A stretch of DNA of 64,000 nt from Deinococcales bacterium. Lineage in GTDB: Bacteria; Deinococcota; Deinococci; Deinococcales; JAAFIG01. The notes under the pieces were generated by a model. That model made no database searches and was not told the DNA's origin. It worked only from the letters and a program-made list of their open reading frames with translations. Location: NCBI GenBank assembly GCA_043778225.1, contig JAYWGM010000080.1, forward strand, positions 1 through 64,000, given 5' to 3'. This document shows positions 1 through 64,000 of the stretch, piece after piece. Positions within the stretch are counted from its first letter, which is position 1; every line of letters begins with the position of its first letter. The position numbers and the translations under genes were made by a program.

Positions 1-16
1 GCCCGATTGGCTTAAA

Positions 17-2691
17 CGGTTCACCCCCGCGTGTACGGGGAATACGCACTTATTATGTCTCTCTTTGTGCAATACTACCGGTTCACCCCCGCGTGTACGG
101 GGAATACATCGTCTTTAATTAGTCCCAATTCGCCAATTACGGTTCACCCCCGCGTGTACGGGGAATACACGCTTAGGGTGCTTTGCAGGTCGGGACATCG
201 CGGTTCACCCCCGCGTGTACGGGGAATACGGACTTACCGACCGCTAAAGCCGACCGTTACGACGGTTCACCCCCGCGTGTACGGGGAATACTCTTTGTAC
301 AGGCGGTACTCGAGGACATAGCGCGGTTCACCCCCGCGTGTACGGGGAATACTGAAGAGGAAATCCATTACTCGTTTTCACCCCCGGTTCACCCCCGCGT
401 GTACGGGGAATACTTGCCTCGGGGACAGTTGTAAATGATGCAGTGCGGTTCACCCCCGCGTGTACGGGGAATACGCTGGAGTCAACTTAAACACTGATGT
501 GATTGCGGTTCACCCCCGCGTGTACGGGGAATACGCTTCTCGAGCTTCATGCGTCAAAGCACGTACGGTTCACCCCCGCGTGTACGGGGAATACTCGGAC
601 CTGGGCTTCGGCTTGGACTTCGGCAGCGGTTCACCCCCGCGTGTACGGGGAATACTCGGGTGGTTGGTCTGATGCTGGCGATGGCATCGGTTCACCCCCG
701 CGTGTACGGGGAATACATTCCTGCTCGAGGACGGCGAGAGGGCTTAATCGGTTCACCCCCGCGTGTACGGGGAATACTCTTCTTCTGAAAGCATAGAACC
801 TCGGTTTAACGGTTCACCCCCGCGTGTACGGGGAATACACCAATCAAACCACTTTCCAACTCGAGGAAATCCGGTTCACCCCCGCGTGTACGGGGAATAC
901 GCAAGCTCGAGCGAAAGCGAGTAACTTGTGCCACGGTTCACCCCCGCGTGTACGGGGAATACGATTTGATTGACCAACCCGAGCAAACCCTTGGCGGTTC
1001 ACCCCCGCGTGTACGGGGAATACCCATCATGTTCACGAACTCGAGTTTATTGGTACGGTTCACCCCCGCGTGTACGGGGAATACACCAAATCGCCTTCGA
1101 TGCTTAACTCGGTAAACGGTTCACCCCCGCGTGTACGGGGAATACTTTACTTATTTATTTCCTTGAGTTCAATTCTGAGCGGTTCACCCCCGCGTGTACG
1201 GGGAATACGATATGGCTACGTTTTTAGGCAATTTGGAAATCGGTTCACCCCCGCGTGTACGGGGAATACGGCTGGCTCGAGCTATCGTTTGATGTTTACA
1301 ACCGGTTCACCCCCGCGTGTACGGGGAATACCCATCCTACCGCCTCAACCTTGGGGCGTTTTGCGGTTCACCCCCGCGTGTACGGGGAATACGCTTGGAA
1401 GCGTCAACACACTAACCCCAATTGGCGGTTCACCCCCGCGTGTACGGGGAATACGCCGCGACCCGCACACGAATGATGCCCTGCGCCGGTTCACCCCCGC
1501 GTGTACGGGGAATACGTCGTAGCGAACGGTAAATTTCAAGTGCCTTGTCGGTTCACCCCCGCGTGTACGGGGAATACTAAACCCTTAAAAACGCAAAAAG
1601 CCGCAAATGCGGTTCACCCCCGCGTGTACGGGGAATACGCTTTGGCAAGGTCAGCTTGCGCTTTCGCCAATTCGGTTCACCCCCGCGTGTACGGGGAATA
1701 CTTTTAACCTCAACTAGCAATCGGTCGTAACTACGGTTCACCCCCGCGTGTACGGGGAATACGCTCGCGCCAGCCACGCCTCGAGCATATGACCCGCGGT
1801 TCACCCCCGCGTGTACGGGGAATACATGGTGATACCACTTTTGCCGATGGCGAACTGGCGGTTCACCCCCGCGTGTACGGGGAATACGCATCACGCGATT
1901 TTATGGCACTGATGTTAGCCCGGTTCACCCCCGCGTGTACGGGGAATACATCTTTTTGTGTCTTTTTGTGTCTTTTTGTGTCGGTTCACCCCCGCGTGTA
2001 CGGGGAATACGTGGTTCGTTTTATTGGCGGTGCAATCAATGCCACGGTTCACCCCCGCGTGTACGGGGAATACGGCAATGTCCGACAGCCTCGCACATAT
2101 TTGGGTGCGGTTCACCCCCGCGTGTACGGGGAATACGAAGCCCTCGAGAAGCGCTATACCCCTGCTGGCGGTTCACCCCCGCGTGTACGGGGAATACGAG
2201 CCAAACGCCATGACTCATGCTGCACATCAACGGTTCACCCCCGCGTGTACGGGGAATACTATTGTTGGCAGCATTGGTTATCACGTCAGCCGCGGTTCAC
2301 CCCCGCGTGTACGGGGAATACAAAGAATTGACTAACTTTATACAACTTTGGTGCGGTTCACCCCCGCGTGTACGGGGAATACGTATTCATAATTTGGGCT
2401 TCCCGGGCCTTCTCCCCGGTTCACCCCCGCGTGTACGGGGAATACGGTAACGCAATACTACCAAATTCTATTCTATCGGTTCACCCCCGCGTGTACGGGG
2501 AATACGCCATAATCACCTCGAGAAGTTAAATTCATAAACGGTTCACCCCCGCGTGTACGGGGAATACGGGCGTACAGGGTATTGATAATCAAACGGTCCA
2601 TCGGTTCACCCCCGCGTGTACGGGGAATACGGGTTGCGGCACAACGGGAGGACGCGAAAAATCGGTTCACCCCCGCGTGTACGGGGAATAC
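17..2691 (-). CRISPR. Type I-E CRISPR array, 44 identical 29-bp repeats and 43 complete spacers; continues past the left window edge
   Basis: Repeat CGGTTCACCCCCGCGTGTACGGGGAATAC on + (GTATTCCCCGTACACGCGGGGGTGAACCG on -, I-E style with CCCCG/CGGGG hairpin); counted from 17 to 2663 with 60-63 bp period; adjacent to cas2. Confidence 0.99.
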
Positions 2692-2748
2692 AGATGACCA
2701 GCACGATAAAAACTACCATTTAACCCTAATTATGTCTAGGGTTACAAT
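2692..2748 (-). promoter_or_regulatory. CRISPR leader (short; probably extends into the cas2 3' end)
   Basis: AT-rich segment between cas2 stop and first repeat; contains inverted repeat TAACCCTA-N8-TAGGGTTA at 2721-2744. Confidence 0.7.
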
Positions 2749-3153
2749 TCAAATAGACTCGAGTTCAGAATTTTCAACTGTCAATGTACTCGCGGCGAGA
2801 TTACCTTCTAAATTGTGTATTCGCCGCAATTGCTTTTCTTGGCGTTCTGCTTTCTCTTGCATATAGTTTTCCCATGCGGCATTTTTTACTGCAATAAGGG
2901 TTAGACCCTCGAGGTTTAGAATACTGCGTTTACTGTCGCCGTGCATCCGAATCGCAAAGCCTTGTTCGTTGTTGGTGCGGTGTACCAGTATGCACCTACC
3001 ATTCTTGCCTTTTTCAATCACTTTCTCCCAAAGTAAATCGCGTACCAAGGCACTGACTGTTCCCACAAATACGCCCGTGGCAACCTCAAGCATCCAGCGT
3101 GTCAGTTCGCCGCGTAGTCCAACTGGTACTTTCTCGAGGATGATCGTGGTCAT
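2749..3153 (-). CDS. cas2: Type I-E Cas2 with ~40-aa C-terminal extension
   Basis: MTTIILEKVPVGLRGELTRWMLEVATGVFVG...NEQGF matches I-E Cas2; follows cas1. Confidence 0.95.
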   Translation of the reverse strand: MTTIILEKVPVGLRGELTRWMLEVATGVFVGTVSALVRDLLWEKVIEKGKNGRCILVHRTNNEQGFAIRMHGDSKRSILNLEGLTLIAVKNAAWENYMQEKAERQEKQLRRIHNLEGNLAASTLTVENSELESI

Positions 3154-4097
3154 TCTGGGGTCTCCTCGAGTTGGGAGTGGTTAATACCGCCTTCAACTTC
3201 ACCGTTGACATCCCAGATTGCGCCTGGTTTAGCCGAGTCGTTTTCAAATTCATCGGTCTCGAGACCATCGAATAAGCTGTGCAAGTCTTTGACTACCCGC
3301 TCGAGGAGTTTGCCAGTGCGGATGGTTTCGCGCAGGGCGTTGCGGGTTCGGGTTTCGACTTTCTGAGTATCTTCGGCGACCACGGCAAAGGCTGTGGGTA
3401 TCAGCATTTCGGCTTTGTACAAGTCGGCTACATCGTAGACAAAACTCAGTTGCTTGCCTGTATGAATAAATCCTAGGGCGGTACTGTACCCACTCGAGAC
3501 AATCGCGGCATGGCAGACTCCGTACAGGCTGGCACTGCCAGAGGATAAGGCTCGGTTGATCGGGTCTGAATCTGCCCAGTTGCCCCTATTGTAATTTCTG
3601 CCTTTCCATTCGATACCGTGTTCTAAACTGGCTTTGGCATAACTTTCTCGAACCCGTACCCCTTCGTGTCCGCGTAATTGCTCGAGCGTAATGTCAGTCG
3701 GGAGTTTTTCGGTAAAGCGCATTCGGTACATTCTTTTAACGACTTCCAAGTGGGTGGTGTCGTTCGCCCAGAGCCGAGCTTGTTTTAGGAGGTTGCGACT
3801 CGAGCGGGTCTCGCCTGTACCACTGGCATAAAAACGTTGGTGTTCCTCGCCGACCCAGTGAATACTGCAACCATTGCTGGCTAGGGCTTTAACGGCGGCA
3901 TGGGTGATACTCGTTCCGGGTCCGAGCATCAGCACACCAAGACTGGCGGCTGGAACACTGGTAAAACCATCTTCGTTTAGGACAGCAATGCTGTGTTGGT
4001 CTTGTTCAATTTTGGAATACTCGAGGTAAAGGTAAGACAAACCATCACGGAATTTTGGGAGTTCAGCGTAATTGATGCTACTTTTTACAGGTGGCAT
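3150..4097 (-). CDS. cas1: Type I-E Cas1
   Basis: LMLGPGTSITHAA, LRGHEGVRVR, LGFIHTGKQLSFVYDVADLYK motifs; start placed at ATG 4097 after GAAAGGAG. Confidence 0.97.
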   Translation of the reverse strand: MPPVKSSINYAELPKFRDGLSYLYLEYSKIEQDQHSIAVLNEDGFTSVPAASLGVLMLGPGTSITHAAVKALASNGCSIHWVGEEHQRFYASGTGETRSSRNLLKQARLWANDTTHLEVVKRMYRMRFTEKLPTDITLEQLRGHEGVRVRESYAKASLEHGIEWKGRNYNRGNWADSDPINRALSSGSASLYGVCHAAIVSSGYSTALGFIHTGKQLSFVYDVADLYKAEMLIPTAFAVVAEDTQKVETRTRNALRETIRTGKLLERVVKDLHSLFDGLETDEFENDSAKPGAIWDVNGEVEGGINHSQLEETPE

Positions 4098-4124
4098 GAT
4101 TTCTCCTTTCTCGAGCAATGAAAA

Positions 4125-4151
4125 GCCAGTGGGCAGGTTGCCCAGTCTGGC
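4125..4151 (-). terminator. Stem-loop between cas6e and cas1
   Basis: GCCAG-TGGGCA-ggt-TGCCCA-gt-CTGGC. Confidence 0.4.
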
Positions 4152-4165
4152 ACTAAAGGGTTTGA

Positions 4166-4732
4166 TTAACCGATGCTGAGAAGTCCTAGCCCAAGGGCTT
4201 TGCTATGCCCAATTCCTTTTTGCAAGGTGGTTTGGAACAGCTCAAGGTTGGTAATTTTTAGGTGTCCATCGAATTCGGCAACGGCTAAGGTGATGGGGTC
4301 GGAATTGGAATCTTTACGAACCTTCCAGCAATCGGAATGAGAAACCATTGCTCCTAGAAGCCCAAAGCCCCCGCAAAGGGCTTGGCGCTCGAGCCACGGC
4401 ATCTGAGTCTCGAGGGTGTACAGACCCCTGCGTTTGCCTGCTTGGGTGATGGTGGGATTGGTTCGCAGGCGAAAGCGGTAAGTGCGTTCGGTGGAAAGGG
4501 TGAATTCTAGGGGTTTAGATTCAGATGGACGCAACAAGTAATTTGGCTCGAGTTGACCCCAATCAGGGCGGGACTGGGTTTGAACCAGCAAAATCGTATC
4601 CTCGAGTCGCCACAAGTAATTCTTTTCAGGCTCGAGAATTCGGGATAAGGTTTGGTGCATTTTATACGGATTAGCAGCATCGGCTCGAGCCAAGCGCGAA
4701 CGGGGATTTAGGGTCAGGCGCGAGAAGTACAT
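4166..4732 (-). CDS. cas6e: Cas6e (Cse3) crRNA endoribonuclease
   Basis: MYFSRLTLNP, YKMHQTL, FRLRTNPT, C-terminal GIGHSKALGLGLL G-loop. Confidence 0.95.
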   Translation of the reverse strand: MYFSRLTLNPRSRLARADAANPYKMHQTLSRILEPEKNYLWRLEDTILLVQTQSRPDWGQLEPNYLLRPSESKPLEFTLSTERTYRFRLRTNPTITQAGKRRGLYTLETQMPWLERQALCGGFGLLGAMVSHSDCWKVRKDSNSDPITLAVAEFDGHLKITNLELFQTTLQKGIGHSKALGLGLLSIG

Positions 4733-5355
4733 TAAGCACCTCCTATTTGCACATAACGAGCAGCGTATTTTCGTTCGGCAAAACTCGAGATTGGTTGGTC
4801 ATAGCGTAAACTACCCGTTGCAACGGTTGACTCGAGAATAACACGTGTACCAATGGGTTCATCCGATTCGATCTTTGAGATGTTGGTTGGGTATTTAAGG
4901 GCTTCTTCGAGTGATTCTGGACGCAAACCATCAGGCAACCAAATCGGTAGGCTTGGCACAAAGGCTTTACGCCCAAGTGACAATGAAAAAACAGGATTTT
5001 GTAACGCAGTCTGAGCTTGCTCGAGTAAAGCTTGGTTTGTACCTTCGACTCCGACCAGAAAAGCCGCTTCTGCTAGGTAATGCCGCCATGTTTGCACCGT
5101 GCTTTTTTTGGCACCCATCTGAGCAGTTTGATAATCTGTAAAACGCCGACCAGATTTATCCACACGCACACCCATTCGTAAAGCCGCCAGTTCGAGGGTA
5201 CGAAGGCTATCTTCTCGAGGGATACCCAGTGCAGCACAGAGCAAACCAACCACACCACTTTTACTGGGTTCATTATCGGTATCGCGGTCATCGAATTGAC
5301 TGCGTGTTCCCCAGCTTTGCATTGGGGCTACAAAACGCATTAAAAGCGTAGGCAT
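4732..5355 (-). CDS. cas5: Cas5e
   Basis: MPTLLMRFVAPMQSWG...PSKSGVVGLLCAALG, LGRKAFVPS; start reset to ATG 5355, just after the cas7 stop. Confidence 0.95.
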   Translation of the reverse strand: MPTLLMRFVAPMQSWGTRSQFDDRDTDNEPSKSGVVGLLCAALGIPREDSLRTLELAALRMGVRVDKSGRRFTDYQTAQMGAKKSTVQTWRHYLAEAAFLVGVEGTNQALLEQAQTALQNPVFSLSLGRKAFVPSLPIWLPDGLRPESLEEALKYPTNISKIESDEPIGTRVILESTVATGSLRYDQPISSFAERKYAARYVQIGGA

Positions 5356-5357
5356 GG

Positions 5358-6554
5358 TTACGCCCCAAGTTTCTGCATGGCGTTTTCGACAGCAGTACGA
5401 ATCAGGTTCTCGAGTGATACTATTTCTGTACCGATTTCGGCTTGGTAATCTGTTCCATTCCATTGAACCGTATCGCCGCCTTGGGCGTAAAACGATTCGA
5501 GTTTTTGCCATTGTCCAGCAAATTGTTTCAAGCTGGCTTGGGTCAAATTAAGGTTGGTTTTACTGACCTCATCAAAATGCGGTTTGGCAGGTAGTTCAAA
5601 CGCATTGGCAAGGTTGCGCGGACTGGCATTTCCTCGAGCCGTAAAGGCAATAAAACTTGGTGGATTATGAGCAGCAAAGGTATTTTGTTTACCTGATGGT
5701 GCAGACAGTACAGCCGCCATCAAAAACGCCTCGAGTCCTTTTTTGACCAGTTCGGTATCGTTCTGCAAATTCTTTTGTAACTGCTCTAAGTCAATCACCA
5801 AGTACCGATAGTAACAAGCGCTATTAAATTCGACTGTGCCTAACATTCCAGCCCCTGCGTCAGCTTCGTCATTCTGGTTTTTAAGGTCATCCACAGCCGT
5901 AAAGAAATCAAATTCTCGTTCGACTTTATTGGTACTGATTGCATGAGCCACTTGGCAAGCCGCGTCTTGATTTTTGTTGGGCATATCCGCCAGCATTCGC
6001 CCAAACAAGGCTACATCTACAGCATCACCACCGTCGCCTCTGGAGTGCATGGCTTTTGCAAGGGCTTTTTTAACTTCATCAGGCACGGCATCTTTAGCAG
6101 CCTTCTTGGCTTCTTTGGCTTTTTTACCATCGCCTGATTCCGCAACAATGTTTGACAAGGCATCCCAGTTTTCATGGATAATCTGAGCAATTTTATCTAA
6201 TTCACTTGCACCCAGAAAAATTAGGTACTGGGTTTTACCATCCTCGAGTTTTAAGCCTAAACCTTGAATACCAGCTTGAATGGCAGCTTCGGCGGCACTG
6301 GTATCGCGTCCCAAATTAGCTAGACGTGTTGTCACAGCTTCAACCAGTAATTGAGTACGTTCACCAAGGTGCTTAGGCTCGAGCAAATGGTGTTCGCGGA
6401 CGTGGGTTCGCATGGCGCGTTTTAGGCTTTGGCTGCTGATTCTGGCACGGCGATAGCCACCAAAAAAAGCATCTTTAGGGCTGCCTGTATCATCACGGTT
6501 TAGGTTGCTAGGGGCAAAGTTTTGCAGAATATGAAGCTCGAGTAATGCTTTCAT
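5358..6554 (-). CDS. cas7: Cas7e (Cse4)
   Basis: [51 protein letters not shown]. Confidence 0.97.
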
Positions 6555-6556
6555 GG

Positions 6557-7090
6557 TTAATTCTCCTTGGGTGTTGCTGGGGTTTGGGAGGTGTCAGTAG
6601 CTGTGTTGATATGGCGATAAAACGATTTTGCCCATTTACGCTGTGTGGTTTTACTTTCGGCATTCCAGTATTTCAAGTCCTTGAGAAGTTCTACCCAATC
6701 AATCAGCGCAGTGTCTTTTAAGAGTGCAATCATTTGGCGCAAACGGTACTGCACTTGGTCTATATCAGCATCGAGCAGAGCAATAAACCGATCTTCAATA
6801 CTTTTGGACTTTTGCCGAGCTACAAATAATTCAGCCACGCTTAAACCCAAGTTTCGAGGCTCGAGATACGGCACGGGCTTATCTGGATTTGGACGTTCAA
6901 CCAAGGCAAATAATCCTGCCACCAAATAATACATATCGCTTTCAAAACGGCTTGAGGTGTGCATTGCAAAATTCTCGACAATCCGAAAAGCTGGTGCATG
7001 CGTTCCAGCCTCAAATGCCAAACTGCGGCGTAATTCGGCTAATTCGGCACGCTCGAGTTTCCAAAGTCGGTCTATTAGGGCTTGGCTCAT
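6557..7090 (-). CDS. cse2: Cas11e (Cse2/CasB)
   Basis: Small helical protein ([31 protein letters not shown]) located between cas8e and cas7. Confidence 0.9.
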
Positions 7091-8619
7091 GCTTTCTCCT
7101 TTTTCTTGGGTTCGTCCCCTCGGCGCAGCAACGCCTCGAGCATTCCCTTGGCACTTTCGGCGGCTCTGAGTGCCTTAGCTGTAAATCCTGCACTGATTTC
7201 GGCTTGCTTGAAAGCATCTTTAGCCATTTTCTCGGTGTTCAAAATCCAATCTTGCTCGAGTTGACCGCGCACCGCATCAAATTCGTCTGGATTAGCGGGT
7301 AGGCTTGCAAGAAAAACCGTAAAAGCCCGTTCTAAAGCCGTCCAATAGACAGCTTGATGCCCAAAGGTACTGGATAACTTACGGGTATCTTCGGGCAGTG
7401 GTTTACGCTCACCTGCTCCGATAATCTTCTCGGCAAGGGTTCGGGCAGCCGCTTCGAGATTACGCCCAATACGTTCAGTAATTTGGAGGATTCGTTCAAC
7501 AAAAGTTCGGATTTCATGGTCAGACAAAACCAATTCAGGCAGCACAAACGCCTCGGCTCGAGTCATTAGAACCTTGGCTTTATCATTGGCTTGGGCAAAA
7601 ACATAAACCCTAAGTTGACCTCGTTGCCCTAGTAACCTAAGAATTTCTCGGGCATTCTCGAGGGTTGCGATGGTGCTTGCGCCATCTGGTTTAGGCACAA
7701 GTGCATGAAAATCTCGCCATAAACCCTTACCTTGAAATAATCCTAATTTCCGAGGCTCACCTTTGGCATTTAGGTACGATGCCGCCATTGGTTCTTTAGT
7801 ACCATCACCGTCCAAACCAACACCCGCCGCGAACGCCATAAACCGTACAGCACCATCATCTTGTTCTAAGCGAATGGCTCGAGGCATCCAAGTGTAACGG
7901 TCTGTAATCCCGCGCATGGCGGCTTTGAAACCACCTTCGAGTTGCTTAAAGCGTACAGGGTCACGTTCCCAAATTGGTGAATCGATTTTTCGATCCATGG
8001 CTGGATAGATCACTAAATTTAGGGTTAGCGTCTCGAGTAAATTCTGACCTGCTGCCATGACCAAAGCAGTATTAGCACTTGGCGCAGAACCCATGGCAGT
8101 AACACCCAAACGTTTAACCAATCCACCAAGTGCAAACCCTTGATGCTCAAGCAAATGCAGCACCGCTTCGGCAGGAGTAATACCATCGGTAGCATTGGGG
8201 ACATTTTCACGAAGGCGTTCATTGAACAAAAATGTTGTATTACCACTGCCACGTTCGGTGGACAGTTTTGACCAGTGGTCGGTTAAACCCTCGAGTGGTA
8301 AGTCTGGCACTTGCATAAATGGTGTAGTCCCAAATAAATCAAAACGGTCATGCCATCTATCCAAGTACGCCCGAATTTTAGGTGCTGGAAACCCATCTAA
8401 AAACCATTGTGCTGCATCTTCTGGTCGGTCAGGACCTTCCAAAGCACGGTGCAAAACCGCCAGTAAAAATCGGTAAACAGCAACTGAAACAAGTGGATTT
8501 GAATGCTCAAGACGCTCAAATTGCTTTGCCTCGAGCAATGCTGTTTCGAGTGAAACCAGTTGTACTGTGTGACCAGTACGAACAGGAATCCAAGGCTCTG
8601 TACAAAGATTAAAACTCAA
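7087..8619 (-). CDS. cse1: Cas8e (Cse1/CasA)
   Basis: FNLCTEPWIPV, RFDLFGTTPFMQ, NLLETLTLNL motifs; AGGAGG RBS. Confidence 0.93.
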   Translation of the reverse strand: MSFNLCTEPWIPVRTGHTVQLVSLETALLEAKQFERLEHSNPLVSVAVYRFLLAVLHRALEGPDRPEDAAQWFLDGFPAPKIRAYLDRWHDRFDLFGTTPFMQVPDLPLEGLTDHWSKLSTERGSGNTTFLFNERLRENVPNATDGITPAEAVLHLLEHQGFALGGLVKRLGVTAMGSAPSANTALVMAAGQNLLETLTLNLVIYPAMDRKIDSPIWERDPVRFKQLEGGFKAAMRGITDRYTWMPRAIRLEQDDGAVRFMAFAAGVGLDGDGTKEPMAASYLNAKGEPRKLGLFQGKGLWRDFHALVPKPDGASTIATLENAREILRLLGQRGQLRVYVFAQANDKAKVLMTRAEAFVLPELVLSDHEIRTFVERILQITERIGRNLEAAARTLAEKIIGAGERKPLPEDTRKLSSTFGHQAVYWTALERAFTVFLASLPANPDEFDAVRGQLEQDWILNTEKMAKDAFKQAEISAGFTAKALRAAESAKGMLEALLRRGDEPKKKEKA

Positions 8620-8658
8620 TTTGCCCTCCTAGAATCTGCGAGAAGTCGAATTTGCCGA

Positions 8659-11352
8659 TTATTTCTCATAGACCACCCCTTCTTCTGAATCCAAGCGAAC
8701 CAGTGTTTTTCCAAATTGGGCAATTCCACCCTCGAGAATCAATGGCATCATGCCTTGCAAAAGTGGTGTTTCCTGCCATGGCAAAGATTTGAAATGCTGT
8801 TTCACGTGCTGCTCTATGCCGTAAACAATTGCTTTGCGCCCTAAGCGCACACTCTGGGCATAAATTTCTTTGGCTGCCTCTAAATCCAATCTGGCTTTGT
8901 CCGAAACTGGTTTTGTTGCATTAGAATCAAGATAAAACGCACCGGCTATCTTAAAAATGGGGACTACCGTAATGCTTTCTTCGCCTTTGCGAGTGCTGAC
9001 TCGTTTTGTTCCAGCCATGACTTCATCTTCGGTACTCGAGCGAAAACCTCGGGTTGGGTCTTCCCAAGATGTATCTTGGGGATTACCAATCACAGCTTGG
9101 GTGGCATCTATGACATTGCGATCTTCCTCGCCTAGCAATAATAAATGGGCTTTCTCGAGGATTTGTTTTAAGTTTTCGTTTAGTTCGCCAAGTGGTGTGT
9201 CGCCGTACACCAGTTGCACCAACGTATCAATGTCATCTGGAAACTCGAGTTGCTGCGTACCCGCTAGGGCTTGCCATGTTCTTAGTAAAATGTATTTAGC
9301 ATAAACAAATTGCCAATGGTTCGTCTCGAGGTCTGGTTGTATTGTGGCATCGGTTAAACCAGCAATAAATAAGACTGGTTCAGTGTGAATTCCTCGGTTG
9401 CCATCATTCACCGAATGCCGATGCAACCGCCCTGCGCGTTGTAACAATAAATCTATTGGAGCTAAGTCTGAAATCATCAGGTCAAAGTCCAAATCAAGGC
9501 TTTGTTCAACCACTTGGGTGGCAATAAGAATGGCTTTTACTGGTCGGTTTGGATTGGCTTTTGAACCTTTTTTACTAAATGCTTCTAAACAAGCCTGTTC
9601 GCGTTTTTGGCGTTCTGCCACAGGAAACCGTGCATGGAAAAGTAAGACAGGAGTTCCAAACTCGTTGTCTTTAAGCAGTCTATACAGTCTTTGAGCGCGG
9701 TCTACTGTGTTGGAAATAAATACAGCACACCCTTGAACTTTGGTCAACTCGAGTAGTGTATCTGCCAGCACTTCGTCTTCTTGATTTAGAGGTTTGATAA
9801 ATACGGTTTTATGACCACTGGCAGGAACATGAACACAAGTGGTTTTTTTGCTCGAGACTTTTGTAATACGCGGGTACGGTTTTGAGTCATGGTTTTCTGA
9901 ACCAAATGCCTCGAGCAGCGCTATCCGTTTCTTTGCGGGTAAAGTCGCGCTCATCACAATAACGCTTGAACCCAAGGCAAAAAGCCATTGCACCAACGTT
10001 TCAATCAGTGAACCTGTGTATGTGTCGTAAGCATGAACTTCGTCGAGAACAACGACACGGTTGCCCAATCCCCAAAGTCTGACAAATTGGTGCTTAACAT
10101 TCAGTACACCCAAGAGCGCTTGGTCTACTGTGCCAACCCCGTACTCGGATAATAATGCACGTTTACGATGTGAAAAATAAGCTCGAGCCACCACAAGTTC
10201 TTCGGGTTTATCGGCAATGTCCTTGATGACAATATCTTGGTATTCTGCTTTTAATAACGTTGCACCATGCAGCAACTGCAAATCCAAGCGTGAGGCTCGA
10301 GCTTCGCCAAATTGCTTTAAGAAGTCTTGGGTACGGTTAAACATCGCGTTTCCTGTGGCTTGGGTTGGCAACGCCACATACATTCCACGATGTCCATTCA
10401 GACGTTGTAATTCGAGGTGCGCGTACAAGGCAAGCTCGGTTTTCCCTTCGCCCATTGGTGCTTCGACAATCAACAGCGTGGGTGAAGTTACACCTTTAAG
10501 TAAATCAACTATGGCTATCTGTAGCGCTCGAGGATAGAACACAGCCTCTGGTTCAACCAAATAAGAAAAGGTTTTTTCAAGAGATTGTTTTTTGTCAATG
10601 AGCGGTTCTCGAGCCGACCAACCTACTTTATCCAAAGCAATTCGAGCGCGTTTTTTAGCCAGTAAAAAATAAGTTTCCACGGCTTCAAATTGGGCAAACG
10701 GTAGGCTTGAACCTATCCAATCGGCAAAACTGGTCAGTCCCGCAAGGCGCTGGAATGCTCCTGCTGTTAGAAAATCTGAGTTAGGGGTACTTTGTATATT
10801 GAGTGCTTCCAGTACCGCTTCAAATAATTCTGTTCTCACATTTGCCCATTGAACACCGCCATTTTCGGCTCGAGTATCCGCTTTACCCAATAAACCTGCT
10901 TCAACTCGCCAACCGTGATGAGCGCCAACCGCATCCGCCGCTAGTCGGGCTGCGCGTAAAGACCAACCTCGAGTTGGCAACAATCGACATAATTCCAGTT
11001 GCGACACTGCACTGTGCGGAACGTCATCTGGGGGTTTGGTTTGATTGTTATTCCAAGGTAGGTATTCTTTAACTCTTTCGCGCCCACCCTCCCATTTTTG
11101 TTGAAAAGCAGGACTGGCTTTACCAAGGTCATGTAAACCAACCAAAGCACAAACCCAAGGCTTGGTTTGGTCTAGCTCGAGACCAAAATCTATTGCAAAT
11201 AACTGAATTGTGCTAACTGGTTCACGCTCGAGAATCTCCCATGCACAAGCTGCTACATCGAGTAAATGAGCAATTACCGAATGCCCATCAGGAGGGTCAG
11301 TCTCAAGTTTAGGGCTTTTCGCCCAGAGTGCTTTGGCTGCTTCGGATAACAT
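8659..11352 (-). CDS. cas3: Cas3 HD nuclease-helicase
   Basis: LWAKS, HLLDV, LHDLGKAS, ADWIGS; APMGEGKTE, DEVHAYD, ATQVVEQSLDLDFD, QRAGRLHRH. Confidence 0.98.
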   Translation of the reverse strand: MLSEAAKALWAKSPKLETDPPDGHSVIAHLLDVAACAWEILEREPVSTIQLFAIDFGLELDQTKPWVCALVGLHDLGKASPAFQQKWEGGRERVKEYLPWNNNQTKPPDDVPHSAVSQLELCRLLPTRGWSLRAARLAADAVGAHHGWRVEAGLLGKADTRAENGGVQWANVRTELFEAVLEALNIQSTPNSDFLTAGAFQRLAGLTSFADWIGSSLPFAQFEAVETYFLLAKKRARIALDKVGWSAREPLIDKKQSLEKTFSYLVEPEAVFYPRALQIAIVDLLKGVTSPTLLIVEAPMGEGKTELALYAHLELQRLNGHRGMYVALPTQATGNAMFNRTQDFLKQFGEARASRLDLQLLHGATLLKAEYQDIVIKDIADKPEELVVARAYFSHRKRALLSEYGVGTVDQALLGVLNVKHQFVRLWGLGNRVVVLDEVHAYDTYTGSLIETLVQWLFALGSSVIVMSATLPAKKRIALLEAFGSENHDSKPYPRITKVSSKKTTCVHVPASGHKTVFIKPLNQEDEVLADTLLELTKVQGCAVFISNTVDRAQRLYRLLKDNEFGTPVLLFHARFPVAERQKREQACLEAFSKKGSKANPNRPVKAILIATQVVEQSLDLDFDLMISDLAPIDLLLQRAGRLHRHSVNDGNRGIHTEPVLFIAGLTDATIQPDLETNHWQFVYAKYILLRTWQALAGTQQLEFPDDIDTLVQLVYGDTPLGELNENLKQILEKAHLLLLGEEDRNVIDATQAVIGNPQDTSWEDPTRGFRSSTEDEVMAGTKRVSTRKGEESITVVPIFKIAGAFYLDSNATKPVSDKARLDLEAAKEIYAQSVRLGRKAIVYGIEQHVKQHFKSLPWQETPLLQGMMPLILEGGIAQFGKTLVRLDSEEGVVYEK

Positions 11353-12344
11353 TATGCACCTCCAAATTTTTCAATCACATCTCGAGCTTCTTTTAACCAA
11401 AGCTCGCGCAGAAAAAGCGGCTCGAGAATTTCAACATTTGCACCCCAACCTCGAATAAATGGCATCAGTTCTACAGGTATACCCGCGTTATTCACCCCTG
11501 TTTGAATGGTCATAATCAGGTTGTTATCATCATCACTTTCTAGCCTTAACACACCCGGTAAGCGCCGATGCTCGAGCCAGCGCCGTACACTGGCGTTGAA
11601 TTTAAGCCTGACAATAATTGGTTTGCGGTCTCCGATTACACCCCAAGCATTTGAAAGGTAGGCTTGTGGGTCAAAATCCTCGGGGATGCTGTACTGCTCG
11701 TTTAGTGGTGTAACCCCTTGCATCAAAGACAGTAAATAGGTGCGGACTTCATAGGGCGGGTGATTGGTTCTGCGTCCGATGACATAAATCTCGAAGTTGC
11801 TTCTGGAAATTTCGACCAGATAAATCTCGAGATTATTGCGCCGGTCTTTTTGACTGGTACTGCTCAAAGCAAGGTATTCAAAAGTGATGGCTCGGCGTTG
11901 TGTCCAGCAGTTAGCAATCTTCTCGAATTGCGAGAATTTCTCGTCTGTGCCTTGGTTATTGGGTAAGGATAATTGGGCTATTTTTTGTAATTCAATGGGC
12001 ATCTGCGGGGTAATTTTCTCGAGTGCATTGCGGTAACTTTGCGGTGGGTTGCTGGTGTGATGAAAAAGTAAACGCAAGGCAATATGAGTGACCAGCGCTT
12101 CATCAGCTTTTAGTTGCGGCAGGGCTTCTCGAGTTAAGGTGTAGGTTTGAGGGCGTTTGTTATCGGCTTCAATATCGTTTCCCTGAGCGCGTAAATCTTC
12201 AAAATCACGCAGGATGGCTCGATGACTGGCTTTGTCATGCACAATTTTGAGCCGTTGGCAGATTTCTTCAATGCTGCGTGATTTGGTACGCAGCATTTCA
12301 AGCACTTCCTGAACGCGCAGCGTCTTTTTTCGGGTTACTTTCAT
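11352..12344 (-). CDS. HTH-WYL-WCX transcriptional regulator translationally coupled to cas3
   Basis: N-terminal HTH (RAILRDFEDL), WYL-like core, FDPQAYLSNAWGV, GWGANVEILEP; start at ATG 12344 after GGAG; stop overlaps the cas3 ATG. Confidence 0.9.
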   Translation of the reverse strand: MKVTRKKTLRVQEVLEMLRTKSRSIEEICQRLKIVHDKASHRAILRDFEDLRAQGNDIEADNKRPQTYTLTREALPQLKADEALVTHIALRLLFHHTSNPPQSYRNALEKITPQMPIELQKIAQLSLPNNQGTDEKFSQFEKIANCWTQRRAITFEYLALSSTSQKDRRNNLEIYLVEISRSNFEIYVIGRRTNHPPYEVRTYLLSLMQGVTPLNEQYSIPEDFDPQAYLSNAWGVIGDRKPIIVRLKFNASVRRWLEHRRLPGVLRLESDDDNNLIMTIQTGVNNAGIPVELMPFIRGWGANVEILEPLFLRELWLKEARDVIEKFGGA

Positions 12345-12453
12345 GGGTTTCTCCAAATGGTTCATTGACACGACAATACTCGAGACCCGTCGCCTGATGG
12401 TCGCATCTAATGATAATTTAAGTTTACACACTGATAATCTGAGTGTACTTAAC

Positions 12454-14112
12454 TCAATTCAAGTCGCGTGGTTGATGCTCAAAAGACCGTATTCGCTCGA
12501 GTACCCATTCTTCATTTACACCTGTCATAAACACCGAAACGCTTTCGCCATTGTCTCTTGCTTGTCGCACATCGTACTGCCAAGTGCTGTTTAGGTCGAG
12601 GCTGTAGACCCCACCTTGTTGTTGAATACTCTCTTGCCAACCTAGTGCTTCTCGCAAAGACACCACCGCTTTTGAAATCAGTTTTTGTTTAGCTCGAGCC
12701 TCGGTCTTGGTGGTATTTGGGTAGAAATCAAGCAGCAATTGACGGGCGCTGCGTGACCCTTGATGCTCAAGCAGTAAGACCAATAATTGGGCAGCACGAT
12801 TGGTTGGATTGAGGCTGAGGCGACGCTGATTGATACTGATTTGCAATGTTCCTCTGGCTTTTACTTGGATTTGGAAACGTGAATTGGTTTGGATTAGTGT
12901 TGGTAAGGTGATGTTCATACTGACCAAGAGGGCTTGAAGTTTTGGGAAGGCTATCAGTTCATCGCGTCCCCAGAGGCTATGCCAACGTACTTTTTTAGCG
13001 TACTCGAGCGCGAGGTTCGGATTTTGATGTCGGCGGGCTATTTCGGCATAAATAATCTGACGGCGTTCTTCATCCTCACCACCGCCTTGCCATTGCTCGA
13101 GGGCGTGTTGGGCAGTTTCTACATTTCCATTGGCAAGCCGTGCTGCCGCTAAGTCTGGGTAAATCGTTAAGGGATGGTGGTGTTTCTTTTGGATGGCTAA
13201 GGCTTTTTGTAAGTAAGGCAGGGCTTGGCTAGGATTACCTTGTAAGCGCAGGGTATGACCGATGCCACGCTGGGCTTGGATTTCATCAAATGGTTCTTTG
13301 GCTAGTTTTAAGGCTTTTTTATAAGCAAAAATAGCTCGTTGGTATTCACCTGCGGCTCGCCACGATAAACCAAAACCACGCCATGCTTGTGATAAAAACA
13401 TTTTGGCATCTGGATGTAAGGCTCGTTTTAGGAGTTGGGCATAGTACGTTTCAGCTTCCTCGAGTTTAAGTTCTCTGACACAGGATAAACCTAGGTTAGC
13501 CATGATTTTAGCTTCATAAAAAGCATCGGTTGTAAAAAATGATTTGGCTATTGCCCAGTGTTCTCGAGCCATTGCCCCTTGAAGTTCTAATTCAAGCGCT
13601 CTTCCCCATTCAAAATGCACCAAACCAGTCTGTCGCCCAGTGGTGTGCTTGGCTGCCCGTTCAAAAGCCTGTTGCCAGTTAGGTAAACCAAGTTCATAAC
13701 TGGCTTCGGCAAGCACCCGATGTGCCAAGTCGTGACGGAAATCTGTTTCTAAAGCAGCTTGGGCTTGCTCGAGTGCCGCGATGGGCTTTGAGCAGCGCAA
13801 CAAGGCAAGGGCATGAAGGGCTAAGGCTTGTGGTGGGGTTGGTATTATGGTCTCGAGGACACCCAAGGCTTTTTCAAAAGCTCGAGCGCAAAGCAGTAAC
13901 TCTGCGAAAACCAATTGATTTTGCTGGGTGCGGGGCAGATGGTTTTCTATCGGCTCGAGAATTCGCACAAAATCCTGATGTTGTTGAAGATTACGGGCTA
14001 AACGCAGTACAGAAGGCAATGATTGTGCCAAGGCAAACCAGTTTTTTGTCTGAATCAATTTTTTGCATTGACTAAAATACTCATTCCATTGAAGACTGGT
14101 ACTGATTCGCAT
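12454..14112 (-). CDS. TPR-repeat protein with C-terminal winged-helix-like (SARP/AfsR-type) domain
   Basis: Multiple TPR helices (AIFAYKKALKLA, ALPYLQKALAI), then IQVKARGTLQISINQ..AAQLLVLLL..VSLREALG; leaderless TACACT upstream. Confidence 0.75.
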   Translation of the reverse strand: MRISTSLQWNEYFSQCKKLIQTKNWFALAQSLPSVLRLARNLQQHQDFVRILEPIENHLPRTQQNQLVFAELLLCARAFEKALGVLETIIPTPPQALALHALALLRCSKPIAALEQAQAALETDFRHDLAHRVLAEASYELGLPNWQQAFERAAKHTTGRQTGLVHFEWGRALELELQGAMAREHWAIAKSFFTTDAFYEAKIMANLGLSCVRELKLEEAETYYAQLLKRALHPDAKMFLSQAWRGFGLSWRAAGEYQRAIFAYKKALKLAKEPFDEIQAQRGIGHTLRLQGNPSQALPYLQKALAIQKKHHHPLTIYPDLAAARLANGNVETAQHALEQWQGGGEDEERRQIIYAEIARRHQNPNLALEYAKKVRWHSLWGRDELIAFPKLQALLVSMNITLPTLIQTNSRFQIQVKARGTLQISINQRRLSLNPTNRAAQLLVLLLEHQGSRSARQLLLDFYPNTTKTEARAKQKLISKAVVSLREALGWQESIQQQGGVYSLDLNSTWQYDVRQARDNGESVSVFMTGVNEEWVLERIRSFEHQPRDLN

Positions 14113-14121
14113 GATTGGTAG

Positions 14122-14153
14122 TGTAGCGCCAAAAGTAAGCTCTTGGCGCTACA
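14122..14153 (-). terminator. Hairpin after the peptide gene, overlapping the -10 box of the TPR gene
   Basis: TGTAGCGCCAA-N10-TTGGCGCTACA perfect 11-bp stem. Confidence 0.65.
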
Positions 14154-14161
14154 GTGTGGCA

Positions 14162-14296
14162 TTAACCGCCAGAGCCACCACCAGGGTCATCCCCAGCCAT
14201 CAACACAGGGGTAGGGTTGGAGATGACTGTATTTGGAACTGCCACCACCGCTAAGAGGAACACCGCGACCAGAACTTGAACGACACGCTTGAACAT
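14162..14296 (-). CDS. 44-aa putative secreted peptide precursor MFKRVVQVLVAVFLLAVVAVPNTVISNPTPVLMAGDDPGGGSGG
   Basis: Below the ORF-track cutoff; translated by hand. AAAGGAG RBS, basic N-terminus plus hydrophobic core, downstream hairpin. Confidence 0.75.
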   Translation of the reverse strand: MFKRVVQVLVAVFLLAVVAVPNTVISNPTPVLMAGDDPGGGSGG

Positions 14297-14450
14297 AAAA
14301 ACTCCTTTCGAGTGGCTGTAAAACCGCTCGAAGGTGAGTTTCGTTGGCTAGTGCGTCAAATCGTGACGTGGTAAAAATACCCCTTGGGATACTGGTCGTA
14401 TCTGGGGCATTGAATTAACAACATCATTTGGTTAGCTTGGATTCAAGCCT

Positions 14451-14675
14451 TTATTTCTTGACTTCTTCAAAGACTGGTACATCGCCTAGCAATGGCTCGA
14501 GTCCAGCGTATCGGCGTTGCCAATGCTCGAGTCGGGCGTGTTCGGATTGGCTGGGCATAACCGCAAGATTATCGGGGCTGTTATCGGTCTTATCCCCATT
14601 TTTGTGATGCACCACTTCTCGAGGCTCGAGGTCACGCCCCGTTCTGGTTGCAATACTTTTGGCTCGAGCAAAGTG
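14451..14675 (-). pseudogene. HNH endonuclease fragment (HNH_3-like) without its own ATG
   Basis: Hand translation ...GRDLEPREVVHHKNGDKTDNSPDNLAVMPSQSEHARLEH...KK*; in frame directly after the cupin TAG. Confidence 0.75.
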
Positions 14676-15113
14676 CTACAAGAATTGCAGTCCGTAATGC
14701 TGCCCGAGGGCTTGGATTTGCTGCGCCGAGGCTCGAGTTTCAAGAAGTTCTTGTAAGTCCAAAAAATACTGGGCTAAACCGCCAGGATTTAAGATAAGAA
14801 TAGCTCGAGCCTCTAAAGAATTGGTGTTGGAAAAACAATGCACAGCCTTAGGTTCGATGGTTACGGTCTGACCAGCCGTAGCGACAAGGGTTTGATTGTT
14901 GATTACAAAATTTATTTCTCCGTGCAGTACCACAAAAGTTTCTCGTTCTCGAGTATGAAAATGCAAATCACTATTCGCGCCAGCCCCAAGGCTTATCTCA
15001 AGGATACTTAAATCATCAGTCAAGAGCTTAATCTCGAGTTGAATTGCGCCTAAGTTGATTTTTAGCCACTTTTGGTCATTTTTTGGTGCTGGAATCATAC
15101 CTAAGCGTAGCAA
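14676..15113 (-). CDS. Cupin-domain protein
   Basis: LHFHTRERETFVVLHGEI..TAGQTVTIEPKAVHCFSN cupin motifs. Confidence 0.85.
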   Translation of the reverse strand: MLRLGMIPAPKNDQKWLKINLGAIQLEIKLLTDDLSILEISLGAGANSDLHFHTRERETFVVLHGEINFVINNQTLVATAGQTVTIEPKAVHCFSNTNSLEARAILILNPGGLAQYFLDLQELLETRASAQQIQALGQHYGLQFL

Positions 15114-15156
15114 AAAACTATGGACTGATGCGTCGTGCTATCAGTGCAATCTCACC

Positions 15157-15429
15157 TCTGATGCCACTGGATTAACCACCGCCGCCATAACAGGCTTGAA
15201 ACCAAAAAACTGGTAAACGCACCCGACACCCAACAGACCGAAGGCAAATTATTCTCGAGCCACTGCCCGAAGCCAAAAAAAAGTAGCCGCCCTGTACGAA
15301 CCGCTCAGACAAGGTATGATGACCTTGACTAATTCGTACAGCGATGAGCAATTAGCCATCATTGCTGATTATCTCGAGCGAGCCACAACGGTGATTGTTG
15401 AAGCAACCGAGCAACTTAAAGAAATCTAA
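15157..15429 (+). pseudogene. Frameshifted MarR-family regulator remnant
   Basis: Fragments in different frames: ATGLTTAAITG / LETKKLV / RHPTDRRQIILEPL / VAALYEPLRQGMMTLTNSYSDEQLAIIADYLERAT. Confidence 0.7.
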
Positions 15430-15456
15430 AAACTCGAGCCTAGGATTAACTATTTT

Positions 15457-16173
15457 ATGCCTACCTTTGAACTGGACTACTTAAATCCCGATTCCGATTT
15501 TGTGGAAAGCATTTGGCGTTCAGAAAGCGAGGAGGCAGGGTCATTTACTTCAGTAGCAACTACGCGGTCTGAAATGGTTTTCACACGGCATCAGGGTGTG
15601 ACTACCCTGCATTTGCGAGGACCAGAAACCAAAGCGACCTTAGCCGATGCTCCAGCCAATGCAGAATTCTTTGGAATTACTTTCAAACTTGGGGTGTTTA
15701 TTCCAGATTTACCGCCAATTGCACTGGTAGACCAACATCCTAGGCTGACCCTAGCTACCAAGCAATCGTTTTGGCTTGGAGACCAGCAGGTTGCCTTACC
15801 GCAATTTAGCCAAGCCAATGATTTTATACAACACTTAGAACGCCAGAAATTGATTGGCTATGAACCACTGGTGGATATGATATTGCTTGGGCAACTCGAG
15901 AAAACAAGGATCAATCCAAGAACTTTGCAACGTCGTTTTCAGTATGCCACGGGTTTATCACACCGTACTGTCAAACAAATCGAACGCGCTCGAATTGCTT
16001 TGGGTTTGCTCGAGTCTGGCGTACCGATTTTTGACGTGATTCACGAATTAGAATTTACTGACCAACCGCATCTAACCAAAACCTTAAAAGAACTGATTGG
16101 CTTAACCCCAGCCCGAATTGCCAGCATGGAATTGATTCATTCTCAACTCTCGAAACAAGAATTAAAGAGATGA
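15457..16173 (+). CDS. AraC-family transcriptional regulator
   Basis: PRTLQRRFQYATGLS..FTDQPHLTKTLKELIGLTP. Confidence 0.9.
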   Translation: MPTFELDYLNPDSDFVESIWRSESEEAGSFTSVATTRSEMVFTRHQGVTTLHLRGPETKATLADAPANAEFFGITFKLGVFIPDLPPIALVDQHPRLTLATKQSFWLGDQQVALPQFSQANDFIQHLERQKLIGYEPLVDMILLGQLEKTRINPRTLQRRFQYATGLSHRTVKQIERARIALGLLESGVPIFDVIHELEFTDQPHLTKTLKELIGLTPARIASMELIHSQLSKQELKR

Positions 16174-16258
16174 ATGTCGTTTTGATACAAGACGCAAAGC
16201 AACCACATCAATATACTTTTCCTTGAGGGTAAAACAACCTCAACCAAGGAGAACAATC

Positions 16259-16825
16259 ATGCGAACATTAAAACTGCAAGTACAAATCTCGGTGGATGGC
16301 TTTATCACTGGCTTAAATAACGAAATGGATTGGATGGAGTTCAATTGGGGCGATGACGCAAAAAAATATGTTGATGATTTAACAAAATCCGTGGATTGTA
16401 TTGTTCTTGGGCGTAAACTTGCCCAAGGATTCATTCCGCACTGGGCAGCCGTGGCAGCTAATCCAGAGAACCCCGAAGTTTTGGCTGGACGCAAACTTAC
16501 CGACACACCAAAAGTCGTGTTTTCTAAAACCCTAAAAGAATCAGTTTGGGAAAATACTGTGGTTGCCAATGGCGATTTACTCGAGGAAATTAGTCGCTTA
16601 AAGCAACTGAATGGTTCGGATATAATTGTCTATGGTGGTGCGACCTTTGTTTCAGCCTTAATTAAGGCTGGTCTGATTGACGAACTGCATTTGTTTGTTA
16701 ATCCTGCGGCAATCGGACAGGGGAAACCTATTTTTGCCGAGTTGCAAGCCAAGCAAAATTTGAAATTACAAAAAGCCACTGCCTTTGATTGTGGGATTGT
16801 GGTTCTGCATTACACCTTAAATTAG
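16259..16825 (+). CDS. Dihydrofolate reductase / RibD C-terminal family protein
   Basis: MRTLKLQVQISVDGFI, VLGRK, YGGATFVSALIKAGLIDELHLFVNP; AAGGAG RBS. Confidence 0.9.
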   Translation: MRTLKLQVQISVDGFITGLNNEMDWMEFNWGDDAKKYVDDLTKSVDCIVLGRKLAQGFIPHWAAVAANPENPEVLAGRKLTDTPKVVFSKTLKESVWENTVVANGDLLEEISRLKQLNGSDIIVYGGATFVSALIKAGLIDELHLFVNPAAIGQGKPIFAELQAKQNLKLQKATAFDCGIVVLHYTLN

Positions 16826-16832
16826 TGGGTTT

Positions 16833-16880
16833 CGAGGAAAAACTTGTGTCACACGAAGATAGCACAGGTTTTTTCTCGAG
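16833..16880. terminator. Stem-loop between convergent genes
   Basis: TCGAGGAAAAACTTGTG...CACAGGTTTTTTCTCGA imperfect inverted repeat. Confidence 0.5.
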
Positions 16881-16917
16881 CCACCTTTCATACCGAATTA
16901 ACATCATCGCTCATCAT

Positions 16918-17748
16918 TCAGTAGACCGCCGCACCAACCAAGCCAGCATCTGCCCCTAACTCGGCTTTAACGACCTCGAGTTTTGACCACGGCTGCCCAA
17001 AACGCAACAAATGGGCTTGAACCCGCTCGAGATACCCTGTTGCCAGCCCAAGCCCGCCGCCAATTGCCGCCCGTTCAATCCCCAGAATTGCCCGTAAATT
17101 TGCCAAAAGTCGCGCCACTCGTGCTGCACTATCCTCGAGATTTGTAAGGGCGATAACCTCTCCTCTATTGGCTCGAGTGACGAGTTCCTTTGTTCCATCC
17201 CAAGCGTGTTCTCGAGCAATTTTATCGAGTGCCGACCCACTTGCCAAATACTCGAGCGGTATGTTGGCATCGGTCAGGGTAAAGCCAAATTCGGCATGGA
17301 GTCCGTGTGGCGTTAAATGCAGGTTTGAATTGATGATTAAGCCACCGCCAATACCCGTCGAGACCGTCACAAAGGTAAAATCTCTTGTGCCACGCCCAGC
17401 CCCAAGCACAAATTCGCCCCATGCCGCCGCATCGGCATCGTTGAGGACTTTGGTCTCGAGCGTGGTGCGCTGCTTGAGCCATGCCGCTACATTTACGCCA
17501 TCGTGCCAATTGTGCAGCGTTTGGTTATTGAGGGCAGTCACCACGCCATTGGCAACACTGCCACAAGCTGCAACGCGAATGGCTCGAGCCGAGGACAGCT
17601 TAGGGCGTAAAAGTTCAAGGCAAGCCGTTAAAAGACTTTCGGGTGTTCGGTCGGTTGGCGTTGGGGTTTCTGAACGCTCGAGCAGTTGTGTACCATCCCA
17701 GAGGGCAGCCGAGAGTTTTGTACCGCCAATATCAAGGGTGAGAATCAT
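16918..17748 (-). CDS. ROK-family sugar kinase
   Basis: LDIGGTK, LNDADAAAWGE, VSTGIGGG, AGLVGAA. Confidence 0.92.
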   Translation of the reverse strand: MILTLDIGGTKLSAALWDGTQLLERSETPTPTDRTPESLLTACLELLRPKLSSARAIRVAACGSVANGVVTALNNQTLHNWHDGVNVAAWLKQRTTLETKVLNDADAAAWGEFVLGAGRGTRDFTFVTVSTGIGGGLIINSNLHLTPHGLHAEFGFTLTDANIPLEYLASGSALDKIAREHAWDGTKELVTRANRGEVIALTNLEDSAARVARLLANLRAILGIERAAIGGGLGLATGYLERVQAHLLRFGQPWSKLEVVKAELGADAGLVGAAVY

Positions 17749-17927
17749 AAATTTAGCTCAAATCCCGAATAATCTTTTTCGCAATAAGTTTCGTTGATTT
17801 CACGATGGCGTGGCACGGCTTGCAGAACACCCGTCCGCGGATTGACATACCAATCATGATTTCCACCATGTCGTAACAATCCACAACCCATAGACTCGAG
17901 CATACGAATGAGGTCGCGTTGTTTCAC
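17745..17927 (-). CDS. hicA: HicA-like toxin, C-terminus apparently frameshifted
   Basis: MKQRDLIRMLESMGCGLLRHGGNHDWY..VPRHREINE; the expected LIAKKIIRDLS* ending lies in another frame. Confidence 0.8.
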   Translation of the reverse strand: MKQRDLIRMLESMGCGLLRHGGNHDWYVNPRTGVLQAVPRHREINETYCEKDYSGFELNL

Positions 17928-18118
17928 GCCAAAACCAATTCTTCGACTTTGCGAACTCCTGGTAATTCTCCACTGGTCAAATCAAGATACAAGGAACGCA
18001 GCATTTCACGTAATTCTTCAAGTGATTCACCTTGCGTCCAGTAATCTGGATAGCTTTCAAAATAACCAAGCCAGTGGGTTTTATCAAACCAATAGACAAT
18101 TCGAGCAGAAGGTTGCAT
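17924..18118 (-). CDS. hicB: HicB-like antitoxin
   Basis: WLGYFESYPDYWTQGESLEELREML; overlaps the hicA start. Confidence 0.85.
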   Translation of the reverse strand: MQPSARIVYWFDKTHWLGYFESYPDYWTQGESLEELREMLRSLYLDLTSGELPGVRKVEELVLA

Positions 18119-18260
18119 GACTCGAGTTTAGCAAAAAATTCGACCATTGAAGTTTGAGCCATTCTGATAAAACCATAATAGACCTTAGCTTGTATGCAGC
18201 GTGAGTTTTTACCCAAGATATTGTATGCTGCCAAGCGAGTACGACACTCTGGAATTTTAG

Positions 18261-19946
18261 ATGCAGACTTTTTCCCAGTACGCCGCAACCCGTTTGCTGC
18301 GCGAGCATCCGGCTCGAGCGCAAACCTTTGGTGGCATTGCGATTAAGACTGGCAGTATCCAAACCTATGCGGGCATAGACCTGATTACTGGAATGCCCGT
18401 TTTTATTTACACCATGCCCGAAAAGCCCAATGCAATTCCAGAAGTCTACAGCGAGTTTATCCCGACGATTCTCGAGCTTGGTTTTGAACACGACCTCGGC
18501 TTTGTGGTCACGGGCAGCGCTCCGGGCTACACCCCGATCAAACCAGTTTTGACCCAACAGCGCCTTGAGTGGTTGGTGCGCTCGAGCAGCCGTGCGATTG
18601 CCGATGCCCACAGCGTTGGTTTAATACACGGCAACCTCGAACCAAGTCATTTTCTAGCCTGCGGCGACCATTTACTGCTCGAGGGCTGGGGCTTACCGTG
18701 GGGAACTGCCAGCCCAGATTATCAAGCCCCAGAAACCAATATCTCCTTAGCGACCGATGTTTTTGCGTGGGCAAGAAGCATCACGATGTTTGGCAAAGGC
18801 AAACCTCGAGTCATGCTCGATGGTGAATTTGGACGCTTGGTCGGGCATTGCCTTAACCCGCGCCCGTCGGAGCGCCCAACCGCCCAAGAATTGGTCTTGG
18901 CACTCGAGCAAGTCTTGCCACCACGCAATCCGACCATCCCAGACATTGCCGAAACCGCCCTCGAGTTATCTGCTACCGAATTTCTCGAGACCGATACCAA
19001 CACCAGCAACCCAATTAAACGCACCAAGCCGCTCGAGATTCCAATTAAAATCCAAACCAAATCCGAACCAAGCACACGCCACAACAAACCAGAATTGCCT
19101 GTTTTTGTTGTTCCGTTGCCTGTCGAAGAACCTATTCTAACAGCTGTTGAAGTTGCTCCAGTCTCAAGTGTTGAAGTTACTCCAGTCTCAAGTGTTGAAG
19201 TTACTCCAGTCTCGAGTGTTGAAGTTGCTTCACCAGAAGCCAAACTTGATGCGATTGAAGCCGAGTTGTCAATAAAAACAATTCCAGAAGCACCCGAACA
19301 CCTCGAGCCTCTCCAACCACAAGCAGAACCAATTCTCGAGGTCTTACAGCTGCCAATCAGCCCCGAAATTCAGCCACAACCCGAGCCAGCCCAATTGAGC
19401 GAACCCGAACACTTGGCAGCCGATGAACCCGATGTTCAATTGCCCAGCCGAGCCTCGAGCCGCATCACCGACGACAGCGATGCCGATGCACCACGCCCAG
19501 CCATCCGTATTGGATTTGACGAAGAAGACCAATCTTGGCGCAGTGTCGTGACACCACAAAAAGCCCGTTCGCCGATTGGGCGTTGGATTATTATTGCCGT
19601 GCTGATTGGCTTGGTCATTGTTTTGGCTGGCATATTCTTGAGTCAACCCAAGCCAATCAGCGCCACCCCAAGACCAATCAATGTTCTAGGCGACCCCTCG
19701 AGTGGCAGTGTTGTGACTTTTAACTTGCGCGGCAGCGAGGGCATCAAAGGGCGTTTGATTATTGTTAGCGCCCCAAATAGCAGCAAATTAGCCGTTGGGG
19801 CATTGCTCGCCACTGTGCCAGGACCTGTGGCATTTCCAGTCAGTGGCGAGTACCGAGTCCGCATCGAAATACCCAACTACGACCCCAGTGAAATTACTGT
19901 TCGCGTGCCACAAGAAACCCAAGTCAATCTCGAGTTGCCACGATGA
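18261..19946 (+). CDS. Membrane-anchored Ser/Thr kinase-like protein (degenerate catalytic motifs)
   Basis: IHGNLEPSHFL, LEGWG, YQAPE, DVFAWA, CLNPRPSERPTA; Pro/Glu-rich linker, one TM helix, C-terminal beta domain. Confidence 0.75.
   Translation: MQTFSQYAATRLLREHPARAQTFGGIAIKTGSIQTYAGIDLITGMPVFIYTMPEKPNAIPEVYSEFIPTILELGFEHDLGFVVTGSAPGYTPIKPVLTQQRLEWLVRSSSRAIADAHSVGLIHGNLEPSHFLACGDHLLLEGWGLPWGTASPDYQAPETNISLATDVFAWARSITMFGKGKPRVMLDGEFGRLVGHCLNPRPSERPTAQELVLALEQVLPPRNPTIPDIAETALELSATEFLETDTNTSNPIKRTKPLEIPIKIQTKSEPSTRHNKPELPVFVVPLPVEEPILTAVEVAPVSSVEVTPVSSVEVTPVSSVEVASPEAKLDAIEAELSIKTIPEAPEHLEPLQPQAEPILEVLQLPISPEIQPQPEPAQLSEPEHLAADEPDVQLPSRASSRITDDSDADAPRPAIRIGFDEEDQSWRSVVTPQKARSPIGRWIIIAVLIGLVIVLAGIFLSQPKPISATPRPINVLGDPSSGSVVTFNLRGSEGIKGRLIIVSAPNSSKLAVGALLATVPGPVAFPVSGEYRVRIEIPNYDPSEITVRVPQETQVNLELPR
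19146..19232 (+). repeat. 24-bp in-frame tandem repeat (~3.5 copies, VEVTPVSS)
   Basis: GTTGAAGTT(G/A)CTCCAGTCTC(A/G)AGT repeated. Confidence 0.9.
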
Positions 19947-19968
19947 AGCTCAATCTCGAGTTGCCACA

Positions 19969-20469
19969 ATGAAACACGACAAAGCCAGCCGAAAAACCAT
20001 TTACCGTGGGAAAGTCTTAAATCTGCACCTCGATAACAATTATTGGGAAATTGCCGAACACAAACCCGCCGTGGCAATTTTGGCAATCCAAGACAACAAA
20101 ATGCTGCTGGTGCGCCAATACCGAGCGCCACTTGAGGATTTTACGCTCGAGCTTCCGGCTGGTTTAATCGAGGCTGGCGAAGATGTACTGACGGCAGCGG
20201 CTCGAGAGTTTGCCGAAGAGTGCATGATGGGCGGCGATTTGAGTTTACTGAGTCGTTTCTATGTTTCACCCGGTTTTTGCGACGAACTGGTACATTTGGT
20301 ACGCGCTGAAAATCTGCGCCCAGCTTACGGCATTCCCGACGACGACGAAGAGATTACCGTTGTGTTTTTAAGCCCCCAAGAACTCTTGGCTGGCGCTCGA
20401 GATGGCACTTTTAAGGTTTCCGCGCCAACCATTGCGGCAGCCTATTTGCTGCTTTCCGAAGGGCTGTGA
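19969..20469 (+). CDS. NUDIX hydrolase (ADP-ribose pyrophosphatase-like)
   Basis: ELPAGLIEAGEDVLTAAAREFAEE Nudix box; SPGFCDE. Confidence 0.92.
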   Translation: MKHDKASRKTIYRGKVLNLHLDNNYWEIAEHKPAVAILAIQDNKMLLVRQYRAPLEDFTLELPAGLIEAGEDVLTAAAREFAEECMMGGDLSLLSRFYVSPGFCDELVHLVRAENLRPAYGIPDDDEEITVVFLSPQELLAGARDGTFKVSAPTIAAAYLLLSEGL

Positions 20470-20546
20470 TTAGAAATTATCGGTAGACCGAGCCTACACA
20501 CTCGAGTTTCCTTAGCCGAGCCACCAGTCATGCTATAATTTTTAAC

Positions 20547-20792
20547 GTGAAAACAGCAATTTCAATTCCAAATCAAACATACCAAGATGCTGAACGAATT
20601 GCCGTAAAATTGGGGTTAAGTCGCAGTGCTTTATACACCAAAGCAATTGAAGAATTTATTTCTCGCCAACGAATTCAAAGCATTACTGACCAACTCAATA
20701 CAGTTTACAATGAAACCGACTTGACCCTCGAAGAACAAAACTTTACTCGAGCCGCCGCTCAAGAGGGTCTAAAAAGCGTGTCATGGCAATAA
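20547..20792 (+). CDS. RHH antitoxin (MazE/ChpI-like), orphan
   Basis: MKTAISIP..GLSRSALYTKAIEEF..ITDQLNTVY; TGCTATAAT promoter. Confidence 0.8.
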   Translation: MKTAISIPNQTYQDAERIAVKLGLSRSALYTKAIEEFISRQRIQSITDQLNTVYNETDLTLEEQNFTRAAAQEGLKSVSWQ

Positions 20793-20849
20793 AATTTCAT
20801 ACAAAAAACGAGGCAAACATTGCGCTTGCCCCGTTGCTCGAGCTTCAAT

Positions 20850-21896
<1,047 letters not shown>

Positions 21897-21991
21897 TCAG
21901 GATTCCGAGATTTGGTATACCTTTGAGCATAACAAGATTTGCGGCAAAATTCGAGGTTTTTGCCCCGTTTCTCGAGAATGAAAGGAAATTG

Positions 21992-22537
21992 ATGCCAGAT
22001 AAAATCCGACCCCAATACGAAAGCCTTGGTGTAGAAGGCTATTACCAAACCCACGGCGCAACTTATCGCAATCCACACGAGAAACAAATCCATGTGCTGC
22101 TCGAGGATTTTCGGACTGAACTTGACTTCACAAAAGTCTTGGATTTAGCCTGTGGCAGTGGCGAAGTCAGCCTTAAATTGCTCGAGTTTGGAGCGACTGT
22201 CAGTGGCATAGACCCATTCACCGCCGAGGCATACCACAAACGTACTGGCTTGGTTGCCGAGCCAATAACCTTCGAGCAAATTAGCGACGGGATACTCGAG
22301 GAGCGGCAGTACAGTTTAATCGTTTGCAGTTTTGCCTTACACCTTGCGGCGCAATCAAAATTAGCCGTGCTGTGTTACCAGTTGGCGCGTATCAGCCCAA
22401 GTTTACTGATTTTATCACCGCACAAACGCCCAATTCTAAAACCCGAGTGGGGTTGGGAACTGCATAGCCAAAAAAGTTTTGAACGGGTTAAAGGAAGGCT
22501 GTTTAGATCAGCATTTCTCGAGCCAGAGTCGGTTTGA
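21992..22537 (+). CDS. Class I SAM-dependent methyltransferase
   Basis: VLDLACGSGE motif I; AAAGGA RBS. Confidence 0.85.
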   Translation: MPDKIRPQYESLGVEGYYQTHGATYRNPHEKQIHVLLEDFRTELDFTKVLDLACGSGEVSLKLLEFGATVSGIDPFTAEAYHKRTGLVAEPITFEQISDGILEERQYSLIVCSFALHLAAQSKLAVLCYQLARISPSLLILSPHKRPILKPEWGWELHSQKSFERVKGRLFRSAFLEPESV

Positions 22538-22573
22538 CCAAACATTTCATCTATTTTGTGGTCAAATAGAGCC

Positions 22574-23239
22574 ATGAAATTGCTTTTGGTGCTGACCTCG
22601 AGTTTGCTGGTCTTTCTTGGTTGGGTTTTGGCGCAACCGACAGGTGTCAATGGTGAATGGGTCGCCAAAGCCGTCAATCGAACCATCAGCTTAAAAATCG
22701 AAGAAGCGGCTGGGCTGGTGACTGGCACACTCGATGGCATGGGCGAAACTTTTCGACTGAGTGGGCGCTTAACTGGCTTCAAAGCCGAAGGCACGGCGAC
22801 CAGCGCCAGTGGTGAAGCCTATTTTTCTTTTGAAGTCAAGCAGGATACGCTCAGTTTGACTTTGGCAAATTTTGACAGCCAAGGTAAGCCAGACTCGAGC
22901 AGTGGCGTGACGGTGGTTCTCGAGCGCGATTTTGGACCCAAAGCCCAAGCCGGATTTAGCGTCCCCGGTTTTGCTCCACCGCCCGAAGACCCTTTAATTG
23001 CCACATGGCGCAATGCTAATATTATTTTAACCCTAAAAAGCAATGGCGCAAATAAATACACTGGCACAATCGAAATCTCAAAGCAAAAAGTTGCCATCAC
23101 GGCTGCTGGCAATCATATGAACCTCAAAGGCAGCTTTAAGTTGGGCAAACAGAATAAGGCTTTTAGCGCCAAACTCGAGAGTGACCGCCTTAAATTTATT
23201 TTGGATGGTAAAACCCAGACGCTTGGGCGGGCGCGTTGA
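22574..23239 (+). CDS. Secreted beta-rich hypothetical protein
   Basis: Signal peptide MKLLLVL..VLA; two similar beta domains. Confidence 0.7.
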   Translation: MKLLLVLTSSLLVFLGWVLAQPTGVNGEWVAKAVNRTISLKIEEAAGLVTGTLDGMGETFRLSGRLTGFKAEGTATSASGEAYFSFEVKQDTLSLTLANFDSQGKPDSSSGVTVVLERDFGPKAQAGFSVPGFAPPPEDPLIATWRNANIILTLKSNGANKYTGTIEISKQKVAITAAGNHMNLKGSFKLGKQNKAFSAKLESDRLKFILDGKTQTLGRAR

Positions 23240-23296
23240 ATTCAGTAAACGGTTACGGTAGTATGCGTGCCGCCTAATGGCAATTTGGAGGAAATT

Positions 23297-24559
23297 ATGA
23301 ACTTACGCAAAGCGTTTGGAGTATCGTTAGCGCTCGCAGCAGGAGTTGCGGGTTTAAGTGTTTCGCAAGTCGGCGCACAAGAAAAATTACAAATGGAATT
23401 TGTGACCACCAGTTTACAACCATTTGCCGATTTCTTTAACCCATTGGTGACAAAATACAACGCCAACAACACAGGGCAGAACCTCAAATGGACCGACTTG
23501 CCACAAGCTGCAATTCAACAAAAAGTCTTATCTGGGGTAGCGGCAGGGAATCCACCCAACGCGGTACAAATGAACAGCACCCAAATTCTAGAGCTTGCCC
23601 AACAAGGCGCACTCGAGAACCTGAGTAGCTTATTAGACACAAAAACCCTTAATGTCTACCAAAAACAGGCTTTAGCCGCTTTTACTTTTGATGGCAAGGT
23701 CTATGGTCTACCCGATTATGCCAGCCCACGGATTATTTTATTTAACCGCGACATCTTGAAAAAAGCAGGTTTGGATGGACAAGAACTGCCACGTACCCAA
23801 GGTGGTGTGATTGCTTGGGCAAAAATTATTGCCGAAAAGGCTGGCGTATTTGGTTTCTCGCCACTGATTGCCAATGCCGATATTCTCAAAGTCTTCCAAG
23901 AAGAAGGCTTACCACTTTTTAGCAACGACCGCAAAAAAGCCGTCTTTAATAGCTCAGCCCATGTGGCACTGTTGCAAAAATACATGGACTTACGCAAGAG
24001 CAATGTCTTTAGCGAAGAAAGCATGAAAGGCATTGGCGCAAGTTATAACCTTTATACCGCCGGTAAGCTCGGAATGTGCATCGTTGGCATCACCTTTGTG
24101 CCGCGTTTAGCCACCGATTCCCCAGCGATTTTCAAAACCACCGCGATTGCCGCTAACCCGATTGCGGCTGGACAGATTACCCAAGCCAGCACCTTTGCAT
24201 ATGCTGTCCCAAGTGGTACAAAAAACCCCAAAGCCAGCGCCACCTTGGCTGCTTGGCTGACCAACGACGACAACCAATTGGCATTTGCCGTGCGCGTCAA
24301 AACCGTTTTCCCAACCACCGTCAAAGCGGCTCGAGACCCATTCTTTACCAGTGGTAAAAACAGCACCGATTTGGTCGAACAAGCCCGATTTGCAGGTTCG
24401 CAAACCATGAAAAGCGCCAAAGAATTAACCCCAGTTGTCCCCAACGCCAGCACACTCAATAAAGCTGTTAAGGACAACATCGAAGCTGCAATTTTTGGAC
24501 AAAAAACCGCTAAACAAGCCCTTGATGCGGCGGTCGCCATCTGGAACGCCAACCTCTAA
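23297..24559 (+). CDS. Sugar ABC transporter substrate-binding protein
   Basis: Signal peptide; DGKVYGLP, LFNRDILKKAG, TAKQALDAA; GGAGG RBS. Confidence 0.9.
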   Translation: MNLRKAFGVSLALAAGVAGLSVSQVGAQEKLQMEFVTTSLQPFADFFNPLVTKYNANNTGQNLKWTDLPQAAIQQKVLSGVAAGNPPNAVQMNSTQILELAQQGALENLSSLLDTKTLNVYQKQALAAFTFDGKVYGLPDYASPRIILFNRDILKKAGLDGQELPRTQGGVIAWAKIIAEKAGVFGFSPLIANADILKVFQEEGLPLFSNDRKKAVFNSSAHVALLQKYMDLRKSNVFSEESMKGIGASYNLYTAGKLGMCIVGITFVPRLATDSPAIFKTTAIAANPIAAGQITQASTFAYAVPSGTKNPKASATLAAWLTNDDNQLAFAVRVKTVFPTTVKAARDPFFTSGKNSTDLVEQARFAGSQTMKSAKELTPVVPNASTLNKAVKDNIEAAIFGQKTAKQALDAAVAIWNANL

Positions 24560-24598
24560 ACCCTAGGCTCGAGAAAATCCCTGCACAAGCGGGGGTTT

Positions 24599-25624
24599 TT
24601 ATATTTTGATAACTTGCCCTTCGGCAGCCCGAAAGAGTCGGTCGTTCAAGGCTCTGCCCAAGCCGATATTCTCAAACTGATGCGCCAAAATATGGGTGCA
24701 ACCCGCACGGTCAAGGCTTCGCATTCCAGCAAAGAGTTTAGCGGCAATGCTCGAGAAATTAGAACCCAAATCAAACTGTTTAGCCCGAATACTGGACAGC
24801 GACTCGAGGCTAGAACTGGGCAGCAACAAACCGAGTTTTTGGTGCTGGTACATTTTAGCAGTCTCGAGTAACCCAACCGAATGCTCGAGCAGCAGCAGCT
24901 TGGCTTTGGGGCTGTAATGCTTTAGGAGCATCCCGGGGGCTGGTTGCCGTGTACGCTCCTCGAGAACCGACTCAAAAGGCAGCAGCACCGTTCCAATCAG
25001 GGCTTCGATGTCCTCGAGCGCCACACCACCCGGACGCAATAAGGTTGGCGCTCCAAGCAGACTCAGCACCGTGCTTTCTAAGCCAATTCGTGCTTCTCCA
25101 CCATCCAGAATGGCATCTATTCGCCCATCCAAATCCTCGAGTACCATGGCAGCATTGGTCGGTGAAGGACGTGAGAATAAATTGGCACTGGGCGCAGCAA
25201 TCGGCACACTTGCTGCCGTAAGCAAGGCTTGTGCCACCGCATGGGCTGGCACTCGAGCCGCAACGCTGTTGCCGCCAGCCGTGACCTCGAGCGGCACAAT
25301 TTTTGTTTTTGGCAATACCAGTGTTAAAGCGCCCGGCATAAATTGTTGGGCAAGGCTCGAGACCAGGCTTTCTATCCCATCTAAGCAGGCAATGCTCGAG
25401 AATTGACTGGCATCCTCGAGGTGTAAAATTAATGGGTCTGAACTTGGGCGTTTTTTAGCAAAAAAGATTTTTTGTACGGCGCTCGAGTCTAAACCGTTTG
25501 CGCCTAAGCCGTAGACTGTTTCGGTTGGAAATGCCACCAAGCCACCCGATTGAATGATTTTAGCCGCCTCGAGTATGGCTGTGGCTTGGGGGTTTGTGGC
25601 ACTGACGCTTAAAATTTGGGTCAT
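24599..25624 (-). CDS. sua5: Threonylcarbamoyl-AMP synthase (Sua5 type)
   Basis: VAFPTETVYGLGA, AAPSANLFSRPSPT, APGMLLKHYSP. Confidence 0.95.
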   Translation of the reverse strand: MTQILSVSATNPQATAILEAAKIIQSGGLVAFPTETVYGLGANGLDSSAVQKIFFAKKRPSSDPLILHLEDASQFSSIACLDGIESLVSSLAQQFMPGALTLVLPKTKIVPLEVTAGGNSVAARVPAHAVAQALLTAASVPIAAPSANLFSRPSPTNAAMVLEDLDGRIDAILDGGEARIGLESTVLSLLGAPTLLRPGGVALEDIEALIGTVLLPFESVLEERTRQPAPGMLLKHYSPKAKLLLLEHSVGLLETAKMYQHQKLGLLLPSSSLESLSSIRAKQFDLGSNFSSIAAKLFAGMRSLDRAGCTHILAHQFENIGLGRALNDRLFRAAEGQVIKI

Positions 25625-25706
25625 ATCAACGCCAGATGCTCCTTGAGCAAAATGTCTAACTTGACCATCAGCGCTTTGGATTGCGCTGCAAATCAGCGAC
25701 CATATG

Positions 25707-28700
25707 TTATTTTAGCACAGCTTTTGTCGTGGGTTTACGCCCAGCCACCAATGTTTTGGTCAGTGCCGTAAAACCAATTTCATTGCCCGTCGCCAAAAGT
25801 TTTGCCTGTTCTGCCCATGTAGACTGGCTTGGCGCAAGTCGGATTTTAGCAGACTCGAGGGCGGCTTTTAAGGCTTGGGCATCGGTCGCCGCTAAACTCG
25901 AGAAGGTCGTGATGCCCGAGGCAACCAAGGCAGCCGCGATTTTTGGACCTATTCCTTCGATTCGGGCTAAATCGTCCACATCAGCTATTTTTGCTTTGGC
26001 TGATTTAGCAATACCCTTAGCTTTAGCAACAGTCGGTTTTGTGCTGACTTTGGTTTTTGTAGTAACCAGAACCGATTTTCTTGACTTTGAGGGCTGGGTT
26101 ACGACCACTTTAGATTTCACTGTTTTGACTGGTTTTTCTATCTTTTCTTTGCTTGGCTTTGTTGTTTCAAAGTCAAGGCAATACCCGTTTTGAATCACCA
26201 TTTTCTCGGTTTTCTCGAGTAATTTTACTTGGCTTGAGCCTCGGCTGGCGCTTTCTACAAAAGCAGCAAAGGCTTCGGCATGAACATAGCGTTTGTCCTC
26301 GAAGGTATTTAAGCCAATTGCCATAACCGCATTGACATCTGCCAGTAAAATTTTGAAAATTGCGGCACTGGTTTTAGCCGTCTCGAGGGCTTCGTGGGTG
26401 GTTACCAAAAGTAAGACTCGAGCCGCGCTCCGACCTGCGTTACCATTGCTGGTGTCACGAAAGGCTCGAGTCAGTTGACGCGCCAGCAGCCATTCATCGG
26501 CTATTTTTTGTGGCGTTTGCTCGGTCAGCATGGCTACCCGCCTGATGGTTATCAATGCCATCTGTTCAAGGGCTGCTTCAGAAGTGCTGCACACCAATTG
26601 CTCGAGGTCAGCCCGAAGCCCAACCGCAAACATTGCCCCCGCCAAATCCTTTTTGCTGTGGGCTTCAATGCCATCGGCTAAAGACTTGGCTTTGGCTTCA
26701 AGCTCGCCATACAAAACTGCACTTGGCTCGAGCAGCGCCCGAGCGGTACTTGAATTGATCAAGTCATTCCACGGGGTCAGGATTTTCTCGAGGTAGAGTT
26801 CCTGAACGGCTGTTTTGATGTCTTCAACACCGCGCCCACCGAGCATTTGCTCGAGACGAGCATACCGCCCATCCGAATCGGTAATTTCGTACCAGCCAAG
26901 CAGCACCGCCCGACCATACGCCCCAAGTTGCACAGAAAAACCATCTTGATTGATTCTGGCACTATTTTTAATATACTCGAGACCCGAAACGTTATCGCGG
27001 TAAATTGCAAAGTGGTTACTTTGGCTCGAGAGTTGCAGCGCTTCGGCAATGCCCGATTGGCGTTCGCTGTACAAACACGAATTGATCGTGACATTAGCAA
27101 AATGAGTCGAGTTGTTGTAAAAGACCAATGCCCGTTCGCTACCAGCCCGATTTGAAAACGCAAAGACATGATCGTGGGTCACTTCAAACAGCGCAAAATG
27201 TTCGACTTCGGCAAATAAATAACGCTTTTTTAAGAGCGGGAAAATCTGAGTTTCATGGTGTGCCATAAAGCCCAAATCTGGTTTTTCGTCGTAGTACGCC
27301 CGTTGGTACTCCATGCCGTATTTTTCGGTGTAGCCCTCGACTTGCCCATGCCCAAGCATTGGCAGCCCCGGTAAGGTGGCGCAAAGCGTCATGATGCCAA
27401 AATATTTATCGGTTTTACCAAATTGCTCGACGGCAGTTTTTTCGTCGGGGTTACTTAAAAAATTAACATAGCGCTTCAAAATTTCTGGCTCAAACTCGAG
27501 TGTATTTTTAATCACCTCGCGGTACTCAGCATTGCGTTCATCGCGCAGCATGACCATAAACGCCGAATTATAGACACGGTGCATCCCCAAGGTGCGGACA
27601 AAATAGCCCTCCATCATCCAGAAGGCTTCTGCCAAAAGCAAGGTATCTGGCACTTCGGTAGCAGCACGGTCTACCACTTCACGCCAGAATTCGTTGGGCA
27701 TGATGCGATCAAATTCTTCTCGAGTCATGCCGTACTCGCTTCTCGAGGCGATGCCTTCGCCCGAACCCGGCTCTGGAAACCAAAGGCGTTTAATGTGGCG
27801 CTTGGCGAGGGTCATGGCAGCATCAAAGCGAATAATCGGGAATTGCCGCGCCACCCGAAAAATTGTTTGAATCACGGCTTCTCGAGCGGCTGGATTGATA
27901 TAATCAAGTTGTGCTGTATCGTTCCAAGGCAGGCTCGTACCGTCGTTGCCGTGGTAAATAATTCGAGTCTCACCATTCTGACCAACGTACTTAAAGGTCA
28001 CGGCAGCATCGGATTTATCGTAATAATGATCCTCGAGAAAAACCTGCATTCGGCTATCGGCGCTTAAATTCTGCGAGGTGTAGCTATAACTCGGGTACGG
28101 CGAAGTTGGGCGCTGCAAAAACCAGTCAGGGTGTTCTGCCATCCATTTGCTGTCAATGCCGGTATGATTGGGAACCATATCCGAAGCCATGCGAATCCCA
28201 ACCCGCCAAGCTCGAGTTTTCAGGTTCTCGAGGGCTGGCTCACCGCCAAGCGCGACCGCAATGCTGTAATCCCAAAGGCTATAGGCACTGGCAACCGCAT
28301 CTGGGTTGCCCATGCGGTGTTTAATTTCTTTGCTGGCTTGGCTGCGTTCCCACAAACCAATCAGCCATAGCCCAGTAATCCCCCAACGCGCCATGTTCTC
28401 GAGTTCGGCATCTGGGATTTGGTCTAACGTGCGAATTTGGCGGTTGTACTGCTTACTCAGTTGGTCAAGCCAGACAAAAGCATTTTTTGCGATTAAGACC
28501 ACCCGAGGCATCCAATTCTGGTCGAGCGTAAAGGCTTCGGGTTCGTCCTCGAGCATCTGGCGTGAAACTGTACGAATTTGCGCTTCGGCTTTGAATTCTG
28601 CACCACCACCATCAAAGTCCCGCACATTCTGCGCCACAAAAAAACGGGCTTCTTCGGCAAATAAATCTAAGCCACCACGCAATTTAAGTTCTAAAGTCGC

Positions 28701-29387
28701 AAAACGCCCGGCTGTACCACGGCGCTCAAAGACCCCACCAAAACGCCCCATCAACGACCGCAATTGCGTCTCGAGTGAATCTGGGTGCTGCATCGCGGGC
28801 AAGCGCAAGGCTTTCCAAAGGCTTGTGCCACCAAAACTGGGTTGACCCTCCAAAAAAGACTCAAGGCTCGAGATAACACTGCGGTAAGCACTCGAAGAAG
28901 CAATCACTTCATCCTCGAACAAATCTTTATAGGGCATAAAAGCGGGGTTGTTGTTCTCGAGCCAGAGCAGCAGCATTTCCTCGAGCAGAATTTCTTTGTT
29001 GGCAGGCAAAGCCAAGTAATCCTCGAGTGTTTGCTTATTTTGGTAAACCGCCGTCGGTGGGAATTCTTGGGCGAAGCGCGTCAGCGTTGCATCCAAACGT
29101 TCGCCGTACTGCGCTCCCAATGCCTCAAGCGCCTCTTGCCAAAGCCTTGGCGCATGGTTCTCGCGGTACTCGAGCAGCAGACCATGCAGCACCTCGTCTA
29201 TCAAGCCCATGGCGTTGATGTCGCCGGCTCTGGCATTGCGCCCCGGTGTGACCGCATTGAGGGCGGCAGCAAAACGCCGCGCCGCCGCGAAGTCGGCAAA
29301 AATCACCCGTCCAGAGGTGGTGAACAGCGCCGCATCAAAATTATGGCGGTCACGGACGGAGCGCAGGATATGTAGCTCGAGATTCAT
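25707..29387 (-). CDS. Alpha-amylase (GH13) family protein with C-terminal Lys-rich linker and helix-hairpin-helix domain
   Basis: DMVPNHTG, IRFDAAMTL, LLAEAFW, FLSNPDE; C-terminal DDLARIEGIGPKIAAAL. Confidence 0.88.
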   Translation of the reverse strand: MNLELHILRSVRDRHNFDAALFTTSGRVIFADFAAARRFAAALNAVTPGRNARAGDINAMGLIDEVLHGLLLEYRENHAPRLWQEALEALGAQYGERLDATLTRFAQEFPPTAVYQNKQTLEDYLALPANKEILLEEMLLLWLENNNPAFMPYKDLFEDEVIASSSAYRSVISSLESFLEGQPSFGGTSLWKALRLPAMQHPDSLETQLRSLMGRFGGVFERRGTAGRFATLELKLRGGLDLFAEEARFFVAQNVRDFDGGGAEFKAEAQIRTVSRQMLEDEPEAFTLDQNWMPRVVLIAKNAFVWLDQLSKQYNRQIRTLDQIPDAELENMARWGITGLWLIGLWERSQASKEIKHRMGNPDAVASAYSLWDYSIAVALGGEPALENLKTRAWRVGIRMASDMVPNHTGIDSKWMAEHPDWFLQRPTSPYPSYSYTSQNLSADSRMQVFLEDHYYDKSDAAVTFKYVGQNGETRIIYHGNDGTSLPWNDTAQLDYINPAAREAVIQTIFRVARQFPIIRFDAAMTLAKRHIKRLWFPEPGSGEGIASRSEYGMTREEFDRIMPNEFWREVVDRAATEVPDTLLLAEAFWMMEGYFVRTLGMHRVYNSAFMVMLRDERNAEYREVIKNTLEFEPEILKRYVNFLSNPDEKTAVEQFGKTDKYFGIMTLCATLPGLPMLGHGQVEGYTEKYGMEYQRAYYDEKPDLGFMAHHETQIFPLLKKRYLFAEVEHFALFEVTHDHVFAFSNRAGSERALVFYNNSTHFANVTINSCLYSERQSGIAEALQLSSQSNHFAIYRDNVSGLEYIKNSARINQDGFSVQLGAYGRAVLLGWYEITDSDGRYARLEQMLGGRGVEDIKTAVQELYLEKILTPWNDLINSSTARALLEPSAVLYGELEAKAKSLADGIEAHSKKDLAGAMFAVGLRADLEQLVCSTSEAALEQMALITIRRVAMLTEQTPQKIADEWLLARQLTRAFRDTSNGNAGRSAARVLLLVTTHEALETAKTSAAIFKILLADVNAVMAIGLNTFEDKRYVHAEAFAAFVESASRGSSQVKLLEKTEKMVIQNGYCLDFETTKPSKEKIEKPVKTVKSKVVVTQPSKSRKSVLVTTKTKVSTKPTVAKAKGIAKSAKAKIADVDDLARIEGIGPKIAAALVASGITTFSSLAATDAQALKAALESAKIRLAPSQSTWAEQAKLLATGNEIGFTALTKTLVAGRKPTTKAVLK

Positions 29388-29537
29388 GAGAGCAGGATAC
29401 CACAGTGCTTAAACGCGTTTGAAACCGTTACGTTTTTGGCGTACAAAAGCCAAGTATCAAAAAAGTATAGCTTGGCACGCCACACCAAAGCTCATCACAA
29501 GCTCGAGTATCGTATGCCAATATCATTTGAATAAATT

Positions 29538-29642
29538 TTACTTGCCACCAGCAACACTAGGAAGACCATTAGCCAGTGCAAATTGCGTGACAGCCATTGC
29601 CAAGACAATCAAACGAAAACCAATTAAACGTACTTTTTTCAT
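29538..29642 (-). CDS. 34-aa putative secreted peptide precursor MKKVRLIGFRLIVLAMAVTQFALANGLPSVAGGK
   Basis: GGAGG RBS 5 nt before ATG; Sec-type signal ending in A-L-A. Confidence 0.7.
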   Translation of the reverse strand: MKKVRLIGFRLIVLAMAVTQFALANGLPSVAGGK

Positions 29643-29732
29643 ACAAACCTCCAGAGTTTGTGAAGCTCCGTTAGTTTGTGCTAACCTCAGTGAGAAGCTG
29701 TCTGTCCAAATCAACAAAAACGGTGAAAGACT

Positions 29733-31670
29733 GTGATTTACGAACCCAATCCGATCCTCGAGTGCTACCTCAGTGACCAATTTGACCTTGGCATCGAGAC
29801 TTTTGATTTGCTCGAGACCGCAACACCGCTCGACTTACTTTGGGTTGGGCAGTGCCATTTTGGGCTTGACCACCATGTCGAAGCCCTCCATTATTTTTAT
29901 CAAGCCAGCGCTCGAGGATATGTCGAGGGAACAATTTTTGCCTCAACTGTTTTGCGCTTTATTGGCAGCCACCAATTAGCCAATCAACTGCTGGCACAGG
30001 TCATGCACAAAGACCTTTCGGTATTTGGTCAGGCGGCTTGGTACAGAGAAAATGGTCTGCAATTGGTCGCAATGCGCCATTTTGCCTTGGCAATTCCAGA
30101 ACTTGAACAGGCTTGGCGAATTGCCAGTGCCGACCCCATAGGGCAGCGTTTACTGGCTCGCTATTCGCAAAGTCTGGCTTTAGCACTGCTCGAGATTGGA
30201 CGCGACCAAAACGCCTTGAAATACCTCAACTTGGCAATTAATCCAAAAAAACCGAATCCCGATTTACTTGTACTACGAAGTTCTGCTCTTGCTTACAGTG
30301 GTGAATTTACCAAAGCCAAAGCAGACCTCGAGCAATTTCGTCAACTGGTTTCAGGTTCTCAGTCCACTTGGACTCATTTGGTTCATGGTTTTATCGCACG
30401 CTGTCAAGGTTTAATCGAACAAGCTACAACCATCTACCTTGAAACCGCCTCGAGTGCCAAAACCCTAGGCGAATGGGAAACCGAATTCTATGCCGAGGTC
30501 GCCTTGTGTGCCTTACTCACCGAACAAGGCAGTTACCACGTTGCCCAAGCACACCTGTCCAGAGCGCATGGGGTTATTCCTTTGCCGCGTGAAGATTTTG
30601 CGGTTCACGAAGCCATGATTGCCATGCGTCATGCTGCCCTACAAACATCCCAAGGCAATAAAGAGGCAATCAACACGCTCCAGCACGTCGCCCTCATCCT
30701 TGGACAGCGAAAACTCGAGCGCGAACTTGGCATTGCCGAACTGCACTTGTCCGAAGCCTATTTTTATAACAACCAGCAACAAGCAGGATTATCAGCTTTG
30801 GCTCGAGCCATTCATTTGCGTCATGCGGTTGGCAGCCAAGCCTATTTTGCCCTTGAATTACGCGCCTTGCCTCATGTTTTCCAGACCGTTTGCGGCTTGA
30901 GAATTCGAGGCACAGATGTTTTCTACCAAGATTGGCAAACCCTAGAACGCCAAAGCCCACACGAAGTACAACTGACGACCCTAGGAGATTATTCGATTCG
31001 GCTCAATGGACAAGTCGTTAAACTTGATTCTGGCACAGCCAAAGCAGTCGAATTTCTGGCGTACTTACTCGAGGCTGGCGAATCGCGTTTAGACCAGATG
31101 ATTAGCGAAATTTTTGATTCTGGCTCGCACAGCACCGCCCGTAATCGTATTCATAAGTTACGTGAATCAATCGCTCGGCAAATACCCGGCTTAATTGTTC
31201 CGCATAACAAAGAACGCAATACCTATCACCTCGAGCCAGTCGGTGTGCGTTTGCGCTGGGATGTGCGCGAACTCCGCAAAGCCCTCGAACAGGGTGGTGT
31301 GACTGGAATGCAGCGCGTACTTTCGATGTACACAGGAGCATTCTTACCGCGCAGCGAAACCCAATGGGCAGAACAGACGCGCTTTGAACTTGAATTGAGC
31401 ATTACCGAAGTTGGTCTTGAAACCCTCAACGAACTCTTTAAGCTCGAGCGCTTTGATGAGTGCTTACGATTAGCCGAACGACTGGCACAGATTGCCAACA
31501 TGAGTCTTGGAATTCAACTGCTGCTCTTAAAAGCCACGATTCGGGTACACGGGGCAATTGCGGCTCGAGAACGACTCTTAAAAATAGACCCCATCATCCA
31601 AAACGATTTGCGAACCCTTCCAGAATTGCAATTTGAATTTCGCAACGCAGAGCGCGAATTTTTGAATTAA
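29733..31670 (+). CDS. TPR + winged-helix + BTAD transcriptional regulator
   Basis: N-terminal TPR helices; VQLTTLGDYSIRLNG, KAVEFLAYLL, WDVRELR, YTGAFLPRSETQWAEQTR. Confidence 0.8.
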   Translation: MIYEPNPILECYLSDQFDLGIETFDLLETATPLDLLWVGQCHFGLDHHVEALHYFYQASARGYVEGTIFASTVLRFIGSHQLANQLLAQVMHKDLSVFGQAAWYRENGLQLVAMRHFALAIPELEQAWRIASADPIGQRLLARYSQSLALALLEIGRDQNALKYLNLAINPKKPNPDLLVLRSSALAYSGEFTKAKADLEQFRQLVSGSQSTWTHLVHGFIARCQGLIEQATTIYLETASSAKTLGEWETEFYAEVALCALLTEQGSYHVAQAHLSRAHGVIPLPREDFAVHEAMIAMRHAALQTSQGNKEAINTLQHVALILGQRKLERELGIAELHLSEAYFYNNQQQAGLSALARAIHLRHAVGSQAYFALELRALPHVFQTVCGLRIRGTDVFYQDWQTLERQSPHEVQLTTLGDYSIRLNGQVVKLDSGTAKAVEFLAYLLEAGESRLDQMISEIFDSGSHSTARNRIHKLRESIARQIPGLIVPHNKERNTYHLEPVGVRLRWDVRELRKALEQGGVTGMQRVLSMYTGAFLPRSETQWAEQTRFELELSITEVGLETLNELFKLERFDECLRLAERLAQIANMSLGIQLLLLKATIRVHGAIAARERLLKIDPIIQNDLRTLPELQFEFRNAEREFLN

Positions 31671-31693
31671 AAAAGGTTTGGTAGACTCGTGGA

Positions 31694-32296
31694 ATGAAAA
31701 TAAAAAATATCCTTGAGCATTGGGGCATCAGTGTTGAAGAACTCAGCACCGCCATTCTCGAGAACGGCAGCTTACGTGGCATGGTTTTTGGTTATGTTGC
31801 CGAAATCAAATTGCGTCAATTACTCGAGCAAAACCCGTTGGTCAGTTTAATTGTCAAAGACAACGACCATGACCGTACTCGAAAAGCAGATTTACGAATT
31901 CGATACCGCGATGTTGAATTTCGGCTCGAGAGTAAATCGTTGCAAACCAATTCGATTAAAAAATTACCTGACGGCACTTTTACTGGCAAAACCCAAGTGG
32001 ACGGCAGTGACCGACGCTTGGTACGCTTTGCCGATGGCTCAAGTCTCGAGACAATCTTATTATTGCCAAATCAGTTTGACGTGCTGGCGGTCAATTGTTT
32101 TGCTTTCGAGGATACGTGGTACTGGTTATTCGCTCGTAATTCAGATTTACCACGCTCGAGTTTTAAGCGTTATACCCCCGAGCAGCAGCGAGGTTTACTG
32201 GCTTCGCTGGTAGAGGTGCATAAGCCAGCCCGAGGGGTTTTTAGTGATGATTTATTTGTCTTGCTCGACCAAATGATGGCTGACGGTCACGGTTGA
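31694..32296 (+). CDS. Putative PD-(D/E)XK restriction endonuclease
   Basis: [24 protein letters not shown] (E..D..ExK); convergent with and overlapping a DNA MTase gene. Confidence 0.65.
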
Positions 32297-33096
32297 AGAT
32301 GAACAATACTCGAGATTTTGGTTTTAACTTTCTGGAATACCAAAAAGTAAGAATGGTTTTTTCGGGCATGAACCTGAGTTTTCAAGCGGCTAATGCTTGG
32401 GCGGTTTGGGCGCACAAGCACAAACAAATCTTTACTGTACAAACCCATTGATTCATAAGCACTGATAATTTCGACATGGGTCAGGCGTTGTTTATTAGCA
32501 CTGACTTCATCTTGGCATTTAACAATCAGCATCCCACCCATTTTCAAGACACGGTTGGCTTCACGCCCAGCTTTGATGTACATATCTATCACGGCTTCGT
32601 GCCACTTTGGCTCGCCCTGAGTTTGGGCTTGTCCACTCGAGTAACTACGCCGAAAAGCAGCGTGGCTTCCGCCCCCTGCAAGCTGTTCGACATCACGACG
32701 GTACAGTCCTTCCATATAGGGTGGGTCAAGGATAATTGCATCGAGCGAACCTGTTTGGTACGGTAAATCACGACAATCTACGCCATTTTGAATTTCGATT
32801 TGATGAACCAAGTCTCGAGTATTTTTTGCTTCAATATCCGAGAAAAACAGTTGATATTTCTGAACTGGGATTCGTTGCCAAAAGACACCTTTCCCGTAGG
32901 TCACATCAGCAATTTTACTGCCACCGGGCAAGTGCAATTCGGCGATTTCGGCAAACATTTCGGCATTCCCTGTTGTGGCTGCTGATAAAATGAGATCGCT
33001 GCTGGACTTTCCACCTTGAATCCGTTTTGAGCCTGATTTTGGTATGGTAGTCGTTACAAGCTCAGTTTGACCAAAAAGTTCGGATTGCCGATTCAT
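32287..33096 (-). CDS. Amino (N6A/N4C) DNA methyltransferase
   Basis: ADVTYGKG (motif I-like), ILDPPY (motif IV), RVLKMGG. Confidence 0.85.
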
Positions 33097-33104
33097 ACCC
33101 TATA

Positions 33105-33121
33105 CTCTACTTAAAGTAGAG
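33105..33121. promoter_or_regulatory. Palindromic operator between the divergent MTase and HTH genes
   Basis: CTCTACT-TAA-AGTAGAG. Confidence 0.6.
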
Positions 33122-33135
33122 CAATGTGTCAAGCC

Positions 33136-33384
33136 ATGAAACCAAAAACCCTAAGAATTCAAGTCACCCTACGCCAACACCTCGAGCAAATTGGGGTCAG
33201 TGCTTATATGCTCGGAAAAATGACAAATCAAGTCAGCCCACAAACCATTTATGCGATTGCTAACGGTAGCCGAAAACCGAGTCTAGAAGCGCTAGAAGCC
33301 ATATTGAATGCTCTTCATCAACAGGGTTTTAGTACCACACTCGAAGATTTAATCTTTGTTGAATCTGAACCGTTTAATCCCTAA
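33136..33384 (+). CDS. XRE/Cro-like HTH protein (possible R-M controller)
   Basis: VSAYMLGK..VSPQTIYAIANGSRKPSLEALEAI. Confidence 0.8.
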   Translation: MKPKTLRIQVTLRQHLEQIGVSAYMLGKMTNQVSPQTIYAIANGSRKPSLEALEAILNALHQQGFSTTLEDLIFVESEPFNP

Positions 33385-33563
33385 ACTTTTGCAAGGCTTA
33401 AAATTTGTAATTCGACTTGTTTGATTAACTCTGCCACGGCAATCTGCTCAACTTTCCAAGGCGCTTGAGTTTCTATACTGTGCCAAGACTCGAGTATAGA
33501 TTCCCGTGTTTCGGCTGCCATACTTGGATGGCTCAAGATTTGCAAGACCAAACAAATTTTCAA
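33381..33563 (-). pseudogene. Remnant resembling the C-terminus of the adjacent AfsR-like regulator
   Basis: LQILSHPSMAAETRESI vs LQTVFEHPNTSAETKQK. Confidence 0.45.
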
Positions 33564-33569
33564 GACGAT

Positions 33570-36407
33570 TTACAAAAAAGCACTTTGCCATTGCTCAAGC
33601 GGCAGTGAGTTATCCGAAATTTGCAGTTCACCCAATAAATTCTGAGTTTTTTGTTTGGTCTCTGCCGATGTATTCGGATGTTCAAAGACCGTTTGTAGAA
33701 TTCGACTGGCTAAATTGGGATTGCGTTCGATATGCCATTCTCCTACAAGTTTGAACGCCTCTAAAGCTCGAGGAATAAAGTTGAGTTGCAAGGCTAAGGT
33801 CAGTGCAGCACAAAGCGATTGCTTAACAAGATGAGCATTTGATATGGCGATGCCGAGTGCCGCCAGATTGGTCAGTACCGTAATTTCTCCTGCTTGGTCG
33901 CCTATCGTCTTACGAATCTCGAGACTGGTATTTAGGTGTTCTCGAGCAGTTTCAAACTGTTGTAGCTTTGTTGCTAAAACACCAAGATTTGAATGCAGCA
34001 CAGCAATCGGACGTTGATGTCCGATTTTTTCAAAAATCTCGAGACACTGCTGGTAGGTTGTAAAAGCCGCCGAATCTTGGTTGAGGACTTCGTAAACATT
34101 GGCAATGTTATTCAGTACCGTAGCTAGACCAGCCGTATTATTTAATCGCGTTTGAATATCCCGAGCCTGCGTGTAGTGGGCAAGGGCAACTTGGTAATTG
34201 AGTTGACGCTTGGCAACAGCCCCTAGCAGACTGGCACATTCGGCAAGATTGAGATCGAGTTCAAAGCAGTTTTGGGCTTTGGTCACCACATTTTGTGTTT
34301 CTAAATAGTCCGCTTGCTCAAAATAAATAAATCCCATCTGTAGCCACGCTCGACCCGCTTCTTCGGTTAAACCGACTTGCTCGAGTTGGTTTGCTGCCAA
34401 TTCAAGATTGTTGAGGGCATTTGGATACTCGCTGACAATTCTTAAAAATAAACCACGCCAAAAATTTGTTCGCCCTTCAAGGCTCGAGCCAGACTGGGCG
34501 CTATAACGTGCCAAAGAATCGAGTGCCACAAACCCCAAGCCGCGCACGTCCCAATAATCAGCAATAAGCCTTAGGTGCTGCTCGAGAACATCGTGCTGCA
34601 TTTTTGCCCAATATAAAAAGGCGACATCCAGATTGGAGCGTTCGGTGTCCATGGCTTGCAGTGTGGCTGGTTGACGAAAAGACTTTTGCCAGCCTTGACA
34701 GCGCTCCGAGAAATACGCGGCATGATACGCCTGCAAGTTTGCAAGTGTACTCGAGTGGAGCGCCGCAAATTCCCGAATCATTTCATGGCACAAAAACCGA
34801 CCCTGTTCATCCTTACGAATCAGACCTTTATTGATCAGCGCCAGTAGCGTCGGCAGTTGCGTCTGACCGACTGCCTGTAAGCCTTCAAGACTTGCGCCAC
34901 CCCGAAAGACCGACAGCGCCTCGAGTGTCTGTTTCTCGCGCAGCGTTAATTGCACCCAAGTGCTTTGCAAAACCGCTTCTAAACTCCGATGCCGCAAAGG
35001 AATATCCTGCACATCGGTCTCGAGCCAGAGTTGACTCTTTTCAAGTTCGGTAGCAATTTGTTCTAAACTTAAAACCCGTGTCCAACGGGCAGCCAATTCG
35101 ATTGCCAGTGGTAAGCCCTCGAGTTTCTGGACAATCTGCGCCACCAGCCTTGGTTCTAGGTTTTGCTGGCTCAGACGCTGGGCAACTTGGACAAATAAAC
35201 GCACCGCTTGGTTGGTTGGAATTTCGAGCGCACTTTTTGGGACAGGCAAACCCAGTAAATCCAGAATTGTTTCGTCGTTGACCAGAAGCCGAACTCGAGA
35301 GGTCAGCAATACCCGTAGGTGCTGACACTCGGTCAGTAAACGCCCGAGAAAACCTCGAGCCTCGAGCAGATGTTCCATGTTGTCCAGTACAAGCAAAATG
35401 GATTTTTCTTTAGCAAAGTCAAAAACTGTTTGTTCTAAACTTTGCTGTTGCTTATTTTGCACCCCAAGGGCAGCGGCTAAGGCAGTCACGACCTGATTGG
35501 CTTGGGTCAACGCTGTACCATCCATAAACACCGAGCCATGGACAAATTGGGGACGCAATAACCTTGCTGCCTCAAGCGCCAAGCGGGTTTTTCCACTGCC
35601 GCCAAGCCCAACAATACTGACCAAGCGATTTGCGCCCAGCAGCCAAGTTTGTAGCTGCTCGAGTTCGATTTCTCGTCCGATAATCGGTAAAAAACTTTTA
35701 CTTGGCAGCACAGGGCGACTGACAGCTTGGTCTTGTAACAAAGCAAGCGTACTCGAATCTGGTTGAATTCCCATTTCGGCTGCTAAAGCACTCGAGAATC
35801 GCCCATAAATTTTCTCAGCTTGTCCACGTTCTTTCTGAGCCAAGTAGCAGCGCATCAGGGCTTGTACGGCTGGTTCGCACAAGGGTTCGGCAAACAGTAA
35901 TTTATCGAGCCACGCAATTGCCACACCATATTCTCGAGTTGCCTCAAGTTGGCTGGTGCGTTGCAGAATCGCTTCACGCCACAAACCATGCAAATGTTCG
36001 CGTTCAAAACCAAGCCACGCTTCGAGACCCGCCAAGGCTGGCGGCATAAAACCCTCGAGCAATGCGCCTTGATAGATTTCTAACGCCTCGAGCCACTGCT
36101 GGTTTTTGCATAGCGTCACAAAATTTTCTACATCGGTGCTGATTAAAAAACGCGCCCGCTTGGCATCGGTCTCGAGTGCGGCTGCCCAAGGAAATTGTTT
36201 TGCCCGATGAAAAATTAAACGCAGGGCATTACGGGCTGTTTGGTCATCGTCTTCTGGGCGAAACAGACACGCCAATTCGTCTCGAGCCACCCAATCGCGG
36301 CGCAGTGCCAAGTACAACAGCAACCACGCTGGACGCGCCAATGGCAACGGCTCGAGCCGACCATGGCTAAAAACACTGGCAACGCCAAGTAGTTGCAGTT
36401 CCATCAA
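33570..36407 (-). CDS. AfsR-like wHTH-BTAD-NB-ARC-TPR regulator
   Basis: LQLLG, YQGALLEG, GLGGSGKTRLA, LLVLDNMEHL, GLPLAIELAA, C-terminal TPRs. Confidence 0.93.
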   Translation of the reverse strand: MMELQLLGVASVFSHGRLEPLPLARPAWLLLYLALRRDWVARDELACLFRPEDDDQTARNALRLIFHRAKQFPWAAALETDAKRARFLISTDVENFVTLCKNQQWLEALEIYQGALLEGFMPPALAGLEAWLGFEREHLHGLWREAILQRTSQLEATREYGVAIAWLDKLLFAEPLCEPAVQALMRCYLAQKERGQAEKIYGRFSSALAAEMGIQPDSSTLALLQDQAVSRPVLPSKSFLPIIGREIELEQLQTWLLGANRLVSIVGLGGSGKTRLALEAARLLRPQFVHGSVFMDGTALTQANQVVTALAAALGVQNKQQQSLEQTVFDFAKEKSILLVLDNMEHLLEARGFLGRLLTECQHLRVLLTSRVRLLVNDETILDLLGLPVPKSALEIPTNQAVRLFVQVAQRLSQQNLEPRLVAQIVQKLEGLPLAIELAARWTRVLSLEQIATELEKSQLWLETDVQDIPLRHRSLEAVLQSTWVQLTLREKQTLEALSVFRGGASLEGLQAVGQTQLPTLLALINKGLIRKDEQGRFLCHEMIREFAALHSSTLANLQAYHAAYFSERCQGWQKSFRQPATLQAMDTERSNLDVAFLYWAKMQHDVLEQHLRLIADYWDVRGLGFVALDSLARYSAQSGSSLEGRTNFWRGLFLRIVSEYPNALNNLELAANQLEQVGLTEEAGRAWLQMGFIYFEQADYLETQNVVTKAQNCFELDLNLAECASLLGAVAKRQLNYQVALAHYTQARDIQTRLNNTAGLATVLNNIANVYEVLNQDSAAFTTYQQCLEIFEKIGHQRPIAVLHSNLGVLATKLQQFETAREHLNTSLEIRKTIGDQAGEITVLTNLAALGIAISNAHLVKQSLCAALTLALQLNFIPRALEAFKLVGEWHIERNPNLASRILQTVFEHPNTSAETKQKTQNLLGELQISDNSLPLEQWQSAFL

Positions 36408-36433
36408 TCAATAATAGCGCATTTTACAAAAGT

Positions 36434-36455
36434 AATGAAACGCAAATGAAACGCA
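36434..36455 (+). promoter_or_regulatory. 11-bp direct repeat, candidate SARP-type operator
   Basis: AATGAAACGCA x2 in tandem, upstream of TACTTT and the lipoprotein RBS. Confidence 0.6.
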
Positions 36456-36491
36456 ACTGGGGCAAACTACTTTTAGGAAAAGGAGAAAATC

Positions 36492-38213
36492 ATGAAAAGA
36501 TATTGGTTGATCGCCGTGTTGTTTGTGGCTATTCTGGCTGCCTGTAACACACCAACGCCGACTGTTATTCTGCCCGAGGATGACCCAAGCACCACCCAAA
36601 TCATTGATGGAACAGCCGCCGATGTCACCAATTTAGACACCACCGCCGTCTCGAGTAAAGCTGTGGTGTTAGATGCAGCCCTGTTGGCAGCCATTGTCAA
36701 AATAGACCGCAGTTCGGGCGAAGTGATTTTTGATGAAGCCAAATTACCACTGGGTTTACTGGCAACTGGTGGCAAACTCGAGGTCGGTAATACGATTGTG
36801 GCTCGAGGTACACCTAAGTTAAGGCGCGGTTTGTTAAGAAAGATTACCCAAGTGACAAGGGAGAATGGCTTTGTGCGGGTTAAGACCGTGCAAGGTAAAC
36901 TCAACGAAGTCTTTACGGCTGGTGGCTTTCGGGTGCAGCGCAAAATGAAATTAGCCGATGCCAAGTACATTATTTTACCCAACGGTCGAAAACAGGCTTT
37001 ACAGCAGCAAACTGGAGTACGACCACAAGCCCTTGGGTTTCCAGTTCAAATTAACTTTTGCCCCGTTAATATAGACGGCAACACCGCCACCAAGAACGAC
37101 CAAGTTTGTGTGTCTGGCAGTGTAGACATCAGCCTCGAGTTTATGTTTGTGTTTAAGTGCGAAGGCTTTTTGTGTACCAATCCGTTTTTGGACACCAATG
37201 TCAAGGTCATTCAAACCACCAACTTGACCGTGACTGGCGAGTTATCGCGCACCATAGATAAACGCATTCCGCTTGGCACTGTGCCGCTCCCAATTATTGT
37301 CATTCCAGTTGGTTTTGTACCGCTTACTTTTGTACCAGAAATTGACCTCGAGGCAAGTTTAACTGGGCAAGTCAGCGTGAATTTTAACTGGAGCGCCAAT
37401 CAACGTATGGAATTCACGGCGGGCATGGCACTCGAAAACGGCGCGTTTAGAACCTATGACCGTTTTACCAACGACATTGATACTTCTGGGATTGATGTCA
37501 GCATTAACATGAACGCCGAGGCTCGAGTCGAAGCCGAAGCCAGTATATTGGTTTTTGGAATTGGTGGTCCGACCGTCACGGCTGGCTTATTTGTGACCTT
37601 TGAAGCGGGGTTTCCACGCACCCCAACTTGGTCTTTGGATGCTGGTTTTGATGTCAGTATTGGCTTAGAAATTGATATGTTTGGACTGATTCAAGCCGAT
37701 GTCAAAGAAGAAATTTTCGAGAAACGTTTCCAACTTGCCGAAGCCCCAAATATCAAACCAACCGTTATTATTCAGTCTCCGCTCGAGGGCGACGAAATCG
37801 AATTAGCCGTCAATACCGATGCAGTAGGTATTCCATCGGCGGGTATTCCAGCCGGCACAAAGTACATTAAGTTACCCAAAGCCGACATTAAAACTGATGA
37901 TGCCGAAGATGGCGAACGCTGCTGTACCGTTGTCTGGGAATTTGGCAACAATGGCAACGGTGCGACCACCAATCCAGGACCTCATATGCTCGAGGACAGA
38001 AGAATCAATGGTGGGCTGAACGGTGTTGCCAAGCAGCAAACCATCACCGTTACTGCCACCGACTCGAGCGGCGGCAAAACCACCAAGACTTGGAACTACA
38101 AATACAAAGAATGCCAGAATTATGTGACCTTTGCCGCCACGGGTCTACGTTCTTGTGCCACCCCGATGGATCCCAAATCGTTTGAAGCCTTTGGTCCAAG
38201 AACCCTCCAATAA
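36492..38213 (+). CDS. Large beta-rich lipoprotein
   Basis: Lipobox ILAAC; AAGGAG RBS; C-terminal Ig-like segment. Confidence 0.8.
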   Translation: MKRYWLIAVLFVAILAACNTPTPTVILPEDDPSTTQIIDGTAADVTNLDTTAVSSKAVVLDAALLAAIVKIDRSSGEVIFDEAKLPLGLLATGGKLEVGNTIVARGTPKLRRGLLRKITQVTRENGFVRVKTVQGKLNEVFTAGGFRVQRKMKLADAKYIILPNGRKQALQQQTGVRPQALGFPVQINFCPVNIDGNTATKNDQVCVSGSVDISLEFMFVFKCEGFLCTNPFLDTNVKVIQTTNLTVTGELSRTIDKRIPLGTVPLPIIVIPVGFVPLTFVPEIDLEASLTGQVSVNFNWSANQRMEFTAGMALENGAFRTYDRFTNDIDTSGIDVSINMNAEARVEAEASILVFGIGGPTVTAGLFVTFEAGFPRTPTWSLDAGFDVSIGLEIDMFGLIQADVKEEIFEKRFQLAEAPNIKPTVIIQSPLEGDEIELAVNTDAVGIPSAGIPAGTKYIKLPKADIKTDDAEDGERCCTVVWEFGNNGNGATTNPGPHMLEDRRINGGLNGVAKQQTITVTATDSSGGKTTKTWNYKYKECQNYVTFAATGLRSCATPMDPKSFEAFGPRTLQ

Positions 38214-38217
38214 ATCC

Positions 38218-38400
38218 ATGCCCGACCTCGAGTATCACTTAAAAATCATCCCAGCCAAAGCAGGGCAGCCTTGGAGCGCCCTGCTTGAAGGCAACGGAGT
38301 CGTTTTGCGTTTCTCGAGTCTGCTCGAGTTGGCACGCTACCTCGAGGTCGCGGTTGGAAAAGTCAGTCATTCGGTTTTAGAAAAGGAGTTAAAAGCATGA
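38218..38400 (+). CDS. Small hypothetical protein (60 aa)
   Basis: MPDLEYHLKI..WSALLE..FSSLLELARYLE; coupled to the next gene. Confidence 0.55.
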   Translation: MPDLEYHLKIIPAKAGQPWSALLEGNGVVLRFSSLLELARYLEVAVGKVSHSVLEKELKA

Positions 38401-38939
38401 AAAAGTATGGATTATTGTTGGCTTGTGTATTACCAATCGCTTTTGCCCAAACCAGTTACCCAAGCACGGTGACTCGTTTAATTCCAGTCGAACGCGGAAA
38501 AATTGTTTCAATCACCAGCACCCTCGAGTCTGGCGTGGCAATGCCAGATTTATCATGGGCTTGGCGTTCGGACATGGCGTGTTTTGTGCAGTTGCAGGCT
38601 TGGAAATTTGACAATAAACACAAAATGTTTGCGATTCCAACCAAGTTTTCGGGTATTGGCGAAATTACCGTGCGGGTTATTCCAACCGACCCGAACATCA
38701 ACCTCAGTGTTTGGTATTACATGGCTGGGTCAACCGATTACCGTATACCGCCACAAGTCTCGAATATGCGGGCTTGCGAAGCCGATTTTAAGTGGGACAG
38801 ACCCTTTAAGAACCAAACCCAAGACCATACACGCTGGGTCTCGAGTGGCGCAAAAGGCAACGAGAATGTGCTGATTGGCGTGAGTGCGCCTAAAGATGTG
38901 ACAACGGCAGAATTCAAGCTCGAGGTCTCTGTCAAATGA
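38397..38939 (+). CDS. Secreted hypothetical protein
   Basis: Signal peptide ending in AFA; AAGGAG RBS. Confidence 0.75.
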   Translation: MKKYGLLLACVLPIAFAQTSYPSTVTRLIPVERGKIVSITSTLESGVAMPDLSWAWRSDMACFVQLQAWKFDNKHKMFAIPTKFSGIGEITVRVIPTDPNINLSVWYYMAGSTDYRIPPQVSNMRACEADFKWDRPFKNQTQDHTRWVSSGAKGNENVLIGVSAPKDVTTAEFKLEVSVK

Positions 38940-39511
38940 AATACGTTTTTGCGATTCTTCTGCTCTCGAGTCTGGTGCTTGCCGAAAAACTCTATGCCCG
39001 TTCTTTACGAACCGAATGGACAAAATCGGGCATGATAAGCGGCATGAGCAGCGCCCAAGCCATGAACATCAATGGCGCAAAAGCAGCCTATAAAAACAGC
39101 CTTGGATACATTGGCAATCAGAAAAATAGCCTACTCTTTGGGATTTCTTTTGTGGCTTTTAAGGATGCAGCCGTCACCAACAGCCTTGGGATTTCGTACA
39201 ATGGGCAACCAAAAAACTTAGCCGAATTTGCCAATGCTTCGGGCAGCATTATCGCCTATAAGTCAGCAGCTTGCCTTGGCATGAGCGAAAAAACGGTTCA
39301 AGCGATTGCCAAAGTATTTTTTGAGACCATCCAAGCCGCCCAAAAATCTGGGCAGCCCATCAAGACTGTCCAGCGACAATTTGGGGTTTTTAATCTGTAC
39401 CTTGGCAATACCACCGTCAAAACCCCCAATATCTTATTCAGCATGGTCATCTCAAGCAATGGTGTATTGGGCAAATCTGGTTGGCTCGAGTATTGCAACC
39501 CAAAGCAATAA
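38936..39511 (+). CDS. Secreted hypothetical protein
   Basis: Signal peptide ending in VLA; ATGA overlap. Confidence 0.7.
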   Translation: MKYVFAILLLSSLVLAEKLYARSLRTEWTKSGMISGMSSAQAMNINGAKAAYKNSLGYIGNQKNSLLFGISFVAFKDAAVTNSLGISYNGQPKNLAEFANASGSIIAYKSAACLGMSEKTVQAIAKVFFETIQAAQKSGQPIKTVQRQFGVFNLYLGNTTVKTPNILFSMVISSNGVLGKSGWLEYCNPKQ

Positions 39512-39565
39512 TTGGTACAGCCCCTAAACAGTAAGCCAGCCATTTATCGTAGTATGCAAGGCATC

Positions 39566-41953
39566 ATGGACTTTGAAAAACTCGGTGCGTTTTACCTCGG
39601 CAAAAACTTTGACTCGAGCAATGCAACACTCAGCGACCAATTTACGCTCTATGAATCTAAGCACCTGACCACCCATGCAGTGATTATCGGCATGACCGGT
39701 TCTGGCAAAACTGGCTTAGGCATTGGTTTACTCGAGGAAGCCCTGATTGATAACATTCCAGTCATTGCGATTGACCCAAAAGGCGATTTAGCCAATTTGC
39801 TGCTGACTTTCCCCAACCTTGCTTCGACCGAATTTGAGCCATGGGTCAATACCGATGCGGCGGCTCAGGCGGGTAAGTCCACGGCAGATTTTGCGGCGCT
39901 GCAAGCTGGAACGTGGCAAAAAGGTTTGTCCGATTGGGGCATGGATGCGCCCAGAATCCAAAAAATGCGCTCGAGTATTGATTTTACGATTTATACGCCC
40001 GGTTCTAACGCGGGTGTGCCTGTTTCGGTCTTAAAAAGTTTTGATGCGCCACCCGCATCGATTCTCGAGGATTCCGATGCGTTGCGAGAAAAAATTCAAA
40101 GCACCACCACAGGCTTATTGGGTTTACTGGATATTGAAGCCGACCCAATTCGTTCTCGAGAACATATTTTTATTTCAAGTATTTTTAGTGCCGTCTGGCT
40201 TGAGGGCAAAAACCTCGATTTAGGTGGATTGATTGAAAGCATTCAAAATCCGCCTTTTGAAAAAGTTGGTGTGATGGGACTCGAGTCTTTTTATCCAGCC
40301 AAGGAACGCTTTGAACTTGCCATGAGCATCAATAATCTACTTGCCAGTCCGGGTTTTGCAGCGTGGATGGAAGGCGAACCGCTCGATGTCAAGAATTTTT
40401 TATGGACAAAAGAAGGTAAGCCGCGCTGTTCGGTGTTTAGTATCGCCCATTTGTCGGATGGCGAAAGAATGTTCTTTGTCTCGAGTTTACTGAACGCGCT
40501 TTTATCGTGGATGCGTCAACAAAGTGGCACACCCAGCTTACGGGCTATTTTTTATATGGATGAGATTTTTGGCTACTTTCCACCCAATGGTAATCCACCC
40601 AGTAAAACCCCAATGCTGACGCTCTTAAAACAAGCTCGAGCCTTTGGGCTAGGGATGGTACTCAGCACCCAAAACCCAGTGGATTTAGATTACAAAGGTT
40701 TAAGTAACACTGGAACGTGGTTTATTGGCAGATTGCAAACCGAAAACGATAAAGCCAGAGTTCTCGAGGCATTAAGCAGTGCTGGAGGCTCGAGCAACAC
40801 CGATTTAGATAAGGTTTTATCTAGCCTTGGCAAGCGCGTTTTTTTAATGCACAACATCAATAACCCTAAGCCGATGACTTTCCAGACCCGTTGGACAATG
40901 AGCTACTTGGCGGGTCCAATCACTTTAGAACAAATTAAAATTTTAATGCGCGAAAAAAAGAACCAAAAAACCTCTGCTACGACCGACACACCAATGACGC
41001 TAAAATCCACACCAGAAAATAACTCGAGCCGCCCAAGCCTTCCGCCCACCGTTAGGCAATTTTATCTCCCCTCGAGTAGCCAAGGCATTACCTATTACCC
41101 AATGCTTTGGGGCAGTGCCAATGTGCGTTATGCCAACAGCAAACAAAAACTGGATGTGATGCAAAATAAACGCTATTTGGTCTCAATCACCGATGCGCCT
41201 GTACCTGTGGTTTGGGATGAAGCCGAAAGTTTAGAGTTTGATGTCAATGCGCTTGAGGAAACTGGACTCGAGAATGCAGCCTACGCCGAACTTGCCAGTG
41301 CTGCCAGCAACCCAAAAAATTACGACAAATGGCAAAAGGAATTTGCCAAATGGATAAGCTCGAGCCAAGTCCTAACACTTTTCTCGAGCGCCAAATTTAA
41401 GGCGATTTCAGAAATGGGCGAATCTGAAGGCGATTTTAGAACGCGCCTGACTCAAGTCGCAAGGGAGCAGCGCGATGCAGGTTCAGCCACGATACAAGCC
41501 AAATACGTGCCAAAACTGACTAAACTTGAAGTGCGTTTACAAACCGTTAAAGCAAAGCAAGCCGAACAAGCCGCTCAAGCAGGGCAAGCCCAATTGCAAG
41601 CTGCCTTAAATGTTGGGGCTGGAATCCTAGGGGCTTTATTTGGTGGTGGACGAAAAACCAATGTGATTGCCAAAGTGGGTTCGGGGATGCGTGGCGCGAG
41701 TAAAGCCTTTAAGGAAGGGCAAGATGTAACAAGAGCAGCCGAAAGTGTTGAAGGTGTGCAAGCCGAACTACAAGAATTACAAGCTGAACTGGCTGCCGAA
41801 CTCGAGGGGATTAGCGCCGTAGACCCAAACGAACCGCTCGAGACGATTGAGATTAAAGCCAAAGCCAGCGATGTTGGTGTTGAACTGGTGGCATTGGTTT
41901 GGACTCCGTACACAAGAGATGACAAAGGGCGTTTGACTCCAGCGTGGGCTTGA
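39566..41953 (+). CDS. HerA/FtsK-superfamily ATPase (DUF87-like)
   Basis: GMTGSGKTG, IDPKGD, YMDEIFG, LKQARAFG, STQNPVDLDYK; coiled-coil C-terminus. Confidence 0.88.
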   Translation: MDFEKLGAFYLGKNFDSSNATLSDQFTLYESKHLTTHAVIIGMTGSGKTGLGIGLLEEALIDNIPVIAIDPKGDLANLLLTFPNLASTEFEPWVNTDAAAQAGKSTADFAALQAGTWQKGLSDWGMDAPRIQKMRSSIDFTIYTPGSNAGVPVSVLKSFDAPPASILEDSDALREKIQSTTTGLLGLLDIEADPIRSREHIFISSIFSAVWLEGKNLDLGGLIESIQNPPFEKVGVMGLESFYPAKERFELAMSINNLLASPGFAAWMEGEPLDVKNFLWTKEGKPRCSVFSIAHLSDGERMFFVSSLLNALLSWMRQQSGTPSLRAIFYMDEIFGYFPPNGNPPSKTPMLTLLKQARAFGLGMVLSTQNPVDLDYKGLSNTGTWFIGRLQTENDKARVLEALSSAGGSSNTDLDKVLSSLGKRVFLMHNINNPKPMTFQTRWTMSYLAGPITLEQIKILMREKKNQKTSATTDTPMTLKSTPENNSSRPSLPPTVRQFYLPSSSQGITYYPMLWGSANVRYANSKQKLDVMQNKRYLVSITDAPVPVVWDEAESLEFDVNALEETGLENAAYAELASAASNPKNYDKWQKEFAKWISSSQVLTLFSSAKFKAISEMGESEGDFRTRLTQVAREQRDAGSATIQAKYVPKLTKLEVRLQTVKAKQAEQAAQAGQAQLQAALNVGAGILGALFGGGRKTNVIAKVGSGMRGASKAFKEGQDVTRAAESVEGVQAELQELQAELAAELEGISAVDPNEPLETIEIKAKASDVGVELVALVWTPYTRDDKGRLTPAWA

Positions 41954-42079
41954 ATTCTTCTGGCTCGAGCATCGGCAAGTACACCAAAACTAAAGCTGGA
42001 TTCTTATACAGACAGTTTGGTGTTTATCGAAGCTGCAAAATAGCTCAAGCCAAAAAAGTTTTGTGCTGCTCGAGTTGGT

Positions 42080-42325
42080 TTAGAATTTTTGGTCATCCGA
42101 TTTATGACGCTGGACTTCTTTGGGACGCAACTTGCCAAGTTTGGTGATGCGTCCCTCGACCCGTTCACGCCAACGGATGTAGGTTTTTTTGCTCTGGACA
42201 CGACGCATCAGGTTTTTGAGATCTTTTTCTTTTAAGCCAAATTGGGCTTCAATGGCTTCAAAAGGGGTGCGGTCTTCCCATGCCATCATGACAATTCTAT
42301 CGGTATCTTCGGGCGAAAATTCCAT
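42080..42325 (-). CDS. Small conserved protein (TIGR03643/DUF2805-like)
   Basis: DRIVMMAWEDRTPFEAIEAQFGL..WRERVEGR. Confidence 0.85.
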   Translation of the reverse strand: MEFSPEDTDRIVMMAWEDRTPFEAIEAQFGLKEKDLKNLMRRVQSKKTYIRWRERVEGRITKLGKLRPKEVQRHKSDDQKF

Positions 42326-42595
42326 GATAAACAGTACACAACTACAGCCTCACCGTTTCTTGTGGTTACCATACAATTGAAGTGAGTCACTCTTACGTCA
42401 CACCAAAAAGCGAGATGAAATAGTTTTCTCGAGCATTTTCAAAACCGCTTTAGCCTTTGGCTCAAGCAACACGGGCAGGTCAGCCGCTCGAATCGCAGCC
42501 GTTAAAGCGCTACACCTCGAGATGGGCAAAAGAAGTTATAAGGTATCAAAACAGCAAAAAAGTACACGCACCTTTTAACAAATGCGTGTATAGCG

Positions 42596-42672
42596 TGGTC
42601 GGGGTGGCGAGATTTGAACTCACGACCACTTGACCCCCAGTCAAGTGCGCTACCAGGCTGCGCTACACCCCG
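42596..42672 (-). tRNA. tRNA-Pro(GGG)
   Basis: CGGGGTGTAGCGCAGCCTGGTAGCGCACTTGACTGGGGGTCAAGTGGTCGTGAGTTCAAATCTCGCCACCCCGACCA, 77 nt with encoded CCA. Confidence 0.96.
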
Positions 42673-42733
42673 CCCTTCTGGCTCAAGAAGGCTATCAGAC
42701 GAATGCGGCGCGGTCAAGTGGTAGAGTAAATTC

Positions 42734-43234
42734 GTGCGTTCTTTTGTGGCTTCTTGGTTGATGGGTTTACTTTTGTTGGGCGTGGGTTGCGCTGCAATTT
42801 TTGCTTTCCCAGCCTTTCCTATACGTCTAGCAGTGGCGTGCCTGATGGTTTTTTTGGTGGATGCCTTTGGCGGACGCTGGTTTGGCTATACGGCTATCCC
42901 GTTTATTGCTGTGGGTTTACTAAACGATACAGCAGGGAATTGGATTTTGGTTTTGCCACTTTTACTAGGTGCATTTTGGGCAGCCTTGTTTTTGCGCCAT
43001 GTTGAACCCGGTTGGTTTGGCGTACCACTCGGGATGATTGGTTTTGTTGTGCCTTTGTTTGGTTTGTTGTTTTTACAACAGCGAATAGACCCGAATATCC
43101 AATTGCCGCTTAAAGGTCAATTCACCATGTATTATGTTGCATCTGGTACGGTTGCTATTTTAGTTTCCAGTGTAGTTTTACAGCTTTTACGGCGGTCTCG
43201 AGTCAAACCAGTTCGGCGGATTGCGGTGCGTTAG
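42734..43234 (+). CDS. Membrane hypothetical protein
   Basis: Multiple hydrophobic segments. Confidence 0.7.
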   Translation: MRSFVASWLMGLLLLGVGCAAIFAFPAFPIRLAVACLMVFLVDAFGGRWFGYTAIPFIAVGLLNDTAGNWILVLPLLLGAFWAALFLRHVEPGWFGVPLGMIGFVVPLFGLLFLQQRIDPNIQLPLKGQFTMYYVASGTVAILVSSVVLQLLRRSRVKPVRRIAVR

Positions 43235-43237
43235 CCG

Positions 43238-44107
43238 ATGTCTATGGTCTGGTGGAGATTATTGCGCCAGTTTTTGGATTTATTTGTGGCGCGTTGGAAC
43301 ACAGCACAAGTACCAATTTTAGCCGCCAGTCTGGCGTATTATGCCACTTTTAGCTTATTTCCGTTGTTGTTGTTGGCAGTGGCTGGTTTTGGGTTTGCTT
43401 TGGCGCAGTATCCAAGTTTACGCAATGAAGTTCTATTTTTTTTACAAACCACCATCCAGCAGGTTTTTCCGAGTGCGGCGGATTTACTTAACCAGAATCT
43501 CGAGAGCCTAAAACTTGGTGTTCTTGAAAAGTTTGCTGCCAATGCTGGGGTCAGCAGCCTCATTGCTTTAGCGGGTCTGATTTGGTCTGCCAGTGGCTTT
43601 TTTACAGTGCTTCAAACAGCTTTAACCCTAGCCATTCCGGGAAGGCGCAACCGCACGGTCGTGATGCAACGCGTTTTGGCATTTGTCACGGTTTTTACAC
43701 TTGCGCCTTTGATGCTTTTTTTGATGATTTTGGGTTCGGTTCTCTCGAGCTTATCAAGTGTACCACTTCTCGCCCCAATTCAAGCCTACTCGAGTGGTGT
43801 CTTAGCGCTGCTTGGCGCATATGTTTTGTTTAGTTTGTCGTACCGCTATTTGCCCGCCCATAACCCCGGTTGGCGAGCCAGTCTGCTTGGGGCATTGCCA
43901 ACCGCTTTAATCTGGCAAGCCGCTCGGCTGAGTTTGGGTTTACTGACCCCAATCTCGAGTTTCCAAGCAACTTACGGCATTTTGGCTGGGTTTTTGCTGT
44001 TGCTGGCGTGGTTGTATTTAACTTTGCAGATTTTTTTAGCGGGTGGGGTGTTGGTTGGTTTGATTGAGCAAGCTGCCTTGCCCACGAGCAATCTCGAGCA
44101 AGGCTGA
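43238..44107 (+). CDS. YihY/BrkB family membrane protein
   Basis: AASLAYYATFSLFPLLL, YRYLP, TYGILAGFLLLLAWLY. Confidence 0.9.
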   Translation: MSMVWWRLLRQFLDLFVARWNTAQVPILAASLAYYATFSLFPLLLLAVAGFGFALAQYPSLRNEVLFFLQTTIQQVFPSAADLLNQNLESLKLGVLEKFAANAGVSSLIALAGLIWSASGFFTVLQTALTLAIPGRRNRTVVMQRVLAFVTVFTLAPLMLFLMILGSVLSSLSSVPLLAPIQAYSSGVLALLGAYVLFSLSYRYLPAHNPGWRASLLGALPTALIWQAARLSLGLLTPISSFQATYGILAGFLLLLAWLYLTLQIFLAGGVLVGLIEQAALPTSNLEQG

Positions 44108-44238
44108 AAAGGCGCAAAGGTGCATTACCCCCTTGCATTCTTTGGTTTGTTTGCTATACTCCTTGGGCTGCCGCGAGGCACAAAAACATAAGGCTGGCTG
44201 GGCTATTTACCCGGTAACACGCCCGGAGGAAAATAAAA

Positions 44239-44430
44239 ATGGCAAAGCATCCAGTTCCAAAAAAGAAAACCAGTAAATCCAAGCGCGATATGCGTCGTTC
44301 GCACCATGCCTTGGTTGCCCCTAACCTGACCACTTGCAAGAATTGTGGTTCTAAAAAGCCGCAACATATTGTTTGTGCCGAATGCGGTTTCTACGATGGT
44401 CGTCAAGTCTTGGCTGTTGCCCAAGCCTAA
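44239..44430 (+). CDS. rpmF: 50S ribosomal protein L32
   Basis: [37 protein letters not shown]. Confidence 0.97.
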
Positions 44431-44441
44431 TTTAGCTCAAG

Positions 44442-44474
44442 AATGCCGAAGGGTTGCGCCCTTCGGCATTTTTT
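44442..44474 (+). terminator. Rho-independent terminator
   Basis: AATGCCGAAGGG-ttgcg-CCCTTCGGCATT followed by T run. Confidence 0.88.
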
Positions 44475-44485
44475 ATGGCTGGAAA

Positions 44486-44502
44486 TTACGTTAAAAACCG
44501 AA
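44486..44502. promoter_or_regulatory. RDRM-like (DdrO operator-like) 17-bp imperfect palindrome
   Basis: TTACGTTAAAAACCGAA upstream of ruvB. Confidence 0.55.
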
Positions 44503-44538
44503 TAGAATAACGATAATGTTATTCTTTAGGACATACCC

Positions 44539-45516
44539 ATGACTCAACCTGCTGGCGCAAATCGCCCCAAACGTCTTGCCGATTATGTCGGTCAGGATAA
44601 ACTTAAACGCAAACTCGAGGTTTATATCCAAGCTGCCAAAGGTCGTGGTCAGGCGCTCGATCATGTTTTGGTTTTTGGTCCTCCGGGCTTGGGTAAGACC
44701 ACCTTGGCACACATTATTGCTTACGAAATGGGTGTTGGAATCCGTCCAACCTCGGGTCCAGCAATCGAAAAACCGGGCGACTTGGCAGCCATTTTAACCA
44801 ACTCACTCGAGGAAGGTGATGTTTTGTTTATCGATGAAATTCACCGTTTGGGTCGGGTAGCCGAGGAACATTTGTATCCAGCCATGGAAGATTTTCGGCT
44901 CGATATTGTGATTGGGCAAGGACCTGCTGCCCGCAGTATCCAATTGCCGATTCCACGTTTTACCTTGATTGGTGCAACCACCCGTCCGGGCTTAATCACC
45001 CAGCCAATGCGGTCTCGTTTTGGAATCATTGAACACCTCGAGTATTACACCCCCGAAGAATTGGCGCAGAACCTCGAGAAAGAAGCGGTTTTGCAGGGAC
45101 TCGAGATTACCCCCGAAGCAGCGCTCGAAATCGGAGCGCGGTCTCGAGGCACAATGCGAATTGCCAAGAATTTACTGAATCGTATCCGAGATTATGCCCA
45201 AGTGGCTGGCGAGTACCGCATTGATGCGATGCGAACCCAAGCCGCGCTTGACCAACTTGGCTTAGACACAGTAGGTTTAACCGACCGCGATAAAAAACTG
45301 CTCGAGACGATGATTATGAAATTCGCGGGTGGACCAGTCGGTTTGGACACGCTGGCAACCGCGATTTCTGAGGATGCGCTAACCATCGAAGACTTATACG
45401 AGCCATATTTGATTCAACTTGGTTTTATGAAACGCACTTCACGGGGGCGAATGCTGACTCCACTGGCATACGACCACATGGGTTATGCGATTCCACAAGA
45501 GATGCTGCTCGAGTGA
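44539..45516 (+). CDS. ruvB: Holliday junction helicase RuvB
   Basis: [38 protein letters not shown]. Confidence 0.98.
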
Positions 45517-45724
45517 TTTATCTTTCTTACCTATCCTTTAGTAAGTCATCGTAGCCTAGCCCTTAGTTTTAATTGTATGCTAACCATATGACGATTTCGG
45601 TTTCGGGTTTTGGCTTGTATTCTGTTGTTACGGTTGTGAATAACAACCGACGGGAGTGGCAGGTTCATCGCTGTGTGTGGGAGACACGGGAGGCAGCGAT
45701 GAACCTCCTATTATTGGAGGCGCT

Positions 45725-46366
45725 ATGACTTTGCCGATTCGGGTTTTGGTGGTGGATGACCACCCAATGGTTCGAGCGGGTTTGACCACAATGCTCAAAG
45801 CCTCCTCGGGTATCGAATGCGTTGGCGAGGCAACCAGTGGTCAACACGCGATCGAGCAGACCGCCGCCTTAAAACCACAGGTTATCCTGATGGACTTAAA
45901 AATGCCTGGTATGGATGGCGCAACGGCGGCTGCCGCGATTCGCAGCGCCAACCGTGAAGTGCAAATTATCATGCTGACCGCATTCTACGACCCCGACTTG
46001 GTACAAAATGCAATGCAGGCTGGTGCAATTGGTTATTTACTGAAAACCTCGGGGGCAAGCGAAATTCTCGAGGCAATTCGCAACGCCATGCAGCGCCGCC
46101 GCACCCTTGCGCCTGAAGCCACCGAAGCCCTGATTCAAGCCGTACAAAACGACGGCATTGGCGAGGACTTAACCACAAGGGAACGCGAAGTTTTAGAACT
46201 GATGGCACTGGGTAAAAGCAACCAAGACATTGCCAATGAAATTAAAGTTGCGCTGCCGACCGTCAAATTCCATGCCAATAATATCTTCTCTAAATTGGGT
46301 GCAAAAAGTCGCGCTGAAGCGATTCACTTAGCCTATAAATTTAGGCTGCTCGAGAAGTTGTCGTAG
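45725..46366 (+). CDS. NarL/LuxR-family response regulator
   Basis: VVDDHPMVRAG, LMDLKMP, LTTREREVL; GGAGG RBS. Confidence 0.95.
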   Translation: MTLPIRVLVVDDHPMVRAGLTTMLKASSGIECVGEATSGQHAIEQTAALKPQVILMDLKMPGMDGATAAAAIRSANREVQIIMLTAFYDPDLVQNAMQAGAIGYLLKTSGASEILEAIRNAMQRRRTLAPEATEALIQAVQNDGIGEDLTTREREVLELMALGKSNQDIANEIKVALPTVKFHANNIFSKLGAKSRAEAIHLAYKFRLLEKLS

Positions 46367-46465
46367 CCCTTTGACTTAGTTGGTCTAGGCTTTTTAACCG
46401 AAGCGTAGACTATTTTTTTGCTTCATAATGAGTCTATACTCGGGGATACCTCGAGCGAGGCTTTT

Positions 46466-49252
46466 ATGACTCCCGCTAAAGAAATTTATAATCAAATCCG
46501 CCATGACCCACGTTTTGAGCCAAGCGATTTTTTTGTTGGTTACGACTCGAGGTTTGATGGTCTGCGGGAAAGTACACTCGAGGGTTTTGGGCAATCTGAA
46601 ATTCCTTGGCATCGGGTGCAGTACATCCGTGACTCGAGTGGAATACGCTGGGACAGACGCACCAAGCTGGACTCGATTAACCATTCTGGCGAACCCAATG
46701 CTATTCAAGGCATACAAGCTGTTGCAGCGCGTACAATCAAGAAGGAAAAAACCATGAAACCAAAAGAATTGTTAGCCCTCGGCATTCCACAAAGCGCTTT
46801 GGCTTTGACCGCTCAACTTCTCAAAACCCATCCAGAAAAGCAAACCATGCTGACTGAATTGCGGGCTTTGGTGGCAAACCCCGAAGCCTACACTGGGCAT
46901 TTTTTACCGTTGGTGGCAGAACTTTCTAAGCCAGTTGGTTTGCTGGCTCGAGACCAACCAGTACCCTACAAAATCTGGGGAACGGGCTTAGATGCTGGCT
47001 CACTCGAGCAAATGAAAAACGCTGCGCGGCTGCCGATTGCGGTGCGTGGGGCTTTAATGCCCGATGCTCACCAAGGCTACGGGCTGCCCATCGGTGGGGT
47101 GCTGGCAACCTCTGGCGCGATTATTCCATATGCTGTTGGGGTGGATATTGCCTGCCGCATGAAATTGTCTATTTTGGATATTCCAGTTTCCAAAGCGTTT
47201 TCGCGCCATTTTGAGGCGTTAAAACAAGCCCTTGAATCAGAAACCCGTTTTGGCATGGGGGCAGCTTTTCAGCGTCCACTCGAGCATGAAGTATTGGATG
47301 CCGACTGGGGCACCACTCGAGTCACCAAAGATGTTTTTGCCAAAGCCCGCAACCAACTCGGAACTTCGGGCAGTGGCAACCACTTTGTCGAATTTGGCGT
47401 GGTGACGCTCGCCAAGCCAGACCTTGGACTTGAGGCACAAGAATACCTCGCGCTGTTGTCGCACAGTGGTTCTCGTGGGGCTGGGGCGGCTGTGGCGAAT
47501 CATTACTCCAACCTTGCTATGAAATTGCGCCCAGAATTACCAAAAGAACTCAAGCACCTTGCGTGGCTCGAGATGGAGTCTGAGGCTGGCTTAGAATACT
47601 GGGCAGCCATGAACCTGATGGGCGAATATGCCAGTGCCAACCACGCCATGATTCACAAAAAAATCATCAAAGCCATCGGTGCAAGTGTGCTGTTTAGTCT
47701 CGAGAACCATCATAATTTTTGTTTGCCAGGAAATTCTGTTATTCCAACGCCCTGTGGTCCAAAGCTCATGGCACAAATCAACATTGGAGATATCGTCTAC
47801 ACACTTTCGGAAACTGAAGGTCTAATTACAACTCGTGTCACAAATCATTGGCAATCTGGCTCAAAGCCAATTTGTACTATTCGTACCTCTAGCCGACAGC
47901 TTAAAGCATCACCAGACCATCCAGTTTTAATAGTAATGATTCATGACGAAGTTCATCCAACTCGTTCTTGGAATAAAAAGCATCGGGGCGAACTTGTATG
48001 GAAAATGGCTGGTGAGCTTCAAGTAGGTGATGTTATTGTCTGCGCTGAACATTATTATGCAAACAATAAGTCTATAGGACTAGGACGCGCTCGTGTGATT
48101 GGAGCAATGCTTGGGGATGGCTGGGTAAGACATGAACCTACTTTACAAGGGTACACCGTTGGGTTAGCTATTGGTGATAAAAGCCACCAACATACTCACC
48201 GATATAAACAATTACTCGAGTCAGAGTTACCATGGGCAAATTGGAGAATAAGCTCTAAAGGTGCTTTTGGTTTAACGTGTTCGTCAGTAAAAGTTTGGGG
48301 TACTCTGAAAGAATGGGGATTGCATGACTATAGCCTTAAAAAACGAATTCCGAAATATGTGTTTTCATTGCCTATTGTGGAGAAATTAGAAGTGTTGGCT
48401 GGCTATGTCGATAGTGACGGGAGTATTTCCAAAAATCCTAAAAGTCATGGGCGTATTACGTTGGCTACAACAAATCTTGACCTTCTTATAGATATGCGAG
48501 AATTAGCTATTGGGTGCGGTTTCCAGATTACACCAATTATTTCGAGTCATATACGGAGCAATTTTGGGAATACTACTGTACATCGTTGTCGGATTGCCGC
48601 AGACAGTGCGGCACTACTTGACATATGGCACGATGAAAAGTCCAAAAACCAATATAAAAGCCAACGGCAACGTTCAAAAGGCTTACAGCCCAGCAAAATA
48701 GGGTATTTACCTCTGCCCTCCAATTTCTTTGCCCAGCGGATTCTTAAAGTTTCTACAAGTATCCTAGAAGAGCCAGTCTATGACCTTACTGTTGAACACA
48801 ATAGTCATAGTTTCATATCCGACGGTATTGTAGTTCATAATTGCTGGCTCGAGACACACACCATAGATGGCAGCCCTCGAGAAGTCTATGTTCATCGAAA
48901 AGGCGCAACGCCTGCCGGGGCGGGTGTCCTTGGCATGATTCCCGGCAGCATGGCAACCCCTGGTTTTGTGGTGCGCGGACTTGGCAACCCCGATAGCCTG
49001 CACAGCGCCAGTCATGGGGCTGGTCGAGCCATGAGCCGCACCAAAGCCAAAGAGCAATTTAATTGGAAGATGATTCGCCCACAACTCGAGGCGGCTGGCG
49101 TAACGGTGCTGAGTGCTGGCATAGATGAGAATCCATTGGCGTATAAAAACATCGAAAGCGTGATGAGCGCCCAAACCGATTTGGTCAAAGTGATTGCCCG
49201 ATTTGACCCGCGCATTGTCAAAATGGCAGACGACGGCACAAGCGAAGATTAG
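46466..49252 (+). CDS. rtcB: RtcB RNA ligase with N-terminal MJ1316/DUF504-like domain and an intein
   Basis: MPDAHQGYGLPIGG, GVDIACRM, GSGNHFVE, HSGSRG, VHRKGAT, SASHGAGR, DENPLAYK; N-terminal IRHDPRF..VGYDSRF..IPWHRVQY..WDRR. Confidence 0.92.
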   Translation: MTPAKEIYNQIRHDPRFEPSDFFVGYDSRFDGLRESTLEGFGQSEIPWHRVQYIRDSSGIRWDRRTKLDSINHSGEPNAIQGIQAVAARTIKKEKTMKPKELLALGIPQSALALTAQLLKTHPEKQTMLTELRALVANPEAYTGHFLPLVAELSKPVGLLARDQPVPYKIWGTGLDAGSLEQMKNAARLPIAVRGALMPDAHQGYGLPIGGVLATSGAIIPYAVGVDIACRMKLSILDIPVSKAFSRHFEALKQALESETRFGMGAAFQRPLEHEVLDADWGTTRVTKDVFAKARNQLGTSGSGNHFVEFGVVTLAKPDLGLEAQEYLALLSHSGSRGAGAAVANHYSNLAMKLRPELPKELKHLAWLEMESEAGLEYWAAMNLMGEYASANHAMIHKKIIKAIGASVLFSLENHHNFCLPGNSVIPTPCGPKLMAQINIGDIVYTLSETEGLITTRVTNHWQSGSKPICTIRTSSRQLKASPDHPVLIVMIHDEVHPTRSWNKKHRGELVWKMAGELQVGDVIVCAEHYYANNKSIGLGRARVIGAMLGDGWVRHEPTLQGYTVGLAIGDKSHQHTHRYKQLLESELPWANWRISSKGAFGLTCSSVKVWGTLKEWGLHDYSLKKRIPKYVFSLPIVEKLEVLAGYVDSDGSISKNPKSHGRITLATTNLDLLIDMRELAIGCGFQITPIISSHIRSNFGNTTVHRCRIAADSAALLDIWHDEKSKNQYKSQRQRSKGLQPSKIGYLPLPSNFFAQRILKVSTSILEEPVYDLTVEHNSHSFISDGIVVHNCWLETHTIDGSPREVYVHRKGATPAGAGVLGMIPGSMATPGFVVRGLGNPDSLHSASHGAGRAMSRTKAKEQFNWKMIRPQLEAAGVTVLSAGIDENPLAYKNIESVMSAQTDLVKVIARFDPRIVKMADDGTSED
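47720..48841 (+). mobile_element. Intein with LAGLIDADG homing endonuclease (374 aa)
   Basis: NHHNF|CLPG start, ASPDHP block B, IGAMLGDG and LAGYVDSDG, VYDLTVE..GIVVHN|C end; AT-richer and CTCGAG-poor. Confidence 0.95.
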
Positions 49253-49294
49253 CGGGTCATCCTTTTGTCACTTTTTTGCTTTAGGTTGTGACCA

Positions 49295-50770
49295 ATGAGA
49301 CTTTTGCTTGCCATTCTTTTTTGTTGTACCAGTGCTTTGGCAGAATCTTCAATCGCCTACAAAGCCCAGCACGGTTGGGGCTTGCCGCGTCAACTTGCTA
49401 CGCCAAGCATCACCCAAGGCGTGGTGATTGACTCGAGTACCGTGATTATTGCCGAAATGGCTGGACTCGAGACCCGAGATTTGAATGGGCAAAACCCAAA
49501 ATTATTGCTCGAGCAATCTGGAATTCGTGGTTTAGTTGGCGTAGGAACTGGTAAAAATCTGGCGCTGGCGTGGTATCGGCGCGATGTGACCAACCCTAAT
49601 GGTGTCTGGTGGTGGCATAAAGGCAAAGCCCAACTGGCATTTGAAACGCCATACACCGATTTTGCCTTGCTCGAGTACCAAAACCAACCAATGCTGGTGG
49701 CGGTGCAGCAACAAGGTGCAAGTACCGTCGTGGTGGTGCAGCGCTGGGGCAGTACGCCAAAAACCATTTTTCAGACCAACTTAAATATCGGTGCATTGGC
49801 AGCCAATGCGGTCGGCAACCAGTTGGGGATTGTCTTTGCCGAAGGCTACCGCAATCCGCAAGACGAAAAATACGATTTGCGTTTTTTGCAACTTTTTAAT
49901 CTCGAGCTAAAGCAATCCGAGCTTCTTGCGCCAGCCGTTTATCTCGGGCGAGACCAACGTTTTGGGGTGGCAATCAAAGCCGATTCGCTTGTGCCAATTT
50001 GGTGGTACGAAACCAAAAAAGAACAGAGCCTTGCGGCTTTTACCAAACAACACAATCCACGGCTGGCGCTTTATGACCAAGGTCAAATCATCGAATTTGC
50101 TGTACCAGCACCCTACCTTGGACAGATTGGCAATGCGTTGTATTACCACTTCAAAAACCAGATTCTAAGTTACAACCTCGAGTCCAAAATCACCCAAGTC
50201 GAAATCACCACACCAGAAAGTTTGGCTTTTGCCAGCCTCTCGAGTCAGCGCCTTGTGGCGTGGCAAAGTTTAGGAAGCGATGGTTTTAGCAGCCAACTCT
50301 GGCTGGCAGACTCGAGTCTGCCGTTTGTTCCGACGCTAATTGACCAAGTCTCGAGAACCTTGGGTTGGAATCCGTGGTTTCCAGTCCAGAATTTTTTTGG
50401 TCAGACAGCGCTGTCCTTAATGCTGGCAGCCTTGGCAGTGATTATTGTTGCCCCAGTTGTTTGGTTGTTGCGTGGGCGCTTTGAATTTGGACAAGGTATT
50501 TGGTTTGGTATTGGTTTTGCTTGGATTGTGCTGTTGCTTTTACGCATTTTTGGTGGTTCGGTGGTTGCCCCCGATTGGATTTTTACACCGCTTTTAACCG
50601 CGCCGTGGTTGGTGGTTTTTGGCGGTTTGATTCTTGGTAGCCTGCTTGTATTTTTGCAACGCCAACGGCTCAATGGTATTGAACTGGGCGCAACCATTGC
50701 CGCCAGTTTGGTGGTTTTGGTCAGTACCTTTGTTACGGTTTTCTCGAGGGTCGGATTTTTACAATTTTAA
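49295..50770 (+). CDS. Membrane protein with large extracytoplasmic domain
   Basis: Signal peptide and ~4 C-terminal TM helices. Confidence 0.75.
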   Translation: MRLLLAILFCCTSALAESSIAYKAQHGWGLPRQLATPSITQGVVIDSSTVIIAEMAGLETRDLNGQNPKLLLEQSGIRGLVGVGTGKNLALAWYRRDVTNPNGVWWWHKGKAQLAFETPYTDFALLEYQNQPMLVAVQQQGASTVVVVQRWGSTPKTIFQTNLNIGALAANAVGNQLGIVFAEGYRNPQDEKYDLRFLQLFNLELKQSELLAPAVYLGRDQRFGVAIKADSLVPIWWYETKKEQSLAAFTKQHNPRLALYDQGQIIEFAVPAPYLGQIGNALYYHFKNQILSYNLESKITQVEITTPESLAFASLSSQRLVAWQSLGSDGFSSQLWLADSSLPFVPTLIDQVSRTLGWNPWFPVQNFFGQTALSLMLAALAVIIVAPVVWLLRGRFEFGQGIWFGIGFAWIVLLLLRIFGGSVVAPDWIFTPLLTAPWLVVFGGLILGSLLVFLQRQRLNGIELGATIAASLVVLVSTFVTVFSRVGFLQF

Positions 50771-50804
50771 GATAGAATGTAGCTGAACACATCTCGGAGG
50801 TCGA

Positions 50805-51788
50805 ATGCTTTTATTTATTGCTAAGCGCTTACTGAACATTCCAATTATGTTTGTGCTGTCTACTTTATTGGCTTTTATGATTATCCAAGCTGGACCGGGC
50901 AACCCTGCCGAATTACAGGCGTTTGGCAATGACCGTTATGGGCAGCGCGAAGTGCAACGTTTTATTGCCGAATTTGGCTTGGATAAACCTGTACCAGTCC
51001 AATACTTCGAGTGGCTGGGTCGGGCAGCCACAGGCAACCTTGGGCGCAGCCTCGAGACAAAACGTGAAGTCCGAGAGACCATGAGCCAGCCCGTGCTAAA
51101 TTCAGTCATTCTGGCGACCTCGAGTTTACTGTTGGTCTTTTTAATTGCTACCTTTGTTGGGGTCTACAGTGCAGTTTTTGAAAATAGCTTATTTGACCGA
51201 ATTATCAGCATCGCTTCGTATATTTTTTTAGGCTTACCAAGTTTTTTTCTGGCAATTTTGTTTGTGCTAACAATCCTCGAGCTAGGCTGGCGCGGTTTTA
51301 GGATTTTACCGATAGGTGGGATGACTTCAGATAATTTTGATAGCCTTACACCTGTCGCCCAATTTTTTGATATTGCATGGCACATGATTGCGCCAATGCT
51401 TTGCATTGCGCTATCGCAAGTGGCACTCTACGCGAGGTTGCTGCGTTCGCAGATGATTGAATTTCTTGCCGATGATTTTGTCCGCACCGCTAAAGCCAAA
51501 GGTTTATCTTCTCGAGCCGTCTATTTTAAGCACGCTTTACGCAATGCACTGATTCCGTTTGTGGCTGGTATTGGTGGTTTACTTCCTGCTTTGATTGGCG
51601 GGGCGGGGCTGGTCGAAGTGGTTTTTAATTACCCCGGTATCACCAATGTGATGCTGAGTGCGCTACAAGTCAAGGATTTTTTCTTATTTACAGGGTTGGT
51701 CAGCGTCAGCATTCTGATTTTAATTGTTGGCAATGTGATTGCCGATGTGCTGCTGGCAACCGTAGACCCGCGAATTCGCTATCAATAA
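50805..51788 (+). CDS. Peptide ABC transporter permease (DppB/OppB-like)
   Basis: GLDKPVPVQY, DFVRTAKAKGL..HALRNALIP, DPRIR. Confidence 0.93.
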   Translation: MLLFIAKRLLNIPIMFVLSTLLAFMIIQAGPGNPAELQAFGNDRYGQREVQRFIAEFGLDKPVPVQYFEWLGRAATGNLGRSLETKREVRETMSQPVLNSVILATSSLLLVFLIATFVGVYSAVFENSLFDRIISIASYIFLGLPSFFLAILFVLTILELGWRGFRILPIGGMTSDNFDSLTPVAQFFDIAWHMIAPMLCIALSQVALYARLLRSQMIEFLADDFVRTAKAKGLSSRAVYFKHALRNALIPFVAGIGGLLPALIGGAGLVEVVFNYPGITNVMLSALQVKDFFLFTGLVSVSILILIVGNVIADVLLATVDPRIRYQ

Positions 51789-51800
51789 AGGAGATGTCCG

Positions 51801-52922
51801 ATGACAGGAGTCTTGGTTCTTACGCCTAAAACCCAATCAAAAAGTCAATGGCGGGTTATTTGGGAACAATTCAAGAAACAACCACAAGCCATTTTTGCGC
51901 TGTATATCCTGCTGGCGATGTATCTTGCTGCAATCTTTGCACCGATGCTGACTCCCTATGACCGCCAAGAAGCCTTTGTTCTTGAAGGTGTCCGTTACCA
52001 ACCACCAACCAAGGTGCAAATTTGGGAAAATGGCAGTTTACAAACTCCTTTTGTCTATGCAACCATCCGTAAAGTCAATCTAGAAACTTTTGAGACACAA
52101 TTTCTCGAGGACACCACCCAGAAGTATCCGATTCAATTTTTTGCCCAGCGCGGCGAGCCTTACCGACTTTTTTGGTTGCTCGAGACTCGCCTGCGATTGG
52201 TCAGTGTAGAAGCGCCTGCACGGCTTTTTTTGATGGGTTCAGATGGCTCTGGGCGCGATATTTTCTCGAGAATCGTGCTGGGCGCACAAATCAGTTTGGT
52301 TATAGGGTTTATCGCGGTTGGCATCAGTTTTTTAATTGGTGCGGTACTTGGTGGTTTGGCTGGGTATTATGGTGGAATTCTGGATGCGCTGCTGATGCGT
52401 TTTGCCGAGGTGATTCAAGCCATTCCACCGTTTTTTCTGCTGATTGCGCTGTCGGCTCTAATCCCGTCTTTATTGCCACCAGAGCAGTATTTTTTTGGTG
52501 TCATTGTCATGCTCGGTTTGACCAGTTGGATGGATTTAGCCAAAGCCATTCGTGGGCAAGTGCTTTCCATCCGAGAACAAGAATTTATCATGTCCGCCAA
52601 GGCGCTTGGCATTCCCGAAGGTCGAATTATTCTGCGTCATATTTTGCCCAATACTGCCAGTTATCTTGTGGTGCTGGGTTCTATCACCATTCCGGGGGCA
52701 ATTCTTGCCGAGAGTGGTTTATCTTTTATTGGGCGTGGAGTACGCGAACCCGCCGTTTCGTGGGGTTTAATGCTGGCAGATATTACCCAAAATGGTGTCT
52801 CGGGGCTGAATTTGCATCCGTGGGCATTAGCCCCCGGTTGGTACATATTGGTCACTATTGTGGCTTGGAATGTGCTGGGAGACGGCTTACGGGCTGCGTT
52901 TGATCCAAAGAAACGACGCTGA
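51801..52922 (+). CDS. Peptide ABC transporter permease (DppC/OppC-like)
   Basis: MGSDGSGRDIFSRI, RHILPN, AESGLSFIG, GDGLRAAFDP. Confidence 0.93.
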   Translation: MTGVLVLTPKTQSKSQWRVIWEQFKKQPQAIFALYILLAMYLAAIFAPMLTPYDRQEAFVLEGVRYQPPTKVQIWENGSLQTPFVYATIRKVNLETFETQFLEDTTQKYPIQFFAQRGEPYRLFWLLETRLRLVSVEAPARLFLMGSDGSGRDIFSRIVLGAQISLVIGFIAVGISFLIGAVLGGLAGYYGGILDALLMRFAEVIQAIPPFFLLIALSALIPSLLPPEQYFFGVIVMLGLTSWMDLAKAIRGQVLSIREQEFIMSAKALGIPEGRIILRHILPNTASYLVVLGSITIPGAILAESGLSFIGRGVREPAVSWGLMLADITQNGVSGLNLHPWALAPGWYILVTIVAWNVLGDGLRAAFDPKKRR

Positions 52923-52948
52923 CAGAATTCTCGAGCTTGGAGGTTGGT

Positions 52949-53482
52949 ATGAAAAAATGGTTCTTGGTATTGGGTGCGGGTCTGATGGTTTCGGTGGCAT
53001 TGGCAAGTGAGGTTACTTTTATGTTTAAGAGTAATAAGCGCGTTGTAGATTCAATCACAAAAAACAATAAAGTGCTGGTTGAGGTTGGGGAATTATCTTT
53101 TGCCCTAGGTGTTCAGCACAATACCAGTGGTGATAACACCACTTTTTATCTTGGACGCAAAGCCAAAACCACTGTGCCAAGTGTCCAAAGTGGCGAGCGT
53201 AATTGGGAATATGTTGACCCATATATGGTGGCAAAAAATCTTAATTACAGTATCAAGCTCGAGAAAATTACCGATGCAAAGACCAAAGTTCAATCCGAAG
53301 TTTTGGTTGTGAATTACACCCAAAAAATCACGTGTGATGATTTTATTTTTTGGCAAGATGCACAGAAATTTTTTAACGCCAGCAGCAACTTAATTGCTAC
53401 CGATTTTGAACAGCGCGACCCGTATAACATTGATAAAAGCAAAGATGGTTTGGCTTGTGAATTTTTGCCACGTGCGAAGTAG
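52949..53482 (+). CDS. Secreted protein with C-terminal excalibur-like Ca-binding motif
   Basis: Signal peptide; [26 protein letters not shown]. Confidence 0.7.
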
Positions 53483-53508
53483 TTAGATTTGACGGTAAAC
53501 TACCTGCC

Positions 53509-54651
53509 ATGTCTCTTCCTCGTGGCTTTCGGGCTGGTGCAACCAAAGCTGGTATCAAACCCTCCGGCAAAACCGATTTGGCACTATTGGTCAGCGCTGC
53601 CCCATGTACTTGGGCATATGCTGGCACAACCAACCGTGCGGCTGCGCCGTGTGTGACTCGCAACCGTGCTTTGCTCGAGTCGGCAGCCCCAGTTCAAGCG
53701 ATTGTGGTCAATGCAGGCAACGCCAACTGTGCCACTGGTCTTGTGGGTCTCGAGACCAATATCCGCATGGCAGAAATTACCGCCCAGTTGCTCGAGTTGC
53801 CAAGCTCGAGTGTGATTACTGCCAGTACCGGTGTGATTGGTGTACCGCTGCCAGTCGAAAAAATTGAACTGGGCTTACCTAAAATTACTTTAGCCACAGA
53901 CCTCGAGCCGTTTGCAGTTGGCATCATGACCACCGACCTTGTGTCAAAAACCGCGACGGTTAAACTCTCGAGTGGCGCAATCATCACGGGGGTCTGCAAA
54001 GGCAGCGGCATGATTGCCCCCAATATGGCAACCATGCTGGCGTATATCATCACCGATGCCGAGGTCGCCCAAACCGAACTGCGAACCCATTTTCAGGCAA
54101 TTGTCGAACGCAGCTTTAACCAAGTGACCGTAGACACCGATACCAGCACCAACGACATGGCAGTTTTACTCTGCAACGGCATGGCTGGCAGTGTAGACCA
54201 AACCGAATTTTGGCAGGGTGTCGAAACCGTGGCGGTCTCTTTGGCTAAGCAATTGGCAAAAGATGGTGAAGGCGCAACCAAACTCTTGACCGTAGAGGTA
54301 CGTGGCGCTCGTTCTGACCTCGAAGCTCGAGAAGCTGCCCTGAGTGTGGCTGCCAGTCCACTCTGGAAAAGTGCGGTCTATGGTAACGATCCAAATTGGG
54401 GTCGCATCATGATGGCGATTGGCAAGTCCAAGGCTTTTTTTGTGACCCAAACTGTGCAGATTATGCTCCAAGGTACGATCTTGTTTGATGGTGCAGTTCT
54501 CGAGTTTGACCGTTCGCTGGTCAGCCAAGCGATGAAAGCCCAAGAAGTCCAAGTCCAGATTGATTTGCGCCAAGCGGATGGTCGTGGTTTAGCATGGGGC
54601 TGTGACTTGACCGAAGAGTACGTCAAAATCAATGCTGAGTACACCACCTAA
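53509..54651 (+). CDS. argJ: Ornithine acetyltransferase ArgJ
   Basis: [53 protein letters not shown]. Confidence 0.97.
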
Positions 54652-54745
54652 ACTCCTCTAGGGTAAGACATAAAGACTAAACCAAAACTTGTTTTGCCCA
54701 TTTGACACAGCATTTTTATGTTTTCTCGAGTAACATAAAAAGCGT

Positions 54746-56692
54746 ATGACCCATTCTGCCTCCCCGAGTGCTGCCGCGATTTTCGAGCAACAATTGCTTG
54801 AGGCTCGGATTTTACGGCGCGTCAATGCGGCAGCAGCAAAACTCGAGCCACTTCATGTTTTGAATGTTTTGTGTGCCGAAGTGGCTAAAGCCCTTCATGC
54901 AGACTCAGCAGCTTTTGGGCAGTTAAATCTGGCTCGAGATGCGATTGAAATTATTGCTGAATATCGAACCAGTGGCATCAGTGCCATTGGCGTGATTTTG
55001 CCTTTGGCGGGCAACGACATCACACCTCAGGTTCTCGAGCAGCGCCGCCCAGTCGTGATTGACGATGCTCAGCACAATTTACAGTTTGGTTCAAATCGCC
55101 AAGCTGCAATTCGCTTTGGTATTTGTAGCATGATGATTGTTCCAGTTTTGGCTGGTAAAGCAGTCATTGGCACATTGGGGGTGGATTCCTTAACGCCTCG
55201 AGTTTTTAGTCCAGCCGACCAAAACCTTGCCATGAGCGTGGTTCAAGCCGCGATTCCAGCCTTAAAACAAACCCATATGATTGAGGCATTGCGGAGCGAA
55301 TTAGTCGAACGCCATTCGATTGAACAGGCGCTTCGCAGCAGTCAAAATCGGTTTATTGAATTGGTCAATAACCTTGAAGGCATGGTTTTTGAAGGTGAGA
55401 TGCAAGGCGGCATCAGTCGGCTGACTTTTGTTTCGCAACGCGCTGAACAGATTTTAGGTTATCCGCTTGAATGGTGGTTTTCCGAGCCAAATTGGCAAAC
55501 AAAACCAGTCCATCCAGACGACCAAGCCTTGGTTCTCGAGAAGATGAGCCTGAGCGCTCAAGAAGGCAAAGCCGTAGACATCGAATACCGCATGATTCGG
55601 GCTGACCAGCGTATTATCTGGGTGCGAACCCTTGCCAAAGTTGAACACGAAGACAAAAATCTGCATTGGCGTGGTTTAACCACCGACATCACGCCCTTAA
55701 AACAGCAGCAATTGCTCGAGCAAGACCGTAATTTGGCGCTTGAACTGATGTCGCGTGGGGCAGATTTACCAAAAATCCTCAGTACCATTGCCCAACTGCT
55801 CCATCGTCAGTTTCACTTGCCCTGTGCGATTACGGCATATCAAAATGCCGAAACACAACTTTTAGCACATTTGGCTGTCCCCGAAAAAGCCGTGCCAATG
55901 TTACAACGCATTCGTTTTGGCGACGATGCCCTCGAGATGCGCCAAGTGTTGCGTCAAGGGCAACCTTATGCCTTTGAAATAGCCAGTGGATTTTTGTTTG
56001 AGCCTGAATTGTGCGATGTCTTGATAAAAGCGGGTTTACACCATGCGGTGCTGATGCCAATGCGACTAGCAACTGGCGAAGTGCGCGGTGGGATGGTCTT
56101 TTTTTCTGCCAACGCCTTTGAATTTGCTTTAGACCCACGCATCACCTCGAGTTGCGATTTGGCAGCCATTGCGATCGAGCGCCACCGATTGTTGGCATCA
56201 CTCGAGCATCAGGCATTGCACGATATTTTGACTGGCTTACCCAATCGCTCTTTGTACAATGCCCATTTAGCCCAGATTATTTCCCAGTCGACGCGCAATG
56301 CAAGCCGTTTTGCGCTGTTGCAAATAGACCTCAATCGCTTTAAGCAAATCAACGATACCCACGGTCATGCGGCTGGCGATGCAGTTTTGGTTGCCGTGGC
56401 TCGAGCTATGCAAAAGTGCCTCAGGGCTTCTGATATGGCGGTTCGCTTGGGCGGCGACGAATTCTGCATTATTGCCCCAGAAGTCAGCAGCCGCACTGAT
56501 GCCCGAGTGCTACTCGAAAAAATCAGCATCGCCATTGAAGCCATTTGGCTCGAGCCAAATATCCAAATCTCGGCGGCGATTGGCTATGCGATTTTTCCAG
56601 ACGATGCCAGCAGTGCCGATGCGCTCTACACTGCGGCAGACCATGCGATGTACCGACAAAAAAATTATGCAGGTAACTCGGCTCGAGGGTAA
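54746..56692 (+). CDS. GAF-PAS-GGDEF diguanylate cyclase
   Basis: VHPDD PAS motif; [17 protein letters not shown]. Confidence 0.93.
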
Positions 56693-57483
56693 GACCCGAT
56701 CACTTTCATAAAACTGGCTTTTTGGAGCATCCCTAAAAGCGCACTCGAGACCGCCAATTCGTGCATTCCACCTTCGATGTCCACATAAATCAGGTACGAA
56801 AAAGCGCGGTCACGGCGCGGACGCGATTCGATTCGGGTTAAATTTAAGCCTTTAAGTTGATTGAGCATCTCGAGTAAAAAGCCCGGAGTGTGGCGCACTG
56901 CAAAAACCAAACTGGTTTTGTAAGGCACAGCCTGAATCGCGGTTTCGCTCCGAGACAAGACCAAAAAACGGGTGTAGTTAAAAGCCTCATCCTCGATATT
57001 GGCAGCAATCACCTCGAGTCCGTACAAAGTCCCAGCCCGTGCCGAGGCAATCACGGCTTCGTCGGTCGCGCCTCGAGCCAAGAGTTCTTGGGCTGCGCCA
57101 GCCGTGTCAAAAGCACTGACGGGCATTAAATTATGTGTTGCCAAAAAACCATCGCATTGGGCTAAAGCCTGTGGATGCGAATGCACCCGTTTGACCTCGC
57201 TAAGTTGCACCCCCGGCAGTGCCAATAACTGATGCTTGACCCGCACAATCACTTCGCCAATGATGTGTAAATCGGTCTCAGGTAATAAATCCATGGCTTG
57301 CTGAACTGTACCAGCCAAACTGTTCTCGACCGGCACAACTCCTAGGTCGGCTGCTCCACTCGAGACCGCTAAAAAAACCCGATGGAAACTTGGATACCCA
57401 ACTGGCTCTGCCTCTACACTTGCTTCTAAAGCCGCAATCTCGCCATATGCCCCAGCCACACCTTGAAAAGCCACATTGACCAT
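56665..57483 (-). CDS. pheA: Prephenate dehydratase
   Basis: [25 protein letters not shown]-domain IESRP. Confidence 0.95.
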
Positions 57484-57651
57484 GAATTAAGATAACCTAC
57501 TATGGCAAAAATCAGCAAACGCTGCTATACTTTTCTTATGACCTTTTAAGGGTTACTCGATTTGACATCACCCCTTGGTGCTTATTTTTAAGCGCAAGGG
57601 GTTTTTTCCTAAAAAATAGTAGGAAAAGTGCAAATCGTAGGAGGAATAACC

Positions 57652-58059
57652 ATGAGACGCGATAGCCTCATAGACCTTCAAGAACTCGTCTGGCACGGAC
57701 GCTATGCCGTCAAGTCACACGCCACGCGCCACGCTCGAGCCGAAGGGTTTACCGAAGCCGATATGGTTCATGTCCTCGAGAATGGACGCGAACTGGCGGT
57801 CTACCCCGAAGACAAGCGAATGCTGGTGCTGGGCTATGTTTCCTTTGGTCCGCAACTGCACATTCCAATGCACGTTGTGGTGGACTACTCGGGGTATCGG
57901 TGGCTGGACATTGTGACTGCTTATATTCCAGACCAACCTTACCGTGTGGTCTCAAGGGAGCGGGTCGCCATTCTGGTTTCGGAAAACCGCGAGCGCACCA
58001 TTCGCCCAAGGGAGCAACGCACACGGACTCGAGGCTGGGGTGGTTTTGCAATGCGTTAA
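57652..58059 (+). CDS. DUF4258-like protein
   Basis: HATRHARAEGFT..YPEDKRMLVLG..HVVVD..IVTAYIPD; AGGAGG RBS. Confidence 0.7.
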   Translation: MRRDSLIDLQELVWHGRYAVKSHATRHARAEGFTEADMVHVLENGRELAVYPEDKRMLVLGYVSFGPQLHIPMHVVVDYSGYRWLDIVTAYIPDQPYRVVSRERVAILVSENRERTIRPREQRTRTRGWGGFAMR

Positions 58060-58838
58060 TTTTGCCTTAACATCACGGCGGGCAATAAATGGGTTTGAAC
58101 TTGGTGCAAAAAATCCGACAAGCCACAGTCTTTGCCGTTTTGATGCAGCGTCTCGAGGCTCGGGGCAGACCAACAAGCCATTTCTCGAGCCTCGCTAGAA
58201 TCTGATAAGCGCCCCCAAATATCTTTAGCACAACGCGGATTATTTGGGGCATCGCGTAAGCGGTGTGGTTCTTGGATTGGGTGTATGCCAGCTAAGGTTT
58301 TGAGTTCGGTATCCACTCGAGTTTGTTCGGTTTTATTTTGTGGGATAAAGCCAGCCAACAACCATGCTTCACGGTAACGGTCTGGTGTACCGATTACCAC
58401 TCCCACAGCTTTTCGAGCTTTGCTGATGCGCGTTCTGAGGTATTCGTCTTTGCCATGCTCGAGACCCGTTTGTAAATCCGACTGTGAGTGTGCATCAACA
58501 TCGCGCATCAGCACCACAGCAAAAGCCGAACTTAACTCGGCAAGGCGCAAGACCTTTAGGGCATTGACTGCCTCGAGTTTTGGCGGAATGCCATCTCGAA
58601 AACGCCCAAGTACGGCTGGGACTCGAGTAGGTTTTTCGTCTTCGACAGCTTTATAGATTTTCTTGATACTTGCCCAACGCAGAAAATCCGTACCCTGTAA
58701 GAAACCACCCCAGACTGGACGGGCTTCGATGGCTAAATCTTCAAACCAAGCAATTTTTGTATGCAGCACACGTTCTGCTAAACCTTTGGCGACTCGAGCA
58801 TCGCCACTTGCTTCGCAAGCAATTAAAATATCAGGCAC
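58056..58838 (-). CDS. TOPRIM-like partner of the ABC ATPase
   Basis: ILIACEASGD, VLMRDVD (DxD), REAWLLAG; GTG start overlapping the ATPase stop. Confidence 0.6.
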   Translation of the reverse strand: MPDILIACEASGDARVAKGLAERVLHTKIAWFEDLAIEARPVWGGFLQGTDFLRWASIKKIYKAVEDEKPTRVPAVLGRFRDGIPPKLEAVNALKVLRLAELSSAFAVVLMRDVDAHSQSDLQTGLEHGKDEYLRTRISKARKAVGVVIGTPDRYREAWLLAGFIPQNKTEQTRVDTELKTLAGIHPIQEPHRLRDAPNNPRCAKDIWGRLSDSSEAREMACWSAPSLETLHQNGKDCGLSDFLHQVQTHLLPAVMLRQN

Positions 58839-59961
58839 GTGCTTTCTCCAAAAATAGTTCTTTAACCCAATCTTCGCCCACAAAACTCCAGAATTCGCCG
58901 GGGGTCATGGATTCACGCCACTGCTCAAAGTTTGGATACGCCTCGAGCGGTGCAACCAATGTGCCAAGCTCAGGGTCAAAGGTTGTGACCCGAACTTCTT
59001 TTGGCTCGAGTTCGTGCAGTACATAAGGCGAGTGACTGGTGGCAATGATTTGTAATCCCGATGTGATGGCTTGGATTTCGCGCAGCACACGAATCAGGTC
59101 TTTAACCGCTTTAGGATGTAAACCACGCTCAATATCATCAATCAGAATAACGGTATCGTTTTGGCTAATGGCAACAGTCACCAAAACAGTGAGTGCAAAT
59201 AGTGTTCCTTCACTAACGAATTTTACAGCGACATTTGATGATTTTTCAAAATCAAACAACAATTGCTGACCAGTTCCAAACCGCCGAGCCAGAATATCCT
59301 CGAGAAGTTGTTCAGGGTCAGTCACGTTGAACCAGTCTTTTGCAGCGACTCGGGCAGGTTCAATTCTAAATTTTTGAAAATTAGGAATAATCTCTCTCAT
59401 TTTAGCTTGAATCCAAGCAAACTTTTCAGGCTGTAAAGATTGTGTATAAGAGCAAATCGTTGCAAGTCCTAAACCTGTTGGTTCAAGTACAGGACTGAGA
59501 TTTTCGCTGTACGATGCTCGAGCCGCATCGTTTCTCGAGAAAGTTATTATTTTTGAAGTCATTTTAGATATGACTGGAAAATTGTGTGCATCTCTTACTT
59601 CAAGTTCTCTACGGACTGATAGACCATTTATTTTAAGCGAATAGTTGTGACTAACCTGACTAAAATCAATTTGAAAGTCATCTGAATTCTCGAATTTATA
59701 AGAAAAAGAAATGGGTAATGGTTGTAAATTTTTTGATTCTAATGATTGCATTTCTTGAATAATCAGATTTTGTGCTTGAGGTCTGAATTCAACTCCCAAA
59801 AAATCAACAGGTACTCCTCTTAGTCCAACTATTCTTCTTATTCCCTCGAGAATGCTGCTTTTACCACTGGCGTTTGGTCCAACAATGACCGTAAACGGCT
59901 CGAGGGTCAGTTCGACATCGCGCAGGGCTAAAAAATTCTTAAAACCAACTTTCTCGAGCAT
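58831..59961 (-). CDS. ABC-type (AAA_21-like) ATPase
   Basis: GPNASGKSS, VSEGT signature, LIDDIERGLHP, ATSHSPY. Confidence 0.9.
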   Translation of the reverse strand: MLEKVGFKNFLALRDVELTLEPFTVIVGPNASGKSSILEGIRRIVGLRGVPVDFLGVEFRPQAQNLIIQEMQSLESKNLQPLPISFSYKFENSDDFQIDFSQVSHNYSLKINGLSVRRELEVRDAHNFPVISKMTSKIITFSRNDAARASYSENLSPVLEPTGLGLATICSYTQSLQPEKFAWIQAKMREIIPNFQKFRIEPARVAAKDWFNVTDPEQLLEDILARRFGTGQQLLFDFEKSSNVAVKFVSEGTLFALTVLVTVAISQNDTVILIDDIERGLHPKAVKDLIRVLREIQAITSGLQIIATSHSPYVLHELEPKEVRVTTFDPELGTLVAPLEAYPNFEQWRESMTPGEFWSFVGEDWVKELFLEKARA

Positions 59962-59973
59962 ACAGGCAGTCTA

Positions 59974-60828
59974 TCAGACATCCCAGTAAGTCAGTGGTGC
60001 GCCGTTCGGATGCACCAGCCCAGAAAATTTTGCCAAGCCAGCTTTGTCGGGCATCTCGAGGTGATACCTAAAATTCCACAAGTAATGCTGCACAATCCGT
60101 TCGGGTAAACCAAGGCGCTTGGCTTCGAGCGTGGCGATTTCTGCCAGATGCCCAATGCCAGTCCGTCGGGCGCGGCGCATGGCTAAGACCAACTCGAGCG
60201 GCGGCGGGTTGTCTATCCGCGTTGCCCAGACCGCAAACACAAAGGGCATTCCGGTGTGTTCGTACCAACTTGTCGAAAGGTCGGTGACTTGCACCGCTTG
60301 ACCGCTCGAGAGCCGCCCAGTGTTGGGTAATCGAAACATTTGGGTGGTTTCGGAAATCGGTCCACACAACCTGTACCACTCCGACAATGCCCCGTCGCCA
60401 ATCAGCAGCGCGGCTGGGTAATGCTCGAGTAAATGCTCTAAGTTGGGTTCGGCTGGCTCGAGCTTGGCATTGATTCCATCGAGCTTTAGAAGCGTCTCGA
60501 GCAATTTGACGCTGGTGGCAGAGTGGGTCGTGACCGCAATGGTTTTGCCATTCAAATCTGCCCATGGCACAGTATGAAATAAACTAACGCTGTAGACCGC
60601 CCCGAGAACCGAAATAGAAAAATCGGGCAAAGCCCGCAATTTGTCGGCGTTTTCGATCAGTTCAAATGCCGAAATGTTGGCAAGGTCTACCCGTCCCTCG
60701 AGCAGTGCAGTGTTGATTTGGGTCGGTACACCGCGTATCCATTGGGTGGCTTGTCCGCTCAGTTCTGACTCGAGGCTGTGCAAAAGCGGAGCGACGTTGG
60801 TGTATCCAATTATCCCGAGGCGGGTCAT
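59974..60828 (-). CDS. mqnA: Chorismate dehydratase (futalosine pathway)
   Basis: IGYTNVAPL, GAVYSV, SATSVKL, LLIGDGAL, TGMPFVFAVW. Confidence 0.9.
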   Translation of the reverse strand: MTRLGIIGYTNVAPLLHSLESELSGQATQWIRGVPTQINTALLEGRVDLANISAFELIENADKLRALPDFSISVLGAVYSVSLFHTVPWADLNGKTIAVTTHSATSVKLLETLLKLDGINAKLEPAEPNLEHLLEHYPAALLIGDGALSEWYRLCGPISETTQMFRLPNTGRLSSGQAVQVTDLSTSWYEHTGMPFVFAVWATRIDNPPPLELVLAMRRARRTGIGHLAEIATLEAKRLGLPERIVQHYLWNFRYHLEMPDKAGLAKFSGLVHPNGAPLTYWDV

Positions 60829-61044
60829 AAGAGTAGTTTAACTCTTTTGTAGCCTCTGCTTGACTTCAATCTGGCTTTATGGGTTTTAATACGTGATTGA
60901 AGGTTGTTCAGTGCGTATTCAGTGTTTGTTCAGCACTCGAGTTTTATGGTGATATGGTGGGAGATAATAGGTCTAAAAAGGGAGAAGAATGAAACAGCAC
61001 AGCACAGCACTAGCTCGAGACAGACTTCACAACGGGAGAAAACC

Positions 61045-61664
61045 ATGCTGCCAGCAGTTCGACTGATTTGTAAATCGGCACATTTTGCTTCATATGTTCA
61101 CCAAGAAATAGCGTCCTATGGTTTGACCATAAACCCGAATGCCGAATACACCATTTTATTTTGGTCGAAGCCCTGTACGGCACAGCCGTAACTGAACTCG
61201 AGAACTCCGAGATTGACCCAACAAAAACCCTTGTGTTTACCACCAATCCATGCCCCGAATACTGGCAAGATGTGCTTGATTTACCGGTGCAAGGTTTGGT
61301 GGTGAATTCGCTCGACCAAAGCACCTGTATCACCGCCTTAAAAGCCATCTCGAGTGGCGAACTTTTTAAGCGATTGCCACCAGCAAAAGACCTTCATTTG
61401 AACCAGAGTGAACGCGAGGTTCTGAGGCTTGTGGCACGGAGTTTTAGCAATAAGGAAATTCAGGGCATCACTGGACTTGCCGATAAATACGTGCAGAACA
61501 ACGTCGCCAGCCCACTCAGAAAATTACCAGAGGCGTACCCAGAATTGCGTTTCTCGAATCGTGGTTGTCTCATGCACTATTATCGTGTTTTTCTTTATGA
61601 GGTTTGCATTCTTGAAATTTCCAATGAAGAAATTTCAGGCTGCTATACCTATGCTTTTATTTAA
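61045..61664 (+). pseudogene. LuxR-type regulator with a frameshift near 61160
   Basis: GGAG-ATG MLPAVRLIC..YTIL continues as VEALYG..LNQSEREVLRLVARSFSNKEI if one T is removed. Confidence 0.7.
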
Positions 61665-61821
61665 CTTTATTCCAATATCAGGTGATATAACCGGACCTTC
61701 AAATCTAACGATTATCTCACCAACTGGGATTGTCCTATTTGATTTCTACTTTTTGTTTCTACTCAATCTTTTTGCGATCATTCTCGCCTTTTTTCTTTCA
61801 TCACAAAAGCAAAAATCTTAA
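61561..61821 (+). CDS. Small membrane protein, paralog of 62390-62671 (5' end uncertain)
   Basis: FFFMRFAFLKFP..IISP..LLNLFAIILAFFLSSQKQKS. Confidence 0.55.
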   Translation: MVVSCTIIVFFFMRFAFLKFPMKKFQAAIPMLLFNFIPISGDITGPSNLTIISPTGIVLFDFYFLFLLNLFAIILAFFLSSQKQKS

Positions 61822-61953
61822 TCGCCTGATTTTAACCAAGGAAGTGTTAGTCTAAGCTCATGAAAATCCATCTAATTGACCTAAAAAGTAAGCTAGGGAG
61901 AGTTCAGAAATATATTTCTGAATTCTCATTTTTGACCAGTTAAGGAAAAAGTT

Positions 61954-62310
61954 ATGCTTGAGATACTTCTTGTAGGTTGGTTCGGCATACCTAACATTCT
62001 GTTGGGTATACTATATGGGGTGGGGATTGGCTTAATCGTTAGTCGTGTAAAAAAATCTACAATTACAAATACTTTCTTTGCATTCTTGGTGTTCAGTGTA
62101 GCTACCTTTGTACTGACTAATTCTTATCTGAATGCGGCACAATTGTCTTTCTGGGAAGCATTCAATCAAATCACCAAATCTCAATTTGCACGAGATGCAG
62201 TCGCTAGTTTTATGCTTGGACTGGGTACAATCATTGGGTTTTCAGCTTTTATAGGCTATTGGCAAATAAGCCACAAAATTCAACCACAGGACTCGAGCGC
62301 AATTTCTTAG
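61954..62310 (+). CDS. Small membrane protein
   Basis: Three hydrophobic segments; AAGGA RBS; low GC. Confidence 0.7.
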   Translation: MLEILLVGWFGIPNILLGILYGVGIGLIVSRVKKSTITNTFFAFLVFSVATFVLTNSYLNAAQLSFWEAFNQITKSQFARDAVASFMLGLGTIIGFSAFIGYWQISHKIQPQDSSAIS

Positions 62311-62389
62311 AGAAGAGCTTCGCATCTAGACTCTTTCATTCAAGTCCATCTGATTGCAGATTTTGTGTGGCTTTAACCGAGGTCTCGAG

Positions 62390-62671
62390 ATGATAAATTT
62401 TATAATTTTTGGTTTTCCAATACTTTTGTTCATTTGCTTGCGGTTTGTGTTTGCTAAGAAGCCAGAAACCAGAAAAGTCTTCTATCTTTTTTGTATGCTT
62501 CTGCCAGTTTTATCGTTACTTCCGAGTATAGTTATGAAACCTCAAGTCTTACGACCATTGGTATTGCCAGACGGCGAGGTGTTGGTTTCGCCATCCATTA
62601 TGGGCTTATTAAGTCTTGTTGCTATTATCCTCGCCTATTCACTGACCTCACATAAAGTAAAGCAGTCTTAG
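62390..62671 (+). CDS. Small membrane protein
   Basis: FICLRFVFAKKP..LVSP..LLSLVAIILAYSLTSHKVKQS. Confidence 0.7.
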   Translation: MINFIIFGFPILLFICLRFVFAKKPETRKVFYLFCMLLPVLSLLPSIVMKPQVLRPLVLPDGEVLVSPSIMGLLSLVAIILAYSLTSHKVKQS

Positions 62672-62713
62672 TTCAAGAAATCATGGAAAGAGTTTAGATG
62701 TTAAGCTCTTTCC

Positions 62714-62830
62714 ATGAAAATCCATGTGATTGTGCTTGATAGCGTTGGCGTTGGCGCACTGCCTGATGCTTCGGAAATTGTGCTAATGGCTCGAGCCGCA
62801 ATGATAGGTTTTAATGATGGGATGCGTTAG
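62714..62830 (+). pseudogene. Truncated copy of the deoB 5' end
   Basis: [19 protein letters not shown] identical to the DeoB N-terminus, then unrelated sequence and a stop. Confidence 0.85.
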
Positions 62831-62941
62831 AACCTTGGGGCTGTCGCTACTGCCAATCGGCAACCACAAAAACCAAAAAAGATGAGAATATAAACACGAT
62901 TTATACTTGACAGTTACACCAAAGCAGACTACCCTCGAGTC

Positions 62942-63190
62942 ATGACTTTAGAACTCCCCCAGCACCTCGAAGAGTGGATACAAGCCCAAGTACAATCTGG
63001 TAAGTACGCCAACCCTGTCGAAGTGATTCAAAATACCCTCGAGACTGCTTTGCGACAAGCCCAAGCCCAAGCTGCTCTCGAGACAATGCTAGACCGTGGT
63101 TTTGCAGATGTTGGAAGTGGTAAAACACATCGGTTTGAAACACTTGAAGACTTCCGAGCCGCTGTGCAAGCGCGAGTTCAAACAGCATGA
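62942..63190 (+). CDS. ParD-like antitoxin
   Basis: LEEWIQAQVQSGKYANPVEVI..LDRGFAD. Confidence 0.85.
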   Translation: MTLELPQHLEEWIQAQVQSGKYANPVEVIQNTLETALRQAQAQAALETMLDRGFADVGSGKTHRFETLEDFRAAVQARVQTA

Positions 63191-63483
63191 GTCTTGGCTA
63201 CGAATTCTCGAGTGTTGCGCTTGAAGATATTGCCGAGATATTTGTGTATTACACCCGAATTTTGAACGCAGAAATTGCTCAAGCTCGAGTGGATGAAATT
63301 TTTTATCGAGTCAAAGAAATTTGCGATTTTCCGGATTCAGGGCAACTTGTACCTTCGCGGCGCAAGGGTGTAAGGCGAATTATGCAACGCGACTACCTGA
63401 TTTTTTATGTTTTGCGTGAAGCAACCATTTTTGTTTTACGGGTACAGCATGGGCGGCGTGACCTGACGGATTTGGTGTTGTAA
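63187..63483 (+). CDS. RelE/ParE-family toxin
   Basis: FSSVALEDIAEIFVY..FPDSG..YLIFY..VLRVQHGRRD. Confidence 0.88.
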   Translation: MSLGYEFSSVALEDIAEIFVYYTRILNAEIAQARVDEIFYRVKEICDFPDSGQLVPSRRKGVRRIMQRDYLIFYVLREATIFVLRVQHGRRDLTDLVL

Positions 63484-63529
63484 AAAATTGAAGTTTCAAG
63501 ATGTGATTGGAGAGTGTTAAACTCATTCC

Positions 63530-64000
63530 ATGAAAATCCATGTGATTGTGCTTGATAGTGTTGGGGTTGGTGCGTTACCTGATGCTCATGAATTCTCAAG
63601 CAGTTCCAGCCATCCGCGTGGCGATGAGGGTTCGCATACGATTAACCATATTTTGGAACAAACGGGTATTAAATTACCGAATCTCGAGGCGCTGGGCTTA
63701 GGCTGGATTCCAACGGTGCAGGCAACCAAAGTACCAAAGCCAACAGGCAGCTATGGGCGGATGCTCGAGGTCAGTAAGGGCAAAGACACCAGCACAGGGC
63801 ATTGGGAATTTATGGGGATACAACTCGAGCATCCTTTTCAGGTTTTCCCGCAGGGCTTTCCAAAGCCAGTTATGGATATGTTCAGTGCTGCCATCGGGCG
63901 TGGCTGGCTGTGCAATAAGCCTTACAGTGGCACGGATGTCATCCGCGATTATGGGGCGCAACACCTCGAGACTGGCTTCCCGATTTGCTACACCAGTGCT
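63530..64000 (+). CDS. deoB: Phosphopentomutase (partial, runs off the window)
   Basis: Hand translation [53 protein letters not shown]. Confidence 0.95.

Follow-up and report, generated by a model that had tools for sequence, protein, structure and literature searches.

The cas operon in a 64,000-nt stretch of DNA from a Deinococcales bacterium (hereafter the window) is preceded by three regulatory genes, which encode, in this order, a putative exported pro-peptide, a TPR-winged helix (TPR-wHTH) regulator and a WYL-type regulator. Comparison of gene order among related loci showed that the synteny peptide/TPR/WYL/cas is conserved across families and across CRISPR-Cas subtypes I-E and I-C; in the portions of the literature covered by our searches, no description of this arrangement was found. 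In our judgement, the chances are about even that the first two genes form a peptide-gated regulator pair, resembling but not detectably homologous to the RRNPP systems, that controls CRISPR-Cas expression. The conserved pairing suggests that Deinococcus–Thermus bacteria may tune their CRISPR defence by a peptide signal, and the cassette, organized around a peptide/receptor pair, may be a portable regulatory unit at the head of CRISPR-Cas operons.

Organization of the locus and linkage to cas genes

The small ORF (micro-ORF), a hairpin, the TPR gene, the WYL-type gene and the cas operon are all located on the minus strand, and every element is present at the position where the original prediction had placed it. 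The operon starts with cas3 (8659..11352), encoding the HD nuclease and helicase with recognizable Cas3 domains. It is followed by the cse1-to-cas2e block (2749..8619), which contains cse1 (7087-8619), cse2 (6557-7090), cas7e (5358-6554), cas5e (4732-5511, start uncertain), cas6e (4166-4732), cas1e (3150-4118) and cas2e (2749-3153). A CRISPR array of 44 repeats spaced by 60-63 nt, to which no strand is assigned, extends from position 15 to ~2700. The type I-E system is complete: besides the Cas3 domains and the array, 7/7 NCBIfam I-E models scored above their cut-offs.

The gene preceding cas3 (11352..12431, minus strand) encodes an HTH-WYL-WCX-type regulator, as judged from its WCX domain and its homologues. 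Its true start is probably the ATG at 12344 (330 aa), which is preceded by the Shine-Dalgarno (SD) sequence GGAGA, and its stop codon overlaps the cas3 start codon (TAATG), implying translational coupling. In the protein of the window, WCX (PF25583) scored 32.0 bits (cut-off 23.9) and HTH_11 23.3 bits, which is below the cut-off of 25, and the WYL Pfam model was not matched at E <= 0.01. PF13280 (WYL) was matched in the homologues of loci L010 (24.7 bits) and L019 (23.5 bits; cut-off 21.8), and the D. proteolyticus orthologue is annotated as "WYL domain-containing protein" in RefSeq. The region between the TPR and WYL-type genes (12345..12453, minus strand), which is partly conserved in three relatives, is a candidate operator. 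It contains the promoter-like sequence TTATCA-16-TATCAT (12437 to 12410), overlapped by two 17-nt direct repeats at a spacing of 21 nt (12411-12427 and 12432-12448), of which only the first is well conserved among the relatives compared. Direct repeats at the target promoter are a trait of SARP regulators, for which these repeats are candidates.

We analyzed 65 related loci from Deinococcus, Allomeiothermus and uncultured Deinococcales. A WYL gene is present downstream of the TPR gene in 59 of them, and cas genes of subtype I-E or I-C are present downstream in 27 of the 31 loci having at least 3 kb of flanking sequence, which upholds the predicted link to cas genes for two subtypes. The window, which is of subtype I-E, nests together with I-C loci in a clade with 100% support. 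The presence of the cassette before both I-E and I-C cas genes implies that it is portable between subtypes. At the Thermaceae loci, the WYL regulator is fused to Cas3 (1087-1089 aa). All named records containing the cassette belong to Deinococcota, and a pattern scan of viral contigs did not confirm any relative.

Neither WYL nor cas genes accompany the peptide/TPR pair at loci L051, L052 and L064, and a survey of paralogues revealed that all 15 TPR-matching loci besides G000's own lack them as well. This implies that the pair is a general signalling cassette that has been recruited to cas operons. The interpretation given in the original prediction is supported in part; the pair itself is not an invention specific to CRISPR.

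The micro-ORF and its peptide family

The micro-ORF (14162-14296, minus strand) encodes a putative pro-peptide of 44 aa, composed of a basic n-region, a hydrophobic h-region and a tail of ~25 aa that ends in the conserved acidic, Gly-rich motif. An SD sequence, AGGAG (14302-14306), is located 5 nt upstream of its ATG. Comparison with four close relatives gave pN/pS values of 0.19-0.27 (pS 0.61-0.66, pN 0.12-0.17), which indicates that the micro-ORF is a real coding gene under purifying selection. No Pfam or NCBIfam match was obtained for the micro-ORF of the window. None of its 14 database homologues has a Pfam domain, and the 8 of these 14 that are named by their source are called "hypothetical protein". 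The ~80 nt directly upstream (14297..14378, minus strand) are nearly invariant in an alignment with four relatives, and beyond this block the upstream sequences are unalignable; we presume that it contains a regulated promoter and the 5'UTR. A stem in the 5'UTR (-19.7 kcal/mol, z -4.8) may be a by-product of the abundance of CTCGAG.

When small ORFs were counted that are co-oriented with the TPR gene and end at most 350 nt from its start, one was found directly upstream of the TPR gene at 61 of the 65 loci, corresponding to 53 distinct peptides. Strict criteria, including the motif, were satisfied at this position at 56/65 loci; elsewhere, only 9 such ORFs were detected in 438,955 bp, both strands included, and the chance expectation is ~0.004 per locus. 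The arrangement is therefore far beyond chance. The original prediction would have been refuted had homologous regulators lacked an adjacent micro-ORF; at these 61 loci they do carry one, with a signal-peptide-like build and a conserved tail. Among particular loci, L059 has retained TPR, WYL and cas genes without any micro-ORF, the micro-ORF of L044 is frame-broken, and L070 has an IS element where the micro-ORF would be. The peptide family is present in 116 of 364 Deinococcota genomes, and among named strains the gene is carried by D. proteolyticus MRP and A. silvanus DSM 9946.

In each of the peptides, the N-terminus is basic and is followed by a hydrophobic helix, and the C-terminal tail is conserved, with a consensus of about φ-A-G-D-D-P-K-x-G-x-G-G. 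When signal-peptide traits were scored by our own, crude rules, 52 of the 53 distinct peptides had a net positive n-region, the net charge of the C-side was zero or negative in 45/53, and all 53 had at least one site conforming to the (-3,-1) rule past the h-region; several contain classical AxA sites. By these rules, the family has the features of predicted Sec-type signal peptides. The conserved portion is the soluble acidic, Gly-rich tail and not the helix, and its core, G-D-D-x-K-x-G-x-G-G, is kept between genera whose TPR proteins are only ~30% identical. The pheromones of RRNPP systems are usually far more divergent than this. Such conservation is unusual for a private pheromone, and could mean that the tail is subject to some constraint besides that of a private receptor. 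Where a genome has two cassettes, their tails differ, as expected if the signals were orthogonal. In one clade of paralogues, paired Cys residues (CxxC or CxxxC) take the place of Gly in the tail, which would fit an oxidising, extracytoplasmic destination.

A stem-loop (14122..14153, minus strand; arms 14122-14135 and 14140-14153, 93% complementary) is located in the gap of ~50 nt that separates the micro-ORF stop from the TPR start in the window. It is not followed by a U-tract, its RNA folds with -22.9 kcal/mol (z -5.9), and 0/200 shuffled sequences equalled this value. It is probably a terminator, an attenuator or a 3' stabiliser of the peptide transcript. Stem-loops of unrelated sequence occupy the same position in other lineages (z <= -2 in 30/55 distinct loci). 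The 3' arm overlaps a -10-like box, TACACT (14120-14125), located 7 nt upstream of the TPR ATG, and a TANNNT motif, also spotted by eye, is present 4-9 nt 5' of a candidate TPR start at 40 of 55 loci. Thus, a dedicated -10 box seems to precede the TPR gene, and the lack of an SD sequence makes a leaderless TPR mRNA probable. Together, the predicted stem-loops and -10-like boxes argue for separate expression of the peptide gene.

The TPR-wHTH regulator and comparison with known systems

The TPR gene (12454..14112, minus strand) encodes a protein of 552 aa whose domain identities are established. At E <= 0.01 it matched 10 Pfam families of the TPR type, and its AF2 model (pLDDT 89.8) contains helical repeats forming a TPR superhelix (residues 1-~400), followed by a SARP/OmpR-type winged helix and two helices (residues ~410-545). 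In profile searches the winged helix matched the DNA-binding domain of EmbR (E 0.018), and in structure searches its best Foldseek match was AfsR (8hvr_I; E 3.8e-5, TMq 0.67), with further matches to the DNA-binding domains of EmbR and PhoB. The ESM Atlas neighbours of the protein are BTAD/TPR regulators. The predicted domain order, TPR first and winged helix last, is therefore correct.

The superhelix resembles those of the RRNPP receptors RapI (Z 22.7), phi105 Rap with peptide (Z 21.5), NprR-NprX (Z 20.8) and AimR (Z 18.7), but it is equally near to the unrelated superhelices of LGN (Z 22.4) and OGT (Z 22.3). RRNPP proteins account for 0/46 PDB profile matches of the TPR protein, and RRNPP-specific Pfam families were not matched at E <= 0.01. 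The similarity in fold to RRNPP receptors is high, though not specific, and sequence homology to them is not detectable.

RRNPP systems (Rap/Phr, NprR/NprX, PlcR/PapR, PrgX, AimR/AimP, Rgg/SHP) are found in Bacillota, their phages and plasmids. As in these systems, a predicted cytoplasmic TPR-superhelix receptor is encoded beside a small gene for a pro-peptide with a signal peptide, the C-terminal part of the pro-peptide is the conserved part and, by analogy, general secretion and uptake machinery would be relied on. However, the DNA-binding domain of RRNPP receptors is an N-terminal Xre-type HTH, whereas that of the cassette is a C-terminal SARP/OmpR winged helix; the TPR protein has no HTH_3-like Pfam match, nor does it have the alternative, a Rap-type N-terminal effector domain. 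The cassette also differs in its host phylum (Deinococcota), in the conservation of the tail between genera, and in being tied in cis, along with a WYL regulator, to cas operons. A term search of the accessible text of the RRNPP_Detector survey (PMC10075063) returned neither "Deinococ" nor "CRISPR".

With SARP regulators (AfsR, EmbR) the protein shares the winged helix and the TPR-like helices accompanying the DNA-binding domain. SARPs carry their DNA-binding domain at the N-terminus, ahead of BTAD, whereas in the cassette the TPR domain comes first and the DNA-binding domain (residues ~410-520) is followed by just two helices; BTAD (PF03704) was not matched at E <= 0.01. Further differences from SARP-family regulators are the lack of an NB-ARC ATPase, the pairing with a peptide gene and the association with cas genes.

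Some type I systems are described in which WYL forms a fusion with Cas3 (Makarova et al. 2014, PMC4012209). The HTH-WYL-WCX gene directly before cas3, and its Thermaceae fusion to Cas3, resemble these, but the upstream peptide/TPR pair lies outside that description as far as its accessible text goes, in which a search for "TPR", "Deinococcus" and "Thermus" gave no hits. Regulation of cas expression by population density has been described for Serratia AHL signalling (Patterson et al. 2016, PMC5179492), and quorum sensing likewise controls CRISPR-Cas in P. aeruginosa and, through agr, in S. aureus. These AHL and agr circuits operate genome-wide and in trans, in contrast to a dedicated, putative peptide/receptor cassette that is located inside the cas locus and moves between subtypes. 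The ECF sigma factor DdvS and the transmembrane anti-sigma factor DdvA, which control a CBASS/CRISPR island in Myxococcus (PMC11506125), may be regarded as analogous in being a locus-encoded, envelope-connected signalling pair heading a defence island; from the portion of that paper available, they differ in their proteins, lacking a small peptide and a TPR-wHTH protein.

Possible mechanism and alternative explanations

In the mechanism that we favour, the micro-ORF product would be a Sec-type pre-peptide, whose export and cleavage by signal peptidase would release a peptide of ~18-30 aa with the conserved acidic-Lys-Gly tail. This peptide, or a shorter C-terminal fragment, would be re-imported and bound in the cytoplasmic TPR superhelix. 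The SARP-type winged helix would then alter, in either direction, transcription from a promoter before the WYL-cas3-Cascade operon, which we infer to be among its DNA targets, and the promoter of the peptide gene is probably also controlled by the TPR-wHTH protein. A second, ligand-dependent input would come from the WYL regulator, whose translation appears to be linked to that of cas3 here and which is joined to Cas3 in one protein in Thermaceae. The level of cas expression would thus be set by peptide accumulation, whether through cell density, through confinement or through the state of the envelope. Against this mechanism count the conservation of the tail between genera, the loci at which the micro-ORF is missing or broken, the pairs that lack cas genes and the absence of detectable sequence homology to RRNPP proteins. 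The envelope of Deinococcota is also complex and includes an outer membrane, which makes free diffusion of a peptide between cells less obvious. At the loci examined, no conserved exporter, protease or importer gene is present beside the cassette; an M29 peptidase gene adjoins one paralogue and is found at 0/15 other loci. The window genome encodes 14 OppA-type binding proteins, which is only permissive for peptide import.

Unlikely, but deserving serious consideration, is that the pair monitors secretion or envelope state, the TPR protein binding, within the cytoplasm, pre-peptide that has not been exported, or its tail. Phage infection or membrane damage would slow Sec export or collapse the proton-motive force, and the accumulating precursor would engage the TPR-wHTH protein and switch the cas genes on, making re-import unnecessary. 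The conserved pairing and the signal-peptide build apply to this reading too, importers and exporters are not linked to the cassette, and retention of the tail between genera is more in keeping with housekeeping-type recognition than with a private pheromone. TPR domains often clamp C-terminal tails, and PEX5 is among the weak profile matches of the TPR protein. On the other hand, the paired Cys residues of the paralogue tails suggest a function after export, in an oxidising compartment, the differing tails in two-cassette genomes suggest signal specificity, and we know of no precedent for such a monitor.

Less probable still, in our view, is an output role for the small protein. It would then be an effector that inserts into the membrane or is exported, such as a small membrane-active, toxin-like or abortive-infection peptide or a product resembling a bacteriocin, and the TPR-wHTH and WYL regulators would control its expression together with that of the cas genes. 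Its small size and hydrophobic helix would agree with this, and its ORF is always co-oriented with the regulator. It also has its own RBS, a 5'UTR stem able to mask the SD and a terminator-like hairpin, as do tightly controlled small toxins. However, conservation resides in the soluble tail instead of the helix, a cleaved signal peptide would agree with the distribution of charges and with the (-3,-1) sites, genes for immunity, modification or transport were not found nearby, and the 5'UTR stem may merely reflect CTCGAG abundance.

It is improbable that the micro-ORF acts merely in cis, as a leader (uORF). In that case, its translation would govern, by way of the hairpin as an attenuator, how the TPR gene is transcribed or translated, and the peptide itself would be functionless. 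The hairpin does lie directly between ORF stop and TPR start, in a short gap, but the amino-acid sequence is under purifying selection while synonymous change is near saturation, the tail motif and signal-peptide build are kept where the DNA is unalignable, and the TPR gene apparently has its own -10 box. Finally, a chance ORF or annotation artefact, which the shortness of the ORF and its lack of Pfam or NCBIfam matches might suggest, is favoured by none of the results and is highly implausible given 56/65 occurrences against the ~0.004 expected per locus, and conservation together with pN/pS refutes the reading as a chance ORF.

Layout of the cassette and conservation of the micro-ORF

The original prediction placed a gene for a small peptide, a hairpin, a TPR regulator gene, a WYL-type regulator gene and the cas genes from cas3 to cas2 in this order on the minus strand, and this order was borne out. 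The small gene, which we refer to as the micro-ORF, is located at 14162-14296 (-), encodes a putative exported pro-peptide of 44 aa and has an AGGAG sequence 5 nt 5' of its ATG. It is followed on the same strand by an inverted repeat (arms at 14122-14135 and 14140-14153), for which a fold of -22.9 kcal/mol is predicted as RNA (z -5.9; none of 200 shuffles folds equally well). The next gene, at 12454-14112 (-), encodes the TPR-wHTH protein of 552 aa, which matches ten TPR-type Pfam families with E-values of at most 0.01. The WYL-type ORF spans 11352-12431 (-) and 359 aa; its product scores 32 bits against WCX (cut-off 23.9) and below the threshold against HTH_11. The likely start codon of the gene is the ATG at 12344, and the GGAGA preceding this ATG is kept in relatives. 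The stop of the gene overlaps the start codon of cas3, which implies that in the window both are translationally coupled, not fused. The cas genes located 3' of it on the minus strand are cas3, cse1, cse2, cas7, cas5, cas6e, cas1e and cas2e, and a CRISPR array of 44 repeats is present beyond cas2e. Just upstream of the cassette, a 54-aa ORF (14451-14615, -) aligns with the HNH_3 endonuclease model over the model's C-terminal half alone and is probably the remnant of an HNH homing-type endonuclease.

We compared the micro-ORF with those of four relatives; their TPR proteins share 65-74% identity with that of the window. The pS values were 0.61-0.66 and the pN values 0.12-0.17 (ratio 0.19-0.27), and the synonymous sites are nearly saturated across these relatives. 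On the basis of these sequence comparisons, we conclude that the micro-ORF is a real gene.

Prevalence was determined in 65 related loci, near-duplicates included, drawn from MAG records, metagenome contigs and genomes of unnamed species. Under relaxed criteria (a co-oriented ORF of 25-130 aa whose end lies upstream of the TPR start by no more than 350 nt), a micro-ORF was present in 61 of the 65 loci. These correspond to 53 distinct peptides, and all of the ORFs encode a hydrophobic stretch and a tail ending in Gly or Cys. As for the four remaining loci, L004 comes without upstream DNA and L059 contains no micro-ORF. In L044 (about 1225-1470) the frame is broken, with the tail and the hydrophobic part in different frames, and in L070 an IS630-like transposase frame occupies the place of the micro-ORF upstream of about position 1023. 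Loci L044 and L070 are cases of natural loss of the micro-ORF in which the TPR and WYL genes are kept. Under strict criteria (a G-terminated tail with two or more G among its final five residues and an acidic residue among the final 16), 56 of the 65 loci contain an ORF at the target position; only nine such ORFs were found off target in 438,955 bp on both strands, and about 0.004 are expected by chance per target window.

An alignment of 13 peptides shows M1, one helix Leu, a Pro and the tail's D and G positions to be conserved. The tail consensus approximates hydrophobic-A-G-D-D-P-K-x-G-x-G-G, directly followed by the stop codon, and the tail of the window's peptide has a G where the consensus has a K. 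Gene callers had predicted 14 homologues; the eight that are named are all called "hypothetical protein", and none of the 14 contains a Pfam domain. In a search of the ESM Atlas, the best three of 30 matches were unnamed clusters with scores below 0.9, and among 62 pattern matches in viral contigs none was confirmed as a relative.

The 53 distinct peptides were also scored for signal-peptide features with crude home-made rules. In 52 of them the n-side of the hydrophobic core carries a net positive charge, in 45 the stretch after the core is neutral or acidic, and in all 53 the (-3,-1) rule is satisfied by at least one site a short way past the core, with classical AxA sites in several. By the positive-inside rule, the N-terminus is predicted to face inwards and the tail outwards. 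The mature peptide would then comprise about 18-30 residues.

Fold and distribution of the TPR-wHTH protein

In an AlphaFold model based on 17 family members (mean pLDDT 89.8), helical repeats make up roughly the first 400 residues, and a mixed alpha/beta domain comes after them. Foldseek searches with the whole model returned only generic TPR superhelices, so that the C-terminal domain needed separate modelling (pLDDT 86.3). The top match of this domain was the SARP DNA-binding region of AfsR (8hvr_I, E 3.8e-5, TMq 0.67), followed by EmbR and the effector domains of OmpR/PhoB, and the winged helix of EmbR was the sole match of its profile among PDB sequences (E 0.018). With its TPR sensor first, its winged helix last and no BTAD match in Pfam, the protein is a "reverse SARP", its domain order being the opposite of that in the SARP family. 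A weak match to the TPR-wHTH profile (E 2.9e-5), in its winged-helix part, was detected elsewhere in the window, at 30939-31175 (+) within an open frame of 647 aa; this 79-aa piece had no match in Pfam, and the region possibly encodes another SARP-like regulator.

In a fold search with the whole model that was independent of Foldseek, RapI was the top match (Z 22.7, rmsd 5.2, 317 residues). Other receptors of the RRNPP systems, the peptide/TPR-receptor quorum-sensing systems of Bacillota, were also found: phi105 Rap with its peptide (Z 21.5), NprR-NprX (20.8), RapH (19.4), AimR (18.7) and PlcR-PapR (14.3). TPR proteins outside RRNPP tie with these (LGN 22.4, OGT 22.3, BBS4 22.2). The likeness to RRNPP receptors is real, yet not specific, and at the sequence level none of the 46 PDB profile matches of the TPR-wHTH protein was an RRNPP protein. 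A predicted complex of the protein with the 44-aa peptide scored 0.02 in both runs, which had no controls, and speaks neither for nor against binding.

The cassette family was detected in 116 of the 364 Deinococcota genomes searched, about a third. When the window's own genome is excluded, it is present in 17 of 18 genomes of the family labelled f1, 64 of 125 of f2 and 34 of 68 of f4, and no match was found in f3 (0/23), f5 (0/128) or f6 (0/1). Named carriers include eight Deinococcus plasmids and Allomeiothermus silvanus; three Thermus plasmids also match, partially, with 47% of the query covered. The RefSeq gene order in Deinococcus proteolyticus MRP is a 48-aa hypothetical protein, "tetratricopeptide TPR_2", "WYL domain-containing protein", cas3 and casA. 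A 57-aa ORF bearing the motif precedes the TPR gene of A. silvanus DSM 9946; it is not among the listed genes of this strain, a listing that is itself incomplete. The cassette is located on plasmid pDEIPR03 in D. proteolyticus MRP (type I-E) and on plasmid pMESIL01 in A. silvanus DSM 9946 (type I-C, with a WYL-Cas3 fusion); both strains are cultured and non-pathogenic.

Linkage to WYL and cas genes, and pairs without them

A WYL-type homologue is located 3' of the TPR gene in 59 of the 65 loci. In three of the exceptions (L001, L005 and L015) the sequence ends within 269 nt of the TPR gene, and in the other three (L051, L052 and L064) none was found despite a flank of at least 1.5 kb. Downstream sequence of 3 kb or more is available for 31 loci, and 27 of these contain cas genes, detected by tblastn in 25 of them and by Pfam in L056 and L065; no cas genes were found in L064, L067, L070 and L071.

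The window contains a type I-E system, and its closest relatives, L002 and L003, are of type I-C (Cas3, Cas5d, Csd1, Cas7 and Cas4). A quick ML tree was built from 62 TPR proteins. Rows of type I-E (10) and I-C (24) are interspersed in it, the remaining 28 being untyped as their flanks are too short, and the window falls in a clade of five rows together with the two I-C loci (100% support). I-E and I-C systems have exchanged the cassette. In two Thermaceae-type loci, L010 (9561-12830) and L016 (1924-5187), Pfam matches reveal a WYL-WCX protein fused to the N-terminus of the I-C Cas3, and the cassette has a CRISPR array (29 and 18 repeats, respectively) on one side and cas3 on the other. The fusion proteins are 1087-1089 aa long; in L007 (2145-5411) a fusion is read from an ORF of the same size alone, and the annotated Cas3 of A. 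silvanus is of similar size (1084 aa). A WYL-Cas3 fusion of this kind is already known from PMC4012209.

The window's genome contains two additional TPR-wHTH paralogues, without cas or WYL genes near them. Both are preceded by a co-oriented small ORF encoding a helix and a tail with Cys at the Gly positions. With one of these paralogues as query, members of the clade were found in 17 of 121 genomes from the order, including 13 of 18 in the window's family. Nine loci of the clade have Cys-tailed small ORFs, none was seen in L080, and L085 and L096 come without upstream DNA. Loci L088, L097 and L098 have Gly-type tails and no WYL match within 1.5 kb. In L082, two Cys-tail ORFs (901-1170 and 1248-1385) are arranged in tandem upstream of a single TPR gene, which recalls the tandemly duplicated pro-peptides present in some RRNPP systems. 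As these pairs lack cas and WYL genes, the core unit is therefore the peptide plus the TPR-wHTH protein. The pair predates its link with cas, and the cas/WYL setting is the commonest one of this unit, not the sole one. In genomes with two cas-linked cassettes, the tails differ.

Directly 3' of a Cys-tail paralogue of the window's genome lies an M29 aminopeptidase gene (L025, 6986-8086, -). A role as processing enzyme was rejected, as the gene is present beside this one paralogue and at none of the 15 other loci of the paralogue search.

Possible roles of the peptide and expression of the cassette

From comparative genomics, the best-supported reading is that the peptide and the TPR-wHTH protein form a peptide-gated transcription-factor pair that would set expression of the adjacent WYL-cas operon, working like RRNPP systems. 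The cassette falls outside RRNPP by its DNA-binding domain and host range, and no sequence homology to RRNPP receptors was detected in the Pfam and PDB profile searches. A wider proposal, which we put forward tentatively and consider rather less probable than its negation, is that Deinococcota possess a peptide-pheromone family of their own, independent of the Bacillota RRNPP, with a receptor composed of TPRs and a SARP-type winged helix and a Sec-exported signal with a D-D-P-K/Gly-rich or Cys-rich tail. One branch would be a mobile cassette in I-E and I-C cas operons, where a locus-encoded peptide would switch CRISPR, and the tails of the paralogues would be orthogonal channels for other operons.

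Several observations speak against a classical private pheromone: the tail is conserved across genera, linked transport or processing genes are absent, some loci keep TPR-WYL-cas without the peptide, and the envelope of Deinococcota is complex. Rival explanations are that the peptide serves as a monitor of secretion or of the envelope state, that the peptide is itself an effector or that the micro-ORF is a pure leader peptide. Other readings were rejected. PafBC are WYL proteins, which made a Pup- or ubiquitin-like modifier with a C-terminal GG attractive, but the N-terminal signal-type helix and the lack of a body of beta-grasp size rule this out, and we know of no Pup system in Deinococcota. 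A double-glycine leader does not fit a GG at the extreme C-terminus instead of ahead of a core peptide, a lipoprotein does not fit the window's peptide, which has no lipobox Cys after the h-region, and no modification, immunity or transport genes of a RiPP or bacteriocin precursor are present near the cassette.

To our knowledge, little is established about the timing of CRISPR-Cas expression except in some model Proteobacteria and Firmicutes. The density control of CRISPR-Cas described so far is exerted by global circuits in trans (for example, PMC5179492), whereas here a dedicated sensor cassette is located inside the cas locus. The peptide/TPR/WYL/cas arrangement is undescribed in the full-text literature searched (main texts in non-subscription journals, a mention elsewhere being possible). 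Term searches did not find it in the main texts of PMC12669027 or PMC4012209; in that of PMC10075063 the terms "Deinococ" and "CRISPR" do not occur, nor do "WYL", "Thermus" and "Deinococcus" in that of PMC10013973, and in bioRxiv 10.1101/270033 TPR appears only in STAND NTPases. If the peptide is a signal, no peptide-signalling system would have been described in Deinococcota before this one within the literature searched; the cassette would have evolved convergently with RRNPP systems and would provide type I CRISPR systems with a compact natural switch that is inducible by a peptide.

We infer the expression architecture of the cassette from features of its DNA. A stem-loop is present 3' of the peptide gene in the window and, unrelated in sequence, in other lineages; the 73-nt stretch after the peptide stop has a z of -2 or lower in 30 of 55 distinct loci (mononucleotide shuffles). 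The TPR gene has no SD sequence. A TANNNT box is located 4-9 nt ahead of a candidate TPR start in 40 of the 55 distinct loci, where by our own estimate roughly a third would be expected by chance given several candidate starts per locus, and such a box also precedes the TPR start in the window as well as in close relatives. Leaderless mRNAs are common in Deinococcota, and these data are suggestive of leaderless TPR mRNAs. About 80 nt 5' of the micro-ORF (intergenic region 14297-14378) are almost invariant among five sequences, and the DNA beyond is unalignable. The region between the TPR and WYL genes (12345-12453) contains a promoter-like site overlapping two 17-nt direct repeats with a spacing of 21 nt, the first of which is kept in three relatives.

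The 5'UTR of the micro-ORF (14294-14345, -) is predicted to form a fold that pairs the SD sequence (-19.7 kcal/mol, z -4.8). This stem may exert translational control or may be a by-product of two neighbouring CTCGAG-like sites, and SD masking is doubtful because CTCGAG-like palindromes are hyper-abundant in the window. The window contains 387 copies of CTCGAG in its 64 kb against 8.3 +/- 2.8 expected (dinucleotide shuffles), and the runner-up 6-mer palindrome occurs 41 times. The motif, also examined in loci L025, L026, L002, L060 and L076, is a HIP1-like hyper-abundant palindrome. Loci of the window's family contain about 5-7 copies per kb, Thermaceae loci 1.3-3.6 and Deinococcus loci about 0, and in the window ten copies are located in the CRISPR array region, within spacers.

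Follow-up and report, generated by a model that had tools for sequence, protein, structure and literature searches.

A probable peptide-receptor signaling module of Deinococcota: a gene for a predicted secreted micro-peptide paired with a TPR-SARP regulator

A divergent pair of genes, encoding the 34-aa precursor of a predicted secreted micro-peptide and a 645-aa regulator, is most likely an RRNPP-like but non-RRNPP peptide signaling module of Deinococcota, with the domain order of the receptor inverted. The pair lies in the window (the whole analyzed stretch of 64,000 nucleotides), which also contains a second, related pair in front of a CRISPR-Cas locus (Table 1). Comparison of related loci shows that the pairing is a family trait across Deinococcota, and the module is real and apparently undescribed. 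We consider it probable that the peptide is the ligand of the receptor in a signaling loop. A preliminary description had reported the 34-aa ORF, its GGAGG ribosome-binding site, an A-L-A signal-peptidase-like site, a 90-bp gap to the receptor, and a 23-bp gap from the receptor to the next gene, and all its coordinates are right.

Table 1. Coordinates of the two peptide-receptor pairs and their neighbors in the window
Feature	Position	Strand	Basis or remark
Pre-peptide gene, 34 aa	29538..29642	-	Ortholog, substitution pattern, family alignment
Predicted Sec/SPase I signal, residues 1-24	29642-29571	-	By-eye reading and conservation
Predicted mature peptide NGLPSVAGGK, 10 aa, residues 25-34	29570-29541	-	Follows A-L-A
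Shine-Dalgarno (SD) sequence GGAGG of the peptide gene	29652..29648	-	5 nt before ATG; kept in locus L018
Intrinsic-terminator-like hairpin with T run, 3' of the peptide gene	29464..29486	-	Region folds at z -3.0
Divergent control region, 90 bp, peptide gene to receptor GTG	29643..29732	.	
Receptor/regulator (subfamily B), 645 aa	29733..31670	+	AF2, structural search, Pfam of members
Predicted N-terminal cap and nine TPR helix pairs	about residues 1-406 of the 645-aa receptor	+	AF2
Predicted OmpR-type winged helix and BTAD (SARP module)	about residues 410-645, nt 30960-31670	+	AF2
Putative type II restriction endonuclease (PD-(D/E)XK-like)	31694..32296	+	Atlas "restriction endonuclease family" clusters; methylase co-occurrence
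DNA methyltransferase (N6_N4_Mtase), convergent with the nuclease	32287..33096	-	Own sigma70-like promoter at 33132-33104
HTH_3 protein	33124..33384	+	HTH gene accompanies nuclease homolog on plasmids
Sister pre-peptide gene, 44 aa, motif at C-terminus, 49 bp before receptor	14162..14296	-	
Strong hairpin between subfamily A peptide and receptor	14122..14153	-	z -4.4
Sister receptor (subfamily A), 552 aa: TPR superhelix, winged helix, truncated BTAD	12454..14112	-	Model, profiles
WYL gene, cas3, type I-E cas operon, 44-repeat CRISPR array	3..12431	-	Downstream of the subfamily A pair

The precursor starts with a basic n-region, continues with a hydrophobic core, and reads A-L-A at residues 22-24. 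These n-, h-, and c-regions and the A-x-A signature were recognized by our own detector and by conservation, and the cleavage site was placed by eye and from the conservation of A22 and A24. The closest ortholog, in locus L018, came from a GTDB scan; its receptor is 56% identical, and its peptide gene again encodes 34 aa, lies 89 bp from the receptor, has the same SD sequence and cleavage site, and yields a near-identical predicted mature peptide. Start, SD sequence, length, and stop are all kept between the two genes, and similarity falls past the stop. Mismatches are distributed as 10/7/20 over the codon positions, with pS 0.65 and pN 0.27 for the whole ORF and pS 0.85 and pN 0.20 for the predicted mature part. 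A second pair of orthologs, the peptide genes of L020 and L021, differ by seven synonymous versus two replacement changes, with four synonymous and no replacement changes in the mature part; with two pairs, the numbers in these tests are small. Because an ortholog exists and synonymous changes exceed replacement changes, the 34-aa ORF is, on sequence evidence, a gene. Selection appears to be stronger on the predicted mature part than on the rest of the precursor. Thus the micro-ORF is conserved with a substitution pattern of the purifying type, a point on which the preliminary description had let its proposal depend. Readings of the peptide as a lipoprotein or a RiPP were rejected, the precursor having no Cys lipobox and no modifying enzymes being encoded nearby.

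The terminator-like hairpin suggests a short stand-alone peptide transcript without run-on into the alpha-amylase gene. The latter, directly behind the terminator at 25707-29387 on the minus strand, encodes a 1226-aa alpha-amylase-family protein with a Lys-rich, helix-hairpin-helix (DUF4332) C-terminal tail.

The AlphaFold2 model of the receptor (110 sequences; pLDDT 95.7, pTM 0.90) confidently predicts a superhelix of nine TPR repeats, with an activator module of the SARP type joined to its C-terminal end. The top match in the structural search was MalT domain III (Z 29.7, rmsd 4.3, 346 aligned residues). The peptide-bound Rap of phage phi105 matched at Z 26.8 (rmsd 3.2, 321 aligned), NprR-NprX at Z 24.8 (rmsd 4.1, 322 aligned; tied with an unrelated human TPR protein), and AimR at Z 22.1, with RapI also matched; TPR superhelices score high generically, and unrelated TPR proteins reach Z 20-25 against this model. 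Similarly, Foldseek against PDB returned generic TPR proteins only, and a sequence-profile search of PDB gave generic TPR matches, with NprR and AfsR among them. Residues 405-645 superpose on AfsR (Z 15.9, rmsd 4.5, 234 aligned) and EmbR (Z 15.0). The TPR-wHTH-BTAD assignment of the preliminary description is supported by these matches and by Pfam BTAD hits in 30 of 60 family members, although the 645-aa protein itself has no Pfam BTAD match. No P-loop nucleotide-binding domain precedes the sensor, as judged by Pfam and by the all-helical N-terminal part of the model.

With clustering at 50% identity, 267 representatives of receptor homologs had an E-value of 0.001 or less, and for 106 it fell below 1e-30; family members are mostly 600-680 aa long. 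Those that carry a name, a minority of the 267, are all from Deinococcota. The GTDB scan, which used two narrow patterns and is not a census, produced 145 candidates and eight loci, all from Deinococcales. No match to either receptor subfamily was found in the phage collection.

To assess subfamily B we sampled 17 related loci and left out L019, which has no upstream DNA, and L027, a fragment. A divergent signal-peptide micro-ORF is present in 11 of the remaining 15 loci (L001, L002, L005, L018, and L020-L026) and absent in four (L003, L004, L006, and L007). The upstream position is taken by a transposase in L003 and by divergent lipoprotein genes in L004 and L006. On the receptor tree, peptide-bearing loci do not group together significantly (129 of 500 shuffles gave a value as low), and the receptors of L022 and L024 contain a frame break. 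The fixed detector found a divergent micro-ORF at 10 of the 15 receptor loci (L005 was missed) versus none of 116 control ORFs (Fisher p 1e-11). For this comparison the thresholds were set after some peptides had been seen, the controls may include spurious frames where the DNA is GC-rich, and the loci, being related, do not count as independent. In the tandem position, 3 of the 116 control ORFs were positive. The possibility raised in the preliminary description, that the pairing is no commoner than for random genes, is at odds with these counts.

The subfamily B peptides differ in sequence locus by locus. Their signal sequences vary freely, and the motif past the predicted cut is retained: the predicted mature N-termini share [D/N/E][P/G]…GG, in which D, N, or E is followed by P or G and further on by a stretch rich in Gly, often GGL. 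The gene after the peptide encodes a secreted peptidase in three loci, of the S8 type in L001 and L025 and of the M23 type in L026. The regions L001:1-3251 and L025:3526-7564 have the same order of peptide, S8 lipoprotein peptidase, and EAL-domain protein; the S8 peptidases contain a repeated Trp-containing motif, and the EAL protein of L025 is a TPR-GGDEF-EAL protein. At L020:247-1590, a second, split subfamily B receptor is convergent with the peptide gene, so that two receptor copies flank one peptide. In D. ficus (L007:3489-3692, minus strand), the secreted-peptide position is held by a 67-aa ORF that contains two copies of an 11-residue repeat; carboxypeptidase and lyase genes come next, an ATP-grasp gene is nearby, and the ORF could be a RiPP-like precursor.

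In the control region, GGTGA at 29722-29726 is an SD-like sequence for the receptor. An operator search over the divergent regions yielded no shared motif. SARPs bind phased direct repeats; the 11 divergent regions have a weak excess of repeats at 11 and 33 bp (z ~3, 28 periods tested), and a conserved TCACC near the receptor start was discarded as an operator, being explained by the receptor SD sequence. The putative recognition helix (receptor residues 468-478) is NYFHQ-like in most of the family and NRIHK in the clade of the 29733-31670 receptor, suggesting a changed operator in this clade.

The second pair in the window belongs to another subfamily, A. BLASTP between the two receptors is weak (E 0.003), and the profiles of the two subfamilies align over 456 columns (probability 99.3, E 1.3e-20). 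The aligned part begins in the TPRs, takes in the winged helix, and stops where the BTAD begins, which is also where the subfamily A proteins end. Because the profiles align, both receptors are accompanied by signal-peptide micro-ORFs, and the peptide motifs match, the two pairs are homologous rather than independent inventions. The preliminary description, which had argued from two independent pairs to a family rather than coincidence, was thus right about the family, both subfamilies being paired in Deinococcota, and mistaken about independence. The likeness in architecture that it had seen between the receptors extends to the TPRs and the winged helix, but the sister protein stops shortly past the BTAD start and its peptide gene is in tandem.

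Subfamily A was sampled as 10 of 12 plasmid matches, nine full-length and one of three distant ones from Thermus. A tandem signal-peptide micro-ORF is present in eight of the nine full-length loci (seven by the detector); it is absent from L015, where a transposase occupies its position, and from the Thermus locus. Scored against the subfamily B motif, the C-terminal tails of the A peptides sum to 90.1 versus 37.2 +/- 8.4 for shuffled sequences, a value reached in 0 of 200 shuffles and also in 0 of 200 tail-only shuffles, with two of the nine A peptides individually unremarkable. A WYL gene is next in eight of the nine plasmid loci, and cas3 or a cas operon lies within 4 kb in five of the nine. 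The order in the window is A peptide, hairpin, receptor, WYL, cas3, type I-E genes, and 44-repeat array, and the 12454-14112 receptor adjoins the cas genes. It matches the CRISPR-associated TPR profiles C3a198 and PDLC01171 near full length (E 3e-62 and 1e-101), and its model matches RRNPP proteins no higher than other TPR proteins. From 2749 to 14296, the peptide, TPR-wHTH receptor, WYL, cas3, and type I-E operon all point the same way. Deinococcus plasmids repeatedly carry the trio of peptide, TPR, and WYL genes, some together with cas genes and some not. A short HNH_3 fragment lies upstream of the subfamily A peptide (14451-14615, minus strand).

The scenario that we favor consists of five steps: (i) the micro-gene would be translated; (ii) the precursor would be exported by Sec and cut by signal peptidase I after A-x-A, releasing a Gly-rich peptide of ~10 aa; (iii) by analogy, the peptide would gather outside the cytoplasm and return via an oligopeptide permease; (iv) as the modeled fold and conservation indicate, it would bind in the concave groove of the nine-TPR superhelix; and (v) binding would switch the C-terminal SARP module, most likely on, as in AfsR and EmbR. 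The module would then bring RNA polymerase to the divergent promoter and thereby boost expression of the peptide gene and the genes after it, a positive feedback loop. Such a module would be portable, with B pairs fronting varied genes, often for secreted proteins, and A pairs fronting WYL and CRISPR-Cas; the restriction nuclease at 31694 would be at most a local read-through passenger. Several observations count against this model: the structural search puts first a domain that does not serve as a receptor for peptides, MalT domain III; 4 of 15 subfamily B loci have no peptide, two of which (L003 and L007) still keep the groove residues; and the terminator after the peptide gene speaks against a ready local target.

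Deinococcota have an outer membrane, and therefore the peptide may not leave the cell. The third step could accordingly be replaced while steps (i), (ii), (iv), and (v) and the ligand-receptor chemistry are retained: a periplasmic peptide would be re-imported by its own producer cell, not for quorum sensing but to measure time or to report leaks in the envelope, the signal being lost on breach. Export by Sec ends in the periplasm, the host envelope is thick and contains two membranes (established knowledge; also the accessible text of PMC9650054), and a cue of attack would be useful to the sister subfamily in front of WYL and CRISPR genes. However, the peptide sequences are locus-specific, as expected of kin signals, a ~10-aa peptide is small enough for escape to be plausible, and the secreted peptidases that follow the peptide gene in three loci also disfavor confinement. 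We regard this version as rather unlikely.

The main alternative to the ligand reading is that the peptide is an output, not an input: the TPR part would sense a small molecule or a protein, as MalT does, and the SARP module would activate a divergent gene for a secreted effector. This would agree with the best fold match, with the lipoprotein genes in the divergent position of L004 and L006, and with the Atlas MalT-like STAND proteins that have similar TPR-BTAD parts. Similar TPR-BTAD clusters in the Atlas come from Chloroflexota, Actinomycetota, and Pseudomonadota. An output role is harder to reconcile with the recurrence of the same motif in subfamily A, in tandem layout and at the opposite end of the precursor, with the lack of modification enzymes, an exporter, or an immunity gene beside the peptide, and with decay of the groove where the peptide is absent. 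The A helices line the TPR groove, and conserved polar or aromatic residues occupy 17 of 137 positions on A helices versus 5 of 129 on B helices. Receptors of the peptide-less sister pair L004/L006 have lost R75, T250, E255, R330, E331, and H338, with normal conservation of the C-terminal part; they keep 8-9 of 15 conserved groove sites versus 10-14 in peptide-bearing receptors. This loss is one event on a long branch, and the support from groove decay comes from that event only, since the other peptide-less receptors (L003 and L007) keep 12-14 sites. Receptor-peptide co-variation, a check proposed in the preliminary description, gave a correlation between the similarities of receptors and of peptides (Mantel rho 0.67), but the C-terminal part of the receptor correlates nearly as well (0.57), hence the correlation shows co-inheritance only and was discarded as a sign of binding. 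Overall, we consider an output role unlikely and retain the peptide as the candidate ligand.

The preliminary description had linked both pairs to adjacent defense genes, and by this reading the 29733 pair would serve specifically to switch the restriction-modification cassette that follows it according to cell density. The 31694..32296 ORF is probably a type II restriction nuclease, identified from Atlas names and methylase co-occurrence because it has no Pfam or PADLOC match and no solved relative by sequence; the HTH_3 protein is probably the controller of the cassette. The 23-bp gap on the same strand contains no significant hairpin (z -0.13), and no sigma70-like promoter occurs just before the nuclease; since nothing of this kind separates the two genes, read-through is possible. 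On the E. coli plasmid, moreover, an HTH gene directly precedes the nuclease homolog, in the place of the receptor here. Against a dedicated switch, an adjacent restriction-modification pair is found in 0 of 16 related loci (L019 and L020 being short contigs), and L018 shares only the peptide and the receptor with the window, its flanks being sugar-metabolism genes. The nuclease and methylase homologs occur together on four unrelated plasmids, from Escherichia, Shigella, Vibrio, and Leptospira, and these four records gave no match in the receptor searches. Because the flanks of L018 differ, the relatives have no such cassette, and the cassette travels alone, the adjacency is local and the cassette is an unrelated mobile unit; a link as a family trait was rejected, and we find the density-switch reading improbable.

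More generally, the neighbors of subfamily B vary from locus to locus. Genes of defense type lie near 3 of 16 relatives (Dam/HNH in L003, NERD-UvrD/HNH in L004, and Hen1/Pnkp in L005), and among the 11 peptide-bearing relatives only L005, with its Hen1/Pnkp RNA repair genes, has such a neighbor. Thus, neighboring defense genes characterize the 12454 subfamily (WYL/CRISPR) but not the 29733 subfamily. The last alternative, a chance open frame in the promoter region, could appeal to the commonness of short ORFs but is effectively refuted by the conserved start, SD sequence, length, and stop, by the codon-position pattern and the drop of conservation after the stop, and by the absence of detector hits in controls.

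Several other features of the window were recorded. Within 2 kb of the 29733-31670 pair, at 33570-38213, a canonical BTAD-NB-ARC-TPR (AfsR-like STAND) regulator is divergent from a gene for a 573-aa lipoprotein. The cluster at 38397-49252 includes a HerA/FtsK-like ATPase (39512-41953), with weak PADLOC matches to mad8, SduA, and CARF3 nearby, and is possibly a defense or integrative island. The palindrome CTCGAG is found 387 times in positions 1-64000, a density of 6 per kb, where about 14 copies in all would be expected. The sites lie in all sorts of genes, and the window lacks many other 6-base palindromes. In the Deinococcales MAG loci (L018-L023) the density of CTCGAG is 4-7 per kb, and Deinococcus loci have almost none. 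It resembles a highly iterated palindrome; a literature search for iterated CTCGAG returned nothing.

Peptide signaling via cytoplasmic TPR receptors has been described for Bacillota and their mobile elements. A two-membrane phylum and a SARP output would, if confirmed, widen the range of this signaling logic, explain what many Deinococcus "TPR/BTAD" genes do, and provide a mechanism for a CRISPR accessory family so far known only as "TPR protein". Subfamily A is a directly testable model for CRISPR-Cas switching in Deinococcus and Meiothermus, and the candidate ligands, at 8-11 aa, are short enough for synthesis and for testing in culturable strains; carriers that can be grown include D. taeanensis, D. 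gobiensis, and D. ficus for subfamily B and D. proteolyticus, D. radiophilus, and A. silvanus for subfamily A. With some hesitation, we suggest that Deinococcota may have a separately assembled superfamily of their own, combining a MalT-like TPR part, a SARP module, and a Gly-rich [D/N/E][P/G]…GG pheromone and working across a two-membrane envelope, with one branch placed before WYL-CRISPR-Cas so that immunity would be switched by a secreted peptide; the cue might be population density or "neighbor or envelope under attack".

We found no description of such peptide/TPR-SARP pairs in the full-text literature, a scope that mostly excludes subscription papers. Known cell-to-cell signaling in Deinococcus, DqsIR/AHL and LuxS/AI-2, uses small molecules, with no peptide system in the accessible text (PMC6300522). 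The available part of a survey of thermophiles likewise gives no complete peptide system (PMC6022435), and three signal-peptide small ORFs are listed for D. radiodurans without a link to a receptor in the excerpted text (PMC9650054). C3a198 (Mrub_1490), in the table available to us, is given only as "TPR protein", with no peptide, DNA-binding domain, or mechanism (PMC6546367). The 12454-14112 protein matches both this profile and PADLOC PDLC01171, whereas the 29733 protein has no PADLOC match at E 0.01 and is a distant homolog by profile-profile comparison only.

MalT and MalT-like STAND proteins provide the best match to the sensor fold and the same order of sensor followed by DNA-binding domain, and Atlas structure entries combine WHD_MalT with BTAD. 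Unlike MalT, the receptor has no ATPase or winged-helix oligomerization domains, its output is SARP rather than LuxR, and it has a micro-peptide partner. With the SARP regulators AfsR and EmbR it shares the OmpR-type winged helix followed by BTAD (Z 15-16 over the DNA-binding and BTAD parts). This module is C-terminal here instead of N-terminal, and neither NB-ARC nor FHA domains are present. To our knowledge, no peptide partner is known for SARPs.

The RRNPP(A) systems (Rap-Phr, NprR-NprX, PlcR-PapR, and AimR-AimP) are alike in that a small propeptide gene, of the Sec type there and by prediction here, adjoins the receptor gene in divergent or tandem layout, and in that the receptor is a cytoplasmic TPR superhelix comparable in size and fold. 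The 29733 pair has a propeptide of 34 aa (34-86 aa in relatives), within the RRNPP range of 10-100 aa, an RRNPP-like TPR fold, and direct adjacency of the two genes (90 bp here, with a divergent peptide in 11 of 15 relatives). On the other hand, its receptor is 645 aa long instead of 250-500 aa, and its TPRs come first (at about 27-406) and the SARP module last (410-645), where RRNPP receptors begin with an HTH or a helix bundle. RRNPP_detector limits receptors to 250-500 aa and discards N-terminal-TPR clusters, so that the main detection tool would exclude receptors of this type by length and domain order; the accessible text presents the RRNPP signature with no mention of Deinococcus (PMC10075063). 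The host phylum, Deinococcota, also differs, and in subfamily B, unlike RRNPP, the conserved motif directly follows the cleavage site.
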